DNA of 64,000 nt from an uncultured Methanosarcinales archaeon (GTDB lineage: Archaea; Nanobdellota; Nanobdellia; Woesearchaeales; ARS49). The first letter of the stretch is position 1; each line of letters opens with the position of its first letter. The translations under genes were made by a program, and so were the position numbers. Location of the stretch: NCBI GenBank assembly GCA_964637115.1, contig CAZWVL010000002.1, positions 32,001 to 96,000 of the forward strand, read 5' to 3'. The notes below the pieces were generated by a model, which did no database searches, was not told the origin of the DNA, and was given only the letters and a program-made list of their open reading frames with translations. Positions 1 to 64,000 of this stretch are shown one piece after another.

Positions 1-19
1 ACGCGTAACACAAAAAACA

Positions 20-475
20 GTGCCGGGCAACAGAATCGTCTGGGGCTTTATCGGAGTAGCACTGCTCGTGTTAATCGCAGTTGCACTCACTCCATCAAGC
101 GGCACTGTTGCACACGGCATACCGCCACAAGTCTGGCAGCAAGATTTAGTACACTCACTTGACTTAAGCAACTATTTCAAAGACCCTGACAGCGACAAGT
201 TAACCTTCAGCGTCTCAAAAACAAACCGCATTGCTATTGACATCGTTGGCAGCACAGCCTTCATGACTCCAGATCCGGGCTGGACTGGAGAAGAAAGAGT
301 CAAGTTCGGAGCCTCAGACAGCAAAGGAGGATTTATAGCAAGCAACACGGTTCCATTGCGCGTTCAAAGCCATCTAGTGCCACCACGCATACAACCGTAC
401 ATTGCACTTCTTGTGGCAATCGTTGCATTAATTCTGATAGTGTGGTCAATCAGATCACAAAACAAGAAGAAATAA
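20..475 (+). CDS. Membrane-anchored protein with Ig/cadherin-like domain (possibly 5'-partial)
   Basis: Hydrophobic segments at both ends. DLSNYFKDPDSDKLTFSV resembles cadherin-like/Big repeats. The frame is open to the window edge, so the start is uncertain. Confidence 0.6.
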   Translation: MPGNRIVWGFIGVALLVLIAVALTPSSGTVAHGIPPQVWQQDLVHSLDLSNYFKDPDSDKLTFSVSKTNRIAIDIVGSTAFMTPDPGWTGEERVKFGASDSKGGFIASNTVPLRVQSHLVPPRIQPYIALLVAIVALILIVWSIRSQNKKK

Positions 476-1591
476 TTCGTACAGCATACCGATAGCGAAT
501 AAAGCAATTAAAACTGTATAACCAAGCCAGTTTATTCTCAGACTAAATTCCGGCTTTCTCTCAGAACGCTTTCTTGCCTTTATATGCATCAAAACGACAG
601 TAATGCCGGCAATACCTCCGGCAAAAGCACCTGCAACCTCCAAAGTCCTCACAAAAGACTGCACGCCGGCAAGAATCAAAGCCAAAGGAATGAGCAAAGT
701 CAAAGACCACGCTTCCAAATGAGGCAGTTTGTAGTCAATCCAATACATTTCTTTCAATGCGTAGCCCAATGCTATAAATGATGTCGCCATGGCCAAAATA
801 GCGAAAGCGTGCAATAGAATAAAGCCAATTCCACCAATCAATTGACCAACACCAATAGTAGCAACTTCAGTTGTTCCAATCCCAGTAACTCCAACAACAG
901 CAGCAGCAAATAACAAATACACGACAATCGGAATAACAGAGCCGATAATGATTGCACGCTTTGTCAATAGCCTGCACGTCTTCATTTCTTCCCTTACTTC
1001 AGGAATGGCTGCAGTGCCGATGTATGCGAATAGCACGACGCCGAACGGCAGCAATAAAGCCTCCCACGAAAATCCGATAAAACGTTCAGCAAAGAAATGC
1101 GGCGAAGAAAACAAAATAACCAGAATAACGCCAAATATGATAAATTTCAATGCCTCCATAAACAATTCTGAGCGACCAAGAATACCGATGCCTCCAAATA
1201 TTATCCACGCCATTAACGCATAAAACAAAACAGCCCACAGCCAGAAAGAACCACCAAGCAAAGCCTGCACGCTCTGCCCGACACCAACAGTATACGCGAT
1301 TAATGCGCCATAAACACCGATAACCATTGAAGCTGTCATCAAATACTTGCCTTTCATGCCAAGATACTTTTCTGCATAGCCGGCCAACTGCATACACTTG
1401 TCAGAACGAAGAGTTACTTCGCCAATCAACAGATGCACGAACAAAGTTGCCAAACCAAGCCCGAGAATAACCAACATACCAGTCCAAAACCCGGCGTGTA
1501 CTACAACAAACGGAATGCCAAGAATACCGGCGCCAATAACGCAGCCGGTCAGAATAGCTATCGCCTGATAATACGCTAATGGACGTTTCAT
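455..1591 (-). CDS. Aromatic amino acid permease (TyrP/Mtr/TnaB-like)
   Basis: About 11 TM segments and an N-terminal GCVIGAGILGIP motif. Start placed at the ATG of MKRPLAY. Confidence 0.8.
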   Translation of the reverse strand: MKRPLAYYQAIAILTGCVIGAGILGIPFVVVHAGFWTGMLVILGLGLATLFVHLLIGEVTLRSDKCMQLAGYAEKYLGMKGKYLMTASMVIGVYGALIAYTVGVGQSVQALLGGSFWLWAVLFYALMAWIIFGGIGILGRSELFMEALKFIIFGVILVILFSSPHFFAERFIGFSWEALLLPFGVVLFAYIGTAAIPEVREEMKTCRLLTKRAIIIGSVIPIVVYLLFAAAVVGVTGIGTTEVATIGVGQLIGGIGFILLHAFAILAMATSFIALGYALKEMYWIDYKLPHLEAWSLTLLIPLALILAGVQSFVRTLEVAGAFAGGIAGITVVLMHIKARKRSERKPEFSLRINWLGYTVLIALFAIGMLYELFLLVL

Positions 1592-1685
1592 GCAACCTCT
1601 TTTTTTAGAAAACAAAGCTAATATCTGTTTTTAAATGTGATGTACAGAAACTTTTAAATACGCTCATAATCGACGATTGTTTCAA

Positions 1686-1758
1686 GGGGACGTAGTTCAA
1701 CCTGGTAGAACGGCCGGCTCCAACCCGGCTAATTCGGGTTCAAATCCCGCCGTCCCCA
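1686..1758 (+). tRNA. tRNA-Trp(CCA), intronless
   Basis: Acceptor GGGGACG/CGTCCCC, anticodon arm GCCGG-CTCCAAC-CCGGC, T loop TTCAAAT, TATA-like TTTTAAATA upstream. Confidence 0.95.
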
Positions 1759-1769
1759 CTTTATTTCAG

Positions 1770-2915
1770 TCACTCAATCGCTTCAAATACCGGCTTGCCA
1801 TCAACAATGTGGACAATCGCAAGGCTGTAAACTGCATCGCCGTCCTCGCCAAATGAGAATGTTCCGACCGCTCCCGTGCGGTCTTTTGTGGCTATAATCT
1901 TCTCTCTGATGCAATCCTTATCATCTTCGCCGCACACTGTAACAACTTCTGCGAGCAGCTTAACTGCATCGTAATTCTCGGCGACAAGCGCAAAGTCAAT
2001 CGCAGGAAGGTCGCCATACTTCTGCTGGTATACCTCGGCGAAATGCTTGCTTATTTCATTTGTATCAGGATCAGCATGCGGCGTCACGGCCCACGCTGTA
2101 GCAGGCATTGCTCCTTCGGATTTGACCCAGGCACCCTTGCTGATAGTAACAGGGTCGCCCATGACTGGCAATGTTATACTGAGCTCTTTGAGTTGCTTGA
2201 AGAACAGTGAGGTGGAATCAGGACCCTGCGCACTGAACAGAACCACATCAGGGTTTGTTTCTTTGAGCTTAAGGAGGTCAGTCCTGAAATCTGTGGTGCC
2301 GGGCGCGAACGAGTTTGCAGAGACAATTTCACCGCCAAGCTCCTTGAAACGCTTGGTGAAAGCGTTCACCACACCTTGCGGGAAGTCCCGCTGCTCATTG
2401 TAGACCGCGACCTTCTTGATGCCTTTCTTAAACGCGACTTCTGCCTGTGCGCCAGCATAGTATGTCGCAGATGGCGTGATGCGGAGCGCGTACTTTCCCT
2501 TGCCTGTAAATGCAGGAGATGATGTGTCGCCAGCGAACTGGAAGACGCCCTTTGCCTGCGTGACCGGCAGAATAGCCATGCTTTCGGTGCTGCAATGGCC
2601 GCCAATGATAATCTTGACTTTGTCCACGTCGATAAGCTTTGTTGCAGCCGTTACTGCGGTAGCGCCATCGCACTTGCCGTCCTCGGCAACAAGTTCAAGT
2701 TTCTTTCCGTTAATGCCGCCTGCCGCGTTAATTTCTTCTGCAGCAATCTGCACCGAGTTCAGTGCGGGCTGGCCATAGAGCGTTGCCGTACCAGTTAACG
2801 GGCCGATGAAGCCCCATTTCGTGATCTGTGCTGTTTTTTCCGCTGGTTGTCCCTGCGGTGCACAAGCTGCGAGCAGTATAAACATACTTATTGCGAGAAT
2901 AGCGGTCATTTTCAT
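1770..2915 (-). CDS. Branched-chain amino acid ABC transporter substrate-binding lipoprotein (LivJ/LivK family)
   Basis: Lipobox LLAAC and motifs GFIGPLTG, INAAGGINGK, EDGKCD. GGAGGG SD precedes the ATG at 2915; the track ORF is over-extended upstream. Confidence 0.9.
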   Translation of the reverse strand: MKMTAILAISMFILLAACAPQGQPAEKTAQITKWGFIGPLTGTATLYGQPALNSVQIAAEEINAAGGINGKKLELVAEDGKCDGATAVTAATKLIDVDKVKIIIGGHCSTESMAILPVTQAKGVFQFAGDTSSPAFTGKGKYALRITPSATYYAGAQAEVAFKKGIKKVAVYNEQRDFPQGVVNAFTKRFKELGGEIVSANSFAPGTTDFRTDLLKLKETNPDVVLFSAQGPDSTSLFFKQLKELSITLPVMGDPVTISKGAWVKSEGAMPATAWAVTPHADPDTNEISKHFAEVYQQKYGDLPAIDFALVAENYDAVKLLAEVVTVCGEDDKDCIREKIIATKDRTGAVGTFSFGEDGDAVYSLAIVHIVDGKPVFEAIE

Positions 2916-2977
2916 ATGTATCCCTCCAATATAGTGCACGTATTTTTCTAACATTTTAAAACTTGTGCTCGATACAG

Positions 2978-3325
2978 CTACTTCAGAATATGCACGACGT
3001 CTCCTACCTGTGTGCCAGACTTGAAAATCGTGCCGCGCGGAAGCTCCAAAAGAAACATAAATGGCTTGGAAGGATTGTAGCTGCTGTAAGTATCCCATTC
3101 AGATTGTAGTTCAACAACCTCCCAGCTCTCGTCGAGAAACACCAAGTCCATGTTGTCAGGACAGAACCAAGAATGCAGTTTCACAATCTTCTCCTTTGGA
3201 AATGTGAAAACCAATGGAACAACCTCTTTTCTGAACATCATCCCTTTTGTCTGCTGCCAGAAAGACCTGCATTCTTCAAAAGAATCAGCCAGTACACTGT
3301 CCTTAGTTCTGTTAATAATCGGCAT
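2978..3325 (-). CDS. DUF192 family protein
   Basis: ADSFEECRSFWQQTKGMMFR, DLVFLD and LELPRG match DUF192 motifs. Confidence 0.8.
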   Translation of the reverse strand: MPIINRTKDSVLADSFEECRSFWQQTKGMMFRKEVVPLVFTFPKEKIVKLHSWFCPDNMDLVFLDESWEVVELQSEWDTYSSYNPSKPFMFLLELPRGTIFKSGTQVGDVVHILK

Positions 3326-3600
3326 TATAAGTATTTCACAATTTTTTCCTTAGCGAGCCTCAAAAAGCTAAGTGTTTGGGCAGATTCCCGCACTTTCCTC
3401 GCATTCGTGCCTTCGCGCGAACCTTCTAAGTTCTTCGTCACAAAGTCTTGATAGAATTTAATCTGTGCGTTTAATACAGCAATCAACTGGTCTCTAGTCT
3501 CAATTTCATTCTGCGATATCCAATGCAAGAAAGTCGACCACTCAGTAGTATTTTTCACAAAATCAGGAACCTTTTTTTCCAAATCAGCTTTTATCGCCAT
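3325..3600 (-). CDS. Hypothetical protein
   Basis: 91-aa ORF tightly packed in an operon-like run, overlapping the next gene by 1 nt. Confidence 0.65.
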   Translation of the reverse strand: MAIKADLEKKVPDFVKNTTEWSTFLHWISQNEIETRDQLIAVLNAQIKFYQDFVTKNLEGSREGTNARKVRESAQTLSFLRLAKEKIVKYL

Positions 3601-3615
3601 TTTTTCCTCTTTAAT

Positions 3616-5328
3616 TTATCTTGTTAAAAACTTTTGCAATTTTTGCAATGACCAAGTGTTTATGACATCCTTTTCCTCAGCCCAGCCCCTTCTTGCCTGC
3701 GCAATCCCATACTCCATAAAACGCAACTGGTCAACAGCGTGGCTGTCAGTATCTATAGATATCTTGCAGCCAATCTCAACAGCAGACTTGATGTGCAAGT
3801 CCTTAAGGTCCAATCTCGTCGGATAAGCATCACATTCCAACGCAATACATCTGTCTTTTGCAGCTTGGGCAATCTTCTCAAAATCAAAATCATAAGGATC
3901 ACGCCTGCCGATAAGCCTGCCAGTAGGGTGCGCAAGCGCATTCACATATGGATTTTCAAATGCTTTCAAAATACGCTTAGTCATGTCTTGCCTTGTTGAT
4001 TTGAAGCGCGAATGAACTGCGGCAAGAACAAAATCGAGCTGCTTCAGATATTTATTGTCAAAATCTAATGAGCCGTCCGGCATAATGTCAACTTCACATC
4101 CTTTCAGAATCCTTATTTTAAATTTATTTTGCAGCTTGTCCAACTCTGCAATATACTTGACAAGCCGTTTCTCATCCATTCCATTTGCAATTCGCTCGCT
4201 CTTTGAATGGTCTGTCATTGCAATATACTTGTAACCTCTGTCCTGTGCAGCTTTCGCCATCTGTTCAGTAGAATGCAAGCCGTCGCTCCACTTGCTGTGC
4301 ATATGCAAATCACCTTTCATGGCATTGTAAGAAATAATGTGAGGGAGCTTATGCTTTAACGCTGCCTGAATCTCGCCCTGGTTCTCTCTCAATTCAGGTT
4401 CAATGTACGGAAGGCCAAGCTTTGTGTAAAGCTCTTTTTCAGTCCTGCCGCAAACATATCTTTCTTTCTTGAACAGGCCATACTCAGACAATTTGAAGCC
4501 TTTCTTGATTGCCATCTGCCTGAGAGAAACATTATGGTCCTTGTTGCCCGTAAAATACTGCAGTGCAGCGCCAAATGATTTCTCGTCGAGAACACGCACG
4601 TCTGATTGGATTCCATCTTTCAGAATGACTGTGGTCTTTGTTGTACCCTTTGCCAGCACGGTCTGGACTTCAGGCATTTTAGTGAAAAAATCCATCACTT
4701 TTGCCGGTTTTGAGCTGATGACAAGAATGTCAATATCGCCAACAGTCTCCCTCATTCTTCGCAAACTTCCAGCAGGCTCTGCTTTTTTCACGCCATCAAC
4801 TTCAGATAATCTTTCAGCGAATTCCCTTGCCATTGGCAGGGCAATGCCCAATAATGCGCGCTCTTTACCCTGTTTTAATATTCCAAGACCTCTGAGAACA
4901 TCTTGTTCGCTCTTTGCGCCAAAACCTTCCAGTTTTTTCAATTTTCCAGCCTTGGCAGCAGATTCCAGTTGAGAAAGACTTATGATTTTCAATTTTTTGT
5001 AAAGCTTCATCACTTTCTTCGGGCCAAGACCAGGAACGTGCATCATTTCCTCAACGCCCTTTGGAATTTTCTTGACAATTTGATTGAATTCCTTCATCTT
5101 TCCAGTCTTCAAGAACTCCTCAATTTTGGAAGCCAGACTCTGGCCAACACCGGGAATGCCCATCAATGCCCTTATTCCACCCTGCGCATACATTTTTTCA
5201 ATCGGTTCGCTCAATGTTTCAATGGCGCGTGCTGCTTTCCTGTACGCATTCGGCTTCCAATCAATACCCTGCATCTCAAGAATGTCAGCCATTTCAAAGA
5301 ACATGTCCGCGATTTCCTTATTTTTCAT
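3616..5328 (-). CDS. polX: Family X DNA polymerase with C-terminal PHP domain
   Basis: HhH motifs (IPGVGQS, VPGLGPK), GSLRR, catalytic GDIDIL, and PHP motifs HMHS, TDHS, DTDSH. Confidence 0.95.
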   Translation of the reverse strand: MKNKEIADMFFEMADILEMQGIDWKPNAYRKAARAIETLSEPIEKMYAQGGIRALMGIPGVGQSLASKIEEFLKTGKMKEFNQIVKKIPKGVEEMMHVPGLGPKKVMKLYKKLKIISLSQLESAAKAGKLKKLEGFGAKSEQDVLRGLGILKQGKERALLGIALPMAREFAERLSEVDGVKKAEPAGSLRRMRETVGDIDILVISSKPAKVMDFFTKMPEVQTVLAKGTTKTTVILKDGIQSDVRVLDEKSFGAALQYFTGNKDHNVSLRQMAIKKGFKLSEYGLFKKERYVCGRTEKELYTKLGLPYIEPELRENQGEIQAALKHKLPHIISYNAMKGDLHMHSKWSDGLHSTEQMAKAAQDRGYKYIAMTDHSKSERIANGMDEKRLVKYIAELDKLQNKFKIRILKGCEVDIMPDGSLDFDNKYLKQLDFVLAAVHSRFKSTRQDMTKRILKAFENPYVNALAHPTGRLIGRRDPYDFDFEKIAQAAKDRCIALECDAYPTRLDLKDLHIKSAVEIGCKISIDTDSHAVDQLRFMEYGIAQARRGWAEEKDVINTWSLQKLQKFLTR

Positions 5329-5728
5329 GTGCTTTCAGCCATTTCTCTGCTTTTCTCAATATGTTCTTCGCATTTTGGAAGGTTGCCTTATTCACCGCCT
5401 CTTTATATGGCAGCCAGATAAAACCTTTATGCTCAAATGACAAGTTCACCTTTTTTTGCCTTGTCTTAGCAAGATAGAAAACAACGAACTTCAAAAGCCT
5501 TTTCCCTTTCCACGTGTAGATGAAACTGATTGTTTCCTTAAAGCCAGGCAGAATAGATGCCTTTGAAATGCCAGTTTCCTCTTTTAGTTCACGCAGTGCA
5601 GTAGCCTTGGATTTTTCTCCTTTCTCCATAATACCCTTTGGAAAATCCCAATGACCTGACTTTAAAAGCAAGTATTCCCTCTTTTTAATCTCATTGAACA
5701 CCACAACTCCCGCGCTTCTCACTGGCAT
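5318..5728 (-). CDS. Nudix hydrolase (Ap4A hydrolase-like)
   Basis: Nudix box GIMEKGEKSKATALRELKEETGI and WDFPKG. Start at MPVRSAG. Confidence 0.9.
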   Translation of the reverse strand: MPVRSAGVVVFNEIKKREYLLLKSGHWDFPKGIMEKGEKSKATALRELKEETGISKASILPGFKETISFIYTWKGKRLLKFVVFYLAKTRQKKVNLSFEHKGFIWLPYKEAVNKATFQNAKNILRKAEKWLKAHEK

Positions 5729-5805
5729 ACCTTGCAAACATATATTCAGATATTTAAACCATGTCACAACAAAGCTTAAATACACCAGCTCTGGTATTTT
5801 TTATT

Positions 5806-6678
5806 ATGAAATATCTTTCACTCATCGTCATATCATTGCTCATTTTGGCGGCATGCGCTGCACCAGAGCCAAACAAGGCAAAACAACTAACAGATGACAT
5901 TAAGAAACAGGCAGAAGAACCAAAAACAGAGGCAACAACACCTCCATCAGAAAGTAATGAGACAAGTCCTGTAGCACAGGAAGCAATTTCTGCACCAACG
6001 CCAGATGAAGATTTGCAAAAAACATTAACTGAAACTGTCAAAGAAGTAACAGCAGGAAATGCAACCCGCACAAAGATGTACGATTTCCTTGATACGTTCG
6101 CAAAAAATGTCAGAAGCTACCAATTCAAATACAAAGGAACTGAATATTATGTCAAAGGAACACGATTCAAGATAATTCTTGACGCGCCTGTCATCGTCAA
6201 AAACGTCAAATTCGGAGAAATGCAGAAACAATTCTTCTATTATGATACAATATATGTCGACCGCGCAGCAAAAACAGCAATTGCCTTCTGCGAAGGCCAC
6301 AAAAGTCCCGTCAACTCCCAATGTTACGACTTAAAATTATATGATCTTGCTTATCCAGTTCCGATAAAAGAATATGATGTCATACTTCCTGAAGACTGGC
6401 TCTTTGCAAATCTGAATAATGAACCAAATCAAATAGAAGCCAACAAATATTACATCAAAGGCAGAGCAAGCATCTTTGTCAGATTTGAGACTGACCCAGC
6501 ACTTGAATTGAACATAGATCCCAGCACGGGGTTAATCATGCAGGCAGATTTAAAGAAAGGCAGTCAATTGGTTTCGCGCAATGAATATCTTGACTTGGTA
6601 TCAAACGAAGTGCGCGATGTAGATGTGCAGCACAGAAGCAGAGAAGAGATTCCGACTTCTGAAGCGTTTTATAGATAA
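5806..6678 (+). CDS. Hypothetical lipoprotein
   Basis: Lipobox ILAAC followed by a low-complexity linker. TATA-like CTTAAATA lies about 25-30 nt upstream of the ATG. Confidence 0.75.
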   Translation: MKYLSLIVISLLILAACAAPEPNKAKQLTDDIKKQAEEPKTEATTPPSESNETSPVAQEAISAPTPDEDLQKTLTETVKEVTAGNATRTKMYDFLDTFAKNVRSYQFKYKGTEYYVKGTRFKIILDAPVIVKNVKFGEMQKQFFYYDTIYVDRAAKTAIAFCEGHKSPVNSQCYDLKLYDLAYPVPIKEYDVILPEDWLFANLNNEPNQIEANKYYIKGRASIFVRFETDPALELNIDPSTGLIMQADLKKGSQLVSRNEYLDLVSNEVRDVDVQHRSREEIPTSEAFYR

Positions 6679-6710
6679 ATTTTAAAGCTGTTTATTATTC
6701 TTCTTTCTTA

Positions 6711-7214
6711 ATGAAAGACTCTCTCAAAGTTATTTCAAATGAAATTTCTGAATGCACAAAATGTCCATTGTATAAACACGCAATGCATGGCGTACCTGGA
6801 GAAGGGCCGGCAAATGCAAAAATATTCTTCATCGGCCAAGCGCCAGGCGCAAACGAAGACAAAACAGGAAGGCCATTTGTTGGCAGAGCAGGAAAATACT
6901 TGACAAAAATGATTGAATCAATAGGGCTCAAACGCGAAGATGTGTTTATCACCAGCACAGTCAAACATTTTCCACCAAAAAACAGGGCACCAACAGAACA
7001 AGAAATACACGCGTGTAGACCATATCTACTTCGGCAGCTTGATATTATCAAGCCAGAAATTGTGGTTCTGTTGGGCAGGACAGCGGAATGTATCAAACCC
7101 CTGCTGAACAGCAAGCACATCATGGTTACTGTGCATCCATCTGCAGCAATGCGCTTTACAAAAATGGCTGAGAGAATGGAAAAGGACTTTCAGAACCTTA
7201 AAAAGCTGTTATAG
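6711..7214 (+). CDS. udg: Uracil-DNA glycosylase, family 4
   Basis: CxxC plus two further Cys (Fe-S ligands), GQAPG, GRPFVGRAG and HPS motifs. Confidence 0.92.
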   Translation: MKDSLKVISNEISECTKCPLYKHAMHGVPGEGPANAKIFFIGQAPGANEDKTGRPFVGRAGKYLTKMIESIGLKREDVFITSTVKHFPPKNRAPTEQEIHACRPYLLRQLDIIKPEIVVLLGRTAECIKPLLNSKHIMVTVHPSAAMRFTKMAERMEKDFQNLKKLL

Positions 7215-7250
7215 ATAACTTTTTAAACGCCGTTCTGTTAAAACCGCACT

Positions 7251-7661
7251 ATGTCACGAGAATTCGACAAAGATATGGAAGATTACCTGCGCGCACGCAA
7301 GCGGGCAGGCATCAGCATCAAGGGCCTAAAAGAGATACTTCAAAATCTGATTCCTAAACGAAAATTACCAGACCATATAGAGCTTCATGAGGAAGTAGAA
7401 GTATACCACGAAAAAGCACCAGAGACAAAACGCAAAGACAGCATGCTAACCAAATTCTTCAAAAAAGAAGACCATTCAAGCGAAGAATTCCTGCAGGCAA
7501 AAATGGCAGCAGAAGACGCCATAGCAGACATCAAAGAAATATCAAAAATCACATTGAACATGATAAGACAACTGCCAGATGAGCAATTAAGACAGTTCAG
7601 ACAGTCAGAAGATTTTGAAAGAATGAAAACAATTCTGAAAAAACACGAATTGATTAAATGA
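7251..7661 (+). CDS. Hypothetical protein
   Basis: 136-aa ORF with TTTTTAAA about 25 nt upstream and an ATGA overlap with the next gene. Confidence 0.7.
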   Translation: MSREFDKDMEDYLRARKRAGISIKGLKEILQNLIPKRKLPDHIELHEEVEVYHEKAPETKRKDSMLTKFFKKEDHSSEEFLQAKMAAEDAIADIKEISKITLNMIRQLPDEQLRQFRQSEDFERMKTILKKHELIK

Positions 7662-8206
7662 AAACACTGGTTACTTTAGAAAAACTAAAAGAACTTCTCG
7701 ATGCATTTGAAAAAGCTCACATACATTACATGGTCATAGCCGGTTTCGGGCTTGATGGACTAAGAGGACATCAAACAAGACCGCACCAAGATGTGGATAT
7801 TCTTTGCTTAAAGAAAGATGCAAAAAAGATAGAAAAAACAACTTCTGATTTAAATTATAAAGGCGAATGGTTTCAGGATTTGTACAAGATAAAACGAAAA
7901 GAAGACGGAAGCAAAGCAGATTTGGCAATGGCAACAAAGGAAGGCGAAGAGTATGTCACTTATGGCAGAATAGCAGTTACGCGATTTCCCCGCATTTTAT
8001 TCAAACCGCAAATAGGAAGAATCAGAGACTTTAAATTCAAGATAGCGCCAAATGAACTCCTGAAAACATATGCCCTCCACGCGACGAAAGGCGACGACAA
8101 AGCATACGCCGATAAAATACCTGTTGACACAAAAATTATTGGGAAGATCCGAAGAGTCTTGAGAACTCCTCCTCAAACTGCAAAGCAATCTGCGGGTCAC
8201 GAATGA
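7658..8206 (+). CDS. Nucleotidyltransferase, Lnu/ANT(2'')-like
   Basis: AGFGLDGLRGHQTRPHQDVDIL resembles the GGWGVD...TREHRDIDI motif of lincosamide/aminoglycoside nucleotidyltransferases. Confidence 0.75.
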   Translation: MKTLVTLEKLKELLDAFEKAHIHYMVIAGFGLDGLRGHQTRPHQDVDILCLKKDAKKIEKTTSDLNYKGEWFQDLYKIKRKEDGSKADLAMATKEGEEYVTYGRIAVTRFPRILFKPQIGRIRDFKFKIAPNELLKTYALHATKGDDKAYADKIPVDTKIIGKIRRVLRTPPQTAKQSAGHE

Positions 8207-9017
8207 TGACTATGTTTTCGTCGTTTCGTTCGTTAGCAGCTTTTGAAGGATTGTAACTGCCGGTAATAACTGTATTACCGTCAATGATGAAAACTTTGTG
8301 GTGGACTTTTGCGATTTTTGACAAGTCTTTGAGTTTTTCGTATTCACTGTACTTGTTTTTTCTGGGATCAAATACGCCTCTTATGTCAAGACCCTGAGAT
8401 TTTTTCTCGAGCAACATGTTACCAATGCTGTCATCAGTAAACGAATAAGCCATGAAATGGATAGACTGCTTTGCTTCGCTCAATACGTTAATAACATTAC
8501 TTTGGCAATTGTCCTCGGGGCAGAAATAAGCTTCAGCAAGCTGTCCATTAAGTTTTACCAAACCTGGAAACTGCGTGCCACCATGAAAATCTTTATTGTA
8601 AAGCTCATCAAATTCTTTTTTATACGCATGTGCCAAAGTCCTGCTCTGAATCAAAACAACATTATTAGGAATCGTCATCTCTTGCGCAGGATTCCAAGAG
8701 CCGGTCCAGACATATTGGTTATCAATAACACAGAATTTGTTATGCATTAAGCCATTTCCAAATTCCGCAACAGAGCCCGGCAATGGGTGCTCCTCATCAG
8801 TAACCAGCTTGGCATCCTTTTGGTCAAGCAGGCCAAAGAAGTTGTTGTTAATGTGGTATAAGGCACACGACAAAGACTGGGCATTAGCAATCTTTTCAGC
8901 AAATATCTGAGTACAATTCACTTTATCGCAAAAGAAAGCCTCTATGGTACCTGTTTCCTCTGGAATAGGTGTTACCATGCACCCAACCAACAGTAGGCAA
9001 ATCAAGGCATACTTCAT
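8136..9017 (-). CDS. Phospholipase D superfamily lipoprotein (two HKD motifs)
   Basis: HNKFCVID...TGSWN and HHKVFIID...TGSYN motifs, with lipobox LLVGC. Confidence 0.88.
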   Translation of the reverse strand: MKYALICLLLVGCMVTPIPEETGTIEAFFCDKVNCTQIFAEKIANAQSLSCALYHINNNFFGLLDQKDAKLVTDEEHPLPGSVAEFGNGLMHNKFCVIDNQYVWTGSWNPAQEMTIPNNVVLIQSRTLAHAYKKEFDELYNKDFHGGTQFPGLVKLNGQLAEAYFCPEDNCQSNVINVLSEAKQSIHFMAYSFTDDSIGNMLLEKKSQGLDIRGVFDPRKNKYSEYEKLKDLSKIAKVHHKVFIIDGNTVITGSYNPSKAANERNDENIVIIRDPQIALQFEEEFSRLFGSSQ

Positions 9018-9184
9018 TTATAAACTCCTTCAGGGGCCCTTTATAAAGCCCCTGCCCATGATTACGTTGTTGTTACTCTTAAGTAGTCGGAAATCGAAAG
9101 ATTTATATATTCCTATACTATATGAGAGTAGTAACAAGGGTGGTGTAGGGGTGATAAAACATTCTACGCCATTTCATTTCAAAA

Positions 9185-10972
9185 TCACCTCTTTTTCCCT
9201 CGCAGGCGTCGCTCACGCGGCGCTTGCAGGGTTTGAAAATTACTAACAGACGAAAGTCTCTTTCTGGAAATCTGGCGCGCAATAATCCAAATGAAAACTG
9301 CACCAACAATCACTCCAGCTATAAATGCAAAGAACGTAGCGGGCAGTTTTGGCATGCTTAGTTTTACAACTGGTGGCTTTTTTTCCTCGAAATAAATGTC
9401 AAGATTTGAAAGCTCCAGAGAGTATTCAGTAAAAAGCATTGAAGAAACACGGTCAAAGTCTCTCAGAGACTTGGCATATTCATAATAACTGTACGCAATA
9501 ATCGGGAAGACGTTCTTGCGCTGGGCCTTAATCAAGGCCTGCTTGGCAATCTGCAATTTAAGATCTATCACTTCACCAAAGCGCTGCTCCTCAACACCCA
9601 TCAAACTAAGAAGCACATCAGCCTCAGACTTTGCTTTTGCAGCAGTGTAAAGACACATAATGTACTTGCCATTACTTAGCAAGCCATAAGCGTTGTCGAT
9701 ATCAGCTCTTGTAGCATCCAATGCCTCTGGAATAATACTTTTCACATAATTATAACGCTCCTCTGCTTCAGAAATCTTCTCAACACAAACCGATTGCAAT
9801 GAAGTCTTGTCAATAACCACCAGCTTATCCTGGCCGTCAAAGAAACGCGACCAAGTGATTCCAGAGAATAGTCTTTCTTCAGCAAAACCAATTGTGCCTG
9901 CACTATCTGTCTGATTATTCTTCAGGTCATTGGAAACTTCATCCAGCAAACCCTTTGCTTCATCAACGCGCTCCATCACAGCCATAAACGTCTGCAAATC
10001 AGTCAAAGTGGTAATGTTCCGCGACTCAACCTCATTTTTGGTTTTGTTGACTTCTGCCTTCAACTGTTCAACCCTGTTCTCAAGCTCTAATATGGAAAGA
10101 TTCTGTTCACGATACCAATAACTCTTGTATTCTACATTTGCACGGAAACAGTAAGAAGCAGCAGCGTAATAAGCACCCTTCTGTTGTTCAGCAACTGACC
10201 GTTCAGTGAAATTCCTGGCCTGTGTTAGATTATCCTTCAAAGGCCTTGAGAAATAATCCGCACTGCGCTTGCATAAATCTTCAGACACGTCCTTCATAAT
10301 ACGCTGATATCTGCCTTCAATCCTCAATTCCTCGTCTGAAATCTGCTGAGGAATACCGAGCACAAGATCCAAGACTTCGCCCAATGTTGCGACTTCAGTA
10401 ACGGTTAAATTAAACTGCCTGCCATACTCGACAAGATCCAAGGTCTTATTATTATTGTCCTTGACATCCTTTGTGCCTTTTGGCAACAAAACAGTTCTGA
10501 TACCATTGTTGCCAGCTGCCTCAACCTTGTTCTGCAAGCCGCCAACCGGACCAATCATGCCGCCACTGTTAATCGTGCCAGTCATAGCAACATCTCCAGG
10601 CAAGGACTTATTGAGAAGCAAAGCAGTAGTTAATAGTGCAGCAGCACCACCAGCACTAGGACCGCCAACAATGCCGGGCATGGCGCGAATGGCAAACAAG
10701 AAATCATATTTTGAACAATCAACTTCAATATATTTGCAAGCAATCTGCTGGGCAAACCTCAAAGAAGCCTGTGTAGTAACTTTAGTCATAGGGAACGTTT
10801 CCAAAAACACGCGCTCACTACCAGGACGCAATTCAAGCTCTAATGAAGCAACACTGCCAGTTTTACTCGTGCCGTTCTCCACCAAGGCCAACAGTGTAAT
10901 ATTGCCTTTAGCAAGCACTTCCTGAGCGCTTACAGCGGCAGACAAGAGCAGGAAAATTATCACCCATTTCAT
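9185..10972 (-). CDS. Secreted, membrane-anchored S16 (Lon-like) serine protease
   Basis: Signal peptide, GGPSAG catalytic Ser, MTGTINSGGMIGPVGGLQNK with the Lys dyad, and a C-terminal TM helix. Confidence 0.88.
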   Translation of the reverse strand: MKWVIIFLLLSAAVSAQEVLAKGNITLLALVENGTSKTGSVASLELELRPGSERVFLETFPMTKVTTQASLRFAQQIACKYIEVDCSKYDFLFAIRAMPGIVGGPSAGGAAALLTTALLLNKSLPGDVAMTGTINSGGMIGPVGGLQNKVEAAGNNGIRTVLLPKGTKDVKDNNNKTLDLVEYGRQFNLTVTEVATLGEVLDLVLGIPQQISDEELRIEGRYQRIMKDVSEDLCKRSADYFSRPLKDNLTQARNFTERSVAEQQKGAYYAAASYCFRANVEYKSYWYREQNLSILELENRVEQLKAEVNKTKNEVESRNITTLTDLQTFMAVMERVDEAKGLLDEVSNDLKNNQTDSAGTIGFAEERLFSGITWSRFFDGQDKLVVIDKTSLQSVCVEKISEAEERYNYVKSIIPEALDATRADIDNAYGLLSNGKYIMCLYTAAKAKSEADVLLSLMGVEEQRFGEVIDLKLQIAKQALIKAQRKNVFPIIAYSYYEYAKSLRDFDRVSSMLFTEYSLELSNLDIYFEEKKPPVVKLSMPKLPATFFAFIAGVIVGAVFIWIIARQISRKRLSSVSNFQTLQAPRERRLRGKKR

Positions 10973-10995
10973 ACTGCAAATAACTAAATGAGCCT

Positions 10996-13233
10996 TTAAG
11001 AACTTTTTGATTGAGTTTTGCCTTTTTCCTGTTTAGCTGCAGCTTTGGCAGCATCTTGATTAGGATTCGGAATTCTTTCAATACTTCTGCACTTAGGGAA
11101 CCGATTGCATGCCAAGAATCCACCATAAATGCTCTTTCTGAGAATCATCTTCCCTTCACCGCACTTTTTACAAGGTTTTTCAACATAAGCAGGAACTGCC
11201 TTGCTTGGGCAATCAACATTAATGCAGACTTCCTGAGGCCTCTTGGCTTTGCGGATCATCTTAACAATAGGAAACTGGCAGTGCTGGCAGATGTTAGGCG
11301 TAACTTCAACCAAACCAGACGCAGGCAGCTTAAAAGTAGTTTTGCAATCAGGATATTTGTCGCACGCGATAAACCGGCCAAACTTTCCAGTGCGCAAGAT
11401 AAGCATACCCGGCTTGCAACTCGGACACTTGCCCACAGTCGTCATTGCCGCTCTTGTCTCAGTAAAAGTCTTCTTGAGCTCCTCTCCAATGAGTTTTTCT
11501 TTTGATTTGAATTCAGTGCAAATATCCGTCATTACATGCTTTGCTTCTTCCAAAATCTCTTCACGATGCTTCTTATTCTCCCTTATTAATTCCATATCCT
11601 CTTCAAAATGACGGGTAAGCTCTTCATCAAGAATTTTAGGAGAATATTTCTCAAGAATAATGATTATTTCCATGCCCAATTCTGTTACAGTAATAGCTTC
11701 ACCCTGAACATAATTACGTTTGCGCAATGTCTCTACAATTTCAGCACGCGTTGCCTTTGTTCCAAGATTGCGCTTTTCCAATTCCCGGATAAGAGAAGCA
11801 GGAGTGTAACGTTTTGGCGGCTTTGTTTCATCGGCATGCTGGATGATGTCTTTGATCGAAACTTCCTCGCCTGCTTTCATTGCAGGAAGTTCTTCCTCTT
11901 CAAGTTTGACATATGGAGCGTAAAAGACGTGCCAGTTAGGAGCAACTGTTCTAGTTCCTTTTGAGATGAATAACTCGTTGTTCACGTCAACTTTTGCAAT
12001 AACTGTTTCCCTGACGGCTGCTTCTCCGAAAGTTGAGAAGAAACGCTTGACGATAATGTCGTAGATTTTAGCCTCCCTGCCTTCAAGCCCTTTTGGCGCA
12101 ATTCCAGTCGGGAAAATAGCCGGGTGAGCAGGATCAGTCTTCTTGCCATTATTTGGCTCAAGCTTTGACTTTTGCAGGAGCATATTTGCTAATTCCTTGT
12201 ATTCAGATTGTTTTGACAATTCTTTGAGAATCTTATGAATGCCGATACTTGGCGGCAGCTGCTGTGAACTGGTACGGGGATAAGAAATCCAACCATTTGT
12301 GTACAAGTCCTGGGCAATTGCTAATGTGACGCTTGGGTTAGTGCCAAAACAACGGTAAGCTTCTGTCTGCAAACTTGTAAGATCAAAAGGTACGGGAGGA
12401 TTCTGCTTAAATTGACCCTTGGTAACTTCCTTAACAGAGCCCTTCTTCTTTCCCTTGACTTTATCCATTACTGAGTCTGCCTTGTCTTTTTCCCAGAATT
12501 TATCAGCCTCATGCCATGCAACAAGCACGCCATCTTTTACTTTTCCCTGCAGTTCAACCATCCAGTACGGTACAGGTTTGAATGCCCTGATTTCACGCTC
12601 CCTGTCAGCAACAATCTTCAATGCAGGACCCTGCACACGACCAGTGCTCAAAATTTTGAACATACCTGCATTCTTGATAGAACTAGTCAAGGCCCTCGAC
12701 AAATTAATACCGTAAAAATAATCGAGGAAATGCCTTGTTTCACCAGCCTCTGCCTGACGCCAGTCCAAATGCTCAGAAGCTTTTTCATAAGATTCAACCA
12801 ATTCATCTTTTGTCAAGGTAGAAAACTTCATACGCTTGGCATCATTTCTGTTGCAAATATAACGCACAATGTTAAGACCAATAACTTCACCCTCAACATC
12901 ATAGTCAGTTGCCACAGTAACAGACTTCGCATCCTTTGACAATTTTTTCAAAGCTTCAAGATAACCTTTGGTGAAGGCAGCACCCTTAGAAATCTCAAAT
13001 GTAGGCACCCACTCAATGTCAAACACAGGATAAGCAAAACCTTTGGACTTCTTTTTCTCAGCAAGACCAAACAAGTGGCCAACAGCACAGCCAACCACAA
13101 TCTCGTTCTTGCCGTGCGTTACAAGATAATATGGAATGCCCTTAATGTCCTTCTTAACCGGTTTTCCATCAGCCAACGACTCGGCCACCTTCTTGCTGGC
13201 ATTTGGCTTCTCTGTAATGATAAGTTCGTACAT
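10996..13233 (-). CDS. topA: DNA topoisomerase IA
   Basis: TOPRIM motifs (LIITEKP, ATDYDVEGE), STGRVQGP, ISYPRT catalytic Tyr, and C-terminal Zn ribbons. Start at MYELIITEK. Confidence 0.97.
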   Translation of the reverse strand: MYELIITEKPNASKKVAESLADGKPVKKDIKGIPYYLVTHGKNEIVVGCAVGHLFGLAEKKKSKGFAYPVFDIEWVPTFEISKGAAFTKGYLEALKKLSKDAKSVTVATDYDVEGEVIGLNIVRYICNRNDAKRMKFSTLTKDELVESYEKASEHLDWRQAEAGETRHFLDYFYGINLSRALTSSIKNAGMFKILSTGRVQGPALKIVADREREIRAFKPVPYWMVELQGKVKDGVLVAWHEADKFWEKDKADSVMDKVKGKKKGSVKEVTKGQFKQNPPVPFDLTSLQTEAYRCFGTNPSVTLAIAQDLYTNGWISYPRTSSQQLPPSIGIHKILKELSKQSEYKELANMLLQKSKLEPNNGKKTDPAHPAIFPTGIAPKGLEGREAKIYDIIVKRFFSTFGEAAVRETVIAKVDVNNELFISKGTRTVAPNWHVFYAPYVKLEEEELPAMKAGEEVSIKDIIQHADETKPPKRYTPASLIRELEKRNLGTKATRAEIVETLRKRNYVQGEAITVTELGMEIIIILEKYSPKILDEELTRHFEEDMELIRENKKHREEILEEAKHVMTDICTEFKSKEKLIGEELKKTFTETRAAMTTVGKCPSCKPGMLILRTGKFGRFIACDKYPDCKTTFKLPASGLVEVTPNICQHCQFPIVKMIRKAKRPQEVCINVDCPSKAVPAYVEKPCKKCGEGKMILRKSIYGGFLACNRFPKCRSIERIPNPNQDAAKAAAKQEKGKTQSKSS

Positions 13234-13403
13234 TAACCGGTGTGAAGATGGGCAGTTCTTTTTAAATGTTCGGATACTATATATAGGCGGCAACATAAGG
13301 TATTTAAATGGATTCTTCATGAGGACGATTAATGGAAAAAGAGGCAGCGCCGAATGCGATTCGGTTGGTCTCTTTTTCCATAGCGTAAGTTAAAGGATGC
13401 AAT

Positions 13404-15047
13404 ATGGAAAAAGAGGACATTAAACGCATTGCCACAGTAATTAGAGTCCTTGCCAAGCACGGTTTAGGAGGAGTTCTCAGCAGATACGGGTTTGCTTGGT
13501 ACTTGCCAATCTTCAAAAGAGACGCTGGAGCACTGCCGCCGGACCTGCCAAAGAGATTACGATTATCTATGGAAGAGCTTGGGGGAGCTTACATCAAGCT
13601 CGGACAATTGCTGAGCGTCAGGCCAGACTTAGTGCCAGTTGAATACTGCGATGAGTTTGCCAAACTGCAAGACGACGTTCCACCAGAATCATTGGCGGTT
13701 GTGGAAAAAACAATTGAACACGAGTTCAGGAAACCATACACTGCAATTTTTACACACATAGATCCCAAACCACTGGGCAGCGCAAGCGTTGCACAAGTGC
13801 ACAAAGCACGTTTGAAGAGTGGGAAAGCAGTTGCCATAAAAGTACAACGGCCGGATATGCGGCAGAAATTTGCAGCAGATATTGACATCATCCGCTACAT
13901 TGGACAAAAGCTGCAGAAACACCTGCAAAATAATGTTGATATCATACAAATAATAAATGAATTTGAAAGATATACAAAAAAAGAACTTGACTTCACGGTT
14001 GAGGCAGGGCATATTGACGAAATATGCAAGGGAATCAATATACGGAGTATAGTAGTTCCCAAAGTCTTCTGGGCATATACAACTGAAAAAATCCTGACAA
14101 TGGAATATCTGGACGGCGTAAAGCTGTCAGAAATGAAAATAGCAGACAAGCCGCATATGGCGCGTGTTCTAGTTGATGCGTTTGTCGATCAAGTCTTTAC
14201 TTGCGGAACATTCCACGCAGACTTACATCCAGGAAACATTTTGTTGATGAAAGACGGAAAACTCGGACTGCTGGACTTCGGCATTGTCGGACACCTTGAT
14301 GTACGCACAAGAAAGCTGGGAATTGACCTCTACATGGCAATTCTCGACAGAGACACACGCGAAATATCAGAAACACTGCTCAAATACGGCACTCCAGGCA
14401 GCAGGACAAAAGTAGATGTGTTCATGAATGATGTTTCAGAACTCGTCAGTTCCTGGTGGGAATCAAACCCCGAAAAAAGAAAAGTCTCACATTTGCTCAA
14501 TAAACTGTTCATACTATGCGCACAGCACCACATCAGAATGCCAGTTGATACAATACTTCTAGGAAAGGGAATGATGACAGTAGAAGCAACAGCGCGTCAA
14601 TTAGACCCCCACTTTAATTTTGTCGCATATTCAGAGCCGCGCATTTCGCAACTGCTGAAAAAACAGCACGCACCAAAAAAAACATTACAACACTTTACTC
14701 AACGAGCACGCTTATTTGCAGAAGCAATCTCTGAAATACCATCCAGAACAATGGATGTCTTGGACCGTGTAAAAAAAGAAGGCGTAACGATAAATCTCAG
14801 AGACACGCAGTTCAGACACATAGGCCAGGACCTGAACAGGTCAAGCAACAGACTCAGCTATGCAATGATAGCAGCAGCGTGCATTCTGGCCGGCAGTCTA
14901 ATGATAAATGTCGGGCCGAAAGTAGCTGACTATAGTATCATCAGCCTGCTCAGTTTAAGCATTGCCAGCTTATTTGTCATAGTACTATTCATTTCAATCA
15001 CACGAGAACAGAGAAAACCATATGATGTACACGAAGACAGTACATAA
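13404..15047 (+). CDS. AarF/UbiB/ABC1 family atypical kinase
   Basis: ELGGAYIKLGQLLS, LGSASVAQVH, VAIKVQRP, FHADLHPGN, LLDFG, and two C-terminal TM helices. Confidence 0.93.
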   Translation: MEKEDIKRIATVIRVLAKHGLGGVLSRYGFAWYLPIFKRDAGALPPDLPKRLRLSMEELGGAYIKLGQLLSVRPDLVPVEYCDEFAKLQDDVPPESLAVVEKTIEHEFRKPYTAIFTHIDPKPLGSASVAQVHKARLKSGKAVAIKVQRPDMRQKFAADIDIIRYIGQKLQKHLQNNVDIIQIINEFERYTKKELDFTVEAGHIDEICKGINIRSIVVPKVFWAYTTEKILTMEYLDGVKLSEMKIADKPHMARVLVDAFVDQVFTCGTFHADLHPGNILLMKDGKLGLLDFGIVGHLDVRTRKLGIDLYMAILDRDTREISETLLKYGTPGSRTKVDVFMNDVSELVSSWWESNPEKRKVSHLLNKLFILCAQHHIRMPVDTILLGKGMMTVEATARQLDPHFNFVAYSEPRISQLLKKQHAPKKTLQHFTQRARLFAEAISEIPSRTMDVLDRVKKEGVTINLRDTQFRHIGQDLNRSSNRLSYAMIAAACILAGSLMINVGPKVADYSIISLLSLSIASLFVIVLFISITREQRKPYDVHEDST

Positions 15048-15140
15048 GTGTTGGAAATCCGCAAAAATAAATAATTGATTGTGAGAATCTCCGAGCACCT
15101 TTCCGAAGGTTTTAAATAACTAATATCCACAGGTGAGAGC

Positions 15141-15416
15141 ATGGCAAGAAAAATCAGAAAAGCGATGAGATTAGGAGCGCGCATTGTAACAGCAGCAAAA
15201 AGCAGGCTGGCACGCGATATGAAAATGCTTGTCAAATCAGGCATTATCAACAGAAAAGAAGCACAAAGGCTTGCGAAGGTAATAACTGCAGAAGTGAGAG
15301 TAGAAAAAGAGCGAATAAAGCAGTTTGCCAAGGCAGAGCTTAAGCGCGGACTTAAAAGAGCAAAACCGCTGGTAAAGAAAGCAGTTTCACGCTTGAAGAA
15401 GGCACGCAGACGGTAA
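15141..15416 (+). CDS. Highly basic small protein, phasin-like (COG3937-like pattern)
   Basis: Pattern KAMRLG...LVKSGIINRKEAQRL resembles phasin-like KKAFLLG...LVKKGEISKEEA. It is adjacent to the AarF kinase. Confidence 0.55.
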   Translation: MARKIRKAMRLGARIVTAAKSRLARDMKMLVKSGIINRKEAQRLAKVITAEVRVEKERIKQFAKAELKRGLKRAKPLVKKAVSRLKKARRR

Positions 15417-15450
15417 ATATTTAAAGCACACGAGCGTATTTCTTAAGACC

Positions 15451-16467
15451 ATGAGTGAGCATTTCCAAAAAGTATTCCTGCAGGCAGATCCGTTTACGGA
15501 CATCCTTGGACAGGAAAAAACAAAACAACAGCTGAAAAGTGCCCTTCTGATGAACAGGCACGTTATTGTGTTAGGTCCACCAGGCATAGGCAAGACTACT
15601 TTAGCGAAGAACGTGGCGCGCTTACTGCCAGCGCTTGTTGTGAACGAATGCGAGTACAACTGTGATCCGAAAAATCCTCTTTGTCCGGAATGCAAGGTCA
15701 AGAAGCCAAAGACAAAGAAAGTTAATGGTGAAGAGAGATTTGTAAGAGTGCAAGGCAGTCCTGACTTGACTGTTGAAGACTTACTTGGAGACATTGATCC
15801 GGTTAAAGCACTGCAATTTGGGCCGACAAGCATACAAGCCTTCACTCCAGGCAAAATATTCAAGGCAAACCAAGGAATATTATTCTTTGACGAACTGAAT
15901 AGATGTCCTGAAAAATTACAGAACGCATTATTACAAGTTCTTGAAGAAGGCAAGTCTACTTTAGGAGCTTACACAGTAGATTTGCCTGCAAACTTCATCT
16001 TTATCGGAACGATGAATCCGGAAGAGACTGCAGCAACTGAAAAATTGTCAGACGTTTTCATGGACAGATTTGACATAGTCCACATGGGTTATCCAGAAAG
16101 CCTTGACATCGAAAAAAGAATAGTGCTGAATAAAGGACAAAAGCTGCCTCTCGAGTTTGAAGACGAATTACTATCATTAGGAATATTATTTGTAAGAATG
16201 TTAAGAGAACACAAGAACATCTTAAAGAAACCAAGCGTCAGAGCAAGCCTTGGCATCTACGAAAGAGCACAGGCAAACGCCTTCCTGGCAAAAAGAAAAA
16301 TAGTAACGCCTGGAGACCTTGCAGAAGCACTTATATCAGTCCTAGCTCATAGAATTGAGCTTAAGCCGAGCGTCAAATACCTGCAGACGAACGAAGAGTT
16401 CATCAAAGAGCAGTTTGACGCGTTCTCAGGGCAACACCCCGAGCTTTCCGGTGGTGGTGGCCTTTGA
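15451..16467 (+). CDS. AAA+ ATPase, Mg/Co-chelatase ChlI/MoxR-like
   Basis: Walker A GPPGIGKT, Walker B ILFFDE, GTMNPEE, and DRF arginine finger. Confidence 0.92.
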   Translation: MSEHFQKVFLQADPFTDILGQEKTKQQLKSALLMNRHVIVLGPPGIGKTTLAKNVARLLPALVVNECEYNCDPKNPLCPECKVKKPKTKKVNGEERFVRVQGSPDLTVEDLLGDIDPVKALQFGPTSIQAFTPGKIFKANQGILFFDELNRCPEKLQNALLQVLEEGKSTLGAYTVDLPANFIFIGTMNPEETAATEKLSDVFMDRFDIVHMGYPESLDIEKRIVLNKGQKLPLEFEDELLSLGILFVRMLREHKNILKKPSVRASLGIYERAQANAFLAKRKIVTPGDLAEALISVLAHRIELKPSVKYLQTNEEFIKEQFDAFSGQHPELSGGGGL

Positions 16468-16468
16468 C
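16453..16468 (+). other. Candidate +1 programmed frameshift site (GGTGGT-GGC-CTT-TGA-C)
   Basis: Same layout as the prfB site (SD-like hexamer, 3-nt spacer, CUU-UGA-C). The +1 frame continues into the vWA ORF. Confidence 0.45.
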
Positions 16469-17638
16469 CTCGAGCAAGAAGTAAAGGACATTTCTCAAGG
16501 CGAAAGCGCTGAAGGCAAACTGCACAAGCAATACACTGAAGACAAACTGATGAATTCCGTATTAGCCGGCGACAAGAAAACAGTAGACCACGCCGAGATG
16601 ATACAAGAAGCGACAAATAGAGGAATCGGAGCTTTTACTCCAGACATGCTATTCGCCAGCATGTCGAAAAATTTCTCAATCGCAAAACAAATATTTGGAG
16701 ATAAATTGCTGAGGCTTCTTACAGGCTACGATCCCAATTACATAGAAAAAAACCTGAAAATTCCCGAGTTCAGGAAAGAGTTACAGAAAGCACTCTACGA
16801 AAATATTGGTCAGATGAAAGACGACAACTTACTGGATTCAGAAGGAATAATAACAGATAAAGGCGCAGAACTTGGCGCTCTTGTGTTAGTGAAAGAATTA
16901 GACAAGTTCATCGCCAAAGACAAAATGGGAGAAAAAGTCAACAAACGAGCAAGGCATTATGGGGAGAAAGCAGGCAACAGAAATTATCGAAAAGGAGACA
17001 GGTACAAGGATATCAATATCAAACGTTCTGTACATATGGCAATCAGAAGAGCGCACAAGAGTTTGATGGCGCAAGACTTGATTACTTCGGAAAGAGAGGG
17101 TAGGGGAAAAGTTTCAATTATCTTTGCACTTGATGCTTCCGCAAGCATGAAAGGCAAAAAGTTGGAAATGTCTAAGAAAGCAGGAATTGCACTTGCCTAC
17201 AACGCAATACAAGACAAAGATGATGTTGGTTTGGTAGTGTTTGGCAGCGAGATTAAAAGCGCCATACCACCAACACGCAACTTTTCAACACTTTTAAATG
17301 AGATTTCACACATCAAAGCTAGCAAACAGACAGACTTTGCAGCCATGATAGCAAAAAGCGTAGAACTATTCCCGCCGACTGGTGAGACAAAACATTTGAT
17401 ACTTTTAACTGATGCTTTGCCGACTGTAGGCAAGGACCCAGAGAAGGAAACTTTAAGGGCGGTAAGCACTGCACGCAGTGCAGGCATTACAATCTCACTT
17501 GTTGGAATTCAACTGGACAAAGAAGGCATTGAATTGGCAAAACAGATTACCAAGATAGGCGAAGGAAGGCTAAGCCTGGCAAAAGACCTTGCTAATGTAG
17601 GAAGCATTGTGCTGGAAGATTATTATGCGGTACGGTAG
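16457..17638 (+). CDS. von Willebrand factor A domain protein (ChlD C-terminus-like)
   Basis: MIDAS motif DASASM and LLTDALP. No ATG near the N-terminus, so it starts at GTG 16451/16454/16457 or is entered by frameshift. Confidence 0.85.
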   Translation: MAFDLEQEVKDISQGESAEGKLHKQYTEDKLMNSVLAGDKKTVDHAEMIQEATNRGIGAFTPDMLFASMSKNFSIAKQIFGDKLLRLLTGYDPNYIEKNLKIPEFRKELQKALYENIGQMKDDNLLDSEGIITDKGAELGALVLVKELDKFIAKDKMGEKVNKRARHYGEKAGNRNYRKGDRYKDINIKRSVHMAIRRAHKSLMAQDLITSEREGRGKVSIIFALDASASMKGKKLEMSKKAGIALAYNAIQDKDDVGLVVFGSEIKSAIPPTRNFSTLLNEISHIKASKQTDFAAMIAKSVELFPPTGETKHLILLTDALPTVGKDPEKETLRAVSTARSAGITISLVGIQLDKEGIELAKQITKIGEGRLSLAKDLANVGSIVLEDYYAVR

Positions 17639-17691
17639 TCACTCAGTCGTCATCAATCATGTTTAAAAGTGAATGTTCTTTCATATAGTAT

Positions 17692-18552
17692 ATGGTCTTT
17701 GAACGTTTGTACTCAGCAGAATTCCTGCACGACCATCCTTGGTATGGGCTGTTGCTCGGAATTGGCTATACAGTTCTGGGATTGTTCATTGCCCTGATGA
17801 TATTTCCAAATGACCCGGCTGTTATTGCAGTAGGAATTACGGCATTGTTCTTGATACCATCACTGTCAGACCTTACGGACAGCGCGGAAATCACAAGCAG
17901 AAGAGTGCCCACGTTCAAAGCATATATTCAGGAAACACTGCCGCACGTCAAAGTCTACATAGCAATCTTCTTTGGAATATTCTTCACGTTTGCATTCTTT
18001 TCCATTATTTTACCAAAACTAGCAGTCGGGCATTTGTTCAACATACAACTTGACATTGTCTCAGGCCAAGCAGCAGCTGGAATGGCAGGACGCTTCAGCT
18101 GGGCATTATGGTGGGACTTGTTCAGCTGGAACATGCAAGTACTCGGACTGTGCTTTTTACTGTCGCTAATAGCAGGAAACGGCGCAATACTATTCATTGC
18201 GTGGAACGCCAGCGTCTGGGGGACAGTATTCGGAACACTGGCAAAAACAGCAGGAGTTGTTTCAACAGCAAACCCCTTCATACTGTTTTTACTTGTAATT
18301 GTAAGCGTATTTCCGCACACATTCATGGAAGGACTCAGTTACATGCTCTCAACACTATCCGGCACAACGCTCTCAGACGGCATACTCAAAGAGAAGTTAT
18401 TATCAAATAAAATGGGTGTAATCTTCAAATACAACTTTTACCTGCTGCTAATTTCAATAGCCGTACTAGCAATTGGAATGATAATAGAAACGTATGTACT
18501 CGGCAACTTTGAAGTATACAGAACAATCATCAACATTGCCTTCCCCAGATAA
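17692..18552 (+). CDS. SpoIIM/DUF95-like membrane protein
   Basis: Multi-TM protein with a FPHTFMEG motif resembling PHGxxE. Confidence 0.75.
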   Translation: MVFERLYSAEFLHDHPWYGLLLGIGYTVLGLFIALMIFPNDPAVIAVGITALFLIPSLSDLTDSAEITSRRVPTFKAYIQETLPHVKVYIAIFFGIFFTFAFFSIILPKLAVGHLFNIQLDIVSGQAAAGMAGRFSWALWWDLFSWNMQVLGLCFLLSLIAGNGAILFIAWNASVWGTVFGTLAKTAGVVSTANPFILFLLVIVSVFPHTFMEGLSYMLSTLSGTTLSDGILKEKLLSNKMGVIFKYNFYLLLISIAVLAIGMIIETYVLGNFEVYRTIINIAFPR

Positions 18553-18578
18553 GAATATAAAGAGCAAATTTTTCTATC

Positions 18579-19196
18579 ATGAGCATGAAAATCCTGGCAT
18601 TTACTGATTTACACGCAGGCGTTACTGCATATAAAAAAATACAGGCACTCTTAAAGAAGGAAAAACCAGATTACATTTTCTGCCTTGGAGACTTCACAAT
18701 CTTCGAGCAAAACATAGAAGCAGTAATTAGAAAAGTAGCAGAGCTGAAAAAACCAGTTTACATAATACACGGCAACCACGAGACAGACGTAATAGTCAAA
18801 AAACTCTGCAAGAAATATCCGAACATGCACTTTGTGCACAGAACTCTGACAAAACTTGGCGATTATACTTTAGTAGCGCACGGAGGAGGAGGTTTTTACG
18901 GCCAAGGCAGACTGGCAGGAGACAAAGACTTTGACAGGTTTGTAAAAGAAAATAAAGCAAAACTAAAAGACAAATTAATACTCATTACTCACGCGCCTCC
19001 TGCACATACAAAACTTGACTATCTTGAATGGATGGACGACTACGCAGGATGTTCAAGCTATGCTGCATTCATAAAACAATACAAGCCAGTCCTAGCACTA
19101 TCGGGGCATTTGCACGAAAACTTTAGAGTCAAGTACAAAGCTGGCAAGACTCTGATTTGCAATCCAGGACCAGAAGGCATGGTGTTCAAAATATGA
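18579..19196 (+). CDS. Calcineurin-like metallophosphoesterase
   Basis: DLH, GD, GNHE, TH and GHLHE motifs. Confidence 0.92.
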   Translation: MSMKILAFTDLHAGVTAYKKIQALLKKEKPDYIFCLGDFTIFEQNIEAVIRKVAELKKPVYIIHGNHETDVIVKKLCKKYPNMHFVHRTLTKLGDYTLVAHGGGGFYGQGRLAGDKDFDRFVKENKAKLKDKLILITHAPPAHTKLDYLEWMDDYAGCSSYAAFIKQYKPVLALSGHLHENFRVKYKAGKTLICNPGPEGMVFKI

Positions 19197-20503
19197 GCAA
19201 CAAGCGCGTATTTCTGACACAAAGCGCTCTCTGGGCAGCATATGACGGTTTAACATCGGCTTATCTGGCAGCATTTGCGCTTGCTTTAGGCGCTTCAAAC
19301 GAAGTAATCGGCTTTTTAGGAGCGTTGCCATTTCTGGCAGCAATACTCACCCAAATCCCGGGCTCAGAATTATCACAACACTTCAGCAGAAAAAAAGTAT
19401 ACGTGCTGTTTTCCTTTATTGGCAGGTTATTCTGGATACCGCTATTGGCAGCACCATTCTTTTTTGAAAAACCGATATTATTCATCATCATATTCTATCT
19501 TATCATCAAACTAGGCGAGATGATAACAGACCCAGCTTATACTTCCTTGATGGCAGACGTCGTTCCACGTGACACATTTGGCGACTTTACAAGTAAAAGA
19601 TACAGGCTAATTGCTGTCTTTGGCACCATAACACTTGTACTGGGCGGATTATTGCTAAAACAATTCCCAAAAGAAAGCCCGGTAGGATTTGCGGTCATGT
19701 TTGGATTTGGCACATTATTATCAATTCTTGCAACAACCATAATGCTGCGCGTAAAAGAGCCATTGTACAAAGACCACGACCACCACGCAATCAAAGAATT
19801 TCTCACACTTGACGGGCCAATCAGACATTTAGTATTTTTTGGAGTAGCATTCAACTTTGCCTTCATGCTCGCATCACCATTCTTTACAGTATACATGCTT
19901 AAAACCCTTGAAGTCAGCTACATGTTCTTTGGAATTGCAACAGCAATAGCAACACTGGCGCAAATCGTATCCTCACATTATGTTGGCAAGTTAACAGACA
20001 AGTATGGAGACAAACCGATTGCAATCTTAGGTCATCTGGGAACTGTCATAATCCCGCTTTTGTTCCTTTTTGTGACGAAACAATCACTCTGGCTTATAGT
20101 ACCCGTGCAAATACTCAGCGGACTCGTATGGAGCGCAGCAGACATATCACGATTTAATTTATTGCTGGCACTAGCAGATTCCAAGAAAAGAGCAATGCAA
20201 GTGGCAGAGTATAATTTGTACTGCGCAATACCTTTGATTATTGCGCCAATACTAGGCGGCTGGATAACAGAAAACGTCACTTTGATTTTGACAGGCATTC
20301 CACTAGTATTTGTCATGAGCAGCATGCTCAGATTTTTGAGCACGCTTTTGCTTTTCAGAATTCAAGAACCAAGAGCAAAACACGAATATCCTTTGGTATT
20401 CGTATTCAGAGAAGCAATGCACTTCCACCCAGGCAGAGGAATAGTCCACGGAATACATGTTGTGAAGAGAGTGGCGGCTGGATTAGGGTTGGTGAATAAG
20501 TAA
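19193..20503 (+). CDS. MFS transporter
   Basis: About 12 TM segments, GKLTDKYGDK loop motif, and an ATGA overlap with the upstream gene. Confidence 0.88.
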   Translation: MSNKRVFLTQSALWAAYDGLTSAYLAAFALALGASNEVIGFLGALPFLAAILTQIPGSELSQHFSRKKVYVLFSFIGRLFWIPLLAAPFFFEKPILFIIIFYLIIKLGEMITDPAYTSLMADVVPRDTFGDFTSKRYRLIAVFGTITLVLGGLLLKQFPKESPVGFAVMFGFGTLLSILATTIMLRVKEPLYKDHDHHAIKEFLTLDGPIRHLVFFGVAFNFAFMLASPFFTVYMLKTLEVSYMFFGIATAIATLAQIVSSHYVGKLTDKYGDKPIAILGHLGTVIIPLLFLFVTKQSLWLIVPVQILSGLVWSAADISRFNLLLALADSKKRAMQVAEYNLYCAIPLIIAPILGGWITENVTLILTGIPLVFVMSSMLRFLSTLLLFRIQEPRAKHEYPLVFVFREAMHFHPGRGIVHGIHVVKRVAAGLGLVNK

Positions 20504-20526
20504 ATTGTATGAAAAGGTAGAGGTTC

Positions 20527-21012
20527 TTAATCGATTTGGCGGATGGTGTCTCCGATTTTTACTTGTCCTTCTTGTAAGACGCGCGCGTACCATCCTCTAC
20601 GGCCCAGGAGCGTTTTGATGAACGGTGCTTTCTTTTCTTCACCTACGTACGGAAGATGTTTGAGATTGCTGCACGGCTTGCATATTTTTGCGATTTGTAC
20701 AACTGCGTTTCCCACTTGGTAGTGCTGACCTAGTGCAAAGTGTGCGTATGGTATTCCCTGCGTGGTAAAATTCTCCCCGATATCACCTGCTTTTAAAGGC
20801 CAACCTTCATTATTTAACTGAACAATTGTTTCAAGAGGAAACAATAATACCGCCATGTCTGGATCATCATGGCATTTTTCATGACGATAATGGTTAAAAT
20901 CTCCAGCAGGACCACGGGATGTCACCTGCATCATCCCAACTGGTTGCTTCGGCAAACCATGCTCGCCCGATATTTCCGGCTTAATGTTAATTTGATAAAT
21001 AATGCCTTCCAT
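20527..21012 (-). CDS. MOSC domain protein (YiiM-like)
   Basis: GENFTTQG, CKPC and RRGWYARVLQEGQVKIGD motifs. Confidence 0.88.
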   Translation of the reverse strand: MEGIIYQINIKPEISGEHGLPKQPVGMMQVTSRGPAGDFNHYRHEKCHDDPDMAVLLFPLETIVQLNNEGWPLKAGDIGENFTTQGIPYAHFALGQHYQVGNAVVQIAKICKPCSNLKHLPYVGEEKKAPFIKTLLGRRGWYARVLQEGQVKIGDTIRQID

Positions 21013-21130
21013 GCTCTTTTGAATAACTACACGTTCTTAAAAACCTTCACCTTTTTAGATGGTCTCTATGAATATTAGAATGACCGCTCATTCCAATATC
21101 TATTTATAGCACTGTTATTTTTGCACATGA

Positions 21131-21532
21131 ATGAAATTCACCAAAAACTTATACATTATCGGCTTTCTGATGCTTCTCATCGCATGCCAACCAAGCACAC
21201 CTGAAATAAAAGAAAAAGGCACCCTGGAAGGCACGATACATATAGGCCCCATTTGTCCAGTTGAACGAATACCTCCTGATCCTCAATGCAAGCCAAGCCC
21301 AGAAACATTTGCAGCTTGGCCGATTTCAATTTACACGCCGGATAATAAAAAAACGGCAACAGTTGTATCGGACGCTGATGGACATTTTGTGCTGCAGTTG
21401 CCTGCAGGCACGTACATAATTGACCTTGAGAAACACCAGCCAATTGGAGGCAATAATCTGCCGGCAACTATTGAGATTTCTTCAGGCAGGACAACGACGT
21501 TTGATGTAGATATTGACACAGGAATCAGGTAA
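21131..21532 (+). CDS. Lipoprotein with carboxypeptidase-regulatory-like beta domain
   Basis: Lipobox LLIAC, GPICPVE, and SDADGHFVLQLPAGTY. Confidence 0.7.
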   Translation: MKFTKNLYIIGFLMLLIACQPSTPEIKEKGTLEGTIHIGPICPVERIPPDPQCKPSPETFAAWPISIYTPDNKKTATVVSDADGHFVLQLPAGTYIIDLEKHQPIGGNNLPATIEISSGRTTTFDVDIDTGIR

Positions 21533-21536
21533 AGTT

Positions 21537-22028
21537 ATGGATCTCCACGAAACACTTGCAAAATTAACAAGAACTGCAGTATTCAAAGACTGGCACAAGA
21601 ACAATTCCAAATATTTTCTCGCGCACGCGTTTGTAATGCTGGATGAGGCAAACAAAGGAATCTGGCAGGTAGGATTTTACAACTTGGAAAAGGAGAGAAT
21701 GATTACTTTTATTATTTCAGACAAAGGAGTCCAGCATACAGAAGAGCAGGAAGTGCTGAGGACAGAAGCAGAAATCTTTCCGTTGAAGCCGGAAGAAGTA
21801 ACACATTCTGTTGAAGACGCCCTGAAGACAGCAAAACAATGCCTCCAAGAGAATTATCGAGGAGAAATGCCGGTGAAGGAATTCTTCATAATACAGCATG
21901 CAGAAGGACACGCGATGTTCAACATTACATACTTCACGCAAAGTTTGAAGACGATAAACATCAAGATAGATGCAAAGACAGGAAAAATATTCAAACACAC
22001 AATGCAAAGTCTGGCTGAGTTTACATAA
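21537..22028 (+). CDS. Hypothetical protein with PepSY-like C-terminus
   Basis: C-terminal INIKIDAKTGKI resembles PepSY. Start placed after the upstream stop codon. Confidence 0.6.
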   Translation: MDLHETLAKLTRTAVFKDWHKNNSKYFLAHAFVMLDEANKGIWQVGFYNLEKERMITFIISDKGVQHTEEQEVLRTEAEIFPLKPEEVTHSVEDALKTAKQCLQENYRGEMPVKEFFIIQHAEGHAMFNITYFTQSLKTINIKIDAKTGKIFKHTMQSLAEFT

Positions 22029-22211
22029 TTATTTTCCTGCCAGTGTTGTCACTCTATATTGTGTGGAATATATTTCCTTTTACAACACTCTTTAAATATC
22101 TGTTTTCCTAATTTTTTTTCGGACGACGACAAAATTTTTTGTAAAAAGAGGCAGCGACGAAACTTGTTTCGTCGGGTCTATTTTTTGCAGGCAAAAAAGA
22201 GGTGTATTAGT

Positions 22212-22313
22212 ATGGCAGTAGCAGTGAATTACAAAGAAAAACTAAAAAATAAAGACCTCGACTCTTTCTTCCGCAATGCAGATGATCAAAACGCAGAAGA
22301 AGCAACGAGTTGA
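22212..22313 (+). CDS. Putative 33-aa small protein
   Basis: GAGGTG SD about 7 nt before the ATG. Sequence MAVAVNYKEKLKNKDLDSFFRNADDQNAEEATS. Confidence 0.45.
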   Translation: MAVAVNYKEKLKNKDLDSFFRNADDQNAEEATS

Positions 22314-22497
22314 TTTTTTATTATAAAGAAAAATTTCCCCTTGCGGGGAATCACCTCTTTTCTCCAGGATGATTATGCAATAAGCAGGTGCTTTAAATTC
22401 ATTTATGGTAAGATTTGTAATGTTTCCAATGTGGCTGCTGCAATTATGCTACTGCAGTTTACTAAATTTTAAATAGGACTTGGCAAATCTTCAGGAT

Positions 22498-23541
22498 ATG
22501 ATACTGGGGGTAACTGGACATTTGGCCGCAGGGAAAGACACGGTGGCCGAAATTCTAAAAGAAGAAAGATTCCACCAGATATCACTCTCAGATTTTATCC
22601 GCGAAGAAGCGAAAAAACGCAGAATAAAGGACACTCGCGAGAATCTCATTAATCTTGGCAATGAACTCAGGAAGAAACACGGCAGCGGAGTTCTTGCGCG
22701 CTGGGCACTGCAAAAAATCGAGTGGGACAAAAACTATGTCATTACGAGCGTCAGGAACCCAGTTGAAGTCGAGATTTTAAGGACAAAATCAAATTTCGCG
22801 CTTATTAACGTAACCGCGTCCCAAAAAGTTAGATGGGGCAGAATGCAGCAAAGACAAGTCACGGAAAAGCGAAATGATGACCTGAACACGCTTGAAGAAT
22901 TCAAAAAATGGGAAGAACAGGAATCGACAAGCACCGACCCGACAAAACAACAAGTCGCAACAGTAATGGCGATGGCTGACCTTGTAATTACGAACGACGG
23001 AACTCGTGAAGAGCTAAAAAAGAAAGTTGCCAAAATCCTAAAAGAATTGAAACGCAAGCTCGGCGATGAGAGGCCGAGCTGGGACAATTATTTTCTTAAT
23101 TTAGCATTAGAAGTAGGCAAGCGTGCAACCTGCGACAGAGGAAAAAGTGGGTGTGTAATCGTAAAAGACAAACGCCTAATATCAACCGGCTACGTCGGAG
23201 CTCCAGTCGGACTCCCACACTGCGATGAAGCGGGACATTTAATGCACACAGTGCAAAACCCTGACGGAACAACATCGCAGCACTGCATAAGAACAACGCA
23301 CGCTGAAACAAACGCGATAGCGCAAGCAGCACGCCATGGCATTTCAGTAAATGGCGCAACACTTTATTGCAAAATGGAACCCTGCTATAAATGTGCGCAG
23401 ATGATAGTAAATTCTGGCATAATCAAAGTTGTCTGCATGAAACGATACCACGGCGCTGCGTATACACGAGAGATATTTAAGGAAGCAGGCGTCAAACTGG
23501 AAGTCGTGCAGGATGAACTCGAAAAATACGCCAAAATGTGA
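22498..23541 (+). CDS. Fusion of P-loop nucleotide-kinase-like domain and dCMP deaminase
   Basis: N-terminal GHLAAGKDT P-loop. C-terminal RPSWDNYF, RATCDR, HAETNAI and EPCYKC Zn-deaminase motifs. Confidence 0.88.
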   Translation: MILGVTGHLAAGKDTVAEILKEERFHQISLSDFIREEAKKRRIKDTRENLINLGNELRKKHGSGVLARWALQKIEWDKNYVITSVRNPVEVEILRTKSNFALINVTASQKVRWGRMQQRQVTEKRNDDLNTLEEFKKWEEQESTSTDPTKQQVATVMAMADLVITNDGTREELKKKVAKILKELKRKLGDERPSWDNYFLNLALEVGKRATCDRGKSGCVIVKDKRLISTGYVGAPVGLPHCDEAGHLMHTVQNPDGTTSQHCIRTTHAETNAIAQAARHGISVNGATLYCKMEPCYKCAQMIVNSGIIKVVCMKRYHGAAYTREIFKEAGVKLEVVQDELEKYAKM

Positions 23542-23553
23542 TTATTCATTCTC

Positions 23554-24291
23554 ATGAATCTCGAAGACTATTGTACATTACTGAACGACGCACTTGCGCG
23601 CAACGAAACAGTTGTTTTCTCCTGCACTTGCACCATACGCTATTCAGGCAGGGCAGAAAGCTATCTGGGCAAAGGAGACAGAATAGTCATGATAAAATCA
23701 GACGGCGCGTTATTAGTACATCAGCCGACCGGCAATGCGCCAATCAACTACATGAAACCGCAAAGCACGCACAGCCTGAAACTTGAAAACGGCGCATTAG
23801 TGCTCAAAAGCCAAAATCTAGCACAGAAAGAAAAAATTGACATTACGATAGACAAAATACACTTCTTTAACAGTCACAAACTCGAAGATGGACAAGTAAT
23901 AAGCATAGCGGGAACAGAAGAAGACATGAGCGACATGATATACAAAAATCCAGAGTTCATAGAAGAGGGATTCAAACCAGTTTCGCAGGAAGAACAAACA
24001 AAATACGGCTTCATTGATGTCATGGGCGTTGACAAGAATGGAGTATTAACAGTAGTTGAGTGCAAAAGGTATTGTGCTGAGCTTTCTGCAGTTACGCAAC
24101 TGCGCCGCTATGTTGAAAAAATAATGGTTAGCAAAGGAATAACAAGAGTAAGAGGAATTTTAGCAGCGCCAAAGATCACTGAGAATGCAGCAAGAATGCT
24201 GAACGACTGGGGATTTGAGTTTGTATCAGTCAAGCCGCCAAAATACCTGGAAGAATACGACAAAAAACAGTCAAGATTAGACGGTTTCTGA
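23554..24291 (+). CDS. nucS: Mismatch-specific endonuclease NucS/EndoMS
   Basis: YSGRAES, IKSDGALLVH, PINYM, IDVMGVD, VVECKR, QLRRY and RGILAAP motifs. Confidence 0.93.
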   Translation: MNLEDYCTLLNDALARNETVVFSCTCTIRYSGRAESYLGKGDRIVMIKSDGALLVHQPTGNAPINYMKPQSTHSLKLENGALVLKSQNLAQKEKIDITIDKIHFFNSHKLEDGQVISIAGTEEDMSDMIYKNPEFIEEGFKPVSQEEQTKYGFIDVMGVDKNGVLTVVECKRYCAELSAVTQLRRYVEKIMVSKGITRVRGILAAPKITENAARMLNDWGFEFVSVKPPKYLEEYDKKQSRLDGF

Positions 24292-24292
24292 T

Positions 24293-24805
24293 TCAACCGT
24301 AATACGGATAATTCGTGGAAGGCCCGTAAGCCTGATACGGATAATTGGTTACCTGCTGCGGAATCCTTGAACAGACGCCAACACCAGTTGTGCCGGTCTT
24401 TGTATAATCACACACAAGACCATAATTGCAGCCATATTGCCTGCTGTTGATAACACCGCACAACTGCCCATCAGCACTGCGCGGAATGTTTACAGTAGGA
24501 TATTCAGCTGGCTTGATTTCAAAGCGTTTTTCCTGAGAAGTGGGTCCAATAGGATAATTAACCTGAGGATAAGGCGTTGTTGAATACCAGCCATCATACA
24601 AATACGGATGATATACTCCTAAGCCGTATGGAAAATACATGCTCTGGCGCGGATAATTGTGATACACAGGATAATAAGTGTAATCAGGAGTTCCGTAATT
24701 ATACACGGCGCCATAACGGGTGTAACCCCACCTGCTTGCAGCGCCAGCAAAAACAGCAACCAACAATACAACAGCAACAACTGCCATTATAGTCTTTTTC
24801 ACCAT
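24293..24805 (-). CDS. Secreted Tyr/Pro-rich protein with C-terminal 4-Cys module (paralog 1)
   Basis: Signal peptide, Tyr-rich body, and LCG-x6/7-C-xx-GLVCDY...GVC module. Confidence 0.75.
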   Translation of the reverse strand: MVKKTIMAVVAVVLLVAVFAGAASRWGYTRYGAVYNYGTPDYTYYPVYHNYPRQSMYFPYGLGVYHPYLYDGWYSTTPYPQVNYPIGPTSQEKRFEIKPAEYPTVNIPRSADGQLCGVINSRQYGCNYGLVCDYTKTGTTGVGVCSRIPQQVTNYPYQAYGPSTNYPYYG

Positions 24806-24858
24806 CTTTTTCAGATACAAGAAAACTTTTAGGCTTTAAAAATCTATGCCTTTAAAAA

Positions 24859-25320
24859 TTAAGCAGAACGTGAACAAATGCCGACGCTTGGCTGTGCAGT
24901 CCTGGAATAATCACAGAACAAGCCAAATTCACAGCTGTATTCACCCATTCCAACACTACCGCAAAGCATTCCTTCTCTTGCTCGCGGTGTAACTCCAACG
25001 TATGTTGGATATGTTTGCAACGGTTCTCCAAAACGATTAGGCTTCACTGTAGAATAATACGGATAAACATACGATGGCCGCTGATACGCCGGCTGGCTGT
25101 AAGCAGGATACACGTTAACATATTTTGGATAATTCAGATAAGGCGTATATCCTGGATAGGCTGTTTGAGTATAAGGATAAAATTTTGGATAAGATGTCTC
25201 AGGAGAATAAGTGTAAACATATCTAGAAGGCAGGTAACCACCATACCTGTAGGAAGCGCCAACAACAACGGCGACTAACAAAACAACTGCTACAATAGCC
25301 AAAACTGTCTTTTTCACCAT
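24859..25320 (-). CDS. Secreted Tyr/Pro-rich protein with C-terminal 4-Cys module (paralog 2)
   Basis: Same architecture and near-identical N-terminus (MVKKT) as paralog 1. Confidence 0.75.
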   Translation of the reverse strand: MVKKTVLAIVAVVLLVAVVVGASYRYGGYLPSRYVYTYSPETSYPKFYPYTQTAYPGYTPYLNYPKYVNVYPAYSQPAYQRPSYVYPYYSTVKPNRFGEPLQTYPTYVGVTPRAREGMLCGSVGMGEYSCEFGLFCDYSRTAQPSVGICSRSA

Positions 25321-25367
25321 CTTTTGAATGCTATAGAACTTTTGAGATTTAAAAATCTATGCATCAA

Positions 25368-25487
25368 GAACCGTAGAGGCGGTTCGCGAGAAAATGCCTT
25401 GCATTTTCTGCGCCCAGAAAAGCAAGGCTTTTCTTGGGCTTGGGCCTAGAAAATTGCCACACTCATCATGCTTTTGGCAATTTTCTA
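25368..25487. repeat. Cluster of four inverted repeats (REP-like)
   Basis: GAACCG/CGGTTC; AGAAAATGC-CTT-GCATTTTCT; GCCCAGAAAAGC-AAG-GCTTTTCTTGGGC; TAGAAAATTGCCA/TGGCAATTTTCTA. Confidence 0.7.
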
Positions 25488-25730
25488 TGCCTCAATGACA
25501 TATATGTTCTTTTTGCCCAATGCTTTGCTGACAGAAAATGCTGACTGACCGTTTACGATAACCTGGCGGTTGCTGTCAATAACTATATATCCAGCATCTA
25601 GAAAATGGCTTTTCAACAAGGGCAAAATAGTATCAACACCTTTTTCCAGCAATTTCATAGCAGTCCTGTAATGAACGCTTGCGAAATAAACACAATCATC
25701 CTTGATGATTACCAAATGAACGTATGACAT
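25485..25730 (-). CDS. Hypothetical protein
   Basis: 81-aa ORF with an AT-rich TATA-like element upstream. Confidence 0.6.
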   Translation of the reverse strand: MSYVHLVIIKDDCVYFASVHYRTAMKLLEKGVDTILPLLKSHFLDAGYIVIDSNRQVIVNGQSAFSVSKALGKKNIYVIEA

Positions 25731-25785
25731 GATTTGTTATGTGTTGAGGTGTTTAATATAATCATCGACGACAAAATTGGAAGAA

Positions 25786-26025
25786 TTACGGAATCTGCAG
25801 TATTTTTTGTCTTTGACGTCAGCCCGGATACTATTGTAACGTTCTTTTTCGTCAATCTGGCAAAGAACTTGATAACTGCAATGTTTGCTTTGTTGTCTTC
25901 GGGAGGAGCGGAAATAGCAACTCTGTATGCCTGTTTTTCCTCATCATAACAAAGAATTTCATCCTTTTTGTGTTTGGCTTGACGATAATCTTGATTTTTC
26001 CACTTATAGGTATTTCTGGAGCCAT
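25786..26025 (-). pseudogene. DUF167 (YggU-like) gene with two compensating indels in A-runs
   Basis: KIKIIVKPNT in one frame, KKDEILCYDEEKQAYRVAISAPPEDNKAN...SGLTSKTK in another, then ILQIP* back in the first frame. Confidence 0.7.
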
Positions 26026-26675
26026 TCACGAACCTCTTGCAATACTTGTGGCGTTTCTTCACCGAAATCATGGTCAGTGCCGGGCAAGATGACGAGCTTC
26101 TTAGGATTATTTGCTAGCTTGTCAAGCTCATATGCTTCTTTTACTGGAAGCACAGAATCGCTACTGCCATGAACAATCAGCAAGGGAGCTTTTATTTTTT
26201 TCACTGCAGCTAAAATATCAGTCTTTGCCAAATCGTCAAGAAATGATTTTGGCAGCTCCTTATTCACCCACTCGCGGGCATACTTCGTCATGCGCTGAGG
26301 ATTGGGTTTTGAAGGGCCTGCAAGCGAAACGACAACATCGACTTTTGCACCGGCTAACAGGGCGACAGCAGCACCCATGCTATGGCCAACCAAGGCAATA
26401 GAAGCACATCCCCGCTTTTTCATGAAGTCAACAGCGGCCAATGCGTCATCTGTTTCTTTGCTGTACGTTGCTTCTTCAAATACGCCTTCACTTTCGCCAT
26501 TGCCGCTGAAATCAAAACGCAAAGTCAAGAATTCATCACGTAGAAAATCAGCAAACGGATTCATACCTGCTTTATTGCCGGTAAAACCGTGCAGAAGAAC
26601 AACCCCCTTCTTACCCTGTCCTTCCAGAATACCAATCAGTTTTTCCTTTTGCTTGTTGAGAAACGAAACTTTCAT
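26004..26675 (-). CDS. Alpha/beta hydrolase
   Basis: LHGFTG, GHSMG nucleophile elbow, HGSSD and GTDH motifs. Confidence 0.92.
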   Translation of the reverse strand: MKVSFLNKQKEKLIGILEGQGKKGVVLLHGFTGNKAGMNPFADFLRDEFLTLRFDFSGNGESEGVFEEATYSKETDDALAAVDFMKKRGCASIALVGHSMGAAVALLAGAKVDVVVSLAGPSKPNPQRMTKYAREWVNKELPKSFLDDLAKTDILAAVKKIKAPLLIVHGSSDSVLPVKEAYELDKLANNPKKLVILPGTDHDFGEETPQVLQEVREWLQKYL

Positions 26676-26986
26676 TTATACTCGCGCCAAGTGTGTCCGC
26701 ATTTCTTGCATTTGTGGAATCTGGTTGGAGGCTCATCAGCAGAACGCGTCTGCAGCTCCCAATATTCGGCTTTCACAGGACCACATTTGGGACAGTTGGC
26801 ATCAATAATGACGTTAATCGAGACTTCATTTTCAACAATAACAAAATCCTTAGGTTTTTCCTTAACAGACTCTGTAATCGTGACGCTTTCAGCGGCCTGT
26901 TTGTAGCCACAGCCGCAAACAAACTGCTTCTTTCCCCCAACTGACTTCGGCATCATAATGCTTTTGCACTTGGGACAAAACATCAT
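26672..26986 (-). CDS. tfs: Transcription factor S
   Basis: N-terminal FCPKC...CGC Zn ribbon and C-terminal QTRSADEPPTRFHKCKKCGHTWREY. Confidence 0.95.
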   Translation of the reverse strand: MMFCPKCKSIMMPKSVGGKKQFVCGCGYKQAAESVTITESVKEKPKDFVIVENEVSINVIIDANCPKCGPVKAEYWELQTRSADEPPTRFHKCKKCGHTWREYK

Positions 26987-27609
26987 TTGAAGCCTCCCAT
27001 AATCAAACTCCACAGGTCAACAGCTACAATCTTCACCCAGCCAAGCAATGGAACACGCCAGACTGCCTTGCCGATAACTCTCTCCTGTGGAATGTGTTGT
27101 TCAAAATCTCCAGTATCACAATTATGGTCACCCTTGGTCCAGAATAATTTCTTGCCATTTTCCTCTTTTATATTTATAGTGCGGTGAATAATCGGGTCAG
27201 GCCGGTTTGGCACTATGTAAACAATCACATCGCCTATTTCTGCTTTCTTAGGGCTGTACAAAATTATGATGTCCCCTTTATTGAATCCATTGACGAAATC
27301 AAAATCGTGGAACTGAGTTCTCGTGATGTTGATGTGCTCATACCACTGCCCTTGAATTTCCTGTCTTGAACACATCTCATTACAGCACATCGGCTGCATC
27401 CAAAACTCTTCAAAATTGCCGTCGTGCTCCATACTGCCGGAAACAACTGCAACAATCGGTGCAGGTGTTCCTAAAAACCAGCCAAGGCCAGGATAGAGCA
27501 GGAACTTAATGATAACAAACGCTAAAAGAACATTGACAATCCAGCTGAGCAAGCTATCTTCTTCCCAGATGAAATACCAGAATTTCTTCAATACTTCTTT
27601 GAAACCCAT
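26983..27609 (-). CDS. sec11: Signal peptidase I (archaeal Sec11-like)
   Basis: TM helix, VVSGSMEH, KGD, PIIHR and TKGDHN motifs. Confidence 0.9.
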   Translation of the reverse strand: MGFKEVLKKFWYFIWEEDSLLSWIVNVLLAFVIIKFLLYPGLGWFLGTPAPIVAVVSGSMEHDGNFEEFWMQPMCCNEMCSRQEIQGQWYEHINITRTQFHDFDFVNGFNKGDIIILYSPKKAEIGDVIVYIVPNRPDPIIHRTINIKEENGKKLFWTKGDHNCDTGDFEQHIPQERVIGKAVWRVPLLGWVKIVAVDLWSLIMGGFK

Positions 27610-27641
27610 TAGAAGAACTTTCCTAGAACGGCTTAAAAAGG

Positions 27642-28397
27642 TTATTGTTTTGCGCCGGTGCTCTTTTCAATCTCTGTAAAGTAGAACTTGAGCCTTTTGT
27701 TACTTGCATCTTTGACTTCTTTCAGCTCAGCAGCATAATCTAGCGCTGCCTTATCCTGCGCTTCTAGTTCTTCTTTGTATGAATTTCTGAGACGGCGGCT
27801 CTCTGCCTGCTCACGCTGCTCCAAACTAATAAATAAATATCCTTTATCAGGACTGGGAGCGCCATCCGGCTGTCCGAACCACACAAAGAGAGTTCCTGGA
27901 TTTTCGCTTACATATTTATTGTCAAAGCCGAATTTAATGCTCCGCCTGAGATTGTTATATTTCGCATCAAGCCCTTTGATTTCAAAATCTTCTGTTGACT
28001 GAACTATCCATTTCATGTCAGCTATTTGGTGCAAACCTATTTGTTTTACAACATCAGGATTAAGCTGCTTGGACAAGTTACTTGGTTTTCCCTCTGGGAA
28101 AAGCATGCCGTATGCCCAAGTGCCATCACGATTGGAAAGCGCATTTTTAATGAGGTCTTCGATTTCCTGTGCAACCTGTTTCTGGCATGGTTTCGCCTGC
28201 TCGTCATTATAGATTGAGAATAATTTCTGAGATTTCTGGTACGAATTAAGATGCTCGTAATCGAACCCTTTGAGTTTTTCAATCACCGAAGGACGTTTCC
28301 TGTCTTGCACTATGGCGTCAATTGTAAAACCTAGACCGGCTCCTAAAGCTGATCCGAACAAAGCAGGAATAATCCACTTTGAAAAAAGCTTGTTCAT
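27642..28397 (-). CDS. Hypothetical protein with N-terminal membrane anchor
   Basis: 251-aa ORF with a single hydrophobic N-terminal segment. Confidence 0.65.
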   Translation of the reverse strand: MNKLFSKWIIPALFGSALGAGLGFTIDAIVQDRKRPSVIEKLKGFDYEHLNSYQKSQKLFSIYNDEQAKPCQKQVAQEIEDLIKNALSNRDGTWAYGMLFPEGKPSNLSKQLNPDVVKQIGLHQIADMKWIVQSTEDFEIKGLDAKYNNLRRSIKFGFDNKYVSENPGTLFVWFGQPDGAPSPDKGYLFISLEQREQAESRRLRNSYKEELEAQDKAALDYAAELKEVKDASNKRLKFYFTEIEKSTGAKQ

Positions 28398-28505
28398 AGC
28401 ACTTTTAATGACGATTTAATATATAAACCTTTCGTTCATTAGTCACTCTTTAGTAGTTATTAAATGACTGGGTGCTTTAAAAAGGGTCATAAGCTCCTCC
28501 ATAAT

Positions 28506-28940
28506 ATGAAAGAAAGGCCAAAGGATTATTTTGAAGGTATATTGCAGATCAGAGGAGGCGGTCCAGAATTGCTCTCTTGGATACATAACAGAATAAAGAC
28601 CGATGGCAGGGCACGAGTAGCTAAAGAAAAGAAAGTAACCAACGGTGTAGATGTATACCTCAGCGACCAGCACTATTTGCAGAACCTCGGCAGGCAATTG
28701 AAACAAAAGTTTACCGGCATACTTAAAGTCAGCAGGAGACTGCACACTGTTGACAAGATGACTAGCAAATTTTTGTACAGAGTAACTGTGCTTTTCAAAG
28801 TGCTTCCATTCAAAAGAGGAGATGTTATAACAGTGCATGGCGAACAAGTGGAAATTCTCAACATCGGTAATAGGGCACAAGTAAAAGATGTCAAAAGCGG
28901 CGCGAAAAAAGATGTGAATTTAGAATTCTTAAGACGGTAA
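28506..28940 (+). CDS. NMD3-related protein (C-terminal part only)
   Basis: YFEGILQIR and KFLYRVTVL resemble the distal part of archaeal NMD3, with no Zn-knuckle Cys pairs. TATA-like CTTTAAAAA supports the ATG at 28506. Confidence 0.7.
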   Translation: MKERPKDYFEGILQIRGGGPELLSWIHNRIKTDGRARVAKEKKVTNGVDVYLSDQHYLQNLGRQLKQKFTGILKVSRRLHTVDKMTSKFLYRVTVLFKVLPFKRGDVITVHGEQVEILNIGNRAQVKDVKSGAKKDVNLEFLRR

Positions 28941-30077
28941 GCGCTCTTTTTTGTATTCTTCGACAATTTTTGCCAATACAGCACGTTCTGCACGAACTTT
29001 GTCCAACCAGGCACGCTTTACGAGAACAATTTTATTTAGCAATTCACATTCCTCGGCCGGAATACAGGCAAAAGGCAGTTGTTCACGCGCGCGATGGCCT
29101 GGAAGCTTTCCACAAATAATAATTTGAATACCTTTCTGGTGCAGCCATTCAACAGCCCTGTCGCTCATCTCATTTGCATCATCAGCAAACAGAACATTGC
29201 CTTCAGTAATCAAATCCTTGTTTTTCATCACATCATCCCAGCCAAGCCGAGCGAGACGCAAAACAGGTAATCTATCCTGCTGAAGCAATGTTTTTTCCAG
29301 TCTTTCAATAAGCATCATCAGTTTTGATTGCATCTGCATGGAATTTTTCAAGCGCATTGTCAATGACTGAATCTGGCCGTCCTTGATTTTTGCTATCTCA
29401 GCGGGAGTTTTGGGCTTGACGAGAATGCTTGTTTTACTGTGCAGCAAGCTCAATTGCTGTTTCAGAGCAAATACTTCTTCTTCCAAAGCCCTGTTTCTCG
29501 ACGATAAAATAGCGGCATCTTTGCGGGTACGTGAAAATAGGCCATGCAAATGGATAATTTCTTCATCACGCTTCTGCTCTTCTGGCTGCATCTCCAAAAT
29601 TTCCTCTTTGGGTGTCAAGATTGAAATGGCCGAACGGATGCTGATTCTTTCTTTGATGACTAATTCTGCAATATCTTCAAATAAACTTAACCGTTTTTCC
29701 CGCTCCAAAAACAAACGAATCTTATTCAGCAGCGGATGGATTTTCTTGAATGCAATGCGGGCACTGGCAAGTGCGTCCATCTCATGTGAATTATGAAATG
29801 TAAAATCAGCAGCCATATGCCTTTTTTCATCAACACGAACATCCTGCAGAGGGCCAATAACTTTTGCGCCAAGCTTTGTTGCAGCCTCTTCAACAAAAGA
29901 GGGAATTTTTGACTTGTCGCTGCCAACAATAATCACTGTGCCATATTGTGTAAGTTTTGCAACAAGCGAGTCAAGATCAAGTTCTTTCTGTGCACCAGAA
30001 GCGACATGTTTGCCATGAAGGTCAAACACTGCCCAGCCAACAGTTGTTCCAGGATCAATGCCAGCGACAAGCTTCAT
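28929..30077 (-). CDS. DUF460 domain protein (RNase H-like fold plus coiled coil)
   Basis: AGIDPGTTVGWAVFDLHG and HEMDALASA motifs. Confidence 0.85.
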   Translation of the reverse strand: MKLVAGIDPGTTVGWAVFDLHGKHVASGAQKELDLDSLVAKLTQYGTVIIVGSDKSKIPSFVEEAATKLGAKVIGPLQDVRVDEKRHMAADFTFHNSHEMDALASARIAFKKIHPLLNKIRLFLEREKRLSLFEDIAELVIKERISIRSAISILTPKEEILEMQPEEQKRDEEIIHLHGLFSRTRKDAAILSSRNRALEEEVFALKQQLSLLHSKTSILVKPKTPAEIAKIKDGQIQSLTMRLKNSMQMQSKLMMLIERLEKTLLQQDRLPVLRLARLGWDDVMKNKDLITEGNVLFADDANEMSDRAVEWLHQKGIQIIICGKLPGHRAREQLPFACIPAEECELLNKIVLVKRAWLDKVRAERAVLAKIVEEYKKERLPS

Positions 30078-30754
30078 GTCTTTAATATGAGATTTCCCCT
30101 TCCCTTTTTGACTTTCTTTATGAGGCCCTTTGCCTCAAGATCATCAATCATCAACGAAATTTTTGCTTCAGAATAAGGAAAGTTCTTCCTGATATCCTTC
30201 TGTGTAGTTCTTCCGCCTTCTTTCTCAATAAACTCCATAATCTTCTGCAATTCTTCAGGAACCGCAACTTCCCTAATTTCCTTGATTGTTTCAATTACTT
30301 TTTCAACAACTTTTGTGGGCTTGCGTGAAACTTTGAATACAATGTAGCCAAGAACCACAAAAGCAACCAGCCATACCAGCCAGCTAAGAGCCGGTTTTTT
30401 AGATAATTCTTCAAAAGGCGCTTCAGCCTCTATAAGCAGTTCATCATCAGCTTCAAAAGTCGGAAGCAGAATTAAATCTAAAACATAATCGCCTTCTTCT
30501 TGTGCAGTAATGTTTTCTATAATTTCAGAATCAGTTTTGTTATGCCAGGCGTGCAGTGAATATGTTCCGGCCGGAACGCTAAATGAATACGAGCCATCCT
30601 TGGCCACCATGAGCTGGCGAGGAGTGCTATTTATTTCAACTACCGCGTTTGGCAGCAGATTCAAGCCGAAATCATACACAATTCCATGAATTGAGACCCC
30701 CAAAACTGAAGGCAAAATCAGGAGCCACAAAACCCAAAACATCCTCATACACAT
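30074..30754 (-). CDS. Single-pass membrane protein with extracellular beta domain and cytoplasmic winged helix (COG2512-like)
   Basis: Signal peptide, DGSYSFSVPAGTY, TM helix, then GGRTTQKDIRK...SEAKISLMIDDLEAKGLIKKVKKGRGN wHTH. Confidence 0.82.
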   Translation of the reverse strand: MCMRMFWVLWLLILPSVLGVSIHGIVYDFGLNLLPNAVVEINSTPRQLMVAKDGSYSFSVPAGTYSLHAWHNKTDSEIIENITAQEEGDYVLDLILLPTFEADDELLIEAEAPFEELSKKPALSWLVWLVAFVVLGYIVFKVSRKPTKVVEKVIETIKEIREVAVPEELQKIMEFIEKEGGRTTQKDIRKNFPYSEAKISLMIDDLEAKGLIKKVKKGRGNLILKT

Positions 30755-30957
30755 GCAGTACTTTTTCTAATATATAAAGATTGTGAGATAGTAAGTCGAA
30801 AAACTAAGCGTTTTTTGAGAAAAGGAGCATAAATCATTCTCCTTTAAGCTAAAAAGAGCCAAATGAACCTTTGTAAAGTATTAAGGCTGGAAGAACAGTT
30901 CCGATTCTCGAAGTCATGAAAGTATGTTTTTAAGCATCTTCAGGCATAGTAATGGTC

Positions 30958-31092
30958 ATGAAAACAAGTTACTTAACCGGCAACGCCGAAACATGCATCG
31001 CATGGAGTAACGTGATAATAACCCACTTGGAGGTAACGCCGAATGAGTTTGGCGGATCTCCAAGTGGAACCCACTTGGAGGTGGAAACATGA
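30958..31092 (+). promoter_or_regulatory. Leader with uORF and alternative SD-sequestering hairpins
   Basis: 15-nt direct repeat AACCCACTTGGAGGT (31020-31034, 31068-31082) flanks its complement CTCCAAGTGG (31058-31067). A 44-codon uORF ends in an ATGA overlap with the next gene. Confidence 0.55.
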
Positions 31093-31946
31093 AAAATTTG
31101 ATAGCGATACTCGCTATTTTACTGGTAGTGTTAGCACCGGTAGCTCTTGCAGAAGAGAACGGCGACGCTTCAGATAGCGAAGACAAATCTCCGCGGGAAA
31201 AAGCCAAGGAGCGAATGGAAAACGCCAAAAGCAACATAGCAGAGCGCAAAGAAATGCGTGAAGAACGCAAACAAATGCGCCTTGAAACGCGCGAGGAAAT
31301 TAGAGCACTTCGAGAAAGCGTAAAAGCAGCTTGTGAAGCAGACAAGAACAGCGAAGAGTGCAAGACCGCACGCATGGATGCACGCGATGCAAAGCATACT
31401 TTGCTCGGACGCATAGCAGAAAAAATGGGTCCAACATTCAAACGTGCAGAAATGCTCAAGACAAGACTTGCAAGAATCCTTGCACACCTTGAAAGAAAAG
31501 GAAAGGATGTAAGCGGCCTTGACACAGGAGCTATCAACGCAAAGATAACAGAAGCACAAGCAATCTTTGACGAAGCAAAGAAGCTCTTTGAGCAGGCACG
31601 TGCTGCAGAAGCAGGCGAGAAAGACGAGCTCATGAAACAAGCAGCTCAGAAATTCCGCGAAGCCAACAAAGCGCTGAAAGAAGCCCGTGCACTGATTGTT
31701 GACTGGCTGAAATCAGTCAAGCAAAAAGATGCAAACGCAGTCGAAGAAAGCGCTTCAACAGCTCCAGCCGATGTAGATACAACTGCACCAGCAGCTGATG
31801 CAAATGCGACATCAGCAACGAACGTCACTTCCAGCACGGATAGTGATGATTCTGAAGATGAGTCAGAAGATGACGAGTCTGAAGATGCTGATGAAGGAAA
31901 TGCATCATCTCAGGTCAACGCCAGCACGAACGGAACAACCGCGTAA
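31089..31946 (+). CDS. Secreted coiled-coil protein with acidic low-complexity tail
   Basis: Signal peptide, E/K/R/A-rich helices, D/E/S-rich C-terminus, and SD GGAGGTGG. Confidence 0.8.
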   Translation: MKNLIAILAILLVVLAPVALAEENGDASDSEDKSPREKAKERMENAKSNIAERKEMREERKQMRLETREEIRALRESVKAACEADKNSEECKTARMDARDAKHTLLGRIAEKMGPTFKRAEMLKTRLARILAHLERKGKDVSGLDTGAINAKITEAQAIFDEAKKLFEQARAAEAGEKDELMKQAAQKFREANKALKEARALIVDWLKSVKQKDANAVEESASTAPADVDTTAPAADANATSATNVTSSTDSDDSEDESEDDESEDADEGNASSQVNASTNGTTA

Positions 31947-31962
31947 ACCTTAAATAGGAAGG

Positions 31963-32211
31963 ATGATGATGGCTACGAACATGAGAAACGCAGTAATTGC
32001 ACTGAGCCTAGTATTGCTGTTACTGGTAAGCTGCGCGCCAAAACAGAGGGTAACACCACCCGCTGTTCAGGTAATACCGCCAGCTGTGCCAATAACCCAG
32101 CCGGCAGCATCTGTTGCCAGCGGAGTTATAGAAGTAGACAGCTTTGACCAGGATCTCAGCGAGCTGGACAAATTAGATGCCGATTTGAAAGAATTAGAGA
32201 CAATCGGTTAA
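31963..32211 (+). CDS. Small lipoprotein
   Basis: Lipobox LLVSC, Pro-rich linker and acidic helix. The exact start among several ATGs is uncertain. Confidence 0.65.
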   Translation: MMMATNMRNAVIALSLVLLLLVSCAPKQRVTPPAVQVIPPAVPITQPAASVASGVIEVDSFDQDLSELDKLDADLKELETIG

Positions 32212-32214
32212 TTG

Positions 32215-32300
32215 TCGGAAATTTAGAAGAGTCATATATAGATTCTTCAAATTTCCGAGCACCATCGGAAATCTTCGATTTCCGAGGTTTTTATTTTTTT
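32215..32300 (+). terminator. Two hairpins followed by a T-tract
   Basis: TCGGAAATTT...AAATTTCCGA (32215-32258), TCGGAAATC-TTC-GATTTCCGA (32265-32285), then a T-rich run. Confidence 0.6.
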
Positions 32301-32339
32301 TTCTTAACTTTTTTATACTGACTTCTTATTCTTCACATA

Positions 32340-33419
32340 ATGATAATTCTTGACGGCAGCTCTGGAGAAGGAGGAGGGCAAATAGTCAGAACAGCACTCG
32401 CTTTAAGCAGTCTAACAGGCCAGCCGTTCAGAATCAAGAATATACGCGCAGGCAGGAAAGATGCAGGACTAAAAACGCAGCACGTGCACTGCGTAAAAGC
32501 ATTACAGCAGCTCTGTAGCGCGAAAGCTGAAGGAGCAGAAATTGGAAGCAGTGAAGTACTGTACGTGCCAGGCAAGATTTCTGCGAAAAACATTACAATA
32601 GACATCGGCACAGCAGGAAGCATTACATTACTCTTGCAGGCAGTTCTGTTGCCGTGCATGTTTGCACAGAAAACCCACACACTAACGCTTGTTGGAGGTA
32701 CGGACACAGAATGGAGCATGCCAGTAGATTACTTCACGCACGTTCTAGTGCCACAATATAGAAGAATGTGCGGAATTGACGTCAAAGTGCTCAAACGCGG
32801 ATATTATCCCAAAGGAGGAGGTCAAGTTCAGTTAATCATCAAACCAGAAATAAAAAGAAACGAATTTGAAACTTTTGAAGCATTCCAGGCAGCATTAAAG
32901 CACAAAGCATTTTCTTTAATTGAACAAGGAGAGCTTACCAGCATAAAAGGAACATCTCATGCCAGCAAAGACCTGGCTAATGCACAAGTGGCAGAACGGC
33001 AGGCATCAGCTGCAAAACAAGCGCTTGCCAGCTTCAAAGTACCGATTGAAATAACAGTTGAGTATGCCGATACTTTTTCAACAGGCTCAGGAATCACATT
33101 GTGGGCAATTTTTTCAAAAAACGATGATGTGAATATTGAAAATCCAATACGACTTGGTGCAGATGCACTTGGTGCACCTGGAAAACAATCTGAAAAAGTA
33201 GGACAAGAAGCAGCAGAGAAGTTAATCAAAGAAATTCAGAGTAAGGCACCCGTAGACGGTCATCTTGCAGACAATTTGATACCATTAATTGCGCTTTGCA
33301 GGCCGAGCAGCATAAAAGTTTCAAGTATTACTTCACATGCGCGGACGAATATGGCAGTGGTGGAAGCGTTCTTAGGAAAGATATTTTCTGAGAAAGACAA
33401 TATTGTCTCTTCTAAGTAA
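32340..33419 (+). CDS. rtcA: RNA 3'-terminal phosphate cyclase
   Basis: LDGSSGEGGGQIVRTALALS, IRAGR, RGYYPKGGG and VDGHLADNL motifs. Confidence 0.95.
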   Translation: MIILDGSSGEGGGQIVRTALALSSLTGQPFRIKNIRAGRKDAGLKTQHVHCVKALQQLCSAKAEGAEIGSSEVLYVPGKISAKNITIDIGTAGSITLLLQAVLLPCMFAQKTHTLTLVGGTDTEWSMPVDYFTHVLVPQYRRMCGIDVKVLKRGYYPKGGGQVQLIIKPEIKRNEFETFEAFQAALKHKAFSLIEQGELTSIKGTSHASKDLANAQVAERQASAAKQALASFKVPIEITVEYADTFSTGSGITLWAIFSKNDDVNIENPIRLGADALGAPGKQSEKVGQEAAEKLIKEIQSKAPVDGHLADNLIPLIALCRPSSIKVSSITSHARTNMAVVEAFLGKIFSEKDNIVSSK

Positions 33420-33480
33420 CGTAGAACTTTAATATCAATAGAAATTAGTAAAGTTCTGCGGACTAAGTAAACAATGTTTA

Positions 33481-35835
33481 CTAAGTAAGTGTTGCAAGCT
33501 TGATGCTTGCCTTCAAGTCCTTAACGTCGTACATCAGCACGCGTTTTTCATTCTGGTTGTTAACTTTGCCAATCAGGTATTCCGCTTCCGCGACCAAGCG
33601 GACAGCCTGATCAAGACTGCCCCGCATAACTTTCTCACGAGCATCATCCAACATTGCGTGAATTTCCGGATTCATTATTTCCCTGCCAGGCTTGCCCTGC
33701 TTAACACGCTCAACTTCCTCGCGTAAATATTCAGAGAATGCACGTTCCTTACGTGATTCAAGTCCTTCCACTTCGTGCTCCTGTTCAATCAACTTCCTGA
33801 CTTCAAGTTCAACCCCTTTTTCCCGCATCGCAAGCTCGCTCTCGCGCTCTTTGAATAACCTGCCAGTTGATGGGCGCGCGCCTACATACATTGCACGCGC
33901 TTCAAGCTTCCTGATAACCCTCTGCAATTCTTCATATCTGTGCTCCATCTTAGGCAGCATTTTTTTCAATTCACGCGCACGGTAAATAGCATCTTTATCC
34001 TGCTCAATCTTTCGCCTTTCAGCCTCAATAAATTTCATGCCCTTTTGAACAACGCGTTCGCCGCCAATAACTCGCTTTTCTTTTGATTCGGTAAGTGCTC
34101 TTTCCCGCTCAAACTGGGCTTTTGCGTGCCCAAGTTCGCGCACACGCCTGATTATTGCTTTTTCTTCATCTTCAAGCTTCTGCTTGTCTTTCTCAAGCAT
34201 AGTGATAGTTTGAACAAGCTCTTCCTCCTTGTCCTTCAATAAAAGAACGTCTCCTTCAACCAATTTGCGAACATCGGTTTTCTCGCTTCTCAGCTCTTTC
34301 TTTTCTTCTGTCAGCGAATCAAACTTCTTGTCCCATTCCTGCTGTATAAGCAAAAATTCAGCTTTTCTGGAGTTAACTTCATCCTGGAATTCCTTCTTTT
34401 GCTGTTCAAGCATGCGCGCAGCTTCTTTCAATGCCTTGTCGTGCTCGACAAAAGCGGCTTCTCGCGTAATAATGTTGCCTTCCTTAGACTCAAGCAATTT
34501 AAGTTTCTTTTCAGCATCACGATGAGTAACGGCCATGTCGTGCTCAGCTTTTCTAGCGGCCTTTTCACGCTCATGCATTTCCTGAATAGTATTGCTGTTT
34601 TGTGCAATGGCAGTTCTTAGTTCATTCAGAATGTGTTTCTTTTCTTCAACAAGAGCAGTAAGTTCTTGTTTTGTTTTTTCTGCACCGGCATTTTCTGCCT
34701 TCATTCTTTCAAGCTCGCGCATTTTATTGTCAACCCGCTGTTCCATCACTAACAGCTGCCGGTCGCGCTGGGCAATGAAAGCACCTTTTTTTTGCAGTTG
34801 GTCTTTTGTAAGCATGACACTTTTGACAGCATCTTCCATATCAGCAAGTTCGCGCTCGGCCAAAAGAATCTTCTTCTGACGATCAGCAATCTCAGCATCA
34901 ATTTTCTTTTTCGTGGGGGATATTTGCTCGACTGCTGAACGCATTTCTTCCAATTTCTGCAGGGTGCGTTCACTTTCTGATTTTTGTTTTGAGAGAATTC
35001 TCTCACCATCAGCAACACGCTGCTCCATTTTGGAAACCTTATCACTAACTGAGCGTTCCTTCGCAGATAACTGCTCCAGAGAAGACTCAATCTTGTTCAA
35101 CTCAGCACGTTTTTGTGATAATGCAGAAACTTCCTTAGTGAGAGCCACAACCGTCTTCTGACGTTCTTTCAAAACAGATTCCTTTTCATCGGTAACATGT
35201 TTAATAGAAGCAAGCCTCTGGATTGCCTTTTCCTCATCTGACTTCAAAGCCTGCAATCTGGCTGTTTCCTTAGCAAGAGTTCGCTCGCGTTCAGCCAGTG
35301 CTTTTTCTAATTCACGCAACTGTTCATCCCTTTTTTTAGAAAGCGCCAAACGCCTGTCAGCTTCAGCACGCAAGCTGTTCAAAGCCTGCTCTTCCTTCTT
35401 GTTGAGCTCAATTCTTCGCTCTGCTTCTGCTACTATGCGCCCAGCTTCGCTTTTAGTCTGGCTGAGCGCTTTTTCAGCAACAGAAAGTTCTTGTTGAACT
35501 TTTTCCTTTTCCAATTTCAATTCTTCCAAACGGGCAGATTCCCTGCTGAGAGTCTTTTCACTGCCAGAAAGCGCTTTTTCCATTTCACGCAACTGCGCAT
35601 CCCTTTTTTCAGCAAGTGCTACGCGCTTGTTGGCCTCAGCACGCAAGCTGTTCAAAGCCTGTTCTTCCTTCTTGTCATTCGCAATTCTTCGCTCTGCTTC
35701 AGAAACAAGGCGTTCAGACTCATACTTGAGCTGGTTGCGTTCCTTTCTTTTTTCAGAAATTTCTGCTTCCAATTCGCGAAGCAATCTTTTCTCTTTTTCA
35801 ACCTTAGAAGGCTCTGATTTCCCAAACAACCCCAT
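33481..35835 (-). CDS. Long coiled-coil protein with internal 91-aa duplication
   Basis: E/K/R-rich heptads, EAERRI...KKEEQALNSLRAEA repeated 273 nt apart, and no ATPase motifs. Confidence 0.8.
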   Translation of the reverse strand: MGLFGKSEPSKVEKEKRLLRELEAEISEKRKERNQLKYESERLVSEAERRIANDKKEEQALNSLRAEANKRVALAEKRDAQLREMEKALSGSEKTLSRESARLEELKLEKEKVQQELSVAEKALSQTKSEAGRIVAEAERRIELNKKEEQALNSLRAEADRRLALSKKRDEQLRELEKALAERERTLAKETARLQALKSDEEKAIQRLASIKHVTDEKESVLKERQKTVVALTKEVSALSQKRAELNKIESSLEQLSAKERSVSDKVSKMEQRVADGERILSKQKSESERTLQKLEEMRSAVEQISPTKKKIDAEIADRQKKILLAERELADMEDAVKSVMLTKDQLQKKGAFIAQRDRQLLVMEQRVDNKMRELERMKAENAGAEKTKQELTALVEEKKHILNELRTAIAQNSNTIQEMHEREKAARKAEHDMAVTHRDAEKKLKLLESKEGNIITREAAFVEHDKALKEAARMLEQQKKEFQDEVNSRKAEFLLIQQEWDKKFDSLTEEKKELRSEKTDVRKLVEGDVLLLKDKEEELVQTITMLEKDKQKLEDEEKAIIRRVRELGHAKAQFERERALTESKEKRVIGGERVVQKGMKFIEAERRKIEQDKDAIYRARELKKMLPKMEHRYEELQRVIRKLEARAMYVGARPSTGRLFKERESELAMREKGVELEVRKLIEQEHEVEGLESRKERAFSEYLREEVERVKQGKPGREIMNPEIHAMLDDAREKVMRGSLDQAVRLVAEAEYLIGKVNNQNEKRVLMYDVKDLKASIKLATLT

Positions 35836-35958
35836 GCCCTGATAAACCCGAAACTCGATTTATATACTTTTGTTATCTCTGGAGAATGGTACTTCCGTAC
35901 TCTATATAGTGATGTATCAATCATAACATTTTTAAACCCCTAGCTTTCAGCTCGAACT

Positions 35959-36126
35959 ATGATTACTCAATGTATAACGTGCAAAAAATCAATTACCGGG
36001 TTATCAGGTGTTGCCCGCTTCAAGTGCCCAAAATGCATGAAATATGAAATTCTTAGATGCGGACACTGCAGAGAAATAGCGGCAAAATACAATTGCCCAG
36101 AATGCAAGTTTGAGGGACCGAACTAG
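35959..36126 (+). CDS. Small zinc-finger protein (DUF1610/HVO_2753 family), absent from the ORF track
   Basis: MITQCITCKKSITGLSGVARFKCPKCMKYEILRCGHCREIAAKYNCPECKFEGPN has four CxxC motifs and a GP-N terminus. It sits directly before EF-1beta, the usual archaeal context. Confidence 0.9.
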   Translation: MITQCITCKKSITGLSGVARFKCPKCMKYEILRCGHCREIAAKYNCPECKFEGPN

Positions 36127-36417
36127 ATGGCAAGTGTAGTTGTCACGCTCAGAATCATGCCGAAAGGCCCTGAAGTCAATCTGGACAAAGTCTATGATGA
36201 AGCCTGCAAGCACGTACGCGAGTTTGTAGACCAAAAGCACAAAGAAGGGGAAATAAGAAAGGAAATAGAGCCAATTGGCTTTGGATTAAAAGCATTAAAA
36301 CTACTTTTCGTTATGGACGAAGCACTTGGCGCAACAGATAAGCTTGAGGACAAGATAAAGGCGCTGCCAGACGTGGAGTCGGTGGAAGCAATAGATGTGA
36401 GGAGAGCAGTCGGATGA
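36127..36417 (+). CDS. ef1b: Translation elongation factor aEF-1beta
   Basis: LRIMPKGPEVNL and EPIGFGLKAL motifs. Confidence 0.93.
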   Translation: MASVVVTLRIMPKGPEVNLDKVYDEACKHVREFVDQKHKEGEIRKEIEPIGFGLKALKLLFVMDEALGATDKLEDKIKALPDVESVEAIDVRRAVG

Positions 36418-37358
36418 AAAAAGCATTTTTGCTACTTATCTTACTGGCAGCATGTGTTGTACAACCGACAGTTGAGAAAAACGTTACTCCTGAAAATATT
36501 ACATCAAATGGTGCTACTTATGGCGACCTTGTCTCTATAAATTATGTTCTTACGCTAGAAAACGGCACGATAGTAGACACGAACAATGTAGAGCTTGCAG
36601 CTCAATATGGAATTACTAATTATGTCAAAGGACCGTTCGCATTCATTTTAGGCCAGAGTGGCAAAGTGAAAGGCTTTGATGACTCGCTGCTTGACATGAA
36701 AACAGGGGAACACAGAGAAACCATCATAGAGCCAAGCGAAGATGAAGTCGTTTTCGTCATCAACAAGACAAAAATCGTGAACAGGTTTATCACTATTAAC
36801 AAGCAGCAGGCATTCCCGCGCGGATCCTTTGAACGCTATTTCAAAAAAGCTCCTATCAAAGGTGACGTTGTTAAAAGTCCTGAGTTTGTTTTCAAGTACA
36901 AAGTACTCAATGCTACAAATGAATCAGTCCTGACTGAAATGGTTTTGAAAGAAGGCGAATCATATGTGTTAACGAACACCTACTGGAACAGCAGCGTGGT
37001 AAAAGTGGCAAAAGAAGACGTCATGTTCTACCAGCAACCAGAAGAGAATCAGACTGTTGATGCTCCATTCGGCAAAACAGTCATAAACATGACTAAGAGC
37101 AAAATGTTCCTCAACTTCCAGCCGGAAATACATAAAGTATTCAACAAGACAATTGAAATTGGCAGCGGCTTTACAATACCGCAGCAATTCCAAGTAACTG
37201 AAATACGCGATGAGGATTTTGTCATAAAGAAATACGGCAATTTAGCAGACAAACGATTGAAGATAAAGATTGACATGTTAGAAATTACTCCAGATGTCAA
37301 GAAAATAAAACAAACAGCACCATTTATCACTGAAGTAAAAAGCAAGACCGAAAACTAA
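36414..37358 (+). CDS. FKBP-type peptidyl-prolyl isomerase-like lipoprotein
   Basis: Lipobox LLAAC and GDLVSINYVLTLENGTIVDT...FILGQSGKVKGFDDSLLDMKTGE. Confidence 0.8.
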   Translation: MKKAFLLLILLAACVVQPTVEKNVTPENITSNGATYGDLVSINYVLTLENGTIVDTNNVELAAQYGITNYVKGPFAFILGQSGKVKGFDDSLLDMKTGEHRETIIEPSEDEVVFVINKTKIVNRFITINKQQAFPRGSFERYFKKAPIKGDVVKSPEFVFKYKVLNATNESVLTEMVLKEGESYVLTNTYWNSSVVKVAKEDVMFYQQPEENQTVDAPFGKTVINMTKSKMFLNFQPEIHKVFNKTIEIGSGFTIPQQFQVTEIRDEDFVIKKYGNLADKRLKIKIDMLEITPDVKKIKQTAPFITEVKSKTEN

Positions 37359-37742
37359 TTATTGTTTTTTTATTGCACCAGCGGCTGCACACTTATCACT
37401 GCAGAAAAACAATGTTTCATCTTTCAACTTGCGCTCTATAACGCCTTCTTCTCTATCGCCTAACGGTTTATGACAATGAGCACAATGGCCACCCTCAGTG
37501 CCTGCTGCACCTGCTGCAAAGCCCTCTTCCCAAGGAGCAATCTCTCCTTCGTCCTCTTCTAATTCTTCCCTGCCTTCTTCGGTGTAAACGTCAGCTTCCT
37601 TATCGCCAACCTGCATTTTCACAGTAAAGTTTTCAGGAGTTTCTGGATGCTCTTCGCCTTCCAAGAACTCGTTAGGCTCGTCAATAATCTCTTCCTTCTC
37701 TCCTTTTGGCTGGTCAAAAATACTACCTTTCTTTTTGGGCAT
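37359..37742 (-). CDS. Acidic protein with C-terminal TRASH/YHS-like metal-binding motif
   Basis: CAHCHKPL...FFCSDKC. A TATA-like element supports the start at MPKKKG. Confidence 0.7.
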   Translation of the reverse strand: MPKKKGSIFDQPKGEKEEIIDEPNEFLEGEEHPETPENFTVKMQVGDKEADVYTEEGREELEEDEGEIAPWEEGFAAGAAGTEGGHCAHCHKPLGDREEGVIERKLKDETLFFCSDKCAAAGAIKKQ

Positions 37743-37807
37743 ACGTTTGAGCAAGAATGGAGATATATAAAGTTTGTTATGCAGTTGTATTATAAGAGAA
37801 GGCATTT

Positions 37808-38131
37808 CTATCGGTGGAATTGGCTGTTTTGATTCCGCCTGAAACTCCGTTGCCGGCCCTTTTCCAGTGCATCGAGATGCTCTTTTGTTTCCGTAGGGTC
37901 AGGCAAGTAGATTTTCTGGTGATACTCAATAATGGTTTCAAGCTGTGCTTTCTTGAAACCCTCGCTACGAAGCGTTTTCCTGAGTTCAGCGACGTCCTTG
38001 TTTTGGGCAAAGGGACGCTCGATAACTGGTTCGCCCCTCGACATGGGGAAGAAAACGTACATCTGTTCCTCAGACTTATCTTTGAGCGAGACGTATGTCA
38101 CGTGATAAATCTGATGGCTGTCAATCCCCAT
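37808..38131 (-). CDS. Hypothetical protein
   Basis: 107-aa ORF collinear with its neighbours. Confidence 0.55.
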   Translation of the reverse strand: MGIDSHQIYHVTYVSLKDKSEEQMYVFFPMSRGEPVIERPFAQNKDVAELRKTLRSEGFKKAQLETIIEYHQKIYLPDPTETKEHLDALEKGRQRSFRRNQNSQFHR

Positions 38132-38164
38132 GAATTTCTTAAAGCGATAGTTGTATAATAATGT

Positions 38165-40009
38165 TTATGCCAATCTGCCAAAAAATCTCGCTATCTCCTC
38201 TTCATAATCAACCGTAATGTTCATCTCCCATTCTGGAGGGAAGCAGGACTTGTAACGCGGCCAGGCATAACGCTCGTCAAGGAATACAAGAATACCGCGG
38301 TCAGTTTCAGAACGGATGCACCTGCCGGCATTCTGAATGCAGCGCGTCATTGCTGGTAGAATATAGCCGTACTCCCAGCCTTTGCCGAATTTTTTGTCGT
38401 AATATGAAATTAATTCGGTTGTTTCAAGGTCTGGTCTGTCCAAAGGAAGGCCGACAACAATCACGCCCTTGATGATTCCTGGCAGGTCAATGCCCTCGCC
38501 AAAAGAACCGGCAGCAACTGCCATCAAAGCGCCCTTTGAAATTGAAAATTTGTCAAGCAGTTTCTGCTTTTCTTCCTTGTCCAAGCCTGGAGATTCGTAT
38601 AAAATGGATTTTTTGTATTCCTCAGCAAAAAAATGAGCGACTTCATCTCTCACCTTGTAGCTTGGGAAGAACAACATAACACAGCCAGGCACTTTGTTTG
38701 CAATATCGGCACAAACAGAAGCGATCTCCCTATACTGGCGTTCGCTTCTAAGAGTGAATTTTGTAGTAGTTCTTGGAATAATAAGTGAAAGCCTGTTATG
38801 CTCTGGAAAAGGGCTTGGGAATGATTTGTTAACTGCCTTCTGCAGCCCAAGAACATCAGCATACATTGAAGTAGGACTTAAAGTGCCGGACATAACAACA
38901 GAACTGTAACAGTTATCAAACACGTCTTTTGTAAGAATGGCAGGGTCAAGACAGCGAATGCTGAGCATAACAAACATATCCTTTCTTGAAATAATTCTGG
39001 CAGAGCCAGAACTGTCGATTTTCCACTCTTCCAAGAATTTTGCAACACTGCCGATGTGGGAAATCTTTTGGTCTTCCCTCACCATTTCAGCCGCCAAATC
39101 AAGCTCGGCAACAATCTCGTCATAAGGCCTGAATTTGTTCAACGGATCAATAAACTGCTCTTTCTTGATGAGCTTTTCATCTTTCAAATTATCGCTCAGC
39201 TTGTTCAATGCGTCCTGAATTTCAACCAAGTCTGAAACAGCGTCTTCGATGTTGTATTTTTTTGCTTCCTGAATGGCCTGTTTCATCAGCTTATTTGACA
39301 AACGGAAAGTCAAAAGGTCGCGGACTCTTGCCGGCAGATTGTGGCCTTCATCAACAATCACAATTGCCTGCTCAAGTTTTTTCTTTATCTTGCCAAACAA
39401 GGCTTCCCTGATGTGCGGGTTAAAAAGATAGAAATAATCGCACACGATTACCTTACTATCTTCTGCCAACATCAAACTCATTTCGTAAGGACAGACTTTT
39501 TCCTGAATGCATTTCATCATAACAGTCTCGGTAGGCAGGGGCGCATCTGCTTTTAAGTCCGCCAATACTTTCTGCGCAACAAAATTCACTTTACCGCGCG
39601 CATTTGTGTAAAATTCACATTGATTGCCCTCAACCATTGACTTGCAGTATTCTGAAAAGTCGCCGGAAGGCAGGTTCTGCACGTTTTCCTGCGCACACAT
39701 CCACTTCTTGCCTATCAGGCTGGCGACGGCAAAGTGCATGTTGTTCTTCTCCATCACTTTCCTTGCAGTCTCAAGCACAATCTTGTGCTGAGTATGCCTT
39801 GAAGTCAAGAAGAAAACTGTCAAGTCGCGCTGCAATGCCAGGTCTAATGCAGGACAGAGCACTGCAGCGGTTTTACCCAGGCCAGTTGGAGCGTGTACGA
39901 GCACGTTTTTCTTCTCTTTCAATGCTTTCGTAACTGTTTCAACCAGCTCCTTCTGACTCGGACGTATTTCATCATGAGAAAATAACATTTCTTCCCCGTT
40001 TTTCATCAA
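38165..40009 (-). CDS. xpd: XPD/Rad3-like Fe-S DNA helicase
   Basis: HAPTGLGKT, four Fe-S Cys, CDYFY, VDEGHN, SGTL, EGIDLP and QNAGRCIRS motifs. Confidence 0.92.
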   Translation of the reverse strand: MMKNGEEMLFSHDEIRPSQKELVETVTKALKEKKNVLVHAPTGLGKTAAVLCPALDLALQRDLTVFFLTSRHTQHKIVLETARKVMEKNNMHFAVASLIGKKWMCAQENVQNLPSGDFSEYCKSMVEGNQCEFYTNARGKVNFVAQKVLADLKADAPLPTETVMMKCIQEKVCPYEMSLMLAEDSKVIVCDYFYLFNPHIREALFGKIKKKLEQAIVIVDEGHNLPARVRDLLTFRLSNKLMKQAIQEAKKYNIEDAVSDLVEIQDALNKLSDNLKDEKLIKKEQFIDPLNKFRPYDEIVAELDLAAEMVREDQKISHIGSVAKFLEEWKIDSSGSARIISRKDMFVMLSIRCLDPAILTKDVFDNCYSSVVMSGTLSPTSMYADVLGLQKAVNKSFPSPFPEHNRLSLIIPRTTTKFTLRSERQYREIASVCADIANKVPGCVMLFFPSYKVRDEVAHFFAEEYKKSILYESPGLDKEEKQKLLDKFSISKGALMAVAAGSFGEGIDLPGIIKGVIVVGLPLDRPDLETTELISYYDKKFGKGWEYGYILPAMTRCIQNAGRCIRSETDRGILVFLDERYAWPRYKSCFPPEWEMNITVDYEEEIARFFGRLA

Positions 40010-40066
40010 ATGTAAGTCGTTTATATGCTTATCGCAAGAATTTTTAAATAGTTGTTCAAATATGCA

Positions 40067-40096
40067 CGATAAAATGCGGTTTTATCGACGATAAAA
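40067..40096. promoter_or_regulatory. Putative operator made of three CGATAAAA half-sites
   Basis: CGATAAAA-TGCGG-TTTTATCG-A-CGATAAAA lies between the divergent xpd and wHTH genes. Confidence 0.5.
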
Positions 40097-40164
40097 TCGC
40101 GGCTACGAAACATTTAAATATATATTCAAATACAATGATTACATAATCATTCGGGGTGGGTCTC

Positions 40165-40437
40165 GTGAATAAAAACAAGGAAATATTCAAAACATTCTTC
40201 CGTGAGAAACCAGCCATGATGCTGGTCGAGTTAAGAAACGCCAAAAGCGAAGTGTATGCAAGCTCTTTGGCAAAAACAATCGACTGCACATATTCGCACG
40301 TTGTGAAAATACTTCAGGAAATGGAAACTGAAGGCTTGGTTAACTTTGACAAGCAAGGCAGATTAAAATTGCTAACCTTAACAAAGAAGGGAACTGATGT
40401 CGCATTAAGGATTGACGATATCAGAGGACTTCTCTAA
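40165..40437 (+). CDS. Winged-helix (MarR-like) transcription factor
   Basis: YASSLAKTIDCTYSHVVKILQEMETEGLV...GRLKLLTLTKKG, with a GGGGTG SD before the GTG at 40165. Confidence 0.85.
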   Translation: MNKNKEIFKTFFREKPAMMLVELRNAKSEVYASSLAKTIDCTYSHVVKILQEMETEGLVNFDKQGRLKLLTLTKKGTDVALRIDDIRGLL

Positions 40438-40574
40438 TTCTTTTATTTTTCGTTTGTTGATTTTTCGTCGAAAGATTTATAAACAACCCTCTTGGAATTC
40501 AGTTTGTTCAAGAGACAAGTCGGTGATGAGCTTGCTTGTACTGGCGACAGATATTTTCTTGAACGGAGAATACT

Positions 40575-41030
40575 ATGGCAAAGATGCACTCACGTGCCCG
40601 CGGAAATGCAGGCAGCAAGAAACCATTGAAAGTAAGCATGCCAACCTGGGCGCGCTACAAACCAAAAGAAATCGAATTACTTGTGGGCAAGTTCGCAAAA
40701 GAAGGGAAAACCTCAAGTGAGATAGGCATCATACTCAGAGATAGCTACGGCGTGCCAAGCGTTAAATTGCTTACGGGCAAACGCCTGCAGGAGATCCTGG
40801 CAGAGAAAAAGCAGGCCCCAAAACTGCCGGAAGATTTAATGGCGCTAATGAAGAACTCTGTGCTCATCAGAAAACACATAGAAGCCAATCCACAAGACAT
40901 GACTGCCGTGCGAGGAATACAGCTGACAGAAAGCAAGATCAAGCGTCTTTCAAAATACTACAAGGAAGTCGGCAAGCTTGCACTAGACTGGAAATACGAT
41001 CCAAAAGCAGTCAAGATCTACACCGAATAA
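40575..41030 (+). CDS. rps15: 30S ribosomal protein uS15 (archaeal S15/S13e)
   Basis: MAKMHSRARG, SEIGIILRDSYGVP, LPEDL and ESKIKRLSKYY motifs. Confidence 0.97.
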   Translation: MAKMHSRARGNAGSKKPLKVSMPTWARYKPKEIELLVGKFAKEGKTSSEIGIILRDSYGVPSVKLLTGKRLQEILAEKKQAPKLPEDLMALMKNSVLIRKHIEANPQDMTAVRGIQLTESKIKRLSKYYKEVGKLALDWKYDPKAVKIYTE

Positions 41031-41070
41031 GCGCAAGGTTTTTAAGTAACGACTATACGGTAGTACTCTT

Positions 41071-41787
41071 ATGGGGGGCAGATATATCTTCATTTTATTT
41101 CTTATTTTCCTCGTAGCCTGCCAGCCATATATCCAGACAGTGCCTACGTCTCAACATCAAGGTGCAGTTGTTGTAGAACTTTCTGAAGCACAAACAGATT
41201 TGTGCGAAAACGTCACGTGTTCAGATGGTCAAGTCTGCAAAGATGGAAAGTGCGAATGCCAGAATGGCAAAAAATTGTGTGGCAATGAATGCATCGACAG
41301 TAAAGATTGCTGCAGCGGTAAAGACTGTGCTTCAGGAATCTGTGATGAAGGCGTCTGCGGTGAAGCGCCAGACTGCAGATACGGTGAAATTTTGAAAAAT
41401 GGCAAGTGCCAGTGCGCTGCTGATAAACTATACTGCAAAGAGCAAGACAAATGCATTGGCAGAAATGATTGCTGCGTGCACAGCCAGTGCGAAAGATTTG
41501 AAAGATGTGTGGAAACCAATTACCGCGTTTCACTCTGTGCAAAAGTTGACGAAAAAAAGATTTGCAAAATTGTTGCAGACAGAAACAGAACAGAGCTGTA
41601 TGAGATAAAAGAAAATACGTTCACAGTCGAGCCGCTTAGCTGGCTCAGTGATGGTAGTGTTGAATTAAACGTAAGCAATGAAACCATCCGCCTTGCAGGA
41701 AACGTAACAACGCAATACGGAAATGTGACGCTCTTCCAAGAAGGAATTGAAGTAACCGGCGGATTCTGCAAAGAAGATGAAGATTAA
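41071..41787 (+). CDS. Cys-rich lipoprotein
   Basis: Lipobox FLVAC and repeated C-x4/5-C-x2-G-x-C-x-C and CC modules. Confidence 0.8.
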   Translation: MGGRYIFILFLIFLVACQPYIQTVPTSQHQGAVVVELSEAQTDLCENVTCSDGQVCKDGKCECQNGKKLCGNECIDSKDCCSGKDCASGICDEGVCGEAPDCRYGEILKNGKCQCAADKLYCKEQDKCIGRNDCCVHSQCERFERCVETNYRVSLCAKVDEKKICKIVADRNRTELYEIKENTFTVEPLSWLSDGSVELNVSNETIRLAGNVTTQYGNVTLFQEGIEVTGGFCKEDED

Positions 41788-41793
41788 TTCTTA

Positions 41794-41866
41794 TAGCCCT
41801 GGGCGGATTCGAACCGCCGTCACAGGAGTCAGAGTCCCGTATACTTGACCGCTATACGACAGGGCT
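41794..41866 (-). tRNA. tRNA-Gln(CTG)
   Basis: A1-U72 acceptor AGCCCTG/CAGGGCT, anticodon arm CGGGA-CTCTGAC-TCCTG, TTCGAAT. Confidence 0.95.
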
Positions 41867-41891
41867 GTTGCTTGGAAAACGCCAAACACTG

Positions 41892-42269
41892 CTATTTAAA
41901 CTTTGCCTGCATCTTAGTGTATTTCAAAACGTCTTCAGAACGGAGCAATAAAGACACGGCAAGATAAGGCTCAACTTTCGTTAGCAGACCCTGGAAGTGT
42001 TTTTCTCCGCGTTCAGTAAGTTTTAATGATCTGCTGTCATAAGAAATGAGTTTTTTTGATTCCAAATCTTCCAAGTTCTTGTACATCGCGCGTTCGCCCT
42101 TGCTAACCATTCCGGCAGCACGGGCAAGCTCGATAAAAGATTTCTTGGACATTTGCACAACAAGCGGTTTACCTGCAAAACGCCTATCACACTCCTCATA
42201 ACAACGCCCCAGCGCGAACAGGACAAACGCCTGCGGCTTTGACAACCCCATACCAGAAATAGTGCTCAT
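41892..42269 (-). CDS. Winged-helix hypothetical protein
   Basis: MYKNLEDLESKKLISY...LKLTERG wHTH-like pattern. Confidence 0.65.
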   Translation of the reverse strand: MSTISGMGLSKPQAFVLFALGRCYEECDRRFAGKPLVVQMSKKSFIELARAAGMVSKGERAMYKNLEDLESKKLISYDSRSLKLTERGEKHFQGLLTKVEPYLAVSLLLRSEDVLKYTKMQAKFK

Positions 42270-42725
42270 TTAACTTATAAATCTTGCTGCCAACCAGATG
42301 CTGATGCCGCCAATGATAACGCCCAAAATCAATCCGCCAAGAACATCATTTACGTCATGACGCTTCGTCATAACTCGCGATACAGCAACTGCAACAGCAG
42401 CCAATGCAAACAAAGGCGTGAGCCAGAAGTTCTCAAAAAATGCGCTTAAAATAGTGGCCAGCACAGCGGCACGCATTGCGTGAAGACTGGGAAAGCTTGA
42501 CGCGTCAATCTTTTCAACAATGTTTCTGTATGTTTGTTTGTCAGGACGCCTTTTGAAATAAACAAGACGAATAAAAAAAGTGACTGCATAAGCAAGAATC
42601 AGACCAATAATCAGTTGATATGCAAGTGCATTTTTCTGCAGCAGGAAAGATATGACAATAATAACTACAAAGAACGGAACGCCGCTCAGTCCCTTGATGT
42701 CCTGCCACAATTCTTCTTTGTACAT
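42270..42725 (-). CDS. PAP2 family phosphatase
   Basis: KRRP, SFPSLHA and SRVMTKRHDVNDV motifs. True start MYKEEL; the track ORF runs through the tRNA. Confidence 0.88.
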   Translation of the reverse strand: MYKEELWQDIKGLSGVPFFVVIIVISFLLQKNALAYQLIIGLILAYAVTFFIRLVYFKRRPDKQTYRNIVEKIDASSFPSLHAMRAAVLATILSAFFENFWLTPLFALAAVAVAVSRVMTKRHDVNDVLGGLILGVIIGGISIWLAARFIS

Positions 42726-42737
42726 ATAGCCTCGACA

Positions 42738-42810
42738 TAGCCCCGACCGGATTCGAACCGGTGTCAACGGGTCCAAAGCCCGCTATACTTGACCGCTGTA
42801 CGACGGGGCT
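42738..42810 (-). tRNA. tRNA-Gln(TTG)
   Basis: Acceptor AGCCCCG/CGGGGCT, anticodon arm GCGGG-CTTTGGA-CCCGT. Confidence 0.95.
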
Positions 42811-42840
42811 GTATAGTACACAGAAAGCCCCGACAGTAAC

Positions 42841-43602
42841 TTATAAAGATTTCTGCTGTTTAAGTGCTTCTTCTTCAAGAAAATGCAGACTTCCCGGCAC
42901 AATTAACGCGTGCGGGGCAGGACCAAAGTCAGCATCTGAGACTTGTGTAACAGTGCCCGCAACAATCTTCTGGTCTTTTGCGCCCAAGCGGGCAACGCCA
43001 ACACACCAGTCTTTCGGCATGAAAACACCTTCTTTGCGGTTTCTTTCAATTTTTCTGAGGACTTCGATAGCTTCATTGACTGACATAAATTTATCATTTT
43101 CTGGGTCGAGATCGAGAAGAACTAATGTGTGCGCGCCAATAGACTTGTTTTCCTTGATGACATTATAGAAAGTTTCTGGCTCAAAATTTTCTCTTGGAAA
43201 CGGAATGCTGGTAGTTTTTCCAAACTTGTAAACTTGGAGACCTGTGGAGCCAATAGCGTTAATGACTGAAGCATTATGAATAACTTCGGTCTTAATTTTC
43301 TGTTCTTTTGCTCTCTGCAGAATATCCCAATGAGTTGTTGCGCACAAAGGATCCCCGATAATCAAGAGTGCAACATCCTGTTTTTTTGCCTCAGCAAGAA
43401 TCTGGGAGGCATCTTCAACTAGCTGACGATTTGCTAATTCAATCTTCTTGCCATATAGCTTTTCGAGATCTTTCACGCTGCAGGCGAGTTTTGAAGTGTA
43501 TGATTCCAGGTAGAGCTTGCCGCATTTCTTCACTACTTCCAGACCTTTCACAGTAATGTCTTTCTCGTCTGAAAGGCCGAGGCCGATTAGGTAGAGTGTC
43601 AT
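42841..43602 (-). CDS. dph5: Diphthine synthase
   Basis: LIGLGLSDEKDITVKG, YLESYTS, GDPLCATTH, YKFGKTTSIP and HTLVLLD motifs. Confidence 0.95.
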   Translation of the reverse strand: MTLYLIGLGLSDEKDITVKGLEVVKKCGKLYLESYTSKLACSVKDLEKLYGKKIELANRQLVEDASQILAEAKKQDVALLIIGDPLCATTHWDILQRAKEQKIKTEVIHNASVINAIGSTGLQVYKFGKTTSIPFPRENFEPETFYNVIKENKSIGAHTLVLLDLDPENDKFMSVNEAIEVLRKIERNRKEGVFMPKDWCVGVARLGAKDQKIVAGTVTQVSDADFGPAPHALIVPGSLHFLEEEALKQQKSL

Positions 43603-43700
43603 ATGAGAAAAATGCCTATTGGCCGTTTAAAAACATTACTGAAAATGTCGGCAATTCACATTGTCGAGCACCTTTTCTCGCTATCGCTCAAAAAGGAAAG

Positions 43701-43728
43701 AAAAAAAGAACCCCCCCAACCGGGAGGG
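43701..43728 (-). terminator. Hairpin plus U-tract downstream of ftsZ
   Basis: Minus strand CCCTCCC-GGTT-GGGGGGG-TTC-T7; the G-U wobble works only on the minus strand. Confidence 0.55.
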
Positions 43729-43806
43729 CCAAGGGTCTTATTGCCTTCAAGCTGCGCGTTAGCGCATGGGGGTGGTATGAATGAAGGCAGAGAAACACCC
43801 GAGATC

Positions 43807-44874
43807 TTAACGGATGATTTCGATGCCTAATTCGTCACTAACCTGACGAGCGGCAACCGAATGCCTATCCGGCGTTGACTTGCCAACAATGCTTGTGCTC
43901 TTCACGCCAGTGATGATAGTCATAACCATCAATTTGCCCTTCATGTCATCTGAGACTCTTGCGCCCCAGATAACGTTTGCATCCTCGTCCAAGGATTCGG
44001 TAACAAGCTCACCAACATGGTTGATTTCTTCCAACGTCATGTCAGGACCGCCCCAGACGTGAATCAAGGCACCTGTTGCGCCAGTGTAGTTTATGTCAAG
44101 CAATGGGTTTTCCAAAGCGCCTTTGCAGGCTTCTTCAACTCTGTTTGTAGTATCTGAGCTTCCAACACCAATGGCTGCAACGCCGCCGTTGGTCATGATG
44201 GCTTTTACGTCTGCAAAGTCCAAGTTGACCAATGAAGGAATTGCAATAGTTTCAACAATTCCCTTAATCATTGTGGCAACAAGTTCGTTTGCAACAGCAA
44301 ATGCCTGCTGAACCGGCAGATTACCTGCAATCTGAACCAATCTGTTGTTGTCGATAACAATAACAGTGTCAGAAGCCTTCCTTAATTGTTCAAGCCCGTG
44401 CTCGGCCTTCTCGATTCTTGCACGTTCAATGTTGAAAGGCATTGTAACAGTACCAATCACAATTGCACCCATGTCCTTGCACAATTGTGCGGTAACAGGA
44501 GCAGAACCAGTACCAGTTCCGCCACCCATACCTGCGCATACAAACACCATGTCCGCACCCTTCAGGGCAGTTTTCAACTCAGTAATAGATTCCTGAGCAG
44601 CTTCAGCCCCTTTCTGCGGGAAGCCTCCACAGCCAAGACCTCTTGTCAATTCTTTTCCGATGATGAACTTCTTATCAGCTTCACTAATCTTCAAATGCTG
44701 ATGATCTGTGTTGACTGCAATAATTTCTGCGCCCTTAATTCCGCGCTTGTAGAGCCAGGTAACCATATTGTTGCCTGCCCCACCGCAACCAATAACCTTG
44801 ATATTTGCCTGACCAACAGCCAGACCCTCAAAAGTAGTTTCGTTTTTTTGCGCGTTTTCAACCAAAAATTCCAT
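43807..44874 (-). CDS. ftsZ: Cell division protein FtsZ
   Basis: GCGGAGNN, AVNTD, GGGTGTG and VNLDFADV motifs. Confidence 0.97.
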   Translation of the reverse strand: MEFLVENAQKNETTFEGLAVGQANIKVIGCGGAGNNMVTWLYKRGIKGAEIIAVNTDHQHLKISEADKKFIIGKELTRGLGCGGFPQKGAEAAQESITELKTALKGADMVFVCAGMGGGTGTGSAPVTAQLCKDMGAIVIGTVTMPFNIERARIEKAEHGLEQLRKASDTVIVIDNNRLVQIAGNLPVQQAFAVANELVATMIKGIVETIAIPSLVNLDFADVKAIMTNGGVAAIGVGSSDTTNRVEEACKGALENPLLDINYTGATGALIHVWGGPDMTLEEINHVGELVTESLDEDANVIWGARVSDDMKGKLMVMTIITGVKSTSIVGKSTPDRHSVAARQVSDELGIEIIR

Positions 44875-45289
44875 GTTTTTTATCCCCCCGTTTTGCGGTG
44901 TGTGTTTTACTCCCCCCTGGTAACAGATAAAAATTAAATATAGGGAGCACTAACTGCTATCCAGAAGGTGTTGTAATCGCGCCAACGATTTTAACATCTA
45001 GTTTAACAGAACAAATACATTATACGAACGATGCGTCCAAGTCGTCGCCAAACGATTTGAACACGCCAAAACCATATACCAACTTTCCGCCAAGAAAGTT
45101 ATTAATTTTTCTTTCAGCTTTATGGCATTTATAAACATTGCTATGAAGGAAACTATGTATTGCAGTGGTGAAGTATTGAAAAAAATTCTTTATTGACGAT
45201 AAAAAGCTCAGAAAAAAGTGTTGCTACTCTGATGTGAAAAATTCATTTTTCGTCACCTGTGGCAGATGATATCGACGAGAATTGAGAAA

Positions 45290-45922
45290 TTATTGCTGCA
45301 TTCTTCTCGCAAAACCTTTTACTAATTCCTTGCCTTTCTTGATGGCTTTTTGCACGTGCTCGCCATACCATTCATAATATGCAGCAAGGTCCTTTATCCT
45401 GTTGCCCCAGCCTTCAATGTAAGTAACATTTTCCATCGTGTAACGCAACGGCATAGGAACTTTCTCATCAGGATAACCAAGAGGAACAATTGCCTGAACA
45501 AAGACATCGTCAGGAATGTTGAAAATTCGTTTGATTGCCTCATCCTCAAATGCTCCAATCCAGCAGCTGCCCAAACCTTCAGCATGAGCTGCAAGCAGCA
45601 TGTTCTGGACAACAGCAGCACCATTCTGAATGCTGTACTTTTCACCTGACCTGCCATAAAAACGTTTGGTTCTTTCAGGCTCAGTGCAGACTATGATAAT
45701 AATGGGAGCGGTTGCAAGCCAATACTGCTCGACACAAGCTTTTGCCACTTCCTGCCGCATTTTTTCCTCTGTAACGAGAATGAATTTCCAATCCTGCAAG
45801 TTGCCCGCGCTTGGAGCAAACCTGCCTGCATCCAGAACATTGCCTACTTTTTCAAACTCAACAGGAATGTCCAAGAATTTACGAATACTCCTTCTCGTTG
45901 CAATGCACTCAAGCGCGTCCAT
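45290..45922 (-). CDS. Nitroreductase family protein
   Basis: TRRSIRKF, APSAGNLQDWKF, QNMLLAAHAEGLGSCWIG and PLGYP motifs. Confidence 0.92.
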   Translation of the reverse strand: MDALECIATRRSIRKFLDIPVEFEKVGNVLDAGRFAPSAGNLQDWKFILVTEEKMRQEVAKACVEQYWLATAPIIIIVCTEPERTKRFYGRSGEKYSIQNGAAVVQNMLLAAHAEGLGSCWIGAFEDEAIKRIFNIPDDVFVQAIVPLGYPDEKVPMPLRYTMENVTYIEGWGNRIKDLAAYYEWYGEHVQKAIKKGKELVKGFARRMQQ

Positions 45923-45988
45923 TATGTTCCTCTTTTTGCACGATAAACGGTTATACCATATTTAAACTTTTGTAGAAGAGAAAAAAAG

Positions 45989-46489
45989 CTACTTCTGCGC
46001 TGCCTTCATGGCAGCTTCTGCCTGCTTCATCATCTCGCTCATATCCTGGAATTGGACATCTGAGGGCGGAGTAAACATCGACTCGTCAAAGCTAGCAGTT
46101 TCGCACTTGACATTCTGCTGAGCAGCAACGATTTCTTCCTGCGTCTTTGGCCTTAGTTGCTGGCCTGCCTGTTGAGACAAACGCTTGACTTCTTCCATTT
46201 TCATCATCATACCTTCGGTGCCTTTCCACGTGTACATCGTGTCTTCTGTGTAGATGCCGTGAGCATCGGCAGGCAGGGTATCCATGCGCATCTTGCTGCC
46301 CTTCATATGGATAGTAACACGCTGGTCAGCTTGTTCAGAGACGCACTTAACCGGCTTGCCTAATTTCGTCGCCATAGCTATGTCAACAACTTCTGCTTTT
46401 GCTATTGGTTCAGGTGCTGTTTCCTGCTTCACTGCAGGCTTTGCACACGCGATCAAGAATATCATCAAAACGAAAATCTGCCATTTCAT
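45989..46489 (-). CDS. Hypothetical lipoprotein
   Basis: Lipobox FLIAC and beta-rich KGSKMRMD...MYTW...FTPPSDVQF. Confidence 0.7.
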   Translation of the reverse strand: MKWQIFVLMIFLIACAKPAVKQETAPEPIAKAEVVDIAMATKLGKPVKCVSEQADQRVTIHMKGSKMRMDTLPADAHGIYTEDTMYTWKGTEGMMMKMEEVKRLSQQAGQQLRPKTQEEIVAAQQNVKCETASFDESMFTPPSDVQFQDMSEMMKQAEAAMKAAQK

Positions 46490-48258
46490 TATTGTTCACC
46501 TCTTCCACGCTGACTTCCAGCTAATACGGCAACATCTTCCACTGTATTAATATCTTCCGATGAACGATCAGTTCTGAGTTTGACTAATCTTGGAAAGCGA
46601 AGCGCAAAACCGGACGAATATGTCGGCGATTTCTGAATTTCCTCATAATCAACTTCTATGACAATTTCAGGGCGAACTTTTACTTCTTTTCCTTTTTCCT
46701 CGATAATCAAAGGCTGCAGGAGTTGTGTGAGCTGCTCGAAACTTACACCCTCCTCAACTTTTTCCTTAATGCCTGTGCCAACTCTGCCGATTTCAACAAA
46801 ACTATTTGTTTCAGGATCCCTGATTGCAATAACAAATGATGAAAGCCAGCTGCTTCGCTTGCCCTCACCCCATTCAGCACCAACAATAACTACTTCCAAA
46901 GTATCCATGGTAGGCTTGACCTTAACACCAAAGCCGACACGAGAACCAGGCTTATAGATGCCCTGCAAATTCTTTGCCATAACGCCTTCATTGCCCGCTT
47001 CCAGTGAATCTTTGTAAAATTTTTCAGCAACTGCATCATCATCAGTTATCACCTGTTCTGCCATCTTCAGCTCGTGCTTAAGTTCGGTTATAATCTTCTT
47101 CATAACATTTCTGCGTTCAATGAAAGGAGTTTTAAGAAGACTTCTGCCTTCGTAGAACAAGACATCAAACACGTTGACTTCAACCGGAAATTTCTCGGCA
47201 ATCTCCTGGATGTCATATTTTCTTTTGATACGCTGGCTGATACTTTGAAATGGCAGGTATTTTTTTGTCTTCTGGTCAATACCAACAACTTCGGCGTCAA
47301 TAATGAAGTTGTCTCCTTTAACCTGTTTTGCAATCTTTTTCACCACGTCAGGAAACTGGGCAGTCACATCTTCCAAGCGGCGCGTGTATAATGTCAACCT
47401 GCCATTATGCCTGTGAATTTGCAAACGGAAACCATCATACTTCTGCTCGAAAGCAGCAGGCTTGCCAACGGTTACAAATGCATCTGCAATGTTCTTTGCT
47501 TTCTGGAAAAGCATTACTTTCACAGGCTTGCCAGGCAGCAATGTGATATTTTGCAAGCCAGGTTCGCCTTTTTCTTTAGCAACTCTGGCCACATCAGCAA
47601 AATCATTGGCAACATCCAAAGCTTCCTGGACTAAAGTAACATATTTATCGTAATTAATTCTTTCTTCCTCAGAGAGCGTTAGATCATTTGTTGTCTTGTC
47701 ATATTTCACGCCTGCCTTGTCAGCAAAAAAAGCCCAGACAATCGCATCTCTTATTGTTCCTTCACCAAGGCCGACTCTCAATTCTCCTAAAATAGTGCGA
47801 ATAATATATTTTGATTCATTTGGCTTTGCACTAGTCATTAATTCTGCAACCAATTGAACTTTCCTGTCAACAGTGCCAGCACCTTCCATCTCTGAAATTT
47901 TTCTTAAGTTTTCAAAGACTTTCTGAACAGTTAATGGCTGGGAGAATAATGTGGCTTGGGATTTTTTTGTTGTCAATTCTGCTGCAACATTGCCTAAATC
48001 TCCTGTTGTTTTCCAGACAGCCTCAATTTTTTCCAAAGACGCGCCAGTAGCAGTTGAAATCGCTTTCAGCAGTAATCTAGAAGCCATTCCCAGCTCGCGC
48101 TGGTCCCAATTCGGAAACAATCTTCCTTGAACCAGCAGCAGGACTTTGTCAAGGTCATCTGCAGACTTCAAAAATTCTGAAAGTATGAATGTTTTTTCAA
48201 GCCGTTTTGTAGTAGCTTCAAGACGTTCGTATACCTCTACCAATACCTCGTACTTCAT
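46489..48258 (-). CDS. lig: ATP-dependent DNA ligase
   Basis: EQKYDGFR, IIDAE, VFD, EGVMAK, KVKP and LRFPR motifs. Confidence 0.97.
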   Translation of the reverse strand: MKYEVLVEVYERLEATTKRLEKTFILSEFLKSADDLDKVLLLVQGRLFPNWDQRELGMASRLLLKAISTATGASLEKIEAVWKTTGDLGNVAAELTTKKSQATLFSQPLTVQKVFENLRKISEMEGAGTVDRKVQLVAELMTSAKPNESKYIIRTILGELRVGLGEGTIRDAIVWAFFADKAGVKYDKTTNDLTLSEEERINYDKYVTLVQEALDVANDFADVARVAKEKGEPGLQNITLLPGKPVKVMLFQKAKNIADAFVTVGKPAAFEQKYDGFRLQIHRHNGRLTLYTRRLEDVTAQFPDVVKKIAKQVKGDNFIIDAEVVGIDQKTKKYLPFQSISQRIKRKYDIQEIAEKFPVEVNVFDVLFYEGRSLLKTPFIERRNVMKKIITELKHELKMAEQVITDDDAVAEKFYKDSLEAGNEGVMAKNLQGIYKPGSRVGFGVKVKPTMDTLEVVIVGAEWGEGKRSSWLSSFVIAIRDPETNSFVEIGRVGTGIKEKVEEGVSFEQLTQLLQPLIIEEKGKEVKVRPEIVIEVDYEEIQKSPTYSSGFALRFPRLVKLRTDRSSEDINTVEDVAVLAGSQRGRGEQ

Positions 48259-48291
48259 TCTTTAGACGGAGAAAATGAGAGTATATATTGC

Positions 48292-49206
48292 TTACGCAGC
48301 AGCCTTGCCGCTGTAGCCACTGCCTTTGCCTGCACCAAAGTTGCCTTTGATGACGTTTCCGTTGTAGTTCTTGTCATTATACGTTGCTGCAGTTTTGCCC
48401 ATCTTTGGAGAAACGTAAGTTCCCAAACTCGCGTAATTTGAAGTAACTTTACCTGCCCTGTCGCTTGCAATTGCTGCCAAATCCTTATCGCCCCTTGCAG
48501 TAAAGTATTCTTTCAATGTATGCTCGACATCTAATTCAGCAGCAATATGGTCAAAGTACTTTCCTTTCTGAGAAGCGTGCACAAACTCGTGCGCCATCAC
48601 ATAGCTAATTGCGCGCTGTTTTGAAATGCCATAATTTCCTGCAAATGCGGATATTTTCTTGTCAAAGTTTTTGTCACCAATCAACGCTGCTTCATTTCCC
48701 TGAATTGCTAAAGCTGCAATCGCGCCTTCCAAATTTTGAGTTCCAATTTTGGTAATCTCATAAAAGTCACGATTTTTACTTTTCAAATGCGCATACAACT
48801 CTCTTCCCTCGCCTATCAAATACTGCTTTGCAATATCTGCAAAAGAGCCAGAATATTGTGATTTGAGGCTCTTGCCGCCAGATGCAGTGTCGCGCTTGAA
48901 ATTATAGCCGCTCTTTGGCCCAACTTTTTTCTCAACCTCATAACGCTGCTCTGCAATCCAGCCTTGCAGGTCATCACTCTGCTTTGCCATCCGTTCAAGC
49001 ACTTGATTGCCGGTTTCATACGTCTGAGAATCAGCACGATAGGCTCCGGATTCTCCTTTGTAAATAGAAGGATCAAGTTTTACTGTTGCTTTTTCAAAGA
49101 ATTCCTTATGCTGCTGTTTAGTCAGGGGTTTGTCTATCGAGAGAAAATCCCATTTGTTTTTTGTCTCTCTTACAATATCATCTACTGTTTGTGACTTTGC
49201 TGTCAT
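48292..49206 (-). CDS. Hypothetical protein with HEXXH zincin motif
   Basis: VMAHEFVH followed by a candidate third ligand Glu. No signal peptide. Confidence 0.6.
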   Translation of the reverse strand: MTAKSQTVDDIVRETKNKWDFLSIDKPLTKQQHKEFFEKATVKLDPSIYKGESGAYRADSQTYETGNQVLERMAKQSDDLQGWIAEQRYEVEKKVGPKSGYNFKRDTASGGKSLKSQYSGSFADIAKQYLIGEGRELYAHLKSKNRDFYEITKIGTQNLEGAIAALAIQGNEAALIGDKNFDKKISAFAGNYGISKQRAISYVMAHEFVHASQKGKYFDHIAAELDVEHTLKEYFTARGDKDLAAIASDRAGKVTSNYASLGTYVSPKMGKTAATYNDKNYNGNVIKGNFGAGKGSGYSGKAAA

Positions 49207-49315
49207 AATTTAACGTATTAAGACGTTGAACGATAAAAAGTTTGGTGACAAAAAAGTCAGTTTTTTAATTACATTTATAAATGGAAAACAACAGGATAAC
49301 CTAAAAAGTGTTGGT

Positions 49316-51076
49316 ATGGATCGGAAAGCTGAAGTTACGGTTTTGATAATGGTGCTGGTTGTAGCAGCTATAGCCGGCACGCTTGCATTAATAGGCAAAG
49401 AAAAAGAATCAGCTACGCCAACGGGCTACGTGCCTGCTCCCGAAGAACAAGCACTCGATTATTTGCCGGCTGAGCAACAAATACCTGAATATGATGTCGA
49501 AGAGCAACCAGCAAGTTCTGCCTCTACTCCACAAGAACAGAACCAAAAATCTGCACCAATCACCGGATATGCACCATTTGGAATAAACACTTGCGCTTCT
49601 CCCTGTATTACAAATTCAGACTGCAGTGTAGATGAATCGTGCAACAGCGGTTGTTGTGAACCAATACCTTGCGTCACAGATACAGATTGTCCTTATCCTT
49701 GTTCAACAGTTACTGGTTTCAGTCTTGCATTTTGCAATTCTTGTGTAGACGGTTTCTGCAAAGACCCGTGCAGTTGCGGCTTTAAGCTATGCACAGTTAA
49801 TGCAGATTGCCCGGCTGCTCAGGGCTTCACAGGTTGCGTTAGTGGGCAATGCACATGTGGAGTCAACGGTCCGTGTCCTGCGTCAGGTGTTGGTAATGCA
49901 CAAAAGTTATTTTGTATTGACAATGGTGGCACCTTTTGTCCACCATCAGTGGCAGCAAACTGCAATTGTCGCGATTGCAGTTCAGACATCTGTGGTACGA
50001 GTTGCCGATCTTCGATACCATGCAGCGTCAACAGCGACTGCCCCTTACGCAGGCCCGTTTGCTGTGATGGAGAATGTACTGCAGGCGATGCAACGCTTAG
50101 TGTTTGCCATAGGCAATGCAATACTGCGAATTTCCAATGCCAGCCTGGAGCATCACCTTCATGTCTAACTCCAACTCCGACTTCTACGCCGACGTCAACT
50201 CCGACGAGCACGCCAACTTCAACTCCGACTTCTACGCCGACTGAAACTCCTACTTCAACGCCTACTGAAACGCCTACGTCTACTCCGACAGAGACTCCTA
50301 CTTCGACACCTACTGAAACGCCTACGTCGACTCCTACAGAGACTCCGACAAACACTCCGACTGCTACCCCTACAAATACGCCGACTTTAACTCCTACGAA
50401 TACTCCTACTTCAACGCCGACAAATACTCCCACTTCAACTCCTACGAATACTCCTACTTCAACGCCAACAAGCACTCCGACTTCTACTCCGACTTCAACG
50501 CCGACAAGAACTCCGACTAGTACTCCAACTTCAACGCCGACAAGTACACCTACTTCAACACCAACTTCGACTCCTACTCCAGTTCCACCGCCAACTGTAG
50601 GAGCACCAGGTGCAGGTGGTGGAAGCAACAAATTTGTCACCTACAGTCCCAATTACTGCAGTTGTGTTACTCCTGAAGGCAGGTATGAACCAGAAGGATG
50701 TACTATTCGTCCAAGCATGCGCGGCAATCATCCGCTGTGTTCACGTGCATCGCCAGGAACAGCGGTGGCAGTTGCAGCAGAGCCTTCTAAGCCCAAGCCA
50801 CCACGGGAGCAAGCACCAGAACAAAATGTAGCGCCACCAGAACAAAATGTGGTATTGCCAGAAATTATAGAGCAGCTACCACCATACCGGCCGATTGAAA
50901 GTGCTGTGACAGAAGAAATAGATACGCAAGACTCATCTGTAACAGCAGCTTTGTTGATTATCCTGCTAATATTGGCTGCTCTTGGCTATTTTTACCGCCA
51001 AGAAATAATGGCGCTGTTTAAGCACAAGGCTTCAAAATCACACAAAAAAACAAGCGGTAAAGTAAAGACAAAGTAA
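49316..51076 (+). CDS. Cys-rich, Thr/Pro-repeat membrane-anchored surface protein
   Basis: MDRKA-E plus hydrophobic stretch (class III signal-like), about 250-aa Cys-rich region, TPT(S/E/N) stalk, TM helix and basic tail. Confidence 0.85.
50174..50581 (+). repeat. Coding tandem repeat of about 34 x 12 nt (TPTX)
   Basis: ACT-CCG-ACT-TCT-like units with heavy synonymous variation. Confidence 0.9.
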
Positions 51077-51135
51077 AAATCAATTAATATTTCCATCGAT
51101 GGCTTTATAAACCGTTTACTTCTCGACAATATTGT

Positions 51136-51209
51136 GCCCGCGTAGGCTAGCTTGGATAGACTGGAGGGTTGCGGTCCCTTCGACCTGGGTTCAAATCCCA
51201 GCGCGGGCG
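51136..51209 (+). tRNA. tRNA-Arg(GCG)
   Basis: Acceptor GCCCGCG/CGCGGGC, anticodon arm GAGGG-TTGCGGT-CCCTT, T arm CTGGG/CCCAG. The D stem is imperfect. Confidence 0.9.
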
Positions 51210-51304
51210 TAAATTCCCTTTTTGGGATTTGAACATCTGGAAGACTTCGTCTTCCAGCCCCTTCGTTTTCTGCGCAAACTTCAGGGAATCCCAGCGCGGG
51301 CGTA
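51194..51304 (+). repeat. 18-bp direct repeat of the tRNA-Arg 3' end (att-like)
   Basis: AATCCCAGCGCGGGCGTA at 51194-51211 and 51287-51304. Confidence 0.85.
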
Positions 51305-52330
51305 TTATTTTTTTCGTGCAATCAATTCCTCATAAATGCCTGGCGTAAATTGCCTCCAATAATGAACTTTGTCTTGAACAAATAAGTCGTAATAAACGAT
51401 ATAACTCTCAATTTCTGACTTAAATAATTCTATGCTTGAATTAAGCTCTTGCGGGTTTCTGGCATTCAGATAAAGAATCATGTCATAATCGCCGATCATT
51501 TTTCCTGCATAGAAAATATTTTGTAATTTGCTAAACGGTTTTTTCAGGATCTCAAGCGGTGTATCCTGCTCAACTCTTACAAGTAAATAATAAGTAATAA
51601 AGCCCTGCTTTGAATGATTAGGTATTCCACCAAAATTTAAGATTATTTTATTCTGAATAAGGCTGATTATTCTCTTTTTGACGGTATTTCTGTCAATTTT
51701 CAATTTTCTGCCAATGTCAATCAGTGATTCTTGGGGATTATCTGCTAAAAGCCTGAGAATTTCTATCTCTGCTTTTGTAGGCTCGTACTTCTCAAAGTCA
51801 GGATCAACGGGAAAATTTCTAGTTGCCAATACGCCGCTAAAAGAATGGTCCAGTTTCTTCTGAAATCTCGTCTTTAAGTCAAGCACAGGACTTAGTTGTG
51901 TAAATTCAAGATCTGAAAGATGGGTTAATATGAAATATTCTTTTATTTTGTTTTTACAGATTTTAAACAAGTCCTCTCTGATTTTGTTCAGATGGAATCC
52001 GTCTATTGCGTCAACAATGATCTGTAAATCATATCTTCCGATAAAAGAATTAATCCACATCACAAATTTATGTCTAGACAGATCATCATACAACTTCTGT
52101 TTGTCTTTAATACCTGCTTTAAACTTAATGAGAATGTGATAGCGCGTAAACCCCAATCTTCTGGCATCAACAAACAGGACGTATTGTTTGATAAACTCTG
52201 ATTTTTCCAAGTGCTTGATTTTATAGGAAATTGTGTCTTTTGAAACTTTGAGAGCCTGCGCTATCGTTGTATGTGAAACTCTGCAATTTTGAGCAAATAT
52301 CTCCATAATCTGCAGATCCTTTTTGTCCAT
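51305..52330 (-). CDS. Tandem Lrp/AsnC-family transcriptional regulator
   Basis: Two HTH plus RAM units (MDKKDLQIM...SHTTIAQAL...GRYDL; EILRLLADNPQESLIDIGRKL...GDYDM). Confidence 0.88.
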   Translation of the reverse strand: MDKKDLQIMEIFAQNCRVSHTTIAQALKVSKDTISYKIKHLEKSEFIKQYVLFVDARRLGFTRYHILIKFKAGIKDKQKLYDDLSRHKFVMWINSFIGRYDLQIIVDAIDGFHLNKIREDLFKICKNKIKEYFILTHLSDLEFTQLSPVLDLKTRFQKKLDHSFSGVLATRNFPVDPDFEKYEPTKAEIEILRLLADNPQESLIDIGRKLKIDRNTVKKRIISLIQNKIILNFGGIPNHSKQGFITYYLLVRVEQDTPLEILKKPFSKLQNIFYAGKMIGDYDMILYLNARNPQELNSSIELFKSEIESYIVYYDLFVQDKVHYWRQFTPGIYEELIARKK

Positions 52331-52439
52331 TTTTCAGAATAATGCTGTATTTCTATATAAATATTACACATTTTTCTTAAAAATGAATAGCAGATTTATT
52401 ATATTGTTTTATTCGTATTCTTTACTAGTGGGTGGTGAA

Positions 52440-53108
52440 ATGAATATTGAACAAAATCTAACCGGAACTGCAGTCAAGAACGGTTATGAAATTCTCCAAG
52501 ACAGAGGACTGGCAGTCGTTGGTATGAGTATCGGGAATAGTTATTTCAAAAAAGACCGAATAGATGCTTTACTCAAATATTGCACAAGAGTATTTTCTCA
52601 AGTTAGAATCCTGATTGCTGATAAGCCAATGGAACATACCTACAGAGCAATGGGTTATTCTTCTGCAAATGCAGGAACAAAAGCAAGATTAAAGGGAAAT
52701 GCATTGCAGAATCATAGTCAAAGAAGTATTGATGTGATTTTGGGAGGAGATATCAGATTAATTCAGTGGGAAAATGATATTCATCCCCGTGAAGCATATC
52801 AAAGAGAACTGCGAAGATTTGAAGAATTATATGGTGATGCTGATGGTTTTAAACAAGAAATAAGAGACACCACAAGAACAGTTTTGGATGGAAAACTAAA
52901 GCAGGGAGTAAAAATTGAGAGCGCTATTGATGAGGGAATTCATTATTTGTTAAAAGAGCTGGCATTTGTGTCCGCAAGTCCTGAAATACTTGGAACTCAA
53001 AAGGTGGCATATGTTTATCATACTCGGTGGAAAATATATGAAGATTTCGTTGACGGAAAATTTGACGGCCAAAAGAGAAGAGACTTGGGTTTTGTAGTTA
53101 TTAAATAG
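52440..53108 (+). CDS. tRNA-dependent cyclodipeptide synthase (CDPS), NYH subfamily
   Basis: VGMSIGNSYF (catalytic Ser, Asn), YLLKE (Tyr, Glu), AYVYH (Tyr-His). GGTGGTGA SD before the ATG at 52440; 222 aa. Confidence 0.88.
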   Translation: MNIEQNLTGTAVKNGYEILQDRGLAVVGMSIGNSYFKKDRIDALLKYCTRVFSQVRILIADKPMEHTYRAMGYSSANAGTKARLKGNALQNHSQRSIDVILGGDIRLIQWENDIHPREAYQRELRRFEELYGDADGFKQEIRDTTRTVLDGKLKQGVKIESAIDEGIHYLLKELAFVSASPEILGTQKVAYVYHTRWKIYEDFVDGKFDGQKRRDLGFVVIK

Positions 53109-53259
53109 AATTCCTTTGACATGGATCTAACGTCCAGATTAACCCTTCACAATCCATATTAAAAGCGCTTTCTTTGGAGATATCAATACCGACCATTTAC
53201 GAAGGAGGTGATTACCCAAAATAAAAACAAACGGAGGTGGTTAATGCCAACATTCTTCT

Positions 53260-53288
53260 GGTGGGCAGATGCCCACCGGAGCTTTTTT
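53260..53288 (+). terminator. Hairpin plus T6
   Basis: GGTGGGCA-GA-TGCCCACC followed by GGAGCTTTTTT. Confidence 0.55.
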
Positions 53289-53391
53289 ATAATTGCTCTT
53301 TTCCACAAATTCCTGAAGACAAAACATTCTTTATCACTCTTCAGTAGTTAAAATGGAAAGCTTTATAAATGGTGGAAAGAGAAGCAAAACT

Positions 53392-54582
53392 ATGGCGTCA
53401 GAACCAAATGAACAGAAAATAGTCATCACGCTCGACCAGTTACTTCTTAACGTAAGAGAGAGGATAGGAGAACTAAAGGACGGGCTAATTTGCGCGATTT
53501 TAGAAAAAGTATCACAGGGTATCACTGATTTTAAAGGGAAAGAAGCATTTTTGGTGAAGGAATACTTTCCTGCAGGCTATCTGCTGAACTCGGCAAACTA
53601 CTTTAGTGAAACTCTTGAAGATGTCAAACGTGATCCGCTGATAGAGGGACATGGTAATTCTGAACTTAGAGGAAGAATAATGAGTCAGATTGATGAAATG
53701 AAAAATGACGCTTCTAAGATTTTAAAAGATATGACTTGCACTGGTCTGGTTGATTTGAGTGCGAAATCCAGACGCCTCTATAAGGAAATGCTTCCAATAG
53801 TTGAGGAGAGCAGACAGATAGATCACAGAACAGGCCTCAAGATTTCTGACTCCCTCACGAACATATTATTCGCAAGTTTCAAGGATTACATTTCACAGCC
53901 TAACAAACACGTTTCAATAGTATATCTTGATATGAACAACTTCAAGCTTTACAACGACATTGCCAAATCAGAACAAGCAGACGTTGCCATTCAGCAGACA
54001 GCAGGACTCCTCAAGCAACTGCCGGAGGACGTTGTTGTAACAAGAAAAAATGACAAGAGAGGAGACGAATTCGTGTTGTTCATGCATAAAGATTATGACG
54101 GGGCAAGCAGAATAATGCATAAAATGTTTATCCCTCAGTTTGATGAAAAACTTCCAGCCATGATTAGGACAGCAATGGAAAAAAGCGCGCAAAAATACGA
54201 AGATAATTTTGACAAACTGGGAGGAAAATTAACATTCGCGATAGGAATAAGTTCAACTTTGCTGCAAGACGATATGACAATATTTGCAAGAGCAAAAAAA
54301 AGATTCGGGCAATCAAATGAAGAACTTTCGAGAGGTCTCGACAACTTTACTGCGTGCAGTCCAGCAGATTGGCATGATAAATACGATGGCCTGAGCCCCG
54401 GAGTTAGAAAAGATATAATTACGGTACTTAAAGGAACATTGCAAGCCGAAGCAGAAGCCGCAGCACACTGGGCAAAAAACCTGTCAAAAGACCGGCATAA
54501 CAAGGAATTTTATGAAAAAACAGTTCTGCGGGTATATGATCCAAAAGTTTTAGAATCAACTTATACTTATATTGGGCGCTGA
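53392..54582 (+). CDS. GGDEF-like (diguanylate cyclase fold) protein with RGDEF motif
   Basis: IVYLDMNNFKLYND...AD...RGDEFVLFM...LTFAIGIS. TTTATAAA at 53362-53369 supports the ATG at 53392. Confidence 0.78.
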   Translation: MASEPNEQKIVITLDQLLLNVRERIGELKDGLICAILEKVSQGITDFKGKEAFLVKEYFPAGYLLNSANYFSETLEDVKRDPLIEGHGNSELRGRIMSQIDEMKNDASKILKDMTCTGLVDLSAKSRRLYKEMLPIVEESRQIDHRTGLKISDSLTNILFASFKDYISQPNKHVSIVYLDMNNFKLYNDIAKSEQADVAIQQTAGLLKQLPEDVVVTRKNDKRGDEFVLFMHKDYDGASRIMHKMFIPQFDEKLPAMIRTAMEKSAQKYEDNFDKLGGKLTFAIGISSTLLQDDMTIFARAKKRFGQSNEELSRGLDNFTACSPADWHDKYDGLSPGVRKDIITVLKGTLQAEAEAAAHWAKNLSKDRHNKEFYEKTVLRVYDPKVLESTYTYIGR

Positions 54583-54998
54583 ACTTTCTTTCGAAGATCT
54601 ACGTGTTTTGTCTCTTCAGCTTCCATTGTAATCCGAATTCCTGCTATTGAATTATCGTGATCGATAACATACGTGTTGCCGTCAGAATGCTTGAAAACAG
54701 GATCTTTGAATTGTCCAAGCAAACTTGCCGCTTTTTCTCCAGCCGGCTTCCTTAAATCAAGCGTAAGACAATGATAAGAAATCCCATCCTTATCAATGAT
54801 GCCAGCACCAATCAGCTGGCCGCTGGTAACGTCCAGCGCACGATTCTGAACATAAACTTCTGGATGAGGGGCATATTGGGAGCCTGCAAAATCCTCTTTT
54901 AATCTTTTGAGAGCAATCAGAATATGAAAGTGGTCTTGCAGGCGTTCGGCTTCGTCCAATGTTGCCGTTATCTCATCAACCAAATCACGCTCTGGCAT
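54567..54998 (-). CDS. Hypothetical protein
   Basis: 143-aa ORF downstream of the helicase, with a plausible composition. Confidence 0.6.
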   Translation of the reverse strand: MPERDLVDEITATLDEAERLQDHFHILIALKRLKEDFAGSQYAPHPEVYVQNRALDVTSGQLIGAGIIDKDGISYHCLTLDLRKPAGEKAASLLGQFKDPVFKHSDGNTYVIDHDNSIAGIRITMEAEETKHVDLRKKVQRPI

Positions 54999-55024
54999 AT
55001 GTTATCACTAGGTAGTTGTTCTAT

Positions 55025-56491
55025 TTAAAGGTTTCCTTCACCGACCTGATTTTTTACAGATTTTGCAACTGCTGCGCCAAGAATTTCAGACAATTTTTCC
55101 ATTGGAACCTTTCTGATGTCGCCCAAATCCTTGATTCCAGAACGAAACAGTTTTCTTGCACGGACACGGCCAATCCCTTCCAAACGGATTAATGGCAAGA
55201 GTTCCTCTTTCACCCCATATTTCAAGCGCAAGCGCACTTTAGTAATCTCAGAGAGCAACTTTTGATACTGCATCAAACGGGCAAGCTCATTGCAGGCATA
55301 CAACAGCCAGTCAGCATTGTCAATCTTTGCCCTTGTTTCACCAGGCCTGCTGTCATATCTTTCCAGAACCCATTCTTCATCCTTTTCATCAATCCAATCT
55401 TCCAGCATCAACGCAGTTTTAACGCTGTCAAGCCAATCTTCATACTCAGGTTCAAACATACTGGGCTCGTGCTCAAGAAGATAAGGCTCAAGCAACGCAT
55501 ACTTTTGCGTAACATCATCATATTCTTTCTGCCTAACTCGCAGCAAAGGACGCATTTCGAGTGTATTAGAGACTGCGTGCAAGAAAGAAATAGATTTCAA
55601 AGTAATATGAGTTGCGCGTTCCAAGCGGTTCAGCAAGTTGAAAGCAGTTAGAGGGTCGAGATAAAGCTCTGCAACTCTTTTTCCAAGCATGGTTGCCCTG
55701 TAGCCTTCCTGCACTTCCTGCAAGAATCCCCATTCAACAAGGAGTTTCAAAGTTCTGTCAATAATGCGCTCCATTCTGGCCAAATCTTTGTACTGGTATG
55801 CCCAGAAAGTCTTGCTGAAAAAATCAAGAATAGACTCATTCGAGGAAATAATGCGGGAAGAAATTAATGACAACAAGTATGTTCGCAAGACGGGCTCGAC
55901 TGCCAACTTGCTGTAAATATCTTCTGGAATTCCCTTTAGATAATGCTCAGTGATGTATTCCTTATCTGTTTCTGTCTGTGCGAGCACAATTGTTTCACCA
56001 AAAGTATCATATTTCGGCCTGCCAGCCCTACCGGCCATCTGAAGAAATTCCAATACAGGAATATGCGCCATGCCATGCATGCCGAATCTTTTTACATCGC
56101 GGATAATTGAACGGAAGGCAGGCAAGTCAACTCCTGCTGCTAAAGTTGGCGTACAGCAGATAATTTTGATAAGTCCAGAACGGAAAGCATCCTCAATAAG
56201 TTCCTTCTGCTTTGAATGCAAGCCGGCATGATGAAAAGCAATGCCGTGCTTTGCACACAACGCCAAACGCTCGCACTGCTTTGTTGGTTTTGAGAGAACG
56301 GTGAGCACGGATTCGGATAATTTGTCAAGCTCGGCACTCTTCAAAGGTGCCTTCTTGCCAATGTCTTCAGCCACTTTTTCAGCAGAACGCTTGGCGTTCA
56401 CAAACAGCAATGCCTGCTTCTTGATTTCAATGGTGTCAAGAGCAAGATTAATGACAGGATCAGAGGTTTTTTCGAGGATTTTCATGTTCAT
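55025..56491 (-). CDS. hel308: Hel308/Ski2-like helicase lacking the N-terminal RecA1 domain
   Basis: Has LLFVNAKR, FHHAGL, TPTLAAGVDLPA, QMAGRAGRP, winged helix/ratchet and HhH, but no Walker A or DEAH. Confidence 0.85.
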   Translation of the reverse strand: MNMKILEKTSDPVINLALDTIEIKKQALLFVNAKRSAEKVAEDIGKKAPLKSAELDKLSESVLTVLSKPTKQCERLALCAKHGIAFHHAGLHSKQKELIEDAFRSGLIKIICCTPTLAAGVDLPAFRSIIRDVKRFGMHGMAHIPVLEFLQMAGRAGRPKYDTFGETIVLAQTETDKEYITEHYLKGIPEDIYSKLAVEPVLRTYLLSLISSRIISSNESILDFFSKTFWAYQYKDLARMERIIDRTLKLLVEWGFLQEVQEGYRATMLGKRVAELYLDPLTAFNLLNRLERATHITLKSISFLHAVSNTLEMRPLLRVRQKEYDDVTQKYALLEPYLLEHEPSMFEPEYEDWLDSVKTALMLEDWIDEKDEEWVLERYDSRPGETRAKIDNADWLLYACNELARLMQYQKLLSEITKVRLRLKYGVKEELLPLIRLEGIGRVRARKLFRSGIKDLGDIRKVPMEKLSEILGAAVAKSVKNQVGEGNL

Positions 56492-56562
56492 AGCAACGCC
56501 TTCAGCAGTTCTTAATATTTACCATAATGTTTAAAAAGCGTTCTTCTCCCACGAACAGATAC

Positions 56563-56636
56563 GAGCCCGTAGCTTAGCCTGGTGGAGCACTCGACTGATA
56601 ATCGAGAGGTCCGGAGTTCGAATCTCCGCGGGCTCA
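56563..56636 (+). tRNA. tRNA-Ile(GAT)
   Basis: Acceptor GAGCCCG/CGGGCTC, anticodon arm CTCGA-CTGATAA-TCGAG. Confidence 0.96.
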
Positions 56637-56698
56637 TTATTTCTTTTTGCCGCAACGCTTTTAAAGGGCTACCTTTTTATAGACGACAGGTGGGTGAT

Positions 56699-57769
56699 GT
56701 GGCATTTACAGAGATAGCACACGCGTATGACCAAAGCGTCATTGACCGATTTAATGTAGCATTCTCTAGATACTTCAAGCGCACGCTTGACAGGGGCAAG
56801 CCAGATGTTCAAGGACTTGAACACCTTCTAACTATTCCCAAAGACGCTTCAGCTGTTTTAGTATCAATCCACAAAAGCCACCTTGACTATGTAGTGATTC
56901 CTTGGGTGCTCCAGAACAATTTTCTTCCGCCAAGACTCAATGGACCCAGACCTCTTGCAATAGCGGCAGGCGATAATTTGTGCAAGCGCATTGCAAAATG
57001 GGATTTTGGCAAGATCTTGCGCAAGTGCGGAGCATACAAAATAATCAGGAATCCCGAGCCCGGCAAAATCATTGAAACCACAGGAACACTGCTAAAATAC
57101 ACAGGCGAGCTCATGGTGGCAGGAGACTGGTTACTGAATTTCCCAGAACGAAGCAGGTCATACACAGGCGAAATACTTCCTTTTGATCCGGCCGCCATAG
57201 GCATACTCCAAAAGTCAGAAAGACGAGCAGGCAGGCCGGTTGTGTACGTGCCTGTCGCAGTCTCGTACGAACGCGTGCCCGAAGACAGATGGTTCCCAAC
57301 ATTTGCCAAATATAAGTCAAGCGCTTCGCTCATTGGAAAACTCATTTATTATATGCTTGATTGGCCGTTAATTTTGGCGCAGCCGTCTTTAGGAATATGG
57401 AACAAGCCGATAGGGCAAATATCAGTGCGCTTTGGACAACCAATTACCAGCTCAGGAGACAAGGAAACATTTGCCAAGAAACTGGAAGATGAATGCAAAT
57501 CATTGGTAACTGCGTTTTCCACAAACATACTCTGCGCTGCTTTGCTTAAAGGTGGTCCCTTTGAATTAGCTGACAACCTTTTGGAAATTTATGGCGCGCT
57601 AGAAAAGCGCGGAGTTTTGGCAGAAAATATGGGGTTTAGAGAAGCAATCGACCGAGGCTTTCGCTTCCTTGACGCCCCATTCAGAAGATTTTTCAACCAC
57701 GCATTCAGCTTCAGAAAAGACATAGCGGAGTATTATCGGAACTGCATTGCGCATTATTTAAAACCCTAA
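56699..57769 (+). CDS. Glycerolipid acyltransferase (PlsB/PlsC LPLAT superfamily)
   Basis: HKSHLDY (HX4D), AAGDNL, FPERSRSYTG and PVAVSYE motifs. GTG start is approximate; the track ORF runs through the tRNA. Confidence 0.82.
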   Translation: MAFTEIAHAYDQSVIDRFNVAFSRYFKRTLDRGKPDVQGLEHLLTIPKDASAVLVSIHKSHLDYVVIPWVLQNNFLPPRLNGPRPLAIAAGDNLCKRIAKWDFGKILRKCGAYKIIRNPEPGKIIETTGTLLKYTGELMVAGDWLLNFPERSRSYTGEILPFDPAAIGILQKSERRAGRPVVYVPVAVSYERVPEDRWFPTFAKYKSSASLIGKLIYYMLDWPLILAQPSLGIWNKPIGQISVRFGQPITSSGDKETFAKKLEDECKSLVTAFSTNILCAALLKGGPFELADNLLEIYGALEKRGVLAENMGFREAIDRGFRFLDAPFRRFFNHAFSFRKDIAEYYRNCIAHYLKP

Positions 57770-60012
57770 CAAGTTTCGCCAAATACGTCCTTCACCACAC
57801 CAAGAATTACTTTTCTTAGTAATTCAACAATATCATTTGTATTATATGCATTATTTCCATCCTGATCAAGGTCCACGACACATTCACCTGCAGAAGGAGC
57901 AATGCATGAAGTTGTGTTAGTATTATAAGCTGTCAAGAGCAAAATCATATCACCGACATCAGCGTTTGTGTTATTGTTTAAATCGATATTTGAAATGCAC
58001 GGTGATGAAATGACTTTCACATCCACGCTTGCGTTGGCTGAACTGCCGTTGACAGTCGAAACTGCGGTAAGCCCGTGCATTCCTTCTGACAGATTGACCG
58101 TAATGCCAGAGCCTGTGCCAAGACTGCCGGAAACATTTGAAAACCAGCTGATAGTGCCGGCCGGAGAACTATTTGCAATAAGATTTGTGCCGTTAGAAAT
58201 AAGCACTGAATTTTGCCCAGGACTTAGAATGCTGACGGAAATATTGACGGGAGAATAAATAACGTTGAGTATAATGCTTGTTGTTGCAGATTCATTACCC
58301 TCAGTAACTGTTGCGGCAATTGTGTGGCTGTCAACAGACAAGGTTACGTCAACGCTTGCACCTTCTCCAAGAATTCCTGAGACGTTTGAAGTCCAGACAA
58401 CAGTAAAGTTATCTGAATTGTTGCCAGCAATTAAGGCAGTCAATGTAGTGCTGGAATAAACAGTAGCATTGTCAGCTGGAGCAGAAATGCTAATGTTCAA
58501 AGGTTCATCGGGAGCGGGAGGAGAATTGATTATGATGCTAACATTTGCAGATATAGTCTGATTTCCTTCTGCAGCAGTTGCAATAATAAAGTGAGCTCCA
58601 GGTGTCAGGTTAACAGCAATGCTCTCGCCCACTCCAAGCAGTCCAGAAACATTTGATGTCCATTCCACAGTTGCAGGTGATGAATTGCCAGACACGTTTG
58701 CAGACAGCAAAACTTCTCCTGTTATTGAAGCATTTTCCAAAGGAGAAATAATTGAAATTTCCAATTGCGCAGATGATGCATTATAGCCAAGATATTCAAG
58801 AGCTGCAAGGATATTAATGCGCGGATAACCGCTAATGTTCTTTCCAGTAGCCATAAGAGCTTCCCTGATGTCGGTAGGAGTTAAGGACTGGCTAGTCAAT
58901 CTAGCATATTGCTGCAGCAATGCAACAGCGCCAGAAACGTGCGGAGTTGACATCGAAGTGCCTGTCAATGAGCCGTATTTGTTCGGTGCTTGCGTGCTCA
59001 CGATAGATACACCTGGTGCAAGAACATCAAGCAAAGGACCACGATTTGAAAATGACGCCATAATGTCGGATTTATCTGTTGCACCAACACTGATCGCATT
59101 CGGCGAACAACCAGGATAATTAACTCCGTTAGCGTAACCATTATTGCCGGATGCAAACACACTAGTAATGCCCGCATTGTAAGCTGCATCAATTCCGGAA
59201 TCAAAGTAAGTCGGGCAGTTAGACTGGTTAACATAATTTCCTCCATCACCAATACTGCCGCTGATAACAGTAATGTTATAATCATCCTTGTGAGCAATGC
59301 AAAAGTCAATGCCTGCAACTATATCGGACAACGTGCAGGTATTCGAACAAATCTTTACTGAAACAATATTTACTCCAGGAGCAACTCCTACATACGTGCC
59401 ATTTGCACCGATAGTTCCGGAGACGTGAGTGCCATGGCTTGAAGAATGGACGTCAGTTGCAACATCATCCTCGGGAAGACCATTTGCACAACAATTTGAT
59501 GAACAATAGCACTTTTGCGCAACCACCCTGTTTTGGAATGCAGGATGAGAAGCTTGAATGCCGGTATCAAGCACACAAGCAGCAACGCCTTGGCCGGTCA
59601 GCGACGTGCCATTGATGACAATTGAATTAACAGCAGTTGCATTAATCAAAGGAGCGCTTTCTGACAAAGTCAATGAGAATGCAATGTCGGGGTACACTGC
59701 CTCGACTAATGGATGGTTTTTCAGCTTCTCAACACCCTCATCTGTTGCTTCGACGACCAAAATTGGCAGAGTTTCAAGCGTGCGTTCAGCCTGGACATCG
59801 CCTGTCTGGTCAACGCCTAAAACACTTTCCAGAAGACTTGGACTGTTAACGTCGTCCAGCACTTCCTGCTTTGAAATCTCTTCATTGAGAATTACTACCA
59901 CGCGCTCTGTTGGAATATCATATACTCTGCCAGTAATTGAAGGAGAACTGAAAAATAGCAATGTACCAAATGCAAACAAAACTGCAATACAAAGCATTAT
60001 TCTTGAATCCAT
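57766..60012 (-). CDS. S8 subtilisin-like protease with three Ig-like repeats and C-terminal dockerin-like module
   Basis: VLDTGI, HGTHVSG and GTSMSTPHVSG triad, three W(T/F)SNVSG repeats, and two EF-hand-like segments DLNNNTNADVGD and DLDQDGNNAYNTND. Confidence 0.9.
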   Translation of the reverse strand: MDSRIMLCIAVLFAFGTLLFFSSPSITGRVYDIPTERVVVILNEEISKQEVLDDVNSPSLLESVLGVDQTGDVQAERTLETLPILVVEATDEGVEKLKNHPLVEAVYPDIAFSLTLSESAPLINATAVNSIVINGTSLTGQGVAACVLDTGIQASHPAFQNRVVAQKCYCSSNCCANGLPEDDVATDVHSSSHGTHVSGTIGANGTYVGVAPGVNIVSVKICSNTCTLSDIVAGIDFCIAHKDDYNITVISGSIGDGGNYVNQSNCPTYFDSGIDAAYNAGITSVFASGNNGYANGVNYPGCSPNAISVGATDKSDIMASFSNRGPLLDVLAPGVSIVSTQAPNKYGSLTGTSMSTPHVSGAVALLQQYARLTSQSLTPTDIREALMATGKNISGYPRINILAALEYLGYNASSAQLEISIISPLENASITGEVLLSANVSGNSSPATVEWTSNVSGLLGVGESIAVNLTPGAHFIIATAAEGNQTISANVSIIINSPPAPDEPLNISISAPADNATVYSSTTLTALIAGNNSDNFTVVWTSNVSGILGEGASVDVTLSVDSHTIAATVTEGNESATTSIILNVIYSPVNISVSILSPGQNSVLISNGTNLIANSSPAGTISWFSNVSGSLGTGSGITVNLSEGMHGLTAVSTVNGSSANASVDVKVISSPCISNIDLNNNTNADVGDMILLLTAYNTNTTSCIAPSAGECVVDLDQDGNNAYNTNDIVELLRKVILGVVKDVFGETC

Positions 60013-60101
60013 AGATGTCCTCTTTTAATATCAGAAACACAAGTTCGTTTTTAATAATTGCGATGATAAGTTTTAAATAGAAAGCAACCCGCAATTTCAA
60101 C

Positions 60102-60896
60102 ATGAGGTGTGCATTATTGTTATTTGTTCTTGTCTCAGCAGTTGCTGTTCTCGCTGACACTTTTACATTGCAACCAGACACATCAACGATACAAACTCCT
60201 GGAAACATAATAATGAACTTAAATGCAAGCAACACACAGCCAATCTATGGACTGGAGCTCACAGTCGAAGATGAACCTGAGCGCGCCGTATTCTCGCACA
60301 TAGAAATAACCAGCAGGACAACAGGTGCAATCGTAACAAGCGCAACGCAAGGAAACGACATAGTCAAAGTAGCATTAATTTTGAGCGGAACTGGAAACGG
60401 CATAGCTCCAGGCAACGGTAGCATACTCAAAATCCACTATTCAGCCACGGGCTCAGGAAAAGTGAATTTTGACCCGTCCAACCTGAAAGTGTACAGCAAG
60501 AACGGAACGGCTATTGGCGGAAGCAGTATAGACGACACAGAAGTAACTCTTCAGCCAGGAAGCACATCAAGGAGTTCAAGCAGTTCTGGAAGTTCTGGCG
60601 GCGGAGGAAGCGGGAGCAGCGGAAAAAGTTCCGGCAAGTCAAGCTCAACTGCCAGCACCTCAGCAAACACACAACTTCCATTCCAGTTCACAGAATCAAA
60701 GCCATCAAAAGAAAACCTGGCGCCAACACTGCCTCCAGAAGTAATAGAAACAACAGCAAATGCAGAAATAGCACCAATACCACAGCAAATACCAGAACCT
60801 GGGAAAACATTCTGGCCGTGGATAATAGGAGCACTAGTTTCTCTTGCGGGTGGAGCGCTCCTTGTGTACGCGTACAAAAAACAGTCAAAAATATAG
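60102..60896 (+). CDS. Membrane-anchored cohesin-like protein
   Basis: Signal peptide, beta-rich domain (IYGLELTV...IAPGNGSILKIHY), Ser/Gly linker, TM helix and YKKQSKI tail. Confidence 0.7.
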   Translation: MRCALLLFVLVSAVAVLADTFTLQPDTSTIQTPGNIIMNLNASNTQPIYGLELTVEDEPERAVFSHIEITSRTTGAIVTSATQGNDIVKVALILSGTGNGIAPGNGSILKIHYSATGSGKVNFDPSNLKVYSKNGTAIGGSSIDDTEVTLQPGSTSRSSSSSGSSGGGGSGSSGKSSGKSSSTASTSANTQLPFQFTESKPSKENLAPTLPPEVIETTANAEIAPIPQQIPEPGKTFWPWIIGALVSLAGGALLVYAYKKQSKI

Positions 60897-60898
60897 AA

Positions 60899-61198
60899 TT
60901 AACGAACCAACACTGTCTGCACCAAAGGCACGCCAACAAAATTGCTACCCTGCTGGCACACACTCAGCAATGTTCCCCATTCATTGGTATAAACCTGCTG
61001 TGGGTAAACAGGCTGCAAACCAGCATAAATGCATGCCTCGTTCGGCTGCATTTGCGCGCGCTGAGGACCATAATACCATCTGCCACCGCCACTAGCATAA
61101 TATTGACCGGTCAAAGTGTTCTGCAACTGGATAATGAGGCCTCCGATAGCAACAAGTGCTATTAAGCCAAGAAAAATGACTCCGAGTTTTTGCACCAT
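60899..61198 (-). CDS. Small secreted or membrane protein
   Basis: N-terminal TM helix and a Tyr/Gln-rich body with two Cys. Confidence 0.65.
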   Translation of the reverse strand: MVQKLGVIFLGLIALVAIGGLIIQLQNTLTGQYYASGGGRWYYGPQRAQMQPNEACIYAGLQPVYPQQVYTNEWGTLLSVCQQGSNFVGVPLVQTVLVR

Positions 61199-61244
61199 CT
61201 TTTTTCATACAATAAAACGATTAATGCTTATATAAAGGTTGCGC

Positions 61245-61499
61245 TTAAGGGAATTCTGTAGAGCCAACCGTTGCTGGCAGCACAACAAAATGGTGCAGTG
61301 CATCAGACAAAATTAATGCAGCTCCAACTATGAAAGCCCATTCTGAAAATGTTTTAAAAAAAAGAAGCACAATTCCGACATAACCGTGATGAGTACGTAC
61401 CGGCCATTGAACATCACGTGCGCGAATTTTGAAACCAAACCTTCCAAGACAGGTGAATAATTCGAGAACTGCGGTTAGCACAAGAATTTCTGCAAGCAT
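61245..61499 (-). CDS. Small membrane protein
   Basis: Hydrophobic 84-aa ORF with HHGY and DALHH motifs. Confidence 0.65.
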   Translation of the reverse strand: MLAEILVLTAVLELFTCLGRFGFKIRARDVQWPVRTHHGYVGIVLLFFKTFSEWAFIVGAALILSDALHHFVVLPATVGSTEFP

Positions 61500-61502
61500 A
61501 AG

Positions 61503-61575
61503 CGCCCCCGAGGAGACTCGAACTCCTGACCTATGGATTAACAGTCCATCGCTCTACCGGCTGAGCTACGGGGGC
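61503..61575 (-). tRNA. tRNA-Asn(GTT)
   Basis: Acceptor GCCCCCG/CGGGGGC, anticodon arm ATGGA-CTGTTAA-TCCAT. Confidence 0.96.
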
Positions 61576-61655
61576 ATACGCTTGAGGGGCTAGCAGGAAC
61601 TTTTAAAGCTTTCTGCCAAGCAAACTTTATATACACCGGCGAAGGAAAATCGAAT

Positions 61656-61916
61656 ATGCTTGAAAATTACGATTTAGAATTAGAGGCAGTAGAACAAAAA
61701 ATCAAGGCAGAAAAAGCCAAAATCGTCTGCGTACAACTTCCAGATGGACTGAAGCCTTACGCAAAAGAGATAGTTGATGAACTGCACAAGAGAACCGGTG
61801 CAACCATTATTATCTGGCTCGGCAGCTGCTGGGGCGCGTGTGATGTTCCATTGGAAGTAAACAGATTGGGCGTTGATTTGCTAGTGCAATGGGGGCATTC
61901 TGAATGGGGACATTAG
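61656..61916 (+). CDS. Diphthamide synthesis protein Dph2, N-terminal domain only
   Basis: VQLPDGLK, SCWGACD and VDLLVQWGHS match the first domain of Dph1/Dph2. The ORF ends after 86 aa. Confidence 0.85.
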   Translation: MLENYDLELEAVEQKIKAEKAKIVCVQLPDGLKPYAKEIVDELHKRTGATIIIWLGSCWGACDVPLEVNRLGVDLLVQWGHSEWGH

Positions 61917-62200
61917 CACAAGTAGCACCAGTACTTGGGATTCTTGCAGGATTCATAATAGCCAAGCTTACACCATACGAATTCAAACAGGGTGAAAAGT
62001 ATTTCAGACGTTTAATGTATGCGCTAGCAATAGTCATTATTGGCGTTGCGGCATGGCAGTACACTCACGGGCACGGCATGCAGCTTGAAGTGCCAATATT
62101 TCTCTTCTTCATCCCCTTCGGAACACTTTACCACAAACGCTATCTTCTATTGGGCAGCGCGGCAGTCATATACGCTGCTATAGCTCTATTGCTTTTCTAG
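61904..62200 (+). CDS. Small membrane protein
   Basis: Three to four TM segments. Confidence 0.6.
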   Translation: MGTLAQVAPVLGILAGFIIAKLTPYEFKQGEKYFRRLMYALAIVIIGVAAWQYTHGHGMQLEVPIFLFFIPFGTLYHKRYLLLGSAAVIYAAIALLLF

Positions 62201-62687
62201 CACGCCAGAAATATTGCAGAGCTGAAACAACTGACAAGACAACTGCAACAAGCAAGATCCACCAGGCAAACGGTGCACCCAACAAAATAGCTATTATACC
62301 TGCCATCTCTGCAGCAGTTTTCAATTTACCAAGAATGGAGGCAGAAATTATTATTTTTGGCGAGACAAGCAAACGGAAACCCAAAACGGCAAATTCCCTT
62401 GCAATGATAACCCAAGCCATCCACACAGGAACCCCCCATTCAATAAGAAAAATCAGTGCAGTCATTATCAGCAACTTATCCGCAACAGGGTCCAGGATTA
62501 TGCCAAACTTAGTAACCTTTTTCTGTTTGCGTGCTACGTAACCGTCTACGGCATCTGTAGCGGCCAAAATGCAAAAAACAACTGCGGCAATCCAATTTCT
62601 AAAAGGAGTATCAGCATGCAGAATTGCAACAAAAACAGGAATGAAAAAAATCCTTGCAAGCGTCAACAAATTAGCCCAGTTTACCAT
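62178..62687 (-). CDS. pgsA: CDP-alcohol phosphatidyltransferase (PgsA-like)
   Basis: ANLLTLAR and TDAVDGYVARK...FGIILDPVADK motifs. Confidence 0.88.
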   Translation of the reverse strand: MVNWANLLTLARIFFIPVFVAILHADTPFRNWIAAVVFCILAATDAVDGYVARKQKKVTKFGIILDPVADKLLIMTALIFLIEWGVPVWMAWVIIAREFAVLGFRLLVSPKIIISASILGKLKTAAEMAGIIAILLGAPFAWWILLVAVVLSVVSALQYFWRARKAIEL

Positions 62688-63187
62688 TTGACATCACGAA
62701 CACCCAGCCAATATCCGATATGATTGGTTACGATATGACCAAAAGCACTGATGAAGACAACCAAGAATGCGGAAAACCAGCCCGGAAAGAAAACAATGCT
62801 GCCAAAAATCAACGCACCAACAGTATAGTCAATCTGGTCAAATGGAATCCACGGCTTACCGCTTTTGATGCCCACTCGGCGTTTGAAAAAACTCTTCACA
62901 GCATCGCCGATTAAAGCGCCGCAGCCAACCAAGACAGACCATGTCAGAGCTGAAAAGTCAAACGGCCAATACAATCGTGATAAAATCATGCCTGCAAGCA
63001 CGGCAACCAAAACACCTATGACAAAACCAGCCCAAGTCTTATGACTGCCAAATATCCTTATTCCGCCAAGAGACAAGCCAAAGTCCATAGAGGCATTAAA
63101 AGGACTGTATTTCGCCAGCACAGGCGGCGCCATATTTGCAAGATAAGCAGGAATCATGAGGTAAAATAGCTGCAATATTGTAACCAT
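62681..63187 (-). CDS. carS: CDP-archaeol synthase
   Basis: PAYLANMAP, DFG...KTWAG and GDAVKSFFKRR...PFDQIDY motifs. Confidence 0.9.
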   Translation of the reverse strand: MVTILQLFYLMIPAYLANMAPPVLAKYSPFNASMDFGLSLGGIRIFGSHKTWAGFVIGVLVAVLAGMILSRLYWPFDFSALTWSVLVGCGALIGDAVKSFFKRRVGIKSGKPWIPFDQIDYTVGALIFGSIVFFPGWFSAFLVVFISAFGHIVTNHIGYWLGVRDVKW

Positions 63188-63253
63188 GCCTTTATTGATT
63201 ACAGAAACCTTTAAATAGATTTAGAATCACTTTAAAAAGAAAAAGAGGCAATA

Positions 63254-63559
63254 ATGTTAACGATATACGACTGGGTCTATGGCATCGCCACGCTTACAGT
63301 TGTCATTCTAAGCATAATAGCAGGATTTATTTCCATAACAATGTTTCATTCAACTGTGCATAGAAAGTATCTTGCGGCATGGAGATATCTTCTGGTTGCA
63401 CTGATATTGTTTGCTATCGAAGAACTTGTAGGAACATTGAAAGTCTTCGGCATCTGGAGTACTCCGTGGCTAACGCACGTCATTCCAAGCTTCATCCTTG
63501 TATTTTTGATAGCAGCACTGATTGCCCAAATTAACATCACGCGAGGATGCCACGAATGA
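63254..63559 (+). CDS. Small membrane protein (paralog A)
   Basis: Three TM segments and WRYLLVALILFAIEE. Confidence 0.7.
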   Translation: MLTIYDWVYGIATLTVVILSIIAGFISITMFHSTVHRKYLAAWRYLLVALILFAIEELVGTLKVFGIWSTPWLTHVIPSFILVFLIAALIAQINITRGCHE

Positions 63560-63864
63560 TAGGACTCAGCCTTGCAGAAGCCGCACCATTGTATAACCTC
63601 GGCTTTGTCATAATTGCAATGTTCTTATTCATCAAATTGTTTACTACTCCAGTCAGAGACAGAAGAGTTTACCTGATGCCGTGGAAACTTTTGTTTTTCG
63701 CATTAATGGTGTTCGTAGTGGAAGAAGTCCTAACCGTGCTCAGACAAATGGAAATCATAAACATTCCAAAACACATCAACGGATTCTTTGAACTGATAAT
63801 CATATGCACGTTCATTTACACTTTACTTCTGCAGAAAGAACACATAAAATTCACGAAAGCCTAG
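63556..63864 (+). CDS. Small membrane protein (paralog B)
   Basis: ATGA overlap with paralog A and WKLLFFALMVFVVEE. Confidence 0.7.
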   Translation: MIGLSLAEAAPLYNLGFVIIAMFLFIKLFTTPVRDRRVYLMPWKLLFFALMVFVVEEVLTVLRQMEIINIPKHINGFFELIIICTFIYTLLLQKEHIKFTKA

Positions 63865-64000
63865 AACGAGCTTTTAACGCTTCCTCGTGCATGCCAACAA
63901 GATCATAAGCTGCAGAAGCCATCCTGAACTTTCTTTGCAATGCGTACAAGTTTGCCAGCATAATCACTGCTGAACGCAAGTCACGGCCACGCAATTTAGG
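63851..64000 (-). CDS. 3' end of a gene entering from outside the window (helical, TPR-like)
   Basis: Open frame PKLRGRDLRSAVIMLANLYALQRKFRMASAAYDLVGMHEEALKARSRLS*. Confidence 0.45.
   Translation of the reverse strand, partial: PKLRGRDLRSAVIMLANLYALQRKFRMASAAYDLVGMHEEALKARSRLS

Follow-up and report, generated by a model that had tools for sequence, protein, structure and literature searches.

Cyclodipeptide synthases (CDPSs) take two aminoacyl-tRNAs, form an acyl-enzyme on a serine residue and release a 2,5-diketopiperazine. In the pulcherrimin locus of Bacillus, yvmC-cypX, the synthase is accompanied by a MarR-type regulator, an exporter and a P450 acting as tailoring enzyme; this locus does not form a mobile unit of two genes. 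It resembles the locus described here in placing a CDPS under what appears to be a dedicated local transcription factor; the regulator families differ (MarR-type versus Lrp). BarR is counted among the archaeal Lrp/FFRP regulators with neighbouring targets. The genomes of DPANN archaea are minimal, and hosts are believed to supply their building blocks. According to Gondry et al. 2018 (PMC5816076), just one archaeal CDPS, of the XYP type, was known in 2017.

The present locus was analysed in a 64,000-nt stretch of DNA (the window) from a tiny Woesearchaeota (DPANN) archaeon which acquired a 1.8-kb unit of two genes, a CDPS and a tandem Lrp/AsnC regulator. A full-text literature search, in which few subscription journals were represented, retrieved no description of a CDPS-Lrp pairing or cassette or of tandem-Lrp transcription factors. 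New here are the empty site of the insertion, the recurrence and co-divergence of the pair, its rigid control region and the pocket motifs of the enzyme. The reading preferred by us, with a probability of about 0.6, is that the cassette is a horizontally acquired, locally self-regulated CDPS module of two genes situated just downstream of a tRNA-Arg.

The open reading frame at 52440-53108 of the plus strand (222 aa) scored 121 bits with PF16715 (cut-off 27), covering profile positions 9-219 of 220, and 147.7 bits with TIGR04539 (cut-off 45). In the alignment to AlbC (3oqv), residues S30, N33, Y169, E173, Y193 and H194 corresponded to S37, N40, Y178, E182, Y202 and H203. All six were invariant in 20 homologues, and the signature of the NYH subfamily (Asn40, Tyr202 and His203 in AlbC) is present as N33, Y193 and H194. 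Judged by the profile scores and the aligned residues, the ORF is an intact, genuine NYH-type CDPS. An earlier note on this DNA had recognised the catalytic set by eye, and had remarked an alanine for the usual proline beyond the catalytic glutamate; the aligned residues, together with profile scores well over the cut-offs, bear out the former, and the latter is Ala175, which stands two residues past the glutamate throughout the clade where AlbC and YvmC have proline.

The closest solved relatives were YvmC (3oqh), BtCDPS (6ztu) and AlbC (3oqv). The Pfam/TIGRFAM family, the Ser/Tyr/Glu/Tyr set, the NYH signature and a comparable length are common to all of them. The scores, however, were modest (87.7 bits at most, with YvmC), and the enzyme differs from these relatives in the Trp at pocket position 119, in the absence of a P450/oxidase partner gene and in its archaeal host. 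An archaeal NYH-type clade is hereby added to a family regarded as mostly bacterial. A defence-system reading was dropped, since PADLOC returned nothing for the CDPS and merely generic HTH matches for the Lrp.

The pocket residues were extracted via the HMM alignment to AlbC, resulting in VGLAWFVY for P1 and TTVGTWK for P2, and were compared with Data Set 4 of Gondry et al. 2018 (PMC5816076) in its sheets other than cLL, cYY and some further groups. Among the sheets compared, the motifs matched only uncharacterised CPR entries, which stand in the 'NYH CDPSs' sheet; the nearest characterised motifs disagreed on the product (cFI, cPR, cPL, cFG), and the consensus of no characterised specificity group fitted VGLAWFVY/TTVGTWK. 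The pockets given there for the uncharacterised enzymes of Kerfeldbacteria (OGY85379) and Moranbacteria (OGI43181), VGLAWFLY/TAVGKWT and IGFAWFLY/TGVGKWE, are nearly identical to those of the enzyme studied here. Because the motifs match uncharacterised CPR enzymes, the product is not predictable, as the earlier note had cautioned. Unlike the present enzyme, OGY85379 and OGI43181 carry a C-terminal SBP_bac_3 solute-binding domain, labelled 'ABC transporter domain' in Data Set 4, and have no paired tandem Lrp (L016). The domain fused to these relatives of the clade is of the amino-acid type, and such fusions may be an indirect hint of amino-acid gating.

The second gene of the cassette (51305-52330, minus strand) encodes a protein of 341 aa, which is predicted to be a dedicated tandem Lrp/AsnC transcription factor acting locally. 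Two AsnC-type HTH units were detected with PF13404 (53.1 bits, in two stretches) and PF13412 (55 bits). The RAM profile PF01037 reached 21.5 bits, below its cut-off of 25, and in unit 2 alone; the RAM fold was visible in both units of a confident AlphaFold model (pLDDT 95.3, pTM 0.92), in which two HTH-RAM units are joined by a linker. An identity of 22% between the halves (E 3e-9) showed an internal duplication, and the two-unit architecture described in the earlier note is HTH-RAM-linker-HTH-RAM in the model. Each half superposed on archaeal FFRP structures with a TM of 0.8 and an identity of 20-24%, so that the HTH and the RAM fold are shared with LysM, FL11/PH1519 and ST1022/Grp (TM about 0.8). 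In NCBIfam the best match was LysM, with 84.9 bits under an equivalog cut-off of 180, and no equivalog cut-off of LysM, LrpA or Lrp was reached. In contrast to the archaeal FFRPs, two units are here combined in one chain, as a pseudo-dimer of halves just 22% identical. The single-chain tandem Lrp is a recurrent architecture among archaeal regulators. The genome studied here (G000) contains four tandem-Lrp genes, that of the cassette and three paralogues.

The earlier note had made its proposal depend on the pairing being found elsewhere, and the divergent CDPS-Lrp pair was detected in 17 distinct loci, the flanks of which are unrelated and the Lrp identities 47-95%. Among 61 related genomes, the CDPS was present only in G000 and G021, and the Lrp orthologue in the same two. 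The pairwise identities of the two proteins were correlated, with a Mantel r of 0.92 which was reached by none of 5000 permutations. The Lrp orthologue loci with readable upstream DNA numbered 21; 17 of these had a CDPS in the same divergent layout, 13 with the rigid spacing described below. The remaining orthologues, L024, L032, L035 and L038, had no adjoining CDPS, and therefore the Lrp can serve other targets. Conversely, the CDPSs of L006/7/10, L013, L015 and L016 belong to the clade and have no adjacent Lrp. The distribution and the co-divergence support the view that the CDPS and the tandem Lrp form a functional unit, the two genes of which are transferred and diverge jointly across numerous related archaea. 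The Lrp was more conserved than the CDPS in 78 of 78 pairs; a purely local regulator would not usually outdo its enzyme in conservation. This and the loci with only one of the two genes weigh against the preferred reading.

The two genes are arranged head-to-head, as the earlier note had described, and the gap between them was measured as 109 bp (52331-52439). It holds two opposed TATA boxes. That of the Lrp, TTTATATA on the minus strand (52354-52361), is a block conserved in 13 loci and is located 23 nt from the ATG, from which a leaderless or near-leaderless mRNA would follow. The TATA box of the CDPS, TTTATTATA (52395-52403, plus strand), is in 13 of 13 loci separated from the Lrp ATG by 64-65 nt. 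The Lrp TATA box is bracketed by a 16-20-nt box present in two copies of opposite orientation, both operator-like candidates: box 1, with the consensus CATwwTTCTnAAA..., lies between the two TATA boxes (52369-52388, plus strand), and box 2 ends on the Lrp start codon (52325-52344, minus strand). With one mismatch allowed, the box pattern had two matches in the 1.27-Mb genome, both in the 109-bp region and inverted relative to each other; a control search with the reversed pattern had none. As the search pattern was written from box 1, only the match of box 2 is independent. With a leave-one-out weight matrix trained solely on box 1 of the other loci, box 2 was recovered in 10 of 13 loci as the best Lrp-strand match, at -13/-14 from the Lrp ATG. 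Both boxes, like the region around them, are AT-rich. Archaeal FFRPs likewise adjoin their presumed targets, and the control region which they share with these contains AT-rich quasi-palindromic boxes (PMC2995911).

The cassette was found downstream of a tRNA-Arg (GCG) at 51135-51210 of the plus strand, identified by ARAGORN and Rfam. Synteny within the genus showed this tRNA to mark a variable slot, the downstream cargo of which differs between species. The congener G011 has an empty site: 3 bp past its tRNA-Arg begins DNA matching the window from 53121 onward (82.5% over 1.44 kb), and 51212-53120 is extra relative to it. The cargo of the insertion, 51305-53120, consists of the Lrp, the control region, the CDPS and 12 bp. 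Its GC content was 0.343, the lowest in the window, compared with 0.431 ± 0.017 (minimum 0.390) for the other 1816-bp windows (z = -5.1), which agrees with the AT-richness noticed earlier. A foreign origin of the cassette is supported by the empty site in G011 and by this lowest GC. The absence of tailoring enzymes and of an exporter, likewise claimed before, holds for the inserted DNA, which has just the two genes.

Of the tRNA and the att-like repeat to which the earlier note had drawn attention, both exist, but the repeat does not delimit the cassette. An exact 18-nt repeat has one copy at the 3' end of the tRNA (51194-51211) and another abutting the Lrp stop codon (51287-51304), both on the plus strand; two matches were observed against 0.02 expected, and two matches occurred in 0 of 100 shuffles. 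The copies enclose only 75 bp, the cassette being outside them, and the duplicated tRNA end is present also in the congeners G007 and G008. Because these two have it without the cassette, the repeat represents a scar left at the tRNA-Arg hot spot and not a cassette end. With regard to a tRNA-targeted integrative element, the empty site is present in G011, the insert contains no integrase, and no direct repeats (attL/attR) flank the cassette in the window.

The following mechanism is proposed for the module. The CDPS would use two aminoacyl-tRNAs, form the acyl-enzyme on Ser30 and release a 2,5-diketopiperazine, as the family mechanism suggests. The tandem Lrp, equivalent to an Lrp dimer within one chain, would bind the two inverted 16-20-bp boxes of the 109-bp region. 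Since box 2 overlaps the start site of the Lrp gene itself, binding there could result in autoregulation, and binding at box 1, between the opposed TATA boxes and directly upstream of the CDPS promoter, could control the synthase, in a positive or a negative sense. The two RAM domains may make the expression of the CDPS depend on a small molecule. The likeliest ligand would be an amino acid, and we propose for this reason that CDPS production is gated by amino-acid supply. The linkage and the co-divergence point to a regulated small molecule.

A rather unlikely alternative is that the pair is an autoinducer circuit, in which the tandem Lrp would detect the cyclodipeptide of the adjacent synthase and act back on both promoters, resulting in density- or host-dependent signalling. 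LuxI/LuxR pairs likewise combine a small-molecule synthase with a genetically linked, ligand-binding transcription factor, and the tight linkage and co-divergence seen here, together with predicted regulator sites limited to the shared control region, would suit such a circuit. The lack of a tailoring enzyme implies that the end product would be a plain, probably diffusible diketopiperazine, and diketopiperazines of a haloarchaeon activate AHL reporters (PMC4609331). The LuxI/LuxR analogy, offered in the earlier note, is nevertheless speculative; the protein families are unrelated, and it is the genetic linkage that is common to both. RAM domains are not known to bind cyclodipeptides, the known RAM ligands being amino acids, which speaks against sensing of the product. 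The Lrp, moreover, keeps invariant RAM motifs although the pocket residues of its partner differ strongly in L033, L037 and L039, and the amino-acid-type binding domain to which related CDPSs are fused argues for substrate rather than product sensing. The fuller form of the idea, a self-contained and horizontally mobile DPANN signalling module with an unmodified cyclodipeptide released by the cell, a single-chain double-RAM Lrp receptor and feedback on both promoters, is considered unlikely. If true, chemical signalling of a quorum-sensing-like or host-directed kind would become known for the first time in these ultra-small symbionts, with a receptor from a class not known for binding cyclic dipeptides.

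It is distinctly improbable that the Lrp is a broader regulator which merely sits beside a CDPS expressed constitutively or controlled elsewhere. The conservation of the Lrp above that of the enzyme and the three tandem-Lrp paralogues in G000 would agree with this, as would the width of the Lrp family, with 120 clusters against 21 for the detected CDPS clade in a word-based search, and the four orthologues with other neighbours, such as the MFS and purine/cytosine transporters in L038. These points are opposed by the predominance of the divergent layout and its spacing among the orthologue loci, by the joint presence or absence of both genes in the 61 relatives, by the box pattern occurring nowhere else in the genome and by the single insert which brought in both genes. 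It is far less probable still that the double Lrp-fold protein is an enzyme or a partner of the CDPS, comparable with the fused Lrp-fold siroheme decarboxylase NirDL. In the PDB, NirDL (4ch7) alone matched the structure over its full length (TM 0.58/0.63), and weak AhbA/AhbB matches were obtained; the identity to NirDL, however, was 11%, compared with 20-24% for the FFRP transcription factors, the AhbA/B matches span the HTH only and fall well short of their cut-offs, LysM scoring 84.9 bits, and the conserved operator-like boxes speak for a DNA-binding protein. Siroheme decarboxylase identity itself was rejected, the NirDL/AhbAB family scores (29 and 26 bits) being below their cut-offs (125 and 140), and G000 being without a tetrapyrrole pathway, because ALAD and porphobilinogen deaminase were not found in this genome (98% complete).

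Under the preferred reading of a self-regulated module, many DPANN archaea would keep and exchange a unit which uses up charged tRNAs to make a small molecule, and the locus is a compact, well-defined system for studying the product of such cells and its purpose. An enzyme of 222 residues and one regulator are combined here with a 109-bp region containing two candidate operators; the sister species with the empty site is a natural control.

The surroundings of the other cassettes were compared as well. Virus or plasmid carriage was dropped, as profile searches for both proteins found no relative in IMG/VR contigs, and so was tRNA adjacency as a general rule, a tRNA being within reach in just 1 of 15 other cassette loci. 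In L008 and L003, both stop codons fall within short inverted repeats (12-24 nt); these were not retained as terminal inverted repeats, being neither collinear nor clearly over the AT-rich background. In favour of insertion, one other contig carries an integrase 3 kb from the cassette, and in L003 the cassette is flanked by a 57-nt direct repeat, the copies of which are 95% identical.

The region between 51305 and 53108 consisted of two divergent ORFs, encoding a cyclodipeptide synthase (CDPS) and a tandem Lrp/AsnC regulator, which very likely form a functional and mobile unit (probability about 0.9). The CDPS ORF (52440-53108, + strand, 222 aa) is immediately preceded by a Shine-Dalgarno-like run, GGTGGTGA, and was recognized by both the Pfam CDPS and the TIGR04539 profiles. 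The profile check proposed in the earlier note resulted in 121 bits with Pfam CDPS (cut-off 27 bits; profile positions 9-219 of 220), and TIGR04539 scored 147.7 bits. The residues S30, N33, Y169, E173, Y193 and H194 were invariant in the alignment of 20 homologues with 50-71% identity, and in the profile alignment to 3oqv they corresponded to S37, N40, Y178, E182, Y202 and H203 of AlbC. Judged from these alignments, the six residues represent the catalytic set and the NYH signature. The proline at AlbC position 184 is replaced by Ala175, as throughout the clade, so both the catalytic set and the substitution described earlier were confirmed. The closest solved structures were YvmC (87.7 bits), BtCDPS and AlbC. 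It is almost certain that the ORF encodes a genuine, probably active enzyme. Among distant Lrp-linked CDPS-like genes, Asn40, Tyr178 and His203 are replaced by Val, Phe and Gln in L039 (3107-3922), and the P1 pocket of L033 (2201-2977), IPCLSFLV, is far from the consensus. In L027 (39-854), an in-frame stop splits the Lrp-linked CDPS, possibly because this copy is decaying or because the assembly is wrong there.

The Lrp ORF (51305-52330, - strand, 341 aa) contains two AsnC-type HTH units, and its halves share 22% identity (E 3e-9). The AlphaFold model, determined with 24 homologues as input, had a pLDDT of 95.3 and a pTM of 0.92, and the predicted order was HTH-RAM, a linker of ~40 residues and HTH-RAM, in agreement with the two-unit regulator claimed previously. 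Each half superposed on the archaeal FFRP regulators PH0061, PH0140, FL11 and ST1022 with TM values of ~0.8 and 20-24% identity. The sole full-length structural match was NirDL, a fused Lrp-fold enzyme (TM 0.58, 11% identity). A NirDL-like enzymatic role is unlikely, since the AhbA/B scores were far under the family cut-offs and neither ALAD nor porphobilinogen deaminase was found in the 98% complete source genome. Besides the CDPS-linked Lrp, this genome encodes three tandem Lrp paralogues (C5:87820, C5:48018 and C4:45233; loci L067, L068 and L069), which measure 327-345 aa and share 23-25% identity with it, and one single-unit Lrp of 156 aa. In the lineage, this regulator family seems usually to occur as a fused double Lrp.

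In the comparison of 61 related genomes, 14 of them from the same genus (including the unpublished G010), the CDPS was found only in the source genome (1.27 Mb, 27 contigs) and in G021, and the Lrp orthologue only in the same two. G021 is placed in the same family by the genome collection, and a contig of 'Candidatus Woesearchaeota archaeon CG10_big_fil_rev_8_21_14_0_10_37_12' is identical in sequence to its locus; therefore, the DPANN/Woesearchaeota label of the source genome is reasonable. Two independent searches of genome, metagenome and assembly collections were made, one starting with CDPS homologues and the other with Lrp homologues. The recurrence of the pair, set beforehand as a test, was observed in 17 distinct loci, where the Lrp was 47-95% identical to that of the window. 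Four Lrp orthologues had other divergent neighbours (L024, L032, L035 and L038), those of L038 being transporters, and clade CDPSs with no adjacent Lrp include L006/7/10, L013, L015 and L016, a locus of CPR bacteria. The pairwise identities of CDPS and Lrp in 13 complete pairs were correlated (Mantel r = 0.92, 0 of 5000 permutations as high), and the Lrp was the more conserved protein in 78 of 78 comparisons (mean 67% vs 46%). Since the loci are mutually related, the correlation can be taken to show co-inheritance and is not proof of physical or functional co-evolution.

The control regions of 13 loci had one common layout. The Lrp TATA box, TTTATATA, lies on the Lrp strand ~23 nt from the Lrp ATG, and a central stretch with the consensus CATwwTTCTnAAA... 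separates it from a second TATA box, TTTATTATA, which faces the CDPS. In all 13 loci, the Lrp ATG and the CDPS TATA box were 64-65 nt apart, and the CDPS start followed the CDPS TATA box after 29-48 nt. When the 1.27-Mb genome was searched with a 20-nt pattern based on this central consensus, one mismatch being allowed, just two matches were obtained, and the reversed pattern, used as a control, had none. Box 1 (52369-52388, + strand) is the central site itself and matches by construction; box 2 (52325-52344, - strand), which ends on the Lrp start codon, is an independent match. A weight matrix derived in leave-one-out fashion, solely from the central sites of the remaining loci, had its best Lrp-strand match at position -13/-14 relative to the Lrp ATG in 10 of the 13 loci, and in 7 of those 10 the box 2 match ranked 1-5 among 7,000-25,000 positions. 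The Lrp TATA box lies between the two boxes, which are inverted relative to each other and have a centre-to-centre distance of 44 bp, and box 1 directly precedes the CDPS promoter elements. The arrangement fits a local factor that regulates both its own gene and the synthase, and binding of the Lrp to both candidate boxes is somewhat more likely than not; the sign of regulation (activation or repression) cannot be read from the sequence.

Within the genus, the order of upstream genes, tRNA-Arg, variable slot, helicase gene and tRNA-Ile is kept. In G011, a related genome with an empty site, DNA matching the window from 53121 onward (82.5% over 1.44 kb), including the GGDEF-like gene with 79% amino-acid identity, starts 3 bp after tRNA-Arg. 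Because the G011 tRNA-Arg runs straight into this DNA, 51212-53120 is extra DNA relative to G011. The cargo (51305-53120, 1816 bp) is exactly two genes, Lrp and CDPS: the Lrp stop codon abuts the second copy of an 18-nt repeat and the backbone restarts 12 bp past the CDPS stop. Its GC content of 0.343, compared with 0.431 ± 0.017 in all other windows of the same size (z = -5.1), was the minimum of the window and bears out the AT-richness reported earlier. The att-like repeat beside the tRNA was verified as an exact repeat of the tRNA-Arg 3' end, but not as the ends of the cassette: it encloses only 75 bp, and G007 (same spacer and second copy) and G008 (a longer partial tRNA copy) have other cargo and lack the cassette. 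The repeat therefore marks a hot spot of the genus in repeated use. At least three species of the genus have a second tRNA-Arg 3' end 75-185 bp downstream of the first (window 51212-51304; L061 of G007; L065 of G008). The second copy of G008 reaches as far as the anticodon arm and is broken by a stretch of ~50 nt that forms a hairpin. The gene content of the slot behind the duplicated end differs with the species: the cassette, a kinase-like ORF or a 290-aa ORF.

Further indications of mobility came from other loci. The cassette flanks were unrelated in every locus, and one contig has a tyrosine-type integrase at a distance of 3 kb from the cassette. In L003, the cassette lies between the two copies of a 57-nt direct repeat (4832-4888 and 6739-6795; identity 95%, spacing 1907 bp), the left of which covers the last four Lrp codons. 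A 187-aa ORF of unknown family has the right copy as its 3' end. The L003 sequence suggests site-specific integration into the end of this ORF. Adjacency to a tRNA did not recur as a rule, 1 of 15 other cassette loci having a tRNA within reach, and no relatives of the cassette proteins were found on viral contigs.

The pockets determined by the AlbC alignment were VGLAWFVY (P1) and TTVGTWK (P2). The clade-wide P1 is IGMAWF[LIV]Y, and P2 is variable at four positions. Nearly identical motifs are found in two uncharacterised CPR enzymes on the sheet of unclassified NYH enzymes (Gondry et al. 2018, Data Set 4; PMC5816076), from Kerfeldbacteria (VGLAWFLY/TAVGKWT) and Moranbacteria (IGFAWFLY/TGVGKWE). 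The match confirms the pocket extraction; as these enzymes are uncharacterised, no product can be named, as the earlier note had anticipated. A C-terminal 'ABC transporter domain' was noted in these CPR enzymes (PMC5816076). The exhaustive CDPS profile search resulted in 1059 representatives at E <= 0.001 and 152 at E <= 1e-30, and eight CDPS relatives of 320-500 aa had a C-terminal SBP_bac_3 solute-binding domain. In the fusions P0184, P0185, P0193, P0206 and P0263, no sign of an N-terminal signal was seen and the CDPS begins at residue 2-11. The enzyme appears to carry the SBP_bac_3 part as a ligand-binding domain within the cytoplasm. Thus, the lineage has two different amino-acid-type binding modules, one being the RAM of the Lrp and the other the fused SBP_bac_3 domain, which is a weak and indirect argument that amino-acid supply gates production. 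The Lrp ligand could possibly be an amino acid; the cyclodipeptide product is an unlikely candidate. The product itself may serve as a signal, as an antagonist or in the handling of metals or nutrients.

The CDPS family, Lrp regulators and the placement of regulators beside their targets are textbook knowledge. In the full-text literature searched, no description was found of an archaeal NYH CDPS clade, of the CDPS-tandem-Lrp cassette or of tandem-Lrp transcription factors. A single archaeal CDPS, of the XYP type, was on record in 2017 (PMC5816076).

Next to the cassette, 53353-54582 (+ strand) encodes a 409-aa protein whose GGDEF domain is weak (28.8 bits) and reads RGDEF instead of GGDEF. 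Its gene belongs to the genus backbone and not to the cassette, the G011 version (79% identical) standing directly after tRNA-Arg. The same place is occupied in G006 by an ORF 26% identical to this protein and in G009 by an ORF of comparable size. On the other side, the 616-aa protein at 49226-51076 (+ strand) has a Cys-rich region followed by ~150 residues of repeats and a C-terminal membrane anchor, and contigs C3 and C6 of the source genome contain several stretches of similar repeat DNA.
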